A DNA stretch of 63,653 nt, the filler included, from Folioceros fuciformis (lineage: Eukaryota), in NCBI GenBank assembly GCA_049999805.1. It is 7 parts of 7 records of this genome, joined end to end, with 100 filler letters (N's around TTAATTAATTAA, not from the genome) between each part and the next. Parts side by side here need not be neighbours in the genome. Positions count along the whole stretch, not along the records: positions 1 to 16,390 come from JBNGIO010005093.1; 6 more parts are not named here. One strand, given 5' to 3'. Shown here piece after piece: positions 1 through 63,653 of the stretch. The position numbers were made by a program, and so were the translations under genes. How positions within the stretch are numbered: the stretch's first letter is position 1; each line of letters starts with the position of its first letter. Below the pieces are notes generated by a model. It searched no databases and had not been told where the DNA came from. It worked only from the letters and a program-made list of their open reading frames with translations.

Positions 1-1
1 A

Positions 2-652
2 GCAAAACTCCAAGCAGCACAAGACCGGACTTGCATCACAGCAAACCATCACCAACGCGACGTCAACTACTCCGTTGGCCAGTTTGTTTGGCTCCGAGTC
101 AAGCCCCACAGGTATCCTGACATGATTCAGCAACGCAGCAAACTCACCTACAGCTTTGCAGGTCCTTTCTGGGTGTTGAAACGCATCAACAAGGTCACGT
201 ACCAGCTTGAACTGCCCGCCGACTGGCGCTTTTGCTGAACATTCCATGTGTCCCTGTTGAAACCAGTGATCCACTGCCGTGCTAAACTTCCCTCATTGCC
301 GACACCAGCTGAGTCTGTGCTAGCAACCAGCCAACCCTTAGTCACCCATTCTAGGACACAGACTCCCATTCCCTCTTCGGAGGCCAGCCACAGTGTTCCC
401 TCTGAACCCCTCCCGACGGTATCACCAATTCCCCACCAACCGACCCGCATCCTCCAACGTCGAGACCGGCACCTCCGGCACCTCCGGCACCTCCGGCATC
501 GACACATCTGTGACTTCCTGGTTGCGTGGGAGGGCGAGCCCGATTTAGCGGCAACATGGGAACCCGAGGATTTCTATCTACAATTCCCCCGTCTGCGCGA
601 GCAGATTCCAAATGGCCAGGAGGACCCGGCCCCAACAAGTGGGGAAGCATGA
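2..652 (+). mobile_element. Ty3/gypsy (chromovirus) relic: integrase C-terminus plus chromodomain, PPT and start of 3' LTR
   Basis: Frame 2 reads VGQFVWLR...SKLTYSFAGPFWVLKRINKVTYQLELP (GPY/F motif), an in-frame stop at 236-238, FHVSLLKP, then chromodomain-like FLVAWEGEPDLAATWEPE. The purine tract AAGTGGGGAAGCA is followed by TG at 650. Confidence 0.85.
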
Positions 653-870
653 AACGTGACGACGAGCAGGCCACTCAAGTCATCCGCCGAGGAACCGAAG
701 CTACCACGAAACAGGTAGCAGGAACCCTACGAAACACTCATGGTTTTAGCGAATACCCAGCTGATACAAAATAATTAAACAGATACTAATTAAATAGATA
801 AATGCCAGTACATAGGATATCCGGATAACTAAAAATTGTTATACCAGTAGAATCCCAAGAAGTAGGGTAG

Positions 871-3456
871 TTAGGCGGGCAGGCACAGCCTTCTTGGCAT
901 TGCTCGCACACATGTATTTGTAGCGAATCCAAACATGAAGAGAATGTCCATTTTCCCAAAGCCGGAATCCAGAGCTGCTCCGTAACACAAGTCGTTGTTT
1001 TGTAAGGCTCCTATCGCAAGGAGTTCCCTTTGCGGGGTTTCAATGATGCAGTGACCATCCCCGAAGCATACGTAACAGCCTGATTCATCTACCTTTCTAA
1101 CTGAGAAGAGGTTCTTTGTAAGCCCTGGTACATGAAGAACGCCTGATATGTGCAAGGTAGATGTTGTTTTAAGGTTAATTTTGAGGGACCCATGACCCTG
1201 TATTTTGTGTCTGGAGTCATCTCCTAGACTAACATACTGAGGTGGCTGTGTAGGGTTGATCTCTATGAAGTATTCTAGGTTTTGTGTCATGTGTTGGGAG
1301 GCACCCGAGTCAATGTACCATGTGTGATGTCCCTGAGCTGCAAGGCAGGATGCCACATAAGCTGTTGGATTAGAGGAACTTGGTTGATCTAGCTAATCTT
1401 GGGATGATTGAGGTGTGTGCGTTAAATATGCTCTTGTATGTCTTTCCATTGTGAGGGCGAGTTGTCCTATCTGCTCACGTCAACGTTGTGGGTTGTTTGC
1501 AGTTTGTCGTTTCCGACATTCCTCATAGGTATGTCCTGGAATTTTACAGTACCCGCAGACGGGTTTCCAAGGGGGATTGTAGTAACCTCTTCCTCTACTA
1601 TGGTAAGTACCCTGATAATTGCCCGGTCCACAAGGATGTGGTTGTCCTCGCATGCCACCGCCCCTACCCCTGAATCTTTTGCCTGTAAAATAGGCGTTGG
1701 AGGAAGATTCTCTAGCATAAAAAGTGTTGGATAATTTGCGTCTTGCTTCTTCTATTAGCATAGAGCTAATAACTTTGTTGACTATCAGGGGAGTTACTCC
1801 TTGAAGGGACTACACAACAGTAACCTAGGACTTGGGCAGCGTGGAAAGGAGTAGGGCTGCAGAAAGATCTTTGGTAAGGGCGAATCCAATGGCCTTGAAT
1901 TTTGTTGACCAGCTACGGAAGTGCATAGTATGTTGGTCGACGAGATCTCCCTCTTGCGTGCGCAGGCCGAAGAAGTGTGTACGGTGTGCATAATATTATA
2001 TCGTGCAATTGCTGCTAGGCAGCTGCTGCAGTGTTTGTGTTTTTGATTTGTTGGACATTCCCATGACGCATAGCCTGGATGATCACGTTGTGTGCTTGTT
2101 GATTGGCGTCTTCCCAGTCCTCCTTTTCTTTTGCTGTTCCGTTGGTTGGGTAGGCTATGGGAACAGGGGGGTTGCCTATGCCTTCTACGTAGCCCCATAA
2201 TTTTCTCTCCTTTAGGATATTTTTATCCTAAATTTTCATGTTGAAAAGTTTTGCTACTGACCATCGAACTTGTCTTCTTTGGACAGGCTGGTGTGGGAGG
2301 ACATGGTGTTGGTGGCGTTCTAAACGCTGAAGACAATGTTTCTAATTATACTAGATGCATCTAACTGCATGGTGAGGACAACTTTGTAAGTTCGTTGAGG
2401 GAATTTTATGTGGGAATGTGATTCGTCTAGACTGTTGATTTTCTGTATTATTGAGGTTTGTGTTTCTTGAATTTCCTTCGCAGCTGGAGCATGAAGAGGT
2501 TGTGATGTCTACATAGAGAACTGAGGTGAGAGATTACTTTCTCCTTGACATCTGTGAGTGAGATGGGAGCGATGATGTCTAGACATGTGGTAAATTCCCT
2601 TTTCATTGTTGATGGAAGAGGTATTCTACTTGGATGTATGAGAAGTCATAATCATGATGTTCTAGGTGACCTCTGAGGAGTAGTTCTTTGCCAATTAAAA
2701 AGTAGGACACCGCAGGTCCTGAACTAGCCATAATGACAAAGGTTTTCCTGTGCCTCTTTGAGGTATCGAATCTCTCTATTGGACCTTTGCCATTGAAGGT
2801 ATTTGGCTTTTTTTTTCTGCCTTCTTTGCAAGGCGCCTTAGCCTCTGATCACCAGGCACTAGGTCGCAATTGGCGGGGCATTATGGTGTGGCTGGTATGG
2901 ATGAGATCAATGACCAGAGGGAAGGGATCCTGCTCTGATACCATGTAATTATCAGGATTAGATTTGCATTGAAACGTGATCGTTAAGTACAAAGGTGAAA
3001 CGCTGCGAGCGTACTCATAACTGTTCGCTCAAGTTCGACTTTTGGTATCTAGTCTGTAGACCGAAACGTGCCCTAACCTAGGCAGTAGATATGCATTAAT
3101 AACAGGCCCACCTTTGATACCCTACAGTCCATGTTTGGGCAATTGGCATGTGCACCTCCATGCTCTTCTGAAAGGCACCAGTGCTGTGCACCAGCCTTTT
3201 TCAAGCATAGCAAAGTAACATGGTCAGCGAAAATGAGGCCCTCCGACTCTAGTCGTCCACACACAACTAGCGCTTCCTATTCGAGCAAGCCCGTGCTTGG
3301 CATACCTAGTCTCATAGCATTCCAGATGGAATATTCCACTCGCACCTCAAATGGACACCGAGATCAATGTACTCGTCGCTTCACAAATAAATCCTTCTTA
3401 CAGACGGACACTTTCGAAACTTTGCCTCTAATTACAAAATAGGTGTAGATGTGACA
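871..3456 (-). mobile_element. Degenerate, 3'-truncated Ty1/copia element (5' LTR, PBS, gag, protease)
   Basis: tRNA-iMet PBS TGGTATCAGAGC on the minus strand at 2932-2943; gag zinc knuckle CGYCKIPGHTYEEC; protease WYIDSGASQHMT and LHVPGLTKNLFSV; many stops and frameshifts. The LTR outer end (~3456) is approximate. Confidence 0.85.
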
Positions 3457-3610
3457 ATAATGAGCATCTTGGCATTAATGTATGTATTATTTGTTGTAGG
3501 TTTCAAAACATTCGCTCATGACCATGGTGGTGTAGGGTTATTAAAGCCCAATGTGTTTAGACTAATGTGTTTAGTCTAAGATTAGTGTCTAGTTAAGTAT
3601 CATTAGTTTA

Positions 3611-3876
3611 TGATGAGAATCAATAGCTCTTAGTTAGAAGAGAAACAATGGAATGAATTAATTAATGAGTAAAGTACAAGCCTTTAAATAGGCTGGGTGG
3701 TAGGGTGGTTACAACAATATGTTGTTGTAACCATAAGTGGTTGCAACCATAAGTTGTTGCAACTATAAGTTGTTGTAACTAACATAACAACTAACTACCT
3801 AAAGCCCTAGCTCTTAAATAATGTTTGAGTAATTAGGCCCTAATGAATAGTGCCCTAAGCTAGAGTTATTTCATCA
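3611..3876 (-). repeat. 3' LTR of copia element
   Basis: Near-identical to 11517-11782; TGATGAGAAT...ATTTCATCA termini; internal CATAAGTTGTTGCAAC-like short repeats. Confidence 0.95.
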
Positions 3877-4888
3877 CTCCCACTCACTATGAATGTAGGG
3901 GTGAATTTTAGCTTCAAAATGAGGTCTAAAACATAGATAGACTCCCACTTAATCAAAAGTTATTTACTTAAGAAAAATGCTAAAAGCTTAAGATGCTTGA
4001 TGGTTAAGTTAGCTTGAAATAAAAACTTGATAAATCCTCGAAAGTTGGCGGTTGAAACGGCCATAGAAGAAATAGTCTAAAAGCAATAACACCTGGCATT
4101 AATAAATATGCCACAAAATAACAATAAAAATAAGGCCTTAAATGGTCCATAAGCCTATAAACAGGTCCATAAATAAGCCAAAATTGAGCCTATATGAGCC
4201 ATTAAAAGATAAATAGGCCTGACCCAAAAACAGGGCCAAAATAAAGCCTAAAATAGGAAAACCTATAAACGGGCTATAAGGTATAAGCCCATTTTGGGCT
4301 TATCCAGGGCATACGGTCCTGAACCGCCCGGGGCCACCTGATTGGTGGTCAGAGGGGGCAGGTACGGCCGTTAAGCCGGCCGGTTCTGCCTCCCAAATAA
4401 GCGCTCCTGCCGGGGGAAAGCCATCACTTTCGGCCCCCCCCTGCACATGGTGGCGCACAGATCGGCTGCTCGCCCCTCCGCATCGCGCGCAGCACCTGGA
4501 GCTGGGCATCCCGCTGCACCGGCATAGGCGCAAGCATCCCGCGTTCCGCGCCTGCTGTCGCGCGCCGCGCCTGGTGGAGATAACCACGCGCTGCACCTGT
4601 AAACATCCCGGCGCCTCTGCGGCTATCTGCTGTCGGGGTGAGAGGTGATCTTCCCCGCGTTCTGCGCTCCTGAGGTCGCGCTCCCACTGCCACTACATAA
4701 GCTCCCATGTGTCTCGAGTTGTTGTTGCAGATTATTGTATTGCTGCAAAATTGGAGTGGAGATGACGCGCCTAATAACTGGTGAGTCCATTTTGCTTTCA
4801 ATGTGTATATCCAATTTGCATTGTCTATATCCCATTTTGTAAATTTTCATGCGGTAGTTTCCATGTCTCATGCTTGTAGGAATAATAC

Positions 4889-6090
4889 ATGCTTGATATG
4901 GTGGCAGGTCCTCGTCGTGTGGAGAAGGCCCGTGCCCCCCCACATGCTCCAAAGGACGAGGCCATAAAGAAAATGAAGAGAGCAAATCGAGTAGCAAGAA
5001 GGAGAAGAAAACTTGCCGCACGTGGAGAAAAGGATAGATTGAGCCGGGAAGCCGCCCGTGGGCGCATCTTGTGGTATAGAGATGCACTCGCACGGGGTGA
5101 AGAGATCCCGATGTCGGGCCCCGGCCGTAATATAGGAAATGATATGGAAGATCCTAATTTCTCTTGTGAATTCCTGCAAGCATGTGCCGAGGTGGCTAAA
5201 ACAGGCGGAGAAAAGGCCGATGGAGAAGATGACGTCTTGGTGGTACAAGCACTCGCCGGAAAAACCGATGTTGTCATCAAAGAAGTTGAGGGGGCTGGTA
5301 AGCCAATAAAATGCAAAATAAATTGCAATAAATAATTTGATTGCATAAAAATACTAATCATTGTTGATGTAGATAATCCAATTACCGAGGGCTCAGGAGC
5401 TATATCCTCGGAGTGTCCTGGGTATGACGACTTCAACATGGAAGAGTCGGAGGAGTCAGGGGACTCCATGAAACAGGACGAAAGCCCCCAGCAGGCCGTG
5501 TGTGAGGGCAGCCTGAGCTGGAGAGCATATGCTAGCGCCGACATAAAAGAAGTAGGAGCTAGGGAAAAGAAAAGTGAGTAGGTATAAAAACCTATAGTTA
5601 GGGGCTAGTAACTAGCTGTAACCTATGCTAAGGATAAACTTATCTACATCTATTTTGCAGATGGGGAGAAAGGGGTAGGCACAAGCTATGTGAGGTTTGC
5701 CCTACCTCTACAACCTATAACAAAAGCTAAAAGGAATGTGCCAAACTCCTATTTGCCAGCTGGAAACCTATGCAGAGCAACCTACATGGTGCTTCCGGGA
5801 GGAAAGGACGACCACGAAGTCCCCATGGAATATATATGTGAGAAAGGAGGGATAAAAATGATGTGGTTAGGTGCATATCCATGTGAAGAGTACGGAGGAC
5901 ACACCAAGCACTTGTATAGTAAGTGACCTAACTTCTGAATGACTAACTTGACATCATTTTTCTTTCTGTAACCCATGGAGTGTTTGTAGGATCCTTTTGG
6001 GCATTAGAGAGAGAGGATAAGGAGTACAGTGATGATTACTTGGAAATAGAAGAGGAAATAAACCTGCTAGATAAACTTTGTGGATTGTAA
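4889..6090 (+). CDS. Antisense four-exon accessory gene inside the copia element, join(4889..5297,5373..5573,5661..5918,5990..6090), 322 aa, unknown function
   Basis: Three GT-AG introns (GTAAGC..TGTAG 75 nt; GTGAGT..TTTGCAG 87 nt; GTAAGT..TTTGTAG 71 nt with GACTAAC branch site). All are phase 1 and join into a stop-free ORF ending TAA at 6088-6090. The N-terminus is basic (KKMKRANRVARRRRK). Confidence 0.75.
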
Positions 6091-6107
6091 AAATTTGAAA
6101 ATACCCA

Positions 6108-9100
6108 CTAGCTAGCTGGCTTAACCTCTTGTACTCCTAACATTTTCATGTGTTTTAAATGCAAATCTCTTCCTAATGACTTGGTTAAAAGGTCAGCTGG
6201 GTTGTTTTGGGTTGGAATATAATTGATATCTATTGTTTTATTTTCTAACATTTCCCGTATGTAATGATACTCGACTGCTATATGTTTAGTTCTGGAGTGG
6301 AAAACAGGGTTCCTAGCTAAGGCAATAGCACCCTGGCTATCACTGTAGAGAGGTGTAGGTCCATCTTGAGGATAATTCAACTCACTCAATGCTAACCTAC
6401 TCCAGACTATATCCTTGGAGACTGAGGTGAGGACCCTATACTCTGACTCTGTACTAGACAAAGCAATGGTTGGTTGTTTCTTGACCATGAAATGGGTGCA
6501 CCTCCTAGCAGTAATGCGTAGCCGGATACAGATTTGCGGCTATCAGGATCTCCAGCATAGTCGGCATCAGCATAAGCTGTTAATTGTAACTTAGATATGC
6601 CGGGAACATGTTTATACATCAATCCTGTGTGCATAGTCCCTTTTAAATACCTGAATATTCTCTTGACACATTGCCAATGTTGTCTTCCAGGATTCTCCAA
6701 AAATTGTGAGACTGCACTAACTTCAAAAGATATATCGGGTCTTGTGAAGTTACTTAAATATATTAAGGTGCCAACAGCATGTCTGTATGGTACTGCTGAC
6801 ATTTCTGCTTTCTCTGCATCTGTTTTAGGGCTCATATCTACTGTAAGCCTTGTGCCACTTGGAAATGGTGTGGCTGCTGGCTTAGCATCTTCTAGTCCAA
6901 ACTTCTTTAAGCTTTCTTTTATATATTTTGTTTGAACCAAGGAAATGGATTTATTACCTCTATCTCTTATAATGTTAACGCCAAGGGCATAACTAAGGTC
7001 TCCCAGGTCTGTCATTTCATAATGACTTCTCAACCATGCTTTAATTTCAGCTAGATGAGAGAGTGAAGATGAAGCTAAAAATAAGTCATCCACATATAGT
7101 AAGAGGTAAATTATGTACTGTTTAGTCTTCAGGATATACATGCTAGCATCTGCTTTGCTTTGAACAAAACCATATTTTGTAAGCTTGTCATGTATATCAT
7201 TATTCCATTCCTTGCCAGATTGTTTAAGGCCATAAATGCCTTTAATGAGCCTGCATACATGGTCTTCTTTACCTTTGACTTCATAGCCTTCAGGTTGTCT
7301 CATGTATATTTCTTCTTGGATTCGGCCATGCAGATAGGCAGTTTTGACGTCCATCATGTGAAGATGTAAGTCATGTTGAGCGGACAAGGCTATTATAATT
7401 CTGAGGGAGGCAAACTTTGCTAGTGGTGCATAGGTAGCCCAAGGTATGTAATCTAAACCCGGTATCTGGGTAAACCCTCTGGCTACCAGCCTTGCCTTAT
7501 ATCGCTCAATAGAACCATCACCCTTACGTTTGATTTTAAATACCCATTTACTTCCCACTATTTTTCTCCCTTTGGGTGGTGTAACTAATTCCCATGTGGA
7601 GTTTTCTACTAAAGAGTTGTACTCTGAATCTACTGCTACCTTCCACAGGTCTTTCTCAGAAGAGGAAAATGCTTGTTTCAAGGTTAGCGGTTCCTCTGGA
7701 TCAACCGTGGCTTTGTAAACAGCTTGATAATAAGGTGTGAGAGGAGAAATGGGGTCATCAGAAGTGACAAGATATCCCAAAGGTGGTTCCTTCCATCCAG
7801 CAGGTCCTGCAACAGCGGGTCTAGTCCTAAGATTGTACCTTGGTGCAGGTTGTTGAATGTGTTCCTCAATGTCGACCACTTGTTGAGCTGGTTCCTGTGC
7901 AGGTAACGCAGGCTCTTGTTCTGGCTCGTCGTCGAGTGCATCCACATGCTCGTCGACGGGCTCATCCTCGAAAGGAATACGATCCTCCTCACGAATTTCA
8001 ACATCATAGTCGATTTCAGCATCAGTTAAATGTTGAGGTTCTTCTAAATCAGGATCTGGTGTAGTTGGTCGTCTTGGAATATATTCTAACTCCTCCTCCT
8101 CCTCCTCCTCCTCCTCCTGCAACAGAGGTTCAACCATGGGAGCTGGCTGCGGAGGGAGTGAATGTATGATGACAGAATCATCGTCATCAAAAATGGAAGG
8201 CTCCGGATGCGCAGAGGAAGGGGCATCAGGAGTAATGGGAGCAGATGCCCCCATAATAGGAGAAAGAATATGAGATTCATGAAAGGTCACGCTCCTGGCA
8301 TAAATGAGCTTTCGGGTAGATGGGTCAAATAACTTGTAACCCTTAATGCCTTCTGTGTAGCCAATAAAGGTATATTTGGCTGCCTTGGGATCCAGCTTCT
8401 TGCGTTGTACTTTGGGGATGAACACATAAGTAGGGGATCCGAAGATTCGTAAATGATCAATAGAAGGTTTTCTCCCAGTAAAAGCTTCATATGGAGTCAT
8501 GCCTTGGACTGCGGAAGTCAGCAGTCTATTAAGGAGATATGTTGATGTCAATATAGCTTCAGCCCAATAACTTTTAGATAATTTAGCTTGGGTGAGCAAA
8601 CAGCCTGTGATCTCCTGGAGGCGTAAATTTTTGTTTTTTGCTACGCCATTTTGCTGAGGTGTGTGTACCACACTAAGTTGTTGCGCTATACCTTCAGCGC
8701 GGCAAAATTCAGCAAATTCATTGGAAGTGAACTCTCCTCCATTATCGGAGCGAAGAGTTTTAAGCTTCCTGTCGGTGAGTCTCTCTGCCCACATCATATA
8801 TTCTTTGAAGAAAGAAAAGGCCTGACTCTTATGGCGGAGGATGTAGGTGAGGACGAACCGAGAATAATCATCAGTGAAGGTTAAAAAATATCTACAACCA
8901 CTAAATGAAGGTGCAGATATCGGACCACAAATGTCTGTGTGAACCAACTCTAAGGGTGCCTTAGCCCTCTGAGGGGATGGATTGTGGAATGGAGCTTGAT
9001 GACGTTTGGTTATGACGCAAGCTTCACACCAGGGGAGAGGTTCAAGTTTAGGAATACAGGGAGTTCTATACAGGTTTCCCTTAGACATTTGGATAAGCTT

Positions 9101-10702
9101 TTGGCTGTTCGGATGACCTAATCGACAGTGCCAAAGAATGGTACTTGAAGAGTTGGAATGGGAGGCTACATTGATGAGGTGTAACGGACCCACTTGGACT
9201 GAGAGTTTATAGAGTCCATCTTCTAGTGTGCCAGAGCAGATTGTGTGATACTTATTAGTATGATAGTAAAGGAGACACAAATCGGCTTCAAGGATAATTT
9301 GCATGTTATGTTCTTGACATAAACTAGCGGCTGACACTAGATTCTTGCACATGGAGGGTACATAAAGGACATGGGAGAGAGTAAGAACCTGCCCGGTGGA
9401 GCACTTTAATGCCACGGAACCTACACCAAATATGGTGAGGTTATGGTCGTCGCCTAGGAGCACTGTTTGTTGTCCTTTTGATGGCGAATACGACTCAAAA
9501 AAGTTAAGGTCGTGACATATATGAGATGTTGCACCACTGTCTAAATACCAATTTTGGTTTGATGGCTTGGAACTTGCCAAGCAGACAGTAAGTGCTGATG
9601 GAGTTGCCGTGGAGGGCTTCTTCTTAACGGCAACATGTGCTCCTGTGGTGACCTCCTTCTTTGGCTCACCATTTTTCTTCTTCCAACAATCCTTCTCCAT
9701 ATGGTTGGTCATCTTGCACCAATTGCAGGTAACTCCAGCCTTCTTCATGCCTTTTGAAGGTTTAAATGAAGAAGTGGATGGTCCTTGAAAATTTTGAGTA
9801 GGAGTCGGTCTAGGAGTGAAGTTTCCGCGGCCTCGGCCACGTCCTCTTCCTCTGCCGCGTCCTGTGTACATTACTTGATGGCGGGCTGATCGGGGATTTT
9901 CATTTCGACGGCTTGCGTCCTCCTCAATAAGTGCTCCTATTAATTCACTTACGCTGATATCCAGCGTTGTGGAGCCCGTTAATTTCTTCTGTTTTTGTGC
10001 AGCTCTAAGGACCGCATTTTGCGTTGTCACAAAGGGCCTATAGGAGGGCGGCAAGCTGGCGAGGAGAGCAATAAAAGTTTGTTTCTCTGTAAGTTTTTCT
10101 TCAGAGGATGCATTGAAATTATTCTTTGCAATACGGAAGTTGGTCAAGTGTTGTTGTAAGGAATCAGTCTCCTTCATCCTTATAGTATATAAGTGACGTG
10201 TGGCAGTCAATAAGCTCATTCCATCTTTGGAGGCATAATGCTGAGCTAACTTCTCCCACATCTCGGCTGCGGTGTTTGCGTCTGCAACTTGGAGTACCAT
10301 CGCTTCGGTAAGTCCGTTCATTAAAACGTCTCGGGCTCTCCGATCTTTGGTTTCCCATTCATCTATAGCATCGGAGTCCCAAGTGGAACATTCTTCCGTA
10401 CCGTTGACAATATTCCATAAGTCGCGGCTGCGCAGGACACCTTGGGCACGATTTTGCCATACATCGTACCCCTTGCCGTTGAATCTATCTTTGTCTTTAA
10501 AGTTGTCACCTTGAATCACTTGAGGCTTGGATTCATAACGCTTTTTAGCTTTCTCCTTTTCTTCCCTTTTAAATTGCTCCCATTCATCTCGCCATATAGA
10601 TTGTTGTTCTTCAAGCCATTTGGTCTTTTGGGCAGCCAAAAATTTTGCTCTGGCTGCACCGAAGTCATCAATATCCACGTCGAGATCGTCCGACCCCACC
10701 AT
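6108..10702 (-). CDS. Copia gag-pol polyprotein with one frameshift near 6485 in RNase H
   Basis: CNWCKMTNHMEKDC knuckle, WYLDSGATSH protease, WHCRLGH...CEAC integrase zinc finger, LRSDNGGEF, LYVDD reverse transcriptase, YADADYAG and KKQPTIALSSTESEY RNase H (ORFs 6407-10702 and 6108-6488). Confidence 0.95.
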
Positions 10703-10713
10703 TGCAAGTAATT

Positions 10714-11316
10714 TTAATGATGCAGGTTATGCCGTGGTTGACACGCCGTCTTCTTGCATTGTTTTGCAGGAAAGAGGCGCGAGCAGGCACAGCATTTCTT
10801 CAAATTATGAATTTCTTCATCATCATCAGAATCTGCAGACTTACAATCAAGTGAGAAGAGGCCTTGTGAAAGGTCTCGGTCAACAAGTCTATCTGAGATA
10901 ATATTAACTTGTTGTGTATTGTAAGTCAATTTCTCATTGATAGCAGAGTGATTTATTCTAAGTTCTACTCTTATGGAATCTAGAGATTGCTGCAGATGAT
11001 CTACATTAGGAGCGAAGATACTAGCCTTATTTTTTACGTACTTAGAGATGGCAGACTCTATAGCACTATATTGATAAAGGCTAAATGTAGAAAGGAGAGC
11101 TTTACGAGCATAAATGATATCTTGTACTCTATCTCCTGACTTAGACAAAAGGGCTTCAATGAGACAACATACTTGTGCCTCTAAAACATCAATCTGAGGA
11201 GAATTGAGGTCAAACTCCTCCTGAATGTAAGAAGATTTGATTTGATGTTGTTTCTTCTTCTTTGAAGCCTTGATTTTCCTCCTAAATTCTTGTCTGCTTG
11301 GATTAAAGGAATCCAT
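10714..11316 (-). CDS. Extra 200-aa ORF between PBS and gag of the copia element, unknown function
   Basis: Uninterrupted ATG ORF ending 11 nt before the gag ATG; basic N-terminus (RRKIKASKKKK), helical middle, Cys-rich tail. Confidence 0.55.
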   Translation of the reverse strand: MDSFNPSRQEFRRKIKASKKKKQHQIKSSYIQEEFDLNSPQIDVLEAQVCCLIEALLSKSGDRVQDIIYARKALLSTFSLYQYSAIESAISKYVKNKASIFAPNVDHLQQSLDSIRVELRINHSAINEKLTYNTQQVNIISDRLVDRDLSQGLFSLDCKSADSDDDEEIHNLKKCCACSRLFPAKQCKKTACQPRHNLHH

Positions 11317-11820
11317 GGAGAGCAGACAAGAAATTGATGCACAATGTGTGCATCATTGTGCGCTGGTCACCAGATGATTGCTGCTGAAGGCGAAATCTCC
11401 ACGCTGCATTATCTTCACTTGAATTACTACAAACGCAAAAGCATTGGAGAGAAAATTGCCTAGAGCATAAGGAAGCAGAGGTGCTCAAGCACAAAGAGCT
11501 AAATGCTCTGATACCATGATGAGAATCAATAGCTCTTAGATAGAAGAGAAACAATGGAATGAATTAATTAATGAGTAAAGTACAAGCCTTTAAATAGGCT
11601 GGGTGGTAGGGTGGTTACAACAATATGTTGTTGTAACCATAAGTGGTTGCAACCATAAGTTGTTGCAACTATAAGTTGTTGTAACTAACATAACAACTAA
11701 CTACCTAAAGCCCTAGCTCTTAAATAATGTTTGAGTAATTAGGCCCTAATGAATAGTGCCCTAAGCTAGAGTTATTTCATCACTAAGTTCACTAATAACT
11801 AAAACTAGTCTAGTATGAAC

Positions 11821-14068
11821 CTAACTGGGATAACTAACACCACATGAGTTTAGCTCATATAGAGCTCGATAACTCAACATAGATCTCAAGGTCCTGAACT
11901 TGATTATATGGTGCTCAACGGAGTCATGCTCCCTCATTTTGCAATTGTAGAAATCTCGAGTTGCACTCACAAGCGAGGATCCATTTACTACTTGGTAGAC
12001 TTGTGTAAGTGCATCCCAGACAGCCTTTGTGGACTCAGCCTCACGTGTGTGGTGCATCATTGTGCCATCGAGTGCAGACTGTATGACAGCTAGTGCATGA
12101 AGATCAAGTTTGGCCCAAGCATCTCTATCAACTTGAGGAGCTGTGGGGGCAGGTTTAGGGACTGTCTTAGAAACAACACCCCAGAGATCATTTTCTTTCA
12201 AGATAGTTTGGACTCTAAGTGCCCAGATATCGAACTGTGTGCCTGAAAATCTATCACGTTCTTTAAAATCTATCTTGAGGTTGTGTACAGTAGTGTTATT
12301 AGTAACTGTACCTCCCTACTGTTGAGTACCCATTATTCCAACTATGTGTGCTGCTAAGGCTGCCCTAGTGGCTTGTGCTATTGACCCAACTTGAGCAACG
12401 TGTTGTAATTGTGCAGCGTGCAAGTTGGATATACCACCAGTGGATGAACTGCCTTGAGAAGGGCCTGAAAATGACTGGTCGTTGTTAATGGACAGAGGAT
12501 CAACAACAAGATGTCCCCCTCTGCCGACACCCCTTCCAGCAGGTCTGCCACGAGGGCCTCTTGGTTTGCTGTTTCCTCGCGACCTTCCACCGTGTGTCAT
12601 ATACAGCAAAGCTTGGAGAGGGAGATCAGCCTCCGCTTCAAAGGCGTGCATTTGCTCCATATGTTGTGGAAAAAAAATTCTTGCATCACATGAAACATTT
12701 TCTCCCAGTCTGACTGTTGTGTGTTTGTAGAGATCTGAACAGGTGCAGGTTTCTCTGGAACTCATGAAGATGTTTCTTTAGGAGATGCTGTTTCGTGCAA
12801 GGACAAGTTGCTGATCTTTAACAAGTTGTTCACTTGATGGGCAAGGTGGGTGACGTGCCTATTATTAAGCATAATTAATGTTGAGATTAATTAGTGCTAA
12901 TCCAACTTATTGAGTTTGTACTAATTAGTGGTAAGAGTGATTAAGGTTATGATTAATATATATATATAGCTTATTAGACTTTGCTATGTTAGGCAAAAAA
13001 AGTATTGTAGGGTTTGGGGTCATTTATCCCATATTGGGCACGAAATGAGAGTGCCACCCATAGGTCCATAAAAGAAGGGATGAACCCACTTAGTATTTGT
13101 AGTCTAACTCCCTCTTCACTTGTATTGTGTTGTTTTTGTAATTCTCCTTTTTATTTGAGTTTAAGAGCCTTGTTATAGTGCTCTTAGTTTTGGGATTCTG
13201 CATCTTGCTTCAACTATCTTGTTTTAACCTCCTTTGAGCATGGTGGGGGTGACATCTCAACACCTATTTGTACTCGCTACCTTAATGGAAAGATCAGCTA
13301 CTCGTTTCTTTGTGTCAAATGCAAGTGTCTTGACAGAGTGGTGTATGTCTTCTATCAAAAAATCGGAAGTACCGGGATTTGACTCAAGATTGCTAATGCA
13401 GGGGCTGCAAGTGAGACTCTGAGGACGAAATAACCATGCTGCCTCGACAGGGATCGTGCGTGCCTGACGCGAAGGTTTTCTAGCCAGGTGACTTAAGCAA
13501 TCAAGGTTGTCGCAGCGATTAGGAGGTAATCCTGCTGGCTCATCGCGTCTACCAGCAATAGAATCTGTCCAGCGCAGGCGATTCCTCTGGCCTCTTGGTC
13601 TTGGCATGCTGCGGGGACTACGTGTAGTAGTGCGCTACAGCATTTGCAAGAAATTGATTCGCCATGCGTCGAAACCTGGTGAGGGCTGCCTTCAATGCTG
13701 AGATCGCCGCACAGAACTGGTAATGTGTGAGGTTCTTGATGCACTGCTTGCTGCCACAAATTGCGCAGAAGAGTGCGCATGAGGTTGGCGGCACGGCGAG
13801 ATCTGTCATGGCTCTGATACCATAAAGATCGAAGGAGGATCGCGAGAGAGGCGAGAGAGAGATTCAAGAAGAGAGTAGTTGATAGCTTAGGCCGTGTGGC
13901 CTTAAAAGGTGTGCAGGGCAACCGTTGGTGGTGTCCCGTGAAGTGTGACGGTTGATACTTAGAGTCACGACCCTAATACTTTGCCTTTCTATATCTAGCG
14001 TTTCATATCGGGATTATCTCTATTTAATTAATGCTTGGCTACTTAATAATAAATGTACTTTATCTTTA
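11821..14068 (-). mobile_element. 5' part of a second copia element (LTR 13823-14068, PBS, degenerate leader ORF, truncated gag)
   Basis: iMet PBS 13811-13822; gag FKERDRFSGTQFDIWALRVQTILKENDLWGVV...KMREHDSVEHHIIKFRTL with an in-frame stop at 12316; LTR bounded by TAAAGAT...ATCTTTA. Confidence 0.85.
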
Positions 14069-16390
14069 GGCCACTTGACAATGGGATTTAGTGTGCCCTT
14101 GCTCACCACATGTGGAGCAAAACAAGTTGGCACAGCCGCTGGTTGCAGCCCTCCTCCTCTCATGTTCCTTGATAGCATTGAGATGAAACTTCTCAAAATT
14201 ACTCATCATCTCCTCCATCTTGGACTCCTTCTGCTGCATCTTTTTGGCTGCAGCCTTAGCTTCCTTTTTGACCTGCTCCACCTCCTTATTGGCACTAGCC
14301 ACCTCTTGCTTGGGCTTGGCCCGATCCTTGGCTCCCTTTGTCTCCTTCTTCCTCTTGGCACCCTATGTCCACTGCTTCTTCCTCCTCTTTTTGGAAGTCT
14401 CATCCTCTGAGGACTCCTCTCCTATCTTTTCCTCCTCTGAAGAAGAGGAACTCCCCAATGCTTAACCCTCTGAAGAGTCGCTCCCCTTGGAGGAGTCTTC
14501 ATCCGAGGAGGAGGAATCCTTCTTTTTCTTCCCCTTGCTAGACTTCTTCTTCTTATCCTTCTCCTTCCCCTTCTTCGACTTCCTTTTGCCCCAAGGATGG
14601 GATTCTTTGTAGTTGAGGGCTGCCTTGATGGCCTTGTCCTTCTCCCCAAACAACTTCACATGACCCCCTATCTTGGAACCTAGGCCACCAGTAAACCACT
14701 ACATGGCCTGCAAGTCAGAATGGGGCCCACCATGGTCACGCAAGTTATGAAACCTCTCCACATAGGCTTGCAAGGTTTGCTTCCTTCTCCTCCTCAAAGA
14801 CTCCAACTTGGACAACACATAGCCCTCCAGATCTATCCCCATAAACATTTCACAAAAGGTCTTCTTCAGCACATCAAAGGTTGTTGGTAGAGTGCCAAAC
14901 TTGAGGTACTCCCTCCGGTACCACTTGGCAAGCCCTCCACAAAGAACTCCATAAAACAGCTGGATGCACATCTGCAGATTCCTAATTGGCAATGGTTAGT
15001 TGTTGAAAATGCTCCACAAACTCATCCGGATCTTCAGACCCCTTCTTCTCTCCATACAAAGGGCACGGCTGCTTGGTGGACATTGCAACAGGAGCTAGGG
15101 CTGCCATGGTGATTGCACCCACAACCACAATTGCACATCCGGCAGCTGGAGTTGTGCTAATGTGGCTGGGCACTGTAGCACTTGCACTCACAATCACCTG
15201 CACCAAGCTAGGACGGGGGTTAAGAGGCAGAATTGGATTAGGTTGCCCTGGCCTAGACTCCCCTTTAACAACAGAAAGTTGGGGATCTTGCTCCAACAAG
15301 ATCAAACTCCCTAAGATCAGCATATTGCTTGCCCCGTGCCTCCTTCCAGCCGGTGTGTTGCCTGGTTGTGCCCTCCTTAGCTCCCTTTCTACTGCTCTTT
15401 GCCCACGCTTTGATGCCTCCTTGCTTGAGACCTCCCTTCACGGCTGGAGTCGAAATCTTCAGCTCCTACGCGGGGCATCCATTAGCCTTTCTAGCCTCAC
15501 CTTATACCTCCCCCTATCCAAGTTAGTTCCCTCACCTAATATGCTGTACACACTATCTAGGTTAAATCCCCTTAAGCCTTGATAGCAATGACACTTCCCG
15601 GCAACGGCGTCAAAATGTGGAGTGACCTTCGACCACCAATGTGTCACAAAGAGGTCCACTTTAACCCTCTTATCGTTTGCAGTCCTGAGATTCGTTCCCA
15701 AGGGAGTGATCTTGTGCCAAGGCAAATAAACTAAGCTATTCTAACCTGATCCCACTTACCAATCCCCTACTCAACCTGACAGTAGCTACAGTAGTTAGGT
15801 CTAACTTCCTAACTTTATCCCTATTGCATGCAAAAGCTACCCTAGCAGCTAAAAAAGAAACCCCGATCTCATAGGTCCAAGTCCTCAACTTCAACCTCTC
15901 ACTTCAGCATCCTAAAATTTGCACATAGCACTCCAACTCATGAAATTAGCAGCACAACAGCTTCCCCCACCTGCAGCCCTAGGGCAAAGATGTGAGGTCT
16001 TGGCACCGGATAGCCCCCTTAGCTCACAGCCCTCCAACGTTTACCTTGGAAACCTTACCCAAGGACATCAAGGCACCTCTCAGCCAGCATACAAGAAGGG
16101 TCAACAGCTGCGGATCTGGCTACACAGATCTTGGCAAACCAGGGATCCACCACGTCCCCCTTAGTGGGAAGGAGATCAAGGCCCAAGGTGCACTCATACC
16201 AAATCAGCATCCTAATCCGGTAGCCTGCACACAAGGAACAAGGGGACTCATACCAAAGATTGCCCCCTCCCAAATGACAGGCTGGCCCCTTATACTATCT
16301 TGGCCAAGAACTACCCATCACCACCTACCCGGGTTAGCATCCCTTCACACGAGAAAATATATTTCACACCCCCGCCAAGAACCTAACCCT
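14069..16390 (-). mobile_element. Non-chromovirus Ty3/gypsy (Athila/Tat-like) relic: 5' LTR part, PBS and degenerate gag
   Basis: PBS TGACGCCGTTGCCGGGAA (tRNA-Asp-type) on the minus strand at 15595-15612; retrotransposon gag signatures SEDPDEFVEHF, FDVLKKTFCEMF, QTLQAYVERFHNL; knuckle CSTCGEQGHTKSHC, cut off by the copia LTR. Confidence 0.8.
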
Positions 16391-16490
16391 NNNNNNNNNN
16401 NNNNNNNNNNNNNNNNNNNNNNNNNNNNNNNNNNTTAATTAATTAANNNNNNNNNNNNNNNNNNNNNNNNNNNNNNNNNNNNNNNNNNNN
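16391..16490. other. Artificial contig spacer (N-run with TTAATTAATTAA); same spacer at 23710-23809, 32948-33047, 44971-45070, 53352-53451, 61631-61730
   Basis: Identical 100-nt N pads carrying a six-frame stop linker. Confidence 0.95.
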
Positions 16491-16959
16491 TAGGGAGCCT
16501 TGTGAGGAAAAGGTATCGAGTGTAGGGAGGTAGAAATCGGTAGGGGAGGTACTAGGGCCTTTCCAAGTGAAGGAATGGTGCCTACCTAATGACGGGACGT
16601 GTTGCACGATTGGTAGGAACGTGATTGGAAGGTAGAAATCGGTAGGGGAGGTATTGGGGCCCTTCCAAATGAAGGAATGGTGCCTATCTATTGATGGGAC
16701 GTGTGGCCAGATTGGTAGGTACGTGGTTGGGAGAGTTGACTAGTGTAGGGGAGCGATAGACGTAGCTGACCAGGCTCAGAGGGGAGCGATCCCGGGGAAA
16801 CCTACAACGACCGTGGGATTGATGTGGCCACGATACATGTGAGCGGGTGCCTGGTAGGGATACCATGCTCGCTTGCCCACATCCTTATTACAACAGCTGA
16901 AGTTTGGACTCAGTTGAAGGACATGTATTAGGTTCAAAATATTCTTACACTTGTACATG

Positions 16960-18810
16960 CAAGAAATGAGTTTTATGGCCTTAAGCTGCGTGATGGAGAT
17001 CCAGTGGGACCACATATTGTGAAGTTTCGCCGTCTGCAATCTCAATTAGCTGCTCTTGGATGCACAATGGTAGAAGTGGATGCAATTGCTCAACTGCCCT
17101 CAAGCTTACTAGCTTCTTATCCAAACTTAGTGTCAAACCATAATACCTCCATTCGACCTTCTTATGTTGTTGGGAGTGCTGTTAAGCCTTCCCTGATTAT
17201 GTTGAATGACTTGATTGGGGCTTTCCTGCAAGCGGAACAAAGCCGCCAGAAGGTAGGGCCTTCGAGCCGCTAGAAGTCAGGGCCTTCGTCTCGCCTCCAA
17301 GAAGAGAAGGTGCTTTACGTTGCAAAAGGGAAAGGACCAGGATGCAATAGTAAGAATAAGAAAGGGGGAATTTCACCATGCCAGTCTTCTTCTCCTACAG
17401 TGAAATGTTAAGGCACCTGCAATTGGTGCCAAATCCCAGGGCACTGGGAACGTGATTGTAGAAAGAAGAAAGCATGTGAACCTAAGAAGGAGGCTCGCCT
17501 TGTAGCTCATGTTACTGCCAAGGGAGCTTCTTTTGGACAACAGCAGCATAAAAATAGTAGTATAGTCCTTACTGTTTGTCTCACTTCTAGTAAAGAGAGC
17601 TCTTCGATGTGGTTTGTGGACTATGGGGTCAATTCAGTCATCAGACACATTTACAACTGTCTATGTTGGTGATTCACGAGGTGTTGAGGTCAAAGGTAGT
17701 GGTCGGGCTAGCATACCTTTGTTGGATTGCACTTCTTTGTAGCTTTTTGATGTGTTGTTGGTCCTGTCCATGAGTAAAAATCTGCTATCAGTAAGGGCAA
17801 TTACTTCCACTAATCACTATGGTTTTCGCTTTGAGTACAAGCATTGCTACATTTACAGAATCCAAGAACCATGGGAATATGTTGCCAAAGCTACCTTGGA
17901 GGATGACTTGTACACCTTAGTTGGATACCACTTCTTCTCACAGTGTTCAGGCTTTGGTTACTTCTTATCCTCTTCAGGCTAGCTTGTAGCATGCACGCTA
18001 AGGTCATGTTATTAAATCAAAACTTTATTTGATGTCTCATTCAAGCTGCTATCGTGAGAAGCTGCCTCCTTGTTTTAAGCACCTGGCCTCCCATGGTGTG
18101 TGCATTCTATCAAAACAAAAGGAGCTTCCCTTTAAAAATCAAATGGCTACATGAGCTAAAGCAATACTTGAGTTGATACATGCAGATCTTGCAAGAAAAT
18201 TTCTAGTTAAATCTCTTGGTGGGTCGGAGTATTATCTCTCTTACAGTTGATTATTCTCGTTATACATGGGCTTTTCCTCTCCAGCTGAAGAGTGATGTCT
18301 TAGATCATATCTCCGCTTGGATTCCCATGGTTCAAAGACATAGGAAATTTGGTTAAGTGTTTTTGCATGAACAATGGTGGCAAATTCACTGGTCCCAGAT
18401 TTGATGATCTGTTTTAGCTTTATAACATCATTCGATAGCTCTCTATTCCCTACACATAGCAACAAAATGGCGTGGCTGAGAGGAAGAATTAGACCTTGAT
18501 GGGGATGACACGAAGTATATTGGCTTGGGCAGGCCTTCTAAAGTCTTTCTGCGCAGAAGGTGTGGTTGCAGCCACATACATTTTGAATAGGCTTGTGACC
18601 TCAGCTCTCCTTGGTAGGACACCTTATGAGGCTTTTTGGGGCCGCAAGCCAAGTCTTCTTCATCTTAGGGCTTTTGGGTCTCCTGCCTTTGCATTCATTC
18701 CTGAAGCCAAGAGGGGGAAGTTAGATCATAGGTCTAAGCCTTTTATTTTTCTTGGCTACTCAGAAGAAACCAAAGCTTGCAAGTTGTTTGATCCTCACAC
18801 TCATAAACTC
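16960..18810 (+). mobile_element. Heavily decayed copia gag-PR-integrase fragment
   Basis: HIVKFRRLQSQL, CNWCQIPGHWERDC, SKNLLSV, YILNRL...TPYEAFWGRKPSLLHLRAFGSPAF, with many stops. Confidence 0.85.
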
Positions 18811-21800
18811 ATGGGTTGGGGAGTGAAGAAAGAAAGTAGGAAGGAAAAGGCAATTGTGATGGCAAACCCTTCATACGACACCTTCAACAATGAGCATTTT
18901 GTGAGCTCATGATATTCTTCTTAAGAAACAGAGTGTACCCCTCACTTGACATGATGGTTGTACTAGTATCTAGGAAGAAAGGGATTTCAAGAGGTTAAGA
19001 GCATATGCCAAAAAATCTACCCTAAAAGCAACTATTTTGAACAGTTTAGGGTTTTTTGTGTAAATATAAGTGTATTTAATTTTAAAATTTATTCAATTAT
19101 AATGTTTTCAAGCAACAAGGAGCTACTTAAGATTTTTGTAGAACATGCTCAAATTTTGATGTGCAAACAATTCCTTCATTCATAAGTCTTAGATTGCTCA
19201 TGCTCTTAGATTTCTATTGAAGTTATCTCTCACTCTTTGAGACAAAATATGTTAAATTATCGTATGCTCTCAATCCACTTGCTATGCTGAAAATTTTTTG
19301 GTATCATCTACACTTGAAGCTGGGCTTAAGTAACACATTTCAAGATATTGCAAGATGTCCTCACTACATGTTTATAGTTTATATCACAAGAAGAAATATG
19401 AGCTCTAAGGAAGATGAGCTCATATTTGTACCACACAAGTGCGTTATAAGGGCTGAAAACAATAAAAATAACCTTAAAAATACCCAATTTTACCAAAAAA
19501 AAGAGATAAAAAACTAGAATTTTTTTGAGGAAATAATATGCACTTATGCTCATAAATGGGATTTTGTTTTAAACATTTTGGCTAGTGCAATTATCTTTTA
19601 GCGTGTACTTGGATGCACCAATGGGTTGATAGTGCACACTTACACACAACAGTGGGCTCTTGCTGTGTACTCAAGTGCGCTAGCAATTTGGTTAACAACC
19701 TCTCAAACAATAGAAGAGAAAAAAGAACATTAAGAATCGAATCCTTGGCTCTTCATTCAATTTTTTTGTGGATACACTAAAGCTCACTAATGTCCTTCAT
19801 ATGGAAACCTAAAGACTTTATTGTAAAAGAGAGATGCAAGTTCCATCTACCCCGTGACAAGGCGAACAACCCACAATGGGGAAAAGCTGAGACTGGGGGC
19901 CTAACCCCCTCGTCCGCCTAGCCTGTAACTCCCTATGGCCCCTAAGATATCACATTCGAGTATAAGGTATGGTCTACTTACCAGTGGGGCCGTTGAAGCC
20001 ACATCCGGCATGCTTGATGACCTTCATATCACTCATGCACTTATATAAACCTTGTTTTTGAAAAATAAAAGTGGAACATTCATGAAAAAAGGCATACCAT
20101 GATAAGCTTTAGGGTAAAATATCATTAGAAATTGGTGATGCAAACTAGTGAAGTGATGCAGACTTGTGAGCTATGTAATGAAGGCTGACCTAAAATATAG
20201 TTTTTTTGCCAAATACATAATATCCTAAAGTTATTGCAAATTGGAAGCTCTAGATTTGTTCATCCCTATTGATCACTCAATGTTCATACAATGTGTAGTG
20301 TTTGGTATTTTCTATTATTAAAAAGAGATGAAAAGTCCCATCTATTCCAAAGATTAGAGGAACAACTCGAGCAAGGTCAAAGGGCCAAAAGGGGTAATAG
20401 CTCCTTCGAACATCATTCTCAAAGACTACCTATTGCTCCCAAAATGTCATGATGTGGAATAACAAAAGGCCTACCTATTACCGATGCCGAAGAAACCTCT
20501 TGACTTGTGCTTGTTGCTATTCTAAAAACCGAGTAGGCCAATTCTCTTCTTTGCAAAGCAATGGATACGCGTTGTCGAAGGAAGGGTTTTATCACAAAGG
20601 AAAGAAGGAGGATACCATTTCTACAGCTCAGATAAACCTTGGCGCACTCCTTGATGAACCTTGAAAAATCCTTGTCCTTAGCCCATGAGTCTCAAGAGCA
20701 AGGGAGATGAAAGTGTGCTTACCTTGCAGGGGAGAATACTTATGGATTTTGGCGCTTGCACAACCCTTTGCTGCCCATCCAGGCGGGTTAAGTGTGCCCA
20801 TCTAGGGGGATGATGATGTGCTTGCAAATCAAGTAGTGTTTGCAGCCAAGGACACCAACATTGATGTGAATCTTGTCTCTTGAAACCAATAGAAGACATT
20901 ATGAAGAACATACACAAAGATGTAAAATAATAAGAATATGTTTAAAATGTATTAAGATGTATTGTTGGAATATTCACTAAAATCCCTTCCTTCCTAAATT
21001 TTGTGTGTTCATATTAAAGTCCACATGGGTTGATGATGGTGTTGATCAAGAACTTTGAGAAAGAGACTAGGCGGGAGATGCATACTTTAGACAAAGAGGA
21101 ACAATGTTTGCAGCATTACTTTGTGGGAGAAACATGTTATATTTATATTAGCATCAAAATTATTTGTGGGAAAAACATGTTATATTAGCATCAAAATTAA
21201 CATGCGATATGTAGAATACATTCCACATGGTACCCACAAGCATAAAGTTCTTCTAGATTCATGGAAGAGCTATCTTTAGAGCCCTACGTAGGTGGGCCAA
21301 CACATATTAGAAGGCTTGATAGCATATATACTTAAGAAGATAATGAAAAGAGTTTATGGGTAGGGAATGTAAACAAGCTTTAGAGTTAGTAAATAGTAAA
21401 CTACATAGAAGGGATGTTATTTCACAACTGTACTAGCTACCATGGGATTCTTGGTGCAACATTGATTCATGGTGATCACCACACATGTACAAGCATAAAG
21501 AACAACCATGGTGTAGAGTTTATTGAGCTCAAACCTAATAGTATAGATTTCATCTTTTAAGAAGAGATTGCTTTTTTGGCAATTTTGTGCCATTCTTTTA
21601 ACAATATTATGTTGTTCTATGTTGTTCTTCAAAATTCATAATCCAAAATTATGTTGCAAACAAACAAAACATGTATACCCCACTTGCGCTAGAAGCTTCT
21701 AGGGCTTTGAGTAAATACCTTGATAAATATATCAAGCCATGTGCTAAAGTACATCATATATAAAGGGATGAAGGGAAGCATCTTCTTCATGATCTCATTA

Positions 21801-23809
21801 TATTCTTTGGGAGGTGTGTGTTTGTTGTCATTAATAGGGCCATTTATGTCCCATTCTTTTGATAATACTTGTATCATTGTATATTTATCCACAAAAAGAC
21901 TTCTTTTTCTTGCTTGCTCTAGAAACCTGTCGTGCTTCGGTTCCTATTTCATGATGTTCTTTGGTATTTGGTGTTGGTTGTGATTAATAGGGTGATTTCT
22001 CTCTCATTCTTTTAGCAATACATTTGCTGTTTACATTGTTCTCCCTCGTTCATAATTCAAGATTATGCCACAAAAAAAAAAAAAAACCTTTTCACCTCAC
22101 TTGTTGTAGAAATGTATAGCAGCGCTTTAAGAAAAGACTGTAATAAATATATCAAGCCATGTATCAAAGTGCATGATGTATAATGGCAGGAGGGAAACCA
22201 CCCCTTTCATATTTTTCATGATGTTCCTCATATGTCATGGTATGGATTAGGAAAGCCGCATACTTACTACCACAATTGAAGATAATCCATCTCCATAAGG
22301 ATAAAAAGGTTGAGTTTTTCTTGAAGAGTTGGCACAAGAGAATATAATAAATCAACTCCATCCAAGACCAAAGGTGGAAGAGCTTGACATAGTCGATGGA
22401 TATCCCGTCCTAGAATTGACTATGATAAGTCCATATGTTTTGGTAAAACGTGTTTAGATAAAAAACATATACAAATAATAAATGTGCGAGTCAATGAATA
22501 TTCTTTGTCACAATTATAACTACTAATTTAGCTTAGCTTTGGAATACTAAGATGAACTCTTATGAAAATACCAAGATATCAACCTATGTTATATGTGTGA
22601 GAGAGGAACTATACCATGAATAATAAGAAAAAGAAAGCAAGAATAACAAAATTTGTAACTAATATTTCAAAACATAACTCATTTTGATTTTTGAAGAAAT
22701 CAATCAATACTTTTTGAAAAAAAATTATAATCTTGAAATTTTCATTGGAAATGGTGCATGTTTTCCAATATTGGTTCTACTCTCTTTTCTTTTTCACTTT
22801 TCATATAATTTCTGAAGTGTGTAAAAAGCAAACTATCAAATTAATGATAAGGGCACTTTGAAACTCATGTATGTTATAACTTGAATTTCATGTTTATTAT
22901 TATTATTATTAAATTCAAGTCTCTCTATTATCATTCTTGTATCAATATTGGTTGTGGATTGCACTGTGGTACGGTTTTTTCTTTTTCCTTTTTCTATTTT
23001 CTATTTTTCCTCAAAATTATTTATAAAAATATTAGTTTTTTTCTAAAAAATATTATTTTTTCTTTAAAATAGTAAAATGTTTGAGATTTTGACTTTGAGA
23101 TTACTTCTTAAGAGTGTTATTTTGGTGAAATTATGGTGACTAATCCAAGTTTGGATACATGAGATGCATACTTCTCACCCATATCTACATTGCTTTGTGA
23201 AACTTGTGATTATTATGGTCTGCATTAAACGACAACCCTTAAACTTGTGATGATTATTATGGTTTGCATTTAGATGAGGATATTCTTCTTTGTTTAGTAC
23301 ATACAGACCTCCAACAACAAACCATATTGGGGAAGGAAAAAAGGTTGGAAAAGGCACTAAAAAATATAGTGCCTTTTCCCTAGTTCAGATAACTAAGTTA
23401 TATGTCTTTGTAAACCCTAGTTATAAGTTCTTTTTACTTTTTATTTTGAATTTTTTTATCAACGCATCACATCTACGTCCCCATTTAAAGTGGGGATAAC
23501 CATGTTTGGAAATTTGCTCGATTTTGTCTTAAATAAATTATTACAATATAAATATTTTTATATTATTTAATCTAGTATAATATATTTAGTTTATTTAAAT
23601 ATCATATTAGATGCCTTTGGCTCTAATCATGTTGTTTCTTCCTTCTTTGAGGAAAATGGGATTTTCATCTATTTTTCAATAAAAAAAACTTATATGATAA
23701 CCACAAAGTNNNNNNNNNNNNNNNNNNNNNNNNNNNNNNNNNNNNNNNNNNNNTTAATTAATTAANNNNNNNNNNNNNNNNNNNNNNNNNNNNNNNNNNN
23801 NNNNNNNNN

Positions 23810-24950
23810 TCGCTTTTCTGTCTTTATGATTCCAATCAGATTCCTCTTTAATTGTCCAGGGGATAGAGCTGCCACTAGGGGACACCCTGTTAGAGGGCTG
23901 TCTTGTAACTCATTGGGGAACACTTCCATCCGTCACATCCATCCAAAGCTTCTCCTCCAAAATTTTCCTAACCCTAAAACTCCAGGCATCAAAGTTCGCA
24001 GAGGTAAGTCGGTCTTTCTCTTGTAGCCAATCCGTAGATGAATCAGCCGCTCTCGCTGCCATGATGCTTGCATTGAGTTAGGTAACTAGGAAGATTGTAC
24101 ACTCAAGGTAGTAACCTACTCCTTGATGCATATGATATCCTTGAATTGTTTCTTTACCTCTAACTCTATTTCTATTAATGACGAAGAATCTAACCCCTTT
24201 TTATTCTCTAAACAATCCATACGGGATGAGAGATTGTCTAATCTTCTAGAAAATTTGAGAATAGAAGACTTGATGATCAAGAGGGAATTGAAAATTGCAT
24301 CACTATTTTTGAAATCTCGAGATAAGTGTTGAGGAGAAAGTTTTATAGATTTAGAAATACCACATGATGAACAACTAAATTTCTCTAATCTATCTGATAT
24401 GTTATCAGACGCGAGGGGATCAAGGCCAGGAGGGTCTGGATTGTAGGATTCAATAAAAGATTTCAAGATCTGGATGCGCTCTCGCTGTTCGGTTCGAGTA
24501 ACTGTTTTCTTGAAATATAAATGCTCGAATTCCACTTGAAAATTCAGCAGATCACGAGGATCTAACACCCTTGACTTGCCAAATTTGGCAAAGTCAGTCC
24601 AAACGTCCCTATAGCCTGATTTACGAGGTATCATGCCTCCTACACATTAGAGCTCACATTGAGCGCTTAGACAATTTGAAAAACATTTCGAATTCTCTTT
24701 TTCAAATTATCTTTCTACAGCAATTTTTTCTAGGATGGACCAGAGCCTAGGCTCTGATACCATGTTGATATTTGTGATCAATTGGCACATGAACTTAGGC
24801 GCATCTGACCACAAAGCATGTAGACTTGCAATAAGGAAAAACAAGAAAGCAAAATAAAGTATATAGTCTAGCAACTTGAAACGGTATGTAACTGTCACTA
24901 ACCCTAAGTGGTAGCAATGTTTACTTAGGTCTAAATAATACCTTTAACAG
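23810..24950 (-). mobile_element. 5' end of an LTR element (probably copia): LTR from 24763, iMet PBS, 172-aa leader ORF (24116-24634)
   Basis: GCTCTGATACCA at 24751-24762 followed by TG; the ORF sits in the same leader position as 10714-11316. gag is not seen before the gap, and the outer LTR boundary is approximate. Confidence 0.6.
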
Positions 24951-24955
24951 ACCAC

Positions 24956-26641
24956 ATGGAGTTGGTTTGCCTAGCCGCACAACTTGACTACAATGAGCGG
25001 TATGGCATCGGGCCTTCCGGAGTAAAGTGGCCCCCTTCACCTCGTGGCCAAAAGAAGGGGAGAGGGCCTCGCTCCCCGAGCCCACCTCCCATAAGAGTAA
25101 TACCTCCTTTGACTCCTCGCTTGGCTTCCAATCCGGCTCAGGAAGAGGTACTGCTGGAGGATGCTACCCCATTCCATAGACCGCCGGAGGATGTTACCCC
25201 GATCCATAGACCGCCAGAGGATGTTACCCCATTCCATAGACCGCTGGAGGATGTTACCCCGTTCCATAGTCCTGGAGAACTTGATTGACGGGGGAATCAT
25301 GGACCTAGAAGCCATGCAGAAGGCTACCTGAACATCCTTTGGGAGGGCCTCACTACCTCCTAATTACAGTTTCTACGCCGTAGTCACTTTGGAGGGGGCT
25401 ACTCGGCGGCCCAAGGGATTATCACCAGTGTGGCAGAAGGGCTTGCATAGTCTTTTGGATCGGTGGCAGCACAAGAGGGCAAAAATATTGCTTTCCGGAG
25501 GAGGATGACTGAGCTAGCTACTCAGTTGTTTGCTCTACAGGAGAAGGTAGTCGGCCACACCACTGAGTTGCAAGAAGAGTCTGCGAGGTACCGAAAGGAG
25601 CAGGGCAAGTACCATCAAGAGTTGACAAACCGAAGTCCTAGGTCATTGAACAAACCACGGACCTGAAGAACCAACTCAAAGAAGCACAAGGGGAGCTTGA
25701 GAGATCGCAAGCCGCAATGGAAGCCATCTATGCCAAGGAGTGACACGCATGGAGGATGCAAGAGTCAAACTCCTTGGCTGCCTGTAGGCAGCATAAGACT
25801 GACCAAGAACACTACCAGAAGGAGTGCAATCGGGCCCTTGAGGTAGAGAATGTAGCCTCGCAAAAAATTGGCCGAGGCAATCCAACAGGTGGAGGAAGTA
25901 CGGGGCAAGTTATGGACCTACCAGACAGTACAGAAGGCTATGCAACAAGAAGTCCAGACATTGAAGGCTGAGCTCTCTCGGACCCAGGAAACCATGCAAA
26001 GCCATGGACAAGTCTGGGAAGAAGAGCACAAATAGTTGGTGGATCGAGTCAATGGGTTCGGGGCAAAGGCAGAGGAGCTGTAGGTGCAACTGGCAGACTT
26101 TGAGACATAGGAGGACCAATGCAAAGTAGCCCTGCTTTGGGCTCAAACGAAAGCTGTGTCTGCCTTGCACCTTCGGGAGTCAACGACGATTACCTTCGCT
26201 GCACTAGAAGAACTCCAGAGGTACATCAACACCAGCGTTGCTCAGCACACCAACTTGTCGTAGGCAAAGTGGCGATCAGAGCACTGAACTCTCCGGAGAA
26301 TGGTAGTCGATGCTATCCAACAATTGGATGACAATCACGCCTTCTTCCACGGGGAGTTACTCCAGGTCTTAACTGAGACAGCAGAGGCTATGGTGGCAGA
26401 ACCATCTGCTGCACCTCTCGTGGGTGAACGAATGGCACCCAGTGGCCCTGATCATCCGTTAGCAGAACCTGTCTCACCGAACCTCCAACTGCTGGTCCGA
26501 TCTCCCCAAGTTGGCACAGCCATTCTGCCAATCGCGATCGGCGGAGCAGAATCTTTGCCGAGACCCACCTCGCCGACGTTGGCATCTCCTACGCCTTCAT
26601 TGCTTGGCCCCACCCTGCCTATGCTGCCCTCGGGTAATTAA
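24956..26641 (+). pseudogene. Degenerate Pro-rich and coiled-coil coding region, probably a TE accessory ORF
   Basis: Chain of broken ORFs (24956, 25463, 25756, 26300) with Q/E/K-rich heptad-like stretches and Pro-rich ends; no domain recognised. Confidence 0.4.
25151..25270 (+). repeat. 30-bp tandem repeat x4 (encodes EDVTPFHRPP)
   Basis: CCGCCGGAGGATGTTACCCCATTCCATAGA-like unit repeated four times. Confidence 0.9.
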
Positions 26642-27229
26642 AGTCGGGTGACAGAAGGCGAGCTAGCTCCTAACAAGACTAGCTTGCCCAGCTCCTAGAC
26701 TAGATAGTATCTTTCTGCATTAATGATTGTTGTTCGGGCTAAAGACTAGGTTCTGTTATAAAAGCCGTACTTGCTCTTGTAGCATGGCCTCGAATCCTTT
26801 CATCCTGACCTTATATTGCTGTCATCACTCTTCTCCACATGCTGCCTTCCTCTCCTTTGCCTGCTGTTCAAGAGGCCCGGAAGTCGAAACCCTCTCCCCT
26901 CCCTACTTGCTGGGCAGATCTCGATCCAGACCCTCACGTTGTCTCGCTAGAGCCTGCTAAGTCTAAACCTCGAGTGCAGGAAACATAGAAGGACCACGAC
27001 GTTTAGGGGACAAATTTGGCAACCTCGACTACAGCAACCCATTTGACACGGCTAATCAAGGTAAGAATTCGATGAACTTTGTTTCCCGGACCATGTCTTG
27101 GCAGATGGTAAGCTACTATCCGATGCGCCTGCCTCCCTGTTATGTTGTCGTACCCACCACCCACCTCCTTGTCTCAATTTCACCCCCCCCCACCTCATCC
27201 CGCTCTGCAGAGTCCGTGTTTGGTGAATC

Positions 27230-30200
27230 TGATGGAAAGTAGGTAGTTAGGGCAGGTTTAGGTTAGTTAAGTATAACAGTTTGAAACCCTAACTGTTCAT
27301 TCACGCCTACAAGACACTCTACTTGTAAGCACCAGTGCGCTTAATCGCTACGCGTTTCTAATCTATTCTAAGATTTCCTATCATGGTATCAAAGCACGCG
27401 TTGATCCCCTGCGTGTGCTAAACTGGCGCATTGCGTGCTTGCAATCGGCTATGGCTGCTCCGGCTTCCCAGACTACTATGGCGTTCTTTATTGAACCGCC
27501 CGCTCTGCCTGTGCTCTTTTTTTTTTTTTAAGATGGCTGGCGTTTTCTCTCTTCTCTTAATTCTGGACGGGACTGCTTAAATCTACTGCTCCTTTGTGTG
27601 CGCAAGTGCCTTCAGGTATTCTGCCTGCAAGAATGCAAGCACATTGTTGTGTCAATAATTTAGTATGCCTGGACAAAGAAAGAGAGAGCACCTAGCTCAA
27701 CGAGCACAGCGCCAGCAGTCTCTTCAGCAGTGGTTGAAGGACAGGTACGAGGAGTACCTGCGCTCCTTGGCACCACACGCTGGCAGCAAGTGTGGTGCAA
27801 AATCTGCATCATTCTTGAACTCATGTATACGAACGTTCTTCAAGGCTTCCCTTTGCTAGACGGGTACGATTGGAGCACGTTTGACATCAGCGATTTATCC
27901 TAAGTATTTACAACACAGAGAGTACCTTTCATTTATGGCTTCCAACTTCCTATAGAAGTGCTTATATTGTGCTTTCAGATCACCTCCGTGACCAGTTTGC
28001 TCAGAAAAATGCACCTTTGTCACACATTCTCTTGGATTAGTACACAAGGCATTTGCTATATCATATTATGCTGGAGTATGATTTGAAAGAACCTGAAGTA
28101 CTTACAGTTACACTGCAGCTATGTCTTGAGCCTTCCCAGGAATTCTCCTGCAAGGCCACATTCGTTCCTCTGGTGGTGTAAGCGCAGCCTGCAAACATGG
28201 CGCAAGTTCTAGCAACTACGCCAAGTCCTTCCCTCACTATACCGAAGGAGGACAAGTTTGACGGGACAAACTTCCATGTATGAAAGTTTAAAATGATAGA
28301 GATCTTCAAGTCGAGGAGATTATGGGAGCATGTGCACGTTGTGGGGACACCACCAATCCCCACACCCAAGCCTCCCAGGACAGCACCACCTGATGAAATT
28401 GCACAATGGGAAGAGCATGATCAGTTAGCACGAACTCTGCTACACTTCAGTGTGAAAAGCACCCAAATTAATGTTTTTCAAGGAGCTGTAGAAACTGCCC
28501 ATGAATGGTGGCAGGAAGTGCTTTCAGTTTATGACTCACGCGACCTAATGCTTCAAACATATATCCTGCAGCAATTTACCAGTTTGAAAATGTCGGAGAA
28601 TGAATCCGTGGACAAGCATGTTCTGGAGTTTAAGACCCTTCAAGGGAAAATGCTGACAGCCGGATTCCATCTCGAAGAGGAGTTTATGGCCGTGTTCTTC
28701 GTCACCACGTTGCCTGAAACTTGGACACGCATAGTGCACGCTCTTCAAGATGTTCCTACACTCACAGTAAACCGTGTCATAGCTGCAATGCTCACAGAGG
28801 AGTCAAGAAGGAGGATAGCAACCACTACGCTATCAAGAAGCCAGGACAAAGCACTGTACCTGAGCAAGCCATTTCGAGGCAGAGGAAGAGGCTGTCCTTT
28901 CCAAAGAGGTCGCGGAGGCAGAGGTGGAAGGGGTGCATTTCGCCCCCAGAACATCGGGGGTGGAAGGCCAAAACCACCCTGCGGATACTGTGGTATTCCC
29001 AATCACACTTGGGAGGTGTGTAGGAAACGGCTGGCTGGAGAGAGCAGCAACTCTTCTGGCCATTTGGCAATGACTATGGGCAAGTACAACCGGGCTTTCT
29101 TGGCTCAGACCCATCCGAGTATGACCAAGGTCCACTCCCAGGAGCAGCCCACATGTTTAGTAGTATCCTGCTATGCTAATCAGGCCGAGACAACATGGTA
29201 TATCAAAAGTGGAGCCTCTCAACACATGACTCCACATGCCTCCTATTTCATAGATTACAAGTTAAGTGTTGAAGCCAGCTTCGTATGTCTCGGCAACGAC
29301 ACCAAGCATAGAATAGAGGGACAAGGCACCATTTTACTTGACCTTGCCCCTGCACAGCATTTATCTATTCCAGATGTCCTATATGTACCTAGTTTGACTA
29401 AAAACCTTGTATATGTGCGGAAAATTGACGAGTTTGGGTGTTTCATGTGCTTCGGAGGCAGCAGATGCATTGTGGAATCACCCAAGGGTGCCTTGCTGGC
29501 AACAGGCCACCTACAGGCAGATGATCTGTATCACCTGGATCTTCAACCAGGTTTAGCAAGCACGTTGAGTACCTCACAACATTACGCACAACCATCACAG
29601 ACCTACCTCTAGCACCTCCGCCTGGGTCATGTGAATTTCAAGAAGCTTCTACAAATGCAGAGAGAGAAGCTTGTCGAAGGACTCAGCCTGGATGTTGTCC
29701 AAGACTTTGGCGTGTGCGAAGCTTGTGTCATGGGGAAGCACAAGAAGGTAGCTTTCCCCGCGGATCCTGCCACAAGGGCCACCAAACCACTCGAGTTAGT
29801 TCATACTGATGTGTGTGGCCCTCTCCCTTGCTCACTTGGAGGCAAGGAGTATTTCCTTACCTTCATCGATGACTTCACTTGGTTTTGCGTGGTGTATTTC
29901 TTACTTCGCAAGTCCGACACATTCTCTTGTTTTGTGGAGTTTCTGCAATGGGCAGAACTGCAGATTGGGCACAAGCTGAAAACCTTGCAATCAAATAATG
30001 GCGGGGAGTATCTGTCCAAGGACTTCAAGGCATTCTGCAAATCCAATGGGATCTCTCGTCAGCTTACTACTCCGTACACCCCTCAGCAAAATAGAATAGC
30101 TGAACATAAGAATTGGGTACTCGAGACTTTTGCCTCCAGCATGCTGCATTATGCAAAGTTGCCCAAACGTTACTGGGCGGAGGCTGTGGGTTACGCTGCT

Positions 30201-32929
30201 TACATTCAAAATCGTATCCCACACAAGGTAGTGAAGGGCACCACTCCGTACGAGCTATGGACGGGAAAGAAGCCAACAATAGCTCATCTTCGTGTCTTTG
30301 GCTCTATGGCATATGCACAAGTGTCCAAGGACGTCCGAAGGAAGTTTGAGCCGAAGTCTCGACCCTGCATCTTTCTGGGGTTCACAAACGGCATTAAAGG
30401 TTACAAGCCAATTAACAAGCAGACTCGTCAGATCATGCATTCTTGTGACGTAGTCTTTGTTGAAGGAGTCGAAGCTTTGCAAACAGCAGGAGCCAATGGG
30501 AGCACAAACCTGTCTTTTTCAGACAGCGACAATGAGCAGGAGGACTTCCTGGTTGGAGACATATCGATTCCACTGCAGCCACCTCACATACCTGCACAGG
30601 TGGCACCGAATGCACAGGTTACAATGCCTCCACAAGCACCACTGAGGACTCAACTACCTCATGTGTAGTCACCTAGCATGCACACACCAGCTAGGACCCC
30701 TGGACGGGCAGTTAGCAACAAGGATATTAGTGGCTCACCTCGGGTCACGTTCAACTTGGACTTCGAAGATGCAGTGTACACGCCTGCATCTGAAACAGTG
30801 CAGTTGAGGAGGAAACCAAAGCACGGGCATCTGGCACCTAGGCGCTCAGCTCGGAAACATCGTCCACCAGATTTTTATGTATCAGAAGACAGCAGACATC
30901 ATAAGTCACATCTGACCTAATACTTAGCTGCAAATACAAGTCTGTATGAGCCATCCACTTATGAGGAGGCTTTAAGTTGTCCAGATGCTGCACAGTGGCA
31001 GCAAGCTATCAATTCCGAGCTAGCATCCTTGTATGAGAACAACACATGGAAACTTGACAGCCTACCTGCAAATAGAAAAGCAGTGGGGTCAAAATGGGTG
31101 TTTAAATTGAAGCTCAAGGCGGATGGTACAATAGCAAGGTACAAAGGAAGGGTGGTAGCAAAGGGGTACTCACAGATACCCGGCATCGACTTTGATGACA
31201 CTTTCAGCCCTGTAGTAAAACTTACTACACTCAGAATGTTCATTGCCCTTGCAGCAGTTAAGAACCTGGAGCTAGAACAGCTCGATGTCACAACCGCCTC
31301 TCTGTATGGCAACCTAGAAGAGGAAATTTTCATGCAAGTTCCTGAAGGAGTCACTGTGCCAGCAGAACTGCCTCGGCCAGTATGCAAATTACAAAAGACC
31401 CTGTATGGGCTCAAGCAAAGCCCTAGGGCTTGGTACTCTCGCATAGACACATACCTAAAGGAGTTAGGCTTTACCAGCATCAATGCAGACAACAACGTGT
31501 ATACTAAGCAAGAAGGTGCGAATTTCCTAGCTCTAGCTATCTACGTGGATGATATTATCATACTGAGTGTTCCTGGAGGATGATTGCCGAGTTGAAGGAG
31601 CACATACACAAGGCCTTCAAGATTACGGATGTAGGAGCTCTCACATTCTGCATAGGCATGCAGCTACAGAGGGACAGGAGTGCTGGCACCATATTCCTGC
31701 ACCAGAACAAATATGTCAACCAAATCCTTGACAGGTATGGCATGACTTATTGCAATCACTCTGCAACCCCTGTCGAGCAGAATGTAAAGTACCTGGCACA
31801 AGATGGCGATGTACCTGAGCAAGACCTGGCTTATGTTGAGGAGTATCCATCGATGAATGGATCTGTAATGCATCTGATGGTGGGCACGAGGCTAGACCTA
31901 GCCTTCAGTTAAGGTCTGTCATCCAGATTTGTTGCCAACCCAAACCGTTCTCACCAAGACCTGCTGAACAGAATATACAGGTACATTGCAGCAACAAAAG
32001 AATGGGGCATCTTATATAGTGCAAAGGCAAAGGATGCTCTCCAGCTGGTGGTTTACAGTGACGCGGACTGGGCTGGGGACCCAGACAGCCACAAGTCCAT
32101 ATTGAGCTATGTCACATTGCTTGCAGGCGGCGCAATTTCCTGGAGCAGCAGAAGGCAAAGCACCATAGCATTATCCTCAACTGAGGTTGAGTACAAAGGC
32201 CTCACGGAGGCGTGCAAAGAAGTGAGAGCTCACTCAGAGTGGGAGCTCTGAGTGAGCTGGGCATACCTCAATCGCTGCCAATTGAGCTCTTCTGTGATAA
32301 CCAGAGCGCCATAGCGATGTCAATGAATCCGAAGTTCCACGCGAGAACAAAGCATATTGAGATTCAGTATCACTATATCAGGGAGACAGCAGCGCAAGGT
32401 ATCGTTCGAATTTCCTACTGTCCTACAAAGCACATGGTTGCAGATATATTGACGAAGGCGCTTGGGAAGGTAAAGCACTATCAACACGCCAACAACATGG
32501 GACTCCGCGCAGTTGGAGCGTCCCTGAGATGGAGCGCAACATCGGATCAGCGAGTTGGGAGCACATCGACAGCAGTGGCGGCGAGTGAAGACTGAAGTGG
32601 AGGCGAAGAATGCTCGAAGGGGTTAGGGCCTAACAAGGTTTTCTTAACCTCCCATCGAGGTTTCTTTTAGTCGAAACGCCTATCGCAAAAAAGTCAAAAA
32701 ACAATTTAATAATTAGCTTTAAGACTATAAACCTAAGACTAAACTAATCACTAACCATTCAACCTAAGTGGGAGTGATGGAAAGTAGGTAGTTAGGGCAG
32801 GTTTATGTTAGTTAAGTACTAACGGTTAGAAACCCTAACAGTTCGTTCACGCCTATAAGACACTCTACCTGTAAGCACCAGTGCGCTTAATCGCTACGCG
32901 TTTCTAATATATTCTAAGATTTCCTATCA
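27230..32929 (+). mobile_element. Complete but pseudogenised Ty1/copia element with 5-bp TSD GAATC
   Basis: LTRs 27230-27383 and 32775-32929 (about 8 substitutions and 1 indel); TSD GAATC at 27225-27229 and 32930-32934; PBS TGGTATCAAAGC at 27384; PPT AAGTGGGAG; gag-PR-INT-RT(YVDD)-RH broken by stops. Confidence 0.96.
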
Positions 32930-33047
32930 GAATCACCTAATGCCTATNNNNNNNNNNNNNNNNNNNNNNNNNNNNNNNNNNNNNNNNNNNNTTAATTAAT
33001 TAANNNNNNNNNNNNNNNNNNNNNNNNNNNNNNNNNNNNNNNNNNNN

Positions 33048-33126
33048 TTCACCTAAGCAAACATACTGTCTACCATCTTCTTCAGTTCGACGATCGACAT
33101 TGACGCACAACACAGAGCAATGGCTG
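33048..33126 (-). pseudogene. Third caspase-domain fragment (catalytic His replaced), running into the gap
   Basis: The minus strand reads HCSVLCVNVDRRTEEDGRQYVCLGE, aligning to DCFLFCVNAHGGTDEDGREYVCSGE of the main gene. Confidence 0.75.
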
Positions 33127-33152
33127 TCTTACAAGGTTAGGGAATGGAATGG

Positions 33153-33750
33153 TTAAGACCAGTGTAGCTTTTTACTAAGTGTGCTGACGAACTGGGGACA
33201 TTGCAATCCCTTCTGCCATCCTTCTTGAGTTTGTTGCCATCTCGCCATGCGCTGGACCTTGCCATGCACTCTTGTTAGAATGCTCACCACATCTTCTGTT
33301 GGATATTGATCAATGATGGCGTTCATGAAAGCTATGATGAAGTTTGGGCCTTTCTTGACATCTCTCAAAGATTCGTCTCTAGGACTGGTGGAGTAAACGG
33401 TGAGAAAGTCGCTCGCATAATACAGGGGTCGAATTCCCTTGCTTGGACCCTGGCTTTCCTCAACGTCTGGGCCCATGGCTTTGCTGCTAGTGGCAAGGTT
33501 GGCGGTGCCTGAACCCTGCGCTTTCACGCTTTTGGCAAGACTGCCAGAGCCTCGACAAACATTTGTGACAACCACCTGAGGCTTGTTTGTCAAATTCCCG
33601 CCTTCAAAATTCAGCGATAGGCTTCGAAATAACTTCTTCAACACGAAGCTTCTCCGCCTTGTTTGCTTCACCTATGCAAACATACTCTCTACCATCTTCT
33701 TCAGTCTCACCATGGCATTAATGCAAAACAGAAAGCTATCGTCATCCCTT
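33153..33750 (-). pseudogene. Second caspase-domain copy (C-terminal p20 half plus full p10), 5'-truncated, two compensating 1-nt indels
   Basis: DDDSFLFCINA(H)GETEEDGREYVC...KPQVVVTNVCRG...DFLTVYSTSPRDESLRD...GPNFIIAFMNAI...EDVVSILTRV...QCPQFVSTLSKKLHWS; clear DNA similarity to 35750-36300. Confidence 0.88.
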
Positions 33751-35705
33751 CCTTTGAACCTTTTTCCTCTGAATGACACTGCCCGTCTGGGTTGCTTCAA
33801 ATCCCACATTATTTGTACCTTGAAAACATACATCATGCCTGCCAAACGGAGAAAAGTCAGATTGCGTATTCGAATGAGAAACAGTCTGTATGTCGTTCTG
33901 AATTGTGTGTGCATCAAAAGGTCTGCCTCCCGGTGGACTCAGGTTAGCTCCGCTATCGTAAACATAAAGGCGAGCACGCCGAAGGATGTAGAGGGCGATT
34001 CTTCGGCAGAGCGCAGGGAAGGAGTACAAAACTAACGTCCACTAACCGTACAAACTATGCAACTCTTCCATTCACACAAACTATGCAATTATCCTATTTA
34101 GTGTGTGCCAAACAAGGAAAGAAAACACAGTTTCATCCTCTCTCGCCACTTTCAGCCTGTTTGGAACCTTTCGTTCTCTTCAATTTCAGCTTGTTTGGAA
34201 CCTTTCGTCCTCTCCACTTTCAGCCTGTTTGGAACCTTTCGTCCAGAGATTGTCTGCTGGACATGGTAGGGCGTAGAAGAAATTCCTCATGCACCTCCTC
34301 ATTTGAGCATGATATGATGCCATTGGCATTGCCCCAGTCATGACTCACGTTAGCCGTCAGTGGAGGGGTCAGGTATGCCATAGGAGCGGGGGCAGTGCAA
34401 GACAGGCCAGAACGAATGGGCCGTTCTGTTGGATGGCTGGCATCCATGTTCCACATCTCTGCCTACAAGAGCTCAGTCACAACACAACACAGCACTGTGC
34501 CTTTGGCCCCGTACATCAGTCAGAAGGAAAGGCAAGTTGGCTTGCTGGCTGGCCAAGTTGACTCACTTCTGCAGTCAGCCAACAGGGCTGCGAATCTGCA
34601 TCTCTGGGGCAACGACTTACACATTACTATTCAGCAAGCCGAAACGAGTGGCACAGCATGGCTAATGAAGCCTCTGCCTACCAACACCGAGATACGCCCC
34701 GTTCACAATTCCCCTTGACATCCTGAACGATCCCGGGAAGAAGAACCTACTTGAAATCAACCTGTGCATTAGGCAAATGGACATTCATCAACGAGAATTT
34801 ACTTGAAATCTGCTTTTGGAGTTCCTGCCAGTTCCGACGGTAACTGCGCAATCGGAAACATAGCTTAACACAGCGCATACCAGGTCGGTCTACTATTTCT
34901 TAGATATGCACCGACAGAGAGATGTCAGATATGTCACTACCAGCAGCTCCCAGTACGATGCAACACTGTACTGTATTCCACTGGTGCTCGGTCGCTCTGG
35001 AGCTTGCCCGGCGCACACGTTTGCTGCGCGATCGCGAGCGTTCTTGGCTGCTGCTGATCGGGACACGCATATTACAGACAGTATGTGTCCATATATGTCG
35101 GTCAGTGTTTAGTGGAAAGAACCCAAGCTTCATTGATAGAGGAAGAGAGAGGAAGGCGTCCAGACCAGTATAAACTATGGCCACAGCACCAAACCCAAAA
35201 CGTACTACCTACCCTAATTCAGTTATGACAAGTCGTGAGCTACCGTTGCGTGCTGCCTAGTATCACTGTGACCCGAAGGCACAAGCTCTCGACGCCAGTT
35301 CAGAGAAGGACATGGTGTACCAGCTTCGCTTTTTCTTGGTCGGGAAGGGAAGACGGAGCATACATTCTAACGCTGGTGTACTGAACAACGTATGTATACA
35401 CCAGAAGTGCAGACCTCAAACTTGGACTTGCTTCTTGAAACCAACACCTCCCAGATCTGTTCGAACACAGCACCATCTTCCCTCCCTACACATGGCCTCC
35501 GCGACGCATCTTCTGTTCAATACCAGGACAGGACCCTGTGAGAGGACGTTCTTGCCGAACCGGGCAGGGAACGGGAGGAGACGTGAGAAGGTCGGAACAA
35601 AAGCAGTTCGACACACCAACAAACAGGCCATACAGTATGTCGCTAGAGAGACACTTGATACCTGACACTTGATGGAAGGCACTACAGGCCCTGACCACAC
35701 GCTCC

Positions 35706-45841: not shown

Positions 45842-47470
45842 GAGAGTCAGGAAAGGAGGAGCGAGAGCAGTGTCACACATCCCTTCAGGGTAGCACATAC
45901 GGTCTACTGGAAAACAAAAGGTGACACTTGCAGTAAAGCCCTTGTACCTCCTAGTTCCACACGCACATGGACAGCTAGGTTAAACACACGGTCTCCATTC
46001 ACATAGAGGCAAGAACATAAGTTGTGGTCCTGCTACTTCGTTGAACCTTCCATTTTCCTTTTACCCGGCTTCGAGCTTCGTCCCGTTCTCGTTTATACCT
46101 ATCTGCAAGTTTCTAGACTTTCTCCACTGCAGCCGCCTCCTGCTCCTGGGCTCTCAAGAGCTCCTATTGCATCTCCTGGTTGGCCTCATGAACCTCCGGA
46201 CTTGAGTCAGGAGCAGCTCCTGCTGTTCCTTCAGAGTTTGCATCTCCTCTCGGGCTCGGCGTGCTTCCTCCTGCGCCTGTTCGTTGGCTGCACTCAGGGC
46301 CTGTCAAGCTTCGTCCAGTTGCTGCCAGCCTGCTTCGGCCTTAGACATATTGTTCTATGTCTCCTCCTCCTTTTGCCCCTGCATGCTCAACCAAGTCAGC
46401 GCCCGTGTGGCTTGGTCGAGCATGTCTGCATGTGCCGGAACCATGGCCGTGGTTAGGCCCGGTAAATCCACCTGTTGGGGTGCGCTTCCAGTAGCCATTC
46501 CCCTATCCAGAATCCTTCTCCCCAGCAGCATGCGCACCCTAGCTAGATCTTTCTTCTGCAACTCTGCCACCAAAGGAATGGCCCTGAAAATCTCTTCCCA
46601 TCCCAGAAAAGGTTCAATCCCCCAGAGCCAACTCCACCTTTCCTGCCACCTCAGCCGGTCTCGCTCCTTCCTCTGACGCTATTTTCTTGGGTTCCGTCGA
46701 TTGCCTATCGCATATCTTCCGGGTAACATCCTGCAGCGCCAAATCGCCCGCTGCTTTGGTGGTGCGCTCACCAACCTTCCTTTTCTTTGCGGGCCTTCCG
46801 CCCAGCTCTTGCCTTCCTCTTCCTGCTGGCTGTCGTCTCCTCCTTTGAGCTCCCCGTGGCCCTAGACTCCTAGCTGCTGGACTCGACTTCCTTATATAGG
46901 CTTCCTAGAGTTTATTCAAATACCAAGACCCAAGGACCGAGTAGCCCCTATCCCGACCTCACCCCTGGTCCAGCTATTGGTCTACCTCAAAACTTCAAGA
47001 CCCAAGGAGGTCTTGTGTATATATACCCCGGCCTATTCTCAACTTAAGCCGCTTTTGCTCTTATCTCACAAAAAGAAACAAAAAACCACCAAGTTTGGCA
47101 CTTGGGGAGAAGATTCCTTAACATTTTTTCTTCTACAAGAGCCCAACAAACGATTCGGGGGATAAGGGAAGGTGACCGTCCACTTAGTAGATGATTTGCT
47201 AATTCGTCTCCCTCACCACCCGTTGGGGAGCAAAGGACTCTCGACTTCTCCTCAGGGATGTCACGCATACACTGCCCACCCAGACCTCTCCTATCCGGTC
47301 ATGGATAGCGCGGGGCCTTGCCCGGAATGAGTCACCAATTTTTGCTGCTTAGTGAGGCGCCAACAGGCCTCTTTGTACACACGACGGGCAGGATCACAGC
47401 CACCATTAAGTTCAGTCTTCAGGCAATCAGGTGCTCTTAATTATGAGCAGCATCAAGTCCAAGAAAGCAT

Positions 47471-50400
47471 TGTTGGAATAACGTTTCGTTATATATTTAA
47501 TCTAGGAGTATGCATCTATAGATAACCTAACTAGATTAGGGTTTGAATATAAATACTTTAATTTTGTGACATCCCTTATTCTATATTTTTTCCATTTTGC
47601 TCATATATGTTGGTCACTCTTCGTGCCCCTCGCACTACACGCACAATATATCAAGCTATCTTGATTGCTACCCAGCGCACTGTATTTTAGATATGGTATA
47701 AGAGCACCAACGCTGGTGATTATGCTGTAGCTAAGATGCCGAGGAACAGATCGAGCTGTGGAGCTGGTGGTAGAGGAGGTTTTGTCAAATCCTTCTCTCG
47801 ACCTCTCAACAGATCATTTGTGCCCTCAAGCATCCCCTGGATTGAGACTGAATCGAAGGCTGAACGTGATCAACGAATTCTAAAGAATTATTGGCATTGT
47901 CAGAGTCGCAGGGACTCCCATCGTCAAATGCATAAAATTGCTACATCTAAATCTTGCAACAGTTGTGGCAGATTTTTAATACGAGATCACTTTGCAGCTA
48001 GGCCACCCTTGAGGTGACCACATTCTGCTCCACAGTCCTGCACGAGGAACACCAGCACATCAGCAAACACATTACTGGATTTTCAACCTCAGATACAAGA
48101 TGTGGAAGGTATATTGAATGCTGCTGTCCAATGGCAAGAATCTTTTTCCAAATGCCTGGACTCAACAGACTTGAAGATCCACAAGATTGCTGCTAAGTTT
48201 TCCTCAGAAATTGACAGACTGACCAGGCAATTACAGATTTTAAACATAACACTCCGTTCCTCTGATGAGGAGCGCTCAGATTGATCTAACCTCTCTGGTT
48301 CTTGCCTAGGGATCGTGAGATGGAGAGGTTTTTCATGGATTGTGCTGTCCTTTCTGCTTATTCCCCTGCCATGTGGCTTTCGCTGTCCCAGCACAAGTGG
48401 TTAATAATCGTTTCTTAAATCTCTTTGCCCTAGGAAGAAAGTCGGTCGGCTAGTTTTTTCTGCTGAATCAACCATGAAACCCTAAAATGGGTTCTGTTTT
48501 TAAATAACTACTTACCTGTTTGAAATGAAGGTCTTGTCTGTCTGAAGGTCTTACCTGTCTAATAGGAGGTATCCCCTTTACATGTCAATCAGGGATCAAC
48601 TCCTTAATTTTCCTATGTCCCCCTACATCATCCGTAGAAGAGATCTAGGTTTTCTGACACCTCCACCTAGCCCTCCTGCTCGCCCACCGAGATCTTCTAC
48701 TCCACCTCCTACTCCCCCTCCTGTTCCATCACGTGTGCTGCCGAATCCACCCTTAGTACCACCTGTCACAATGTCAACTCCGACTTATACAGCAGAAGTT
48801 AAGGACAAGGACATGTTCAATGGAACCAAGTTTGAAGTATGGCGAGTATGCATGACAACAACTCTGCGTGCAAGAGGTGTTTGGCCAGTGGTAGATGGCA
48901 CATATGCCGAGCCTGTCATCCCTGTTGTTGGTGCTGCAGCAATAGGGACCACAGTTACCCAATCTGATGTTGATAAGTAGAACACACTCAACAGCATGGC
49001 TGTCGCTCTTTTGATCAATGGATTTGATGAAGTCCTGATTCTAGACGTGCAGTCTCTTACAAAAGCACATGAAATCTGGACTCAGCTTATGGGTACATAC
49101 GCCGTAAAAACAATGCTTTCGAAGTGTGCAGCAAAACAGGAGTTCTATACTTTGAAGATGCGGGAGGGTGAGAGTGTGGCTGTCCACACTAGCAAGTTTC
49201 GTCACCTTCGCTCCCGCCTTGCTCAGTTGAACTCGATGATGACAGAAGAGGATGCTATAGCTCAGCTTCTTCTCAGCTTACCTGCATCATATCAGACATT
49301 TGTGTCACTTTAGAATGGACCTCTTGCCGTAGCAGGTCAGAATGTAGCAGCTGGCAATCCGGCTGCCATCACCTTGGAGAGTGTAATTGCTGCACTCTAT
49401 CAGGAGGAGCAGAGCCGGCTTAGACACAGCTCAACTGGTTCTGGGAAAATTCGTACCGACCGAGTTTTGTACACCTCACCTCAGCGTGGAGGTTATGGGA
49501 GAGGGCGAGGCAGAGGAGGAAGACCTTCATTTCAAGGCCGACAACAACAAACCTCCACTGCTGGATCCTCTTCATCGACTTCAAAGAAGCCTGGTAGCTG
49601 TAACTGGTGCAACATACCAGGCCATTGGGAGAGGGACTGCCGGCGCAAAAAGGCTGGCGAGCCTCGTCGTCCCAAACCAGAGGTCAATTCAGTGGCCAAG
49701 GAGAGATCTTTGGCTGAAGGAAGCAAGGGTGTGGTGAAGATTTACACCATATGTCTTTCTTCTTCTTCAAGTGATCCTGGCAATTGGTACTTGGACTCTG
49801 GAGCGACTGCCCATATCTGCAAAGACAAGAGACTGTTTAGCACCTACAAGAACTCACCCAACTCTAAACAGGCTGTTTTGCTTGGGGACGAACAGCAATC
49901 CACGAGTTTGCCCATCAAAGGCTATGGTACCTGCCGTTTCCTGATGACTGACAATTCAGTTTTGCATGTGCCAGGAATCTTGTACTTACCAGGCATGGCG
50001 AAGAACCTTCTCTCTGTAAGACTTCTCGCTATCCATCACAACCTGGAGTTTCGATTCTTTGGCACCACTTGTGAAATCTTCAGGCGAGCTTCCAGTACAC
50101 AATGTATTGGTCGTGGAATACCCGATTCTGAGCTTTATTGTCTGGATGTGCTATGTGAAGTTACATCAACTCCTGTTGCCATAGCAACCACACCTTTACA
50201 CTTGCCTGCAACCAAACAAGCCAAGTTGTGGCATGCCCGACTCGGCCATGTCAACAAAAATTCATTAATCAAGATGTCAACTGAAAACTGCTATGCTGAA
50301 CCACTTCCATCTTGTTTCAAAGATTTACCTATATGCGAGGCCTGTCTGCTCGCCAAACAACGGGAGAAGCCTTTTTCACATGCTGGTTTCCGCAGTTCTG

Positions 50401-53351
50401 CAATTCTTGATTTAATTCATGCTGACATCTCTGGCAAGTTGCAGACTAAGTCAATTGGCGGCTCATTCTACTATCTGACCATCACCGATGATTTTAGTCG
50501 TTACACATGGACCTACCCAATGGCAAAGAAAAGTGATACATTTACCTGTTTCCAGGAGTGGTTGCCTATGGCACAGAGACAGTCTGGTCACCTTCTCAGG
50601 TGCATTCGTTCAGACAACGGCACAGAGTTTTGCAATAGTCTGTTTGACCAGTATCTACAAGAGCGTGGTATCATACGCTAGCTCACAGTGCCATACACAC
50701 CACAACAAAACAGTGTGGCGGAACGTAAGAACCAAACCCTCATGGGTATGACTAGAAGCATGTTGAGCTGGGCAAATTTACCTGGAGAGTATTGGGCCGA
50801 AGCAGTGGTTACTTCAACATATATTCTCAATCGGCTGCTCACTACCTCTTTACAAGGCAAGACTCCTTTTGAGATGTTTTGGGGCCGCAAGCCTAGTATT
50901 CTGCACTTCAGAGTTTTTGGATCTCCCGCCTTTGCCTATATCCCACAAGCTAAACGTCAGAAGCTAGATGATAGATCTAGAGCCCTTCTTTTTATAGGCT
51001 ACAGTGAAGAGGCAAAAGCATATAAATTAATTGATCCTCTAACCTTTGCTCCAATTTTAGCTCGCAGTGTCGTTTTTAAAGAGCTTGTTGATCAAGGATC
51101 TCCTATTACATCTGGAATGCTGCTGATTCTTATTCATCTGAAGATGAGGATACCACCTCAGATCTTGCTGGTTTTGACACACATCCAGTTCAGTTCCCAC
51201 AGGGGACTCTTGAAACTCATCACAATGCTGCTCCTATACCTGTTGTCCAATCTCCTGCTCCGATAGCAGTACAGCAACCTCCAGTCCCTGATCTACATCC
51301 TGGTGATCCTGATCTGGATTCCCTTGACATTAGCCAGGACCCTGAGCCCAACTTGGTGGCAGAACCCACTCCTCTTCCTGACCTTGACCTAGACCTGTCA
51401 AATGTAGAGGAGGATCTCTCACCACCTCCTACCATCCCAGCACCCAGACGTAACCCTGTTCGAGCACGTCCACCCCCTTCTCAATGGACAAAACCCCCAT
51501 ATGTTTCTCATGATTTTCAGCCCTCTGCCCATGCTGCCACTCCGGGCAGTTCACCTCTCCTCCTCAACCCTATTTCCATTGACGCTGCATATGCCAATCC
51601 TGATGCCCACCATTGGCAAGCTGCCGTAGAGGAGGAATATCAGTCTATCTTAAAGAACAAGACTTGGTTACTTACAGACTTCCCACCTGGTAGGAAGGCC
51701 GTTACATGTAAATGGGTCTTTAAGACCAAGTTAAATGCTGAAGGTGAAATCGCCAGGTACAAGGCTCGCCTCTGTGCCCGTGGTTTTACTCAAGTCCCTG
51801 GTTTGGACTACCAGGAGACCTTTTCCCCTGTAGTAAGAGCGCAATCCATTAGGATGCTGCTAGCAATCTCAGTTGAACAAAATCTCGAATTACATCAAAT
51901 GGATGTGTGTACCGCTTTTCTACATGGTGAAATCAAAGAGGAAATTTATATGGAGCAACTAGAGGGCTATGTGGATAAGCGTTTTCCTAGGAAGGTACTC
52001 AAACTGCTTAAAGCCCTGTATGGGCTCAAACAGAGTGCTATGCTATGGAACCAGAAATTAGATGAAGAACTCAAGGCTTTAGGGTTCGTGCAAAGTGCAG
52101 CAGACTCATCTGTTTATTACTTGATTGATGGCTCTGCCTTCTGCATCCTTGCTGTGTACGTGGACGACTACATCTTTGCCTGCTCAGACACACATATTCT
52201 CAACAAAGTCAAGGACCTTCTGAGGAAAAAGTTCGAGATGAAGGATGTGGGAACACTCAACTTCTGCCTTGGTGTTCAAGTTCTGCGCAACCGGGACAAG
52301 GGACTCATTGTCATTCATCAGAAGAAATACTTGACTGAAATTTTGAAGCGTTTCCAGCTTGACCAAGCATGGCCAGTCTCCATCAGTTATCGCATTTACC
52401 GATATTTGAAGGGTACCATGAATTACGGTCTCTTCTTCCAAGCTGGTCTTGCTTCTGGACTAACACTTTCCGCTTTTTCAAACGCAAACTGGGCTTCAGA
52501 TGTTGATTCCCGGAAGAGTCTGTCCACATACTGTTTCTTGCTAGCTGGAGGGGCCGTCAACTGGTCCTGCAAGAAACAATCGAGCATTGCATTGTCCTCA
52601 ACTGAAGCTGAGTACATGTCACTAACAGACTCAGCTAAGGAGGCTGAGTGGGAGAGGTCTTACCTAAAGGATTTGCACATTGAACAGACCAGCCCGACTA
52701 TAGTGTATTGTGACAACAGCTCTGCAATTGCTCTCGTGGCCAATCCCCGCTTTCATGCTCGAACCAAACATATTGACATCAAGCATCATTATGTCAGGGA
52801 CACAATTGCACGAGGAATAATTCAAGTTAAGTATATCCCAACTGCTGAGAACACAACTGATATCCTTACAAAGGCGTTGCCAAAACTCAAGCATTCACAA
52901 CACATGGAGTCACTTGGCATAAGAGACTTCAGCTACTTATTGCAAGGAACATGATAAGGTAATGCTGGTGACCCCTAACCTGTTGGATTTGGGGGGGTGG
53001 GGACCTAAGTCCCCTGGTTTTATATGTTCATCATAAGTTAAACTGTCGAACCCAGCTCTAAGGCTGTCCTACTCATCTGCCCACCTTTGTGCTCTGCAGC
53101 ACATAATAGAATGTTTTTCAGGTCAGTCCTAGTTAGTCACTGACAATTTTATAAGGATAATGCAGATTTTATTAAAAACATAAATTGATGATCGAGAGAA
53201 GAAGTTAATAAAATTGGGGCGTGTCTTTTCGCTAAGAGTCGTAACCCTAATGAAGAGGTATTTTTTCTTAAACCATGTATAGACCTAAGATATATATGTT
53301 ATCTAAATAGCTAACCCTAGGTTACTTAACATGTCGATAACATAACATCGC
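47471..53351 (+). mobile_element. Ty1/copia element, pseudogenised; 3' LTR not recognised before the gap
   Basis: PBS TGGTATAAGAGC at 47694; gag KDKDMFNGTKFEVW, CNWCNIPGHWERDC; WYLDSGATAH; WHARLGH; IRSDNGTEF; YVDD; RNase H ending at 52954; several stops. The LTR start is approximate. Confidence 0.92.
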
Positions 53352-56300
53352 NNNNNNNNNNNNNNNNNNNNNNNNNNNNNNNNNNNNNNNNNNNNTTAAT
53401 TAATTAANNNNNNNNNNNNNNNNNNNNNNNNNNNNNNNNNNNNNNNNNNNNCGCCCGGGCAGTGCGCTGTGCAGCACACAGCCCTGCGCAGCTTGGGAGA
53501 GACTTGCCCGGCCGCGGCCGCGGCCCCGGCCCCGGCCCCGGCCTGGTCTTGCCCACGGGTTACGGCCCACAGACCTTGGGCAAGGCATCCATCGGGAGTC
53601 GGGCCCCGGAGGCGCAGCAGAACTCGGCGCCCAGCACTGACAGCCAGCCAAGACCTGGACCCTGGAACCTGAAGCTTCAAGCCTGGAGCCCTGACCCGTG
53701 GGGGAGAATGGCCGGCGCCAGGCCGGTCGGAATGTATGATTGCGCGCGTGCGACTTCGCTGGACGGGAGCGCATCGCATGCATTTGCCATTACCCGGACA
53801 TGACCGGCATTTGGACTCGGGGTCGGACACGGAGGAGCGGGAGGAGGCAGGAGGCGACGCCATCTCCACTGCTCCATGCAACTCTGATACAACACGACTA
53901 TGGAAGGATGCAGGGCAACGGAACGTGAGCGCCATTGGGAAGAGCCGTGTCTCCCTCGTCCGGCCGCCCCACTCCTTGTCAATGAGCAGTACCGGCACCC
54001 ACACCTACTCACTAGCCACGCCTCACAAGCGAGCAAAGCAAACATTAACCCACCCAGCCAGCCTCCCAGCTACCTGCACCCACTGCGTCTACGTGCCCGC
54101 CCCCGCCATCACCGGCCACGCAGCAGCCACCTCTCCAAATCTCTGTCGGTAACACCGATGGCCTAGCTCGGCTCCTCGGGAGCCGAGGCCGGGCCCGGCT
54201 CCGGAAACGGACGAGGACGACGCGGACGCCTACTGCACACGGCACGAGCTAACCCGCCCACTGCCCACATCCAACATCCACTCGTTGCCCACCAACAACA
54301 CCTCATAAATGTGTATTTGTTTACTCACGCTGTTGATCACCTCAAATAACTCGCTTGTACTTTGGATGCTGCCAAGTACATACATCCGGCCCGGCTCTCG
54401 CCACCCGCCACGCTTGTGAGCGCGGAGCGCGTCATGTGATGTGGGGACCGATCATCCCGAATTGTAGGTGAGGTACACCTCATAACTTCAGCCCGCAATT
54501 GGGGCAGGGAATGAGATTAATGTCTAGCTAATACGTATGTCTGTGTGTACTGTGCTGCTTCAATCCTCCTCCTCATCCTCGTAAATGTGATTCCTCCGTC
54601 AAAGCATAATCCAAGCCAGGCAAGGTGGGGGGCCCGGCGCCAAAGCTGCAGCACCAACAGCAACAGCCACCAGCAGACGCAGCAGCAGCAGCAATTCGGG
54701 AACCCATTCGGCACACATGGCGCCTCCTGCCCAATTGGCAAATTGACAGTGGCCGGGACCAGGCCCAGGGTCCACACCACACGCACACATGCTCTGCAGT
54801 CTGCTCACCGCACCACTGCTCTCTCCACACATCCTCCACGCCCTGCAACCGGCGCCAGGATGCGCCCGAATCGGGGCCAGAATCCGGGCGTGACACCCAA
54901 TACTGGCCCAACTTCCTAGCTGGGAGCGTGGAAGCGACGCACACACGCCCGACCCTTTCCTTTGCTTTCCACTTGCACACACGTCACCATACGGCCAGGC
55001 CTGGACTGGCCTTGGCCTTGGCCTGGCCTGTGTAAGACTAGAGAAGAGTGCAGTGCAGTGCAGTGCAGTGCCTTGTGCATGGATATCCAATCACAACTTT
55101 GTCCGGAGATCCAACACGCTCCCATCAAACTTCATGTGGACAAGGCCTGCTCAAAATCTCTACCCTTCATCCCATGGGATGGGACTGCTACAACCCGGAC
55201 AAGACAAAACTTCTCCTCCAACTCCAACTTCCATTCCCACATATGTACATACATACGCACAGAGAACTGGAACACGCATACATATTTAGTGCAGGAATCA
55301 TTTTTTACTCTTTAAACCCTAGATATTTATTACTATTATTATGACTTTATTTCTCTACACACCACTCCAAGATGTATGTGTGGATGGAATGTGTCATATG
55401 TAACACTACTTCACACCTTCTTTCCAAGGGTTGGATGAGCTGGAGAGAAATTTTGGTATGATAGTTCTTTCTCCTTCTTTTCAACTATGGAGCTAGGGAC
55501 AATCCTTGAGCTTGACTAAACAACCATAACACCTCCTTTTAGAGAAGATGTCAAATGTACCATACCACTTTAAAAAACTTGCCCTTAGGCTTCACCATTT
55601 GCAAATCATGCAAAACTAAACCATTGTGGAAGTGAATACAGATTTCTCTCACAAGCTACCCTTTATACTTAACTAAACTCCATAATTAAGGGACCTCCAA
55701 TTTGTCATTGATATGGCTTGAACTTCACAACCATGGGAAGCTATTGTGGCTACTGAAGAAGCATTATAATGGGTGAAATGAAGACTTTATTAGGAAAACA
55801 AGACAAGAAAACTGGAGAGCGAGAATTGAAGGAAAACGACAAAGCCCATTACATTGAGAAGGCCATGTATAAAGTTAGGTCAGATATGTAATCATGGAAA
55901 CCATGAGGGTCCATTCATCCAATAATGTCCGTTCAGGGATTGTTTCCCGTTATCACCCGTCAGATAGGTGTAAATGTCTTTTGTTGTTTTCTATAATGAA
56001 GTCTCTAGTGAGCCGTTAGCATACTTTGTAATGGAGCCGTTGTGAATCGTTTCAATAAAAGCTTTTATACTTGTTTTTGTGTCTAGTTACTAGATAGTGC
56101 AATCTGCTGGAATGTATGGAAGCATTAATAATAGAAACTTGCCAGCCAAGCAAACCATTTGTTTAGGTGACCATCAATCAGTGTTTTGTTGGGAGGTGGA
56201 AAGGAGATGCCCATTGAGCTGTACCGTGGAGTGAACGCAAGCCCAAGATGCAACAGGCATGAGTCGGCAGTGAGCAGCAAAACATTGGACATGGACAGAT

Positions 56301-58805
56301 ATAGGGACACAGACAGAGACGCGCAACGTGGAAATGGCTTGACTGAGAAGGAGGGCAAGGGGAAGGGCAAGGGGAAGGGGAGCCTGCATCTGGCAGCCTC
56401 CAGTCATGTCCAGCTACTTTTCTACACAGGCTGGGAGGACTAGGTGTGTGTGTGTGCAAGAGTCCCGTGAAAGGCCTCGCATTCATGCTGTTTGTGAGAT
56501 ATGGGACAGTTTCTAGGGAGGAGGGCAACATGTCTACCCTTCCCCCGGGATAAGCGAGCACACTTGCGTCCAAATATGCGGACCGGACCGGTGCACTCCA
56601 GGAACCACCCAGCACTTGGCCTTACCCCGCCTCCTCATGAGTCAGCGCCAACCAAATATCCCATTGTCTGGAAGGCCATGGAAGTGGTGTGAGTGAACCG
56701 TTGCCAAGTCAGTCACCACAGTTTGCCTGCCTGTTGCTCCTGTCTACTCTTTCCTTTGCGGTCAAGCGGCGCAATGTGAAAAGGTTCCGGACACGAGGTG
56801 ATCTACCGTGCACAGACATTCACCCACGCATGCGAGCGGATCAAATGCGGTCATCTGTGCAGGAATCAGGCAACAATTCCAGAAATGTCTCAAGGCATGC
56901 AACCTCGGCAGGAGCAAGATGCCGCCTACTCCGACAGGACAAGAAGGTAGGAAGCATTCAAAGTCAATGTAGACTAAAATTCGCGCGCCTACAGGCTACG
57001 ATATTCCACACCTACTTCTCCACCAGCCGAGACGCAGCAGCTCCTGGCCGTTGGAATTCTGGTCCAGGACCCCAGAAAGAAGGAAGGAGGGGAAAAAAAA
57101 AAAAAACAAAAAAGCAAAAGCCAAATCCCCATTGGACCCATATGGAAGCACCTTTCCTTGCCTTGCGTCGCACTTCCACTTTCGCAAGCCCCATGGATCT
57201 GGGATGCCTCGAGCTTACAAGACGTGTCCTGCAGTTTCAAACGTGTCGTCCGTTGTGCTCGTCTCCAGTGCCCCTGCGTCGAAGTCACCGTCAAACTGTG
57301 CAAAACGGGAAGCCTGAAGGGAGATAAAACCCAAACCGGAATCCATCAGGAGTCAGGACCACAAACCCAAAGCCGAAAACCATCAGGACCAGAAAGCGTG
57401 CTACAGCTCTTTTGTCGGTCGTGTATCGGGTTTCGAGAAGCTAACCTTGAGCTTGGCATACTGGGAGACGCTATCTGCTGCTGTCTGCATCTTCTCTCTG
57501 TCCGCTAGTTTGTCATGCGCTGTCCGTGACCTAGGACTTGCTAGCTGTAGCATCCAGGCCTGCCCCGGGGAGCCTTGGAGTCGACCCTTGACTGTTAAGG
57601 TCACAAGGTGTGTGTTCCAAGTGGGAACGACATTCTAACACCCCCCGGATCTACAGCAGTGGCGTGATTGAGGTATTCCGACGCCGAGATCTGTGATGTG
57701 GAGGACCATGTGATGCTGACGTTTTCTTGACCGGAGTGGGATGAGCACGGACTTGCCCTTTCGATGGAGGGTGAGCGTGGCCGGTTGATTTTGCGGAATA
57801 CAGGAGCATAATGCTAGCTGCAACAACACTGTTGAGAGTGCAAATTGTGTGGCCCAAGGATTTCCAGCCGCTTCGAGCTGTGGCGGTGCTGATGTAGGCT
57901 CCTCAACGTTTGCGTCTGTTTGGTCATGAATCTGAGTCATGGGTAAGAAAATTGCAGCGGCCACTGCCCAGCTGTATGCCGACGTCTCTCTCAGCGCTGA
58001 TGTCATTACCACGCACTACTTATGCATGGGGAGCACCGGATGTGTGATTGTAATAGTTGCAACGTTTGTGTCGACACCGTCCTTCGGCCATCTACGACTT
58101 CCACGGTTTTTTTCGTCTAAAAGCCTGTCTCTTCTCGTCAAGTCCAGACAGCTGTTGTCACCATGTCTGCGATCGAGCTCTAAAGACGCCACCCACGTTG
58201 TTGTGGAGAATGTCAGCCCAAGAACCGGCTACTGCATGTGCGCGCCAGTAACGAAACCTGCCTTTGCGCGCCTTCCGACTATTAAGCCTTATTGCCGAGT
58301 TTGCAGACAAAGTTCCGGGCATCGTGACTTATGGAGAAGCCAGACAATTGTCATGATTTCGCCATGCTGTCCACAGTAGAATCTGGCAACGCTGGTGATC
58401 CATTCTGTTCGAGCATGAATGCACGAGAGAAGTTAGGGAGGCAGCTTGCATGTCTGCCAACGTGTGCAATACCTACCTCATCCCGCCGTCAGAGCTGGCG
58501 GACCGGGCATCCTTACCTACGCATTCACCAAAAAAAAAAAAAACAGTTCGTGATTGAACGGAGCCGAAACGCAATCGATTAGGGCTTCCTGTCAGTTCCG
58601 CGTTCTATGGAATGCAGATACCCGGTGGTTACCCAAAGAATCCTGACAGCCGGTAGCAGCCCTTGGTTTTGAAAATACGATGAGATTCTGCTCCACCTGC
58701 AATCCGTTTCAATCCTCCTCCTGTCCAAATGTCGTGCTGATACCTGCCAATCTGTTATGTGCTGCCCGTAACAAAGCTTGCTGCTCGTCTGTGCTACGTG
58801 CATCC

Positions 58806-63653: not shown

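Follow-up and report, generated by a model that had tools for sequence, protein, structure and literature searches.

The copia element and its 3' spacer

The window, by which we mean the whole analysed stretch of 63,653 nucleotides from Folioceros fuciformis (GCA_049999805.1), contains an 8.2-kb copia retrotransposon on the minus strand and, within the spacer between the pol gene of this element and its 3' LTR, a predicted plus-strand gene of four coding exons (Table 1). The identification of the carrier as copia in the initial annotation agrees with its Pfam gag, integrase and RVT_2 domains: Retrotran_gag_2, Pol_BBD, gag_pre-integrs, rve, SH3_retrovirus and RVT_2 follow one another in an ORF of 1439 residues, in keeping with the Ty1/copia order of gag, protease, integrase, RT and RNase H with an RT of the RVT_2 type. 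The LTRs differ at a single position (3634) and, like the primer binding site (TGGTATCAGAGC, read from 11516 to 11505) and the polypurine tract (read from 3888 to 3877), are those of a Ty1/copia element; the primer binding site presumably corresponds to the 3' end of plant initiator tRNA-Met. A further sense ORF, for which the Pfam matches are only weak, occupies part of the long leader that separates the primer binding site from gag.

Table 1. Features of the copia element and of the predicted antisense gene
Feature	Coordinates	Strand	Description
3' LTR	3611..3876	-	266 bp, TG..CA ends, direct repeat of 11517-11782
Polypurine tract	3877..3888	-	purine run (minus-strand reading) adjoining the 3' LTR, directly upstream
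AT-rich spacer	3889..4279	.	GC 0.34, CpG o/e 0.35; short degenerate repeats
GC-rich, CpG-rich block, putative promoter / 5' region	4280..4700	+	GC 0.66, CpG o/e 0.88
Possible 5'-UTR intron	4781..4879	+	99 nt, GTGAG..TGTAG, GC 0.35; one of 5 strong donor-acceptor pairs
Exon 1, coding part	4889..5297	+	136 codons + 1 nt; basic N-terminus, then acidic
Intron 1	5298..5372	+	75 nt, phase 1, GTAAG..TGTAG, GC 0.23
Exon 2	5373..5573	+	acidic middle
Intron 2	5574..5660	+	87 nt, phase 1, GTGAG..TGCAG
Exon 3	5661..5918	+	C-terminal region, aromatic, Cys/His-bearing
Intron 3	5919..5989	+	71 nt, phase 1, GTAAG..TGTAG
Exon 4	5990..6090	+	acidic tail; stop codon 6088-6090
gag-pol	6108..10726	-	Pfam domains; RNase H frame broken near 6480-6487
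Leader sense ORF	10714..11352	-	212 codons, between primer binding site and gag; codon score 0.077
Primer binding site	11505..11516	-	TGGTATCAGAGC, adjoining the 5' LTR
5' LTR	11517..11782	-	direct repeat of 3611-3876

A three-frame view places the switch of the pol frame within RNase H, and in the tail the frame agrees with the RNase H termini that two further copia elements of the window encode; because the pol frame is broken, this copy may be decaying. The target-site duplication of Ty1/copia elements is usually 5 bp. The 5-nt words that flank this element are unequal, which may reflect recombination between copies or nesting, since the element is bordered on its right by gag sequence from a further copia element. 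The word "intact" holds for the gene, with its frame complete from ATG to stop; the element, with its broken RNase H frame and unequal target-site words, is not fully intact. In a run presumed to be RNA, two records aligned, both in the left flank, a result that speaks neither for nor against transcription of the gene.

The distance between the pol stop and the 3' LTR was measured as the 2.2 kb that had been claimed, and is unusual for copia: of 20 other copia loci that have paired LTRs, 17 show only 17-125 nt between the last pol match and the 3' LTR, and at the remaining three a second element blocked the measurement. The part of the spacer nearest the 3' LTR is AT-rich and includes tandem repeats of 20 nt and 6 nt at 4115-4172. 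It is followed by the GC-rich block, near which the CpG o/e reaches 0.96 (4411-4810), with values of 0.96 and 0.84 across the 5' end of the gene; the value for pol is 0.53 and that for the LTR is 0. ORFs within the block (4280-4700) have codon log-odds scores of only -0.06 to 0.01, giving no indication of coding there; from its composition and position the block may be the promoter region of the gene, and the donor-acceptor pair between block and start codon could possibly delimit a leader intron. A nested DNA transposon was considered as the source of the stretch and rejected, there being no terminal inverted repeats that bound it. Rfam and tRNA scans of the whole window gave no match.

Structure and coding character of the predicted antisense gene

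The coordinates, the three canonical phase-1 introns and the stop-free frame of 322 codons from ATG to stop were all re-derived as initially annotated. The frame starts with the ATG at 4889 (a further in-frame ATG is at 4898), its donors are GTAAGC, GTGAGT and GTAAGT, and its acceptors end in TAG, CAG and TAG, respectively. Its stop codon (6088-6090) and that of pol (6108-6110) are separated by the 17 nt that had been reported. All six in-frame stops between 4889 and 5926 are located in intron 1 (5333), in intron 2 (5579, 5585, 5606, 5609) or two codons past the third donor, where the unspliced frame ends at 5924, and this confinement of stops to the predicted introns supports a real gene. The GC content of the introns is 0.23-0.37 versus 0.46-0.53 for exons 1-3; intron 1 has a GC content of 0.23 between exons of 0.53 on either side.

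The length of the spliced frame is not beyond chance when introns can be chosen freely. A search that allowed up to three GT..AG introns of 60-150 nt in each 1.5-kb neighbourhood and strand found best spliced ORFs with a median of 287 codons in the window, and the candidate, which has 327 codons by that search, ranked 29th of 67 neighbourhoods and strands. Codon usage of the gene is beyond chance. Log-odds scores were derived from three other copia pol genes and a ROCO-like gene, all of them in the window and amounting to only about 6,000 training codons, and were compared with those of a control set of 281 ORFs, each 66 codons or longer (mean 0.015, standard deviation 0.054). The three plus-strand open stretches of the gene scored 0.125, 0.129 and 0.119, whereas only 4 of the 281 control ORFs scored 0.116 or more. 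By exon, the scores were 0.138, 0.116, 0.075 and 0.209 for exons 1 to 4 (the last having 32 codons), and for each of the four the predicted frame was the best of six with all three training sets. In-frame scores for the pol of the element itself are 0.10-0.12, and five minus-strand ORFs opposite the gene score -0.025 to 0.018.

The density of strong splice signals is likewise beyond chance. The donor motif GT[AG]AG occurs seven times on the plus strand between 4700 and 6100 and not at all on the minus strand, the mean for the window being 1.77 per kb per strand. With strong pairs defined as a donor and an acceptor 60-110 nt apart, and with 1.4-kb windows sliding over both strands, four or more pairs were present in only 6 of 624 sliding windows, every one of which overlaps the gene. 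Thus the predicted spliced antisense gene, which had been put forward as an observation, is borne out by codon usage and by splice-pair density, and not by length.

Predicted product and searches for relatives

The predicted product is about 36 kDa. The basic N-terminus, acidic middle and aromatic C-terminal part that had been read from the translation agree with the residue counts: net charge is +15 over residues 1-70 and -20 over residues 71-204, and residues 205-290 include nine aromatic residues, three Cys and three His. Single-sequence AlphaFold2 modelled exon 1 with a helix at residues 22-68 (mean pLDDT 57.5, about 80 at residues 21-40), and this basic N-terminal helix could be NLS-like and able to bind nucleic acid; for exon 3 it returned beta strands at a mean pLDDT of 46.8, a model too poor to use, and the exon 1 model is poor as well.

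The four exon translations matched no Pfam family at E values up to 10, including the bZIP profile and PF04195 (Transposase_28, the TRP28 of Retand). Exon 1 had no relative among longer and near-length proteins, nor exon 3 among longer proteins; HMMER found no credible relative of exon 3 in 1.84 billion representative proteins, and its two matches, to multi-repeat proteins that were matched in six stretches, were judged spurious. PDB sequences gave no match to exon 3 and one to exon 1 at E = 0.6, the ESM Atlas gave no relative of either exon, and viral and metagenome contigs gave none of exon 3. The RT-RNase H part of pol had no match in the viral contigs. The metagenome copia loci that were compared, 80 in number, are at most 49% identical to this element in RT-RNase H; tblastn with the spliced protein found nothing in them below E = 7.5, and blastn with the stretch 3879-6107 found nothing. 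To judge from these searches, the predicted protein is an orphan of no known family. The earlier suggestion of a captured host gene is unlikely for a conserved one, because no relative was found in the protein, structure, viral and metagenome collections searched; a parent gene specific to the lineage may nevertheless exist.

Other copies of the stretch

Diverged DNA contigs from two organisms cover the middle of the gene: those of organism A extend over 5345-5706, from intron 1 to exon 3, with 53 differences and 17 gap letters, and those of organism B over 5310-5631, from intron 1 to intron 2, with 18 differences and 25 gap letters. Because diverged contigs of the exon 2-exon 3 region occur under two species labels, they hint that the gene belongs to the element family and not to one copy. 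Among the 17 variant sites listed in other copies, 6 are synonymous and 11 non-synonymous (5 of the 6 in exon 2 are non-synonymous), so that this small and mixed sample has no sign of purifying selection and no clear constraint. One long piece listed across 3876-5170 has only six differences. For organism B no piece is listed across 4484-5296, a lack of cover that proves nothing. Contig joints that skip 3931-5264 or 5293-6480 indicate that some copies are without parts of the gene.

Proposed explanation and alternatives

With a probability of about 0.6, the locus is a genuine protein-coding gene, with four coding exons, that belongs to the Ty1/copia element and is antisense to gag-pol. Transcription would start from an internal promoter of its own in the CpG-rich block at 4280-4700, perhaps with a short 5'-UTR exon followed by the 99-nt leader intron, and the transcript would end inside the 3' end of pol, the two genes being convergent across the 17 nt between their stops. 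The genomic RNA of the element would be the complement of the pre-mRNA of the gene, and the introns would be copied at every round of retrotransposition; they would survive because the genomic RNA never presents them as introns. The initial annotation had called on such survival of antisense introns, and the lack of strong donor motifs on the sense strand here fits it. The product, with its basic N-terminal helix, long acidic middle and aromatic C-terminal part bearing Cys and His, might act in the nucleus as an accessory factor: it would bind nucleic acid or chromatin and modulate the transcription or silencing of the element itself. Such a nuclear-regulator function has been put forward for the antisense proteins of Retand and for Grande gene23, and is suggested here tentatively, by analogy. 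It is distinctly unlikely that a copia lineage of at least two species keeps a complete host-style gene that acts for the element; a gene of that description would have a promoter of the CpG-island type, one intron in the leader and three in the coding part, and would encode an orphan protein with a basic helix and an acidic domain, and its role might be, for example, to counter silencing or to steer integration. As regards the claim of an element-encoded accessory gene, a coding-looking split gene inside the LTRs stands, and its presence at the level of the family is only hinted at.

The gene might instead be a recent passenger with no role in the element, that is, a host gene or the 5' part of one, captured together with a CpG-island promoter by one or a few copies; for plants, the accessible text of PMC7264820 reports captured genes that one or a few copies carry. 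The sharp contrast in composition of the GC- and CpG-rich block and exon 1 with the rest of the element is consistent with such a capture, as are the nearly unchanged piece across 3876-5170 and the interval of 4484-5296 over which no organism B piece is listed. The frame, however, is no truncated fragment but complete from ATG to a stop that lies 17 nt from that of pol, diverged copies of the exon 2-exon 3 region exist under two species labels, and the 1.84 billion representative proteins held no host-type relative, which together make a recent passenger unlikely. A role of the RNA itself, in which an antisense transcript pairs with the RNA of the element and feeds small-RNA silencing or regulation while the frame is incidental or decaying, would accord with the listed variants, which lack clear purifying selection, and with the antisense transcripts of LTR elements, for which a possible double-stranded RNA role is discussed in the portions available of PMC7264820 and PMC12786077. 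It is improbable, given that an RNA-only function explains neither the coding-like codon usage, which all four exons have in just the frames predicted, nor the confinement of stops to introns, and that Rfam had no match in the window.

That a stop-free, purine-rich stretch merely happens to have GT and AG dinucleotides that permit a spliced frame is a reading encouraged by the fact that nearly any part of the window allows a spliced ORF of some 300 codons. It is already disfavoured, and very improbable, in view of three adjacent ORFs at about the 99th percentile of control codon scores, a density of strong donor-acceptor pairs that is unique in the window, stops in introns only, and a first intron whose composition is unlike that of its flanking exons. 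The longest unspliced ORF of the spacer is on the sense strand (4825-5604; 259 codons from stop to stop, 239 from an ATG at 5544), and could be taken for a true extra gene, env-like or another forward ORF as in SIRE copia elements; it is long enough to survive a cut-off of 250 codons such as the accessible text of PMC6317226 describes. Its codon score of -0.004 is that of a control ORF, which speaks against a SIRE-type forward eORF, Ser, Leu, Phe and Pro abound in its translation, as they would where a purine-rich coding strand is read from the opposite side, and Pfam offers nothing for it below E = 0.7, so that a sense gene here is extremely improbable.

Relation to known accessory genes

The coding frame lies opposite gag-pol, between pol and the 3' LTR, which is the location of ORFs termed aORF-3R or eORF-3'R. 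The predicted antisense gene shares this orientation and location with the aORF-3R of plant Ty3/gypsy elements (maize Grande gene23, rice RIRE2, Silene Retand and Phaseolus PvRetro13); in both, the 3' internal region is long and the proteins resemble none that are known. According to the available text of PMC7264820, a promoter of its own drives Grande gene23, whose product is nuclear, and the CpG-rich block and basic N-terminus suggest a counterpart of each here. Unlike those genes, which the sources as far as accessible describe as unspliced, the present gene has three, perhaps four, introns, is carried by Ty1/copia and not by Tat/Retand gypsy, has no detected sequence similarity to them, and is predicted from DNA sequence; it differs also from Retand TRP28 (PF04195) in having exons without any Pfam match up to E = 10, and from the SIRE eORF, which is forward, in being reverse. 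It is a variant of the known antisense accessory ORFs, with a copia carrier and with introns; no report of a copia element whose antisense gene has introns was found in the literature outside subscription journals.

A retroelement-encoded counterpart outside plants is HBZ of HTLV-1, an antisense, spliced gene whose product is a nuclear regulator and includes a basic region. It comes from a vertebrate retrovirus, its product has a bZIP domain and its promoter lies in the 3' LTR, whereas the exons here have no bZIP match and their putative promoter is internal. The accessible parts of PMC7264820 and PMC11963269 refer to antisense genes of retroviruses, and those of PMC11728184 to the VANC anti-silencing proteins of VANDAL DNA transposons. 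Like VANC, the product here would be an orphan-like, fast-evolving accessory protein encoded by a transposon; VANC differs in coming from a DNA transposon, and no sequence relation to it was found.

Plant LTR retrotransposons often carry accessory genes, which are almost wholly unexplained in function and catalogued from unspliced ORFs, and antisense passengers such as the predicted gene are known but uncommon. If sister copies were without constraint, the gene would be just a recent passenger, of little consequence. If the element does carry a compact split antisense gene with a CpG-rich internal promoter region, it would show that host-style split genes can ride retroelements over repeated cycles of reverse transcription and would suggest that surveys based on ORFs count too little of such cargo; split antisense genes could be a systematically overlooked class, and the product would be a small, tractable protein with which to probe what antisense accessory factors do. 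The initial statement that antisense accessory ORFs are known mainly from Tat/Retand elements is in line with PMC7264820 and PMC11963269 so far as their text is available, and is to be qualified by the 582 Ty1/copia elements with extra ORFs of at least 250 codons reported by Neumann et al. in 2019 (PMC6317226, accessible text). Since that survey, as there described, used unspliced ORFs of at least 250 codons, a split gene would be missed, and at this locus a survey of that type would score only the 259-codon sense-strand shadow of the gene.

The host element

The candidate gene is carried in antisense by a minus-strand LTR retrotransposon of 8.2 kb, the two 266-bp LTRs of which have TG..CA ends and mismatch at one place. 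The element is assigned to Ty1/copia because the minus-strand ORF 6407-10726 encodes Pfam domains in the order Retrotran_gag_2, Pol_BBD, gag_pre-integrs, rve, SH3_retrovirus and RVT_2. The end of RNase H, the last domain of pol, runs on in a different frame to a stop at 6108-6110, with the switch near 6480-6487, and this tail is 44-49% identical to the ends of RNase H in two further copia elements of the window. Thus, pol is broken in the present copy, a feature missed by the initial annotation. Contigs of related copies, the second species label included, vary in length relative to the present copy at this break, and several contig joints and loose ends fall at 6448-6483. No target-site duplication is apparent, since the 5-nt words on either side of the element differ. 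On the right the element adjoins the gag of another copia, and on the left a tandem repeat (14-nt unit, 3550-3579). Many contigs of the DNA runs end or branch at 3531-3610, which suggests that this left-flank repeat has a very high copy number.

Coordinates of element parts, antisense exons and other copia sequences in the window
Feature	Position	Strand	Remark
3' LTR	3611-3876	-
Polypurine tract	3888-3877	-	directly inside 3' LTR
Exon 1	4889-5297	+	open frame through GT..AG introns
Exon 2	5373-5573	+	as exon 1
Exon 3	5661-5918	+	as exon 1
Exon 4	5990-6090	+	as exon 1
Primer binding site	11516-11505	-	directly inside 5' LTR
5' LTR	11517-11782	-
Other copia element or fragment	1099-1977	-
Other copia element or fragment	11881-12270	-
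Other copia element or fragment	16740-18813	+
Other copia element or fragment	28248-32514	+
Other copia element or fragment	48801-52927	+
Other copia element or fragment	62071-63485	-

The interval from the pol stop to the polypurine tract is 2.2 kb. Among 80 metagenome copia loci with at most 49% identity to the element in RT-RNase H, 27 are at least 7 kb long and 20 of these have LTR pairs; in 17 of the 20, the last pol match lies 17-125 nt from the 3' LTR, a second element having prevented this measurement in the remaining three. The 2.2-kb spacer is therefore unusual for copia, in agreement with the structural uniformity described for these elements (PMC6317226). A nested DNA transposon is an unlikely source of the stretch because no inverted repeats were found to bound it.

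Structure and coding evidence of the candidate antisense gene

Within this spacer, a plus-strand ATG at 4889 (with a further in-frame ATG at 4898) opens a frame of four exons separated by introns of 75, 87 and 71 nt, all three in phase 1, with donors GTAAGC, GTGAGT and GTAAGT and acceptors ending in TAG, CAG and TAG, respectively. The spliced frame encodes 322 residues and has a single stop (6088-6090), 17 nt from the pol stop, exactly as the initial annotation had proposed. The basic, acidic and aromatic layout that it ascribed to the protein is also borne out: the net charge is +15 over residues 1-70 and -20 over residues 71-204, followed by an aromatic part with three Cys and three His and then by an acidic tail.

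The length of a stop-free spliced frame, on which the proposal had drawn, is a weak argument although the frame itself is present. A dynamic-programming search of both strands of the whole window, in which a frame could contain at most three GT..AG introns, each 60-150 nt long, found a median of 287 codons for the best frame per 1.5-kb neighbourhood and strand; the candidate (327 codons in this search) ranks 29th of 67, and an unspliced ORF opposite the candidate extends over 259 codons. ORF length alone therefore proves nothing, and the case is carried by codon usage and splice signals. The codon log-odds model took its training set from the window: a ROCO-like gene and the pol genes of three further copia elements. 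The three plus-strand open stretches of the candidate score 0.125, 0.129 and 0.119, compared with a mean of 0.015 (sd 0.054) for 281 control ORFs that were 66 codons or longer, only four of which, some of them possibly real exons, score 0.116 or more; the pol of the element itself reaches 0.10-0.12 in its reading frame, and five minus-strand ORFs opposite the candidate score -0.025 to 0.018. For all four exons the predicted frame is the best of six under each of three training sets. The motif GT[AG]AG occurs seven times on the plus strand of 4700-6100 and never on the minus strand (window mean 1.77 per kb per strand). Of 624 sliding 1.4-kb windows over both strands, only 6 contain at least four strong donor-acceptor pairs with a spacing of 60-110 nt, and all six overlap the candidate; the pairs are the three coding introns, one extra pair within exon 3, and 4781-4879 (99 nt), a possible leader intron. 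The six in-frame stops in 4889-5926 are confined to introns 1 and 2 and to a site two codons past donor 3, and the GC content is 0.23-0.37 in the introns versus 0.46-0.53 in exons 1-3. Because codon usage, splice signals, stops and composition set the candidate apart from background, it is a gene structure and no drawing on noise, which upholds the original observation. We put at roughly three in four the probability that this frame functions as a genuine coding gene, or did so until recently. The 259-codon sense ORF (4825-5604, minus strand) has a codon score of -0.004 and is a shadow of the plus-strand gene.

Strong donors are absent from the sense strand across the gene region, which fits the earlier argument that the antisense introns stay unspliced in the element RNA; retrotransposition reporters exploit the reverse of this logic (PMC12786077). 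Upstream of the gene, the block 4280-4700 has 66% GC and a CpG o/e of 0.88, and CpG o/e is 0.84-0.96 over 4411-5210 versus 0.53 in pol, 0.55 in the whole window and 0 in the LTRs. The ORFs of this block have no coding signal by codon score, and it is a putative promoter and 5' region of the candidate gene.

Other copies and relatives

Every run found to contain the stretch is a DNA run. Contigs of four of these, carrying two species labels (A and B), were aligned to 3400-11515. In organism A, 3876-5170 is matched by a near-identical piece with 6 differences, and 5345-5706 (intron 1 through exon 3) by a diverged one with 53 differences and 17 gap letters. In organism B, a piece with 18 differences and 25 gap letters covers 5310-5631 (intron 1 through intron 2), and near-identical pieces adjoin the polypurine tract and lie in pol. 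The diverged copies in both organisms therefore point to a feature of the family and not a one-off, but some contigs skip 3931-5264 or 5293-6480. On balance, the gene somewhat more probably belongs to the element family than to the present copy. Clear constraint is not apparent from the 17 variant sites listed in coding exons (6 synonymous, 11 non-synonymous; five of six in exon 2 are non-synonymous), a small sample in which copies are mixed.

The four exon translations have no match in Pfam at E values up to 10. HMMER comparison of exon 3 with 1.84 billion representative proteins gave only two matches, both to repeat proteins aligned in six stretches and judged spurious. Word-based protein searches with exon 1 (longer and near-length targets) and exon 3 (longer targets) gave no match, and no relative was found in PDB sequences or the ESM Atlas (exons 1 and 3) or in viral and metagenome contigs (exon 3). 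The protein likewise has no match in the 80 metagenome copia loci or in the other copia sequences of the window (three elements and three fragments, with 28-49% identity to the element's polyprotein).

Predicted function and comparison with known accessory ORFs

Single-sequence AlphaFold2 models exon 1 as a long helix (residues 22-68; pLDDT about 80 at 21-40, the remainder poor, mean 57.5) and exon 3 as a low-confidence beta structure (mean pLDDT 46.8). The basic stretch of exon 1 resembles a bZIP basic region, but the exon translations match neither bZIP nor any other Pfam profile. Because of the basic helix, the acidic middle and the aromatic Cys/His layout, and by analogy with Grande gene23, which has its own promoter and a nuclear product (PMC7264820), and with the Retand antisense proteins (PMC11963269), the protein is tentatively proposed to be a nuclear accessory factor that would bind nucleic acid or chromatin and influence how the element itself is expressed or silenced. 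The accessory-gene interpretation of the initial annotation is partly supported.

Plant LTR elements are described as carrying antisense ORFs fairly often in the interval from pol to the 3' LTR, and the examples named in a 2020 review (Grande, RIRE2, Retand and PvRetro13) are all gypsy (PMC7264820). The TRP28 domain, encoded by 97% of recently active Retand clusters (PMC11963269), is absent from the candidate protein. Neumann et al. recorded 582 copia elements whose extra ORFs, each 250 codons or longer, fall into 45 similarity groups; the lineage-typical case that they name is the forward ORF of SIRE (PMC6317226). This survey (PMC6317226), like the others consulted, scores unspliced ORFs and would therefore record here only the non-coding sense shadow, as a forward extra ORF; the 2020 review urges attention to antisense and spliced transcripts (PMC7264820). 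Searches of openly accessible literature brought up no paper on a copia element whose antisense gene contains introns. An antisense 3' accessory gene is thus a known arrangement, from which the copia host, the introns and the unrelated orphan protein set the present candidate apart.

Other features of the window

The element's leader between primer binding site and gag is unusually long (about 800 nt) and contains a minus-strand sense ORF (10714-11352; 212 codons, 200 from the ATG at 11316) that ends 13 nt within the gag-pol ORF in a different frame. It has a codon score of 0.077 and only weak Pfam matches. It may be either an additional extra ORF on the 5' side or an N-terminal extension of gag in a shifted frame. 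Pairs of 44-N blocks 12 nt apart (16391-16490, 23710-23809, 32948-33047, 44971-45070, 53352-53451 and 61631-61730) are the filler between joined parts; two of these pairs follow the pol ends of the other copia elements at a distance of about 430 nt. Two adjoining long minus-strand ORFs at 36083-39931 (905 and 376 codons) encode a Roc, a COR-A and then a caspase (Peptidase_C14) domain, making up a ROCO-like protein that ends in a caspase-like part and apparently lacks introns. Within 13493-15582, the minus-strand ORFs 14069-14362 and 14465-14698 have the top control codon scores (0.173 and 0.199) and may be exons of an unannotated gene.
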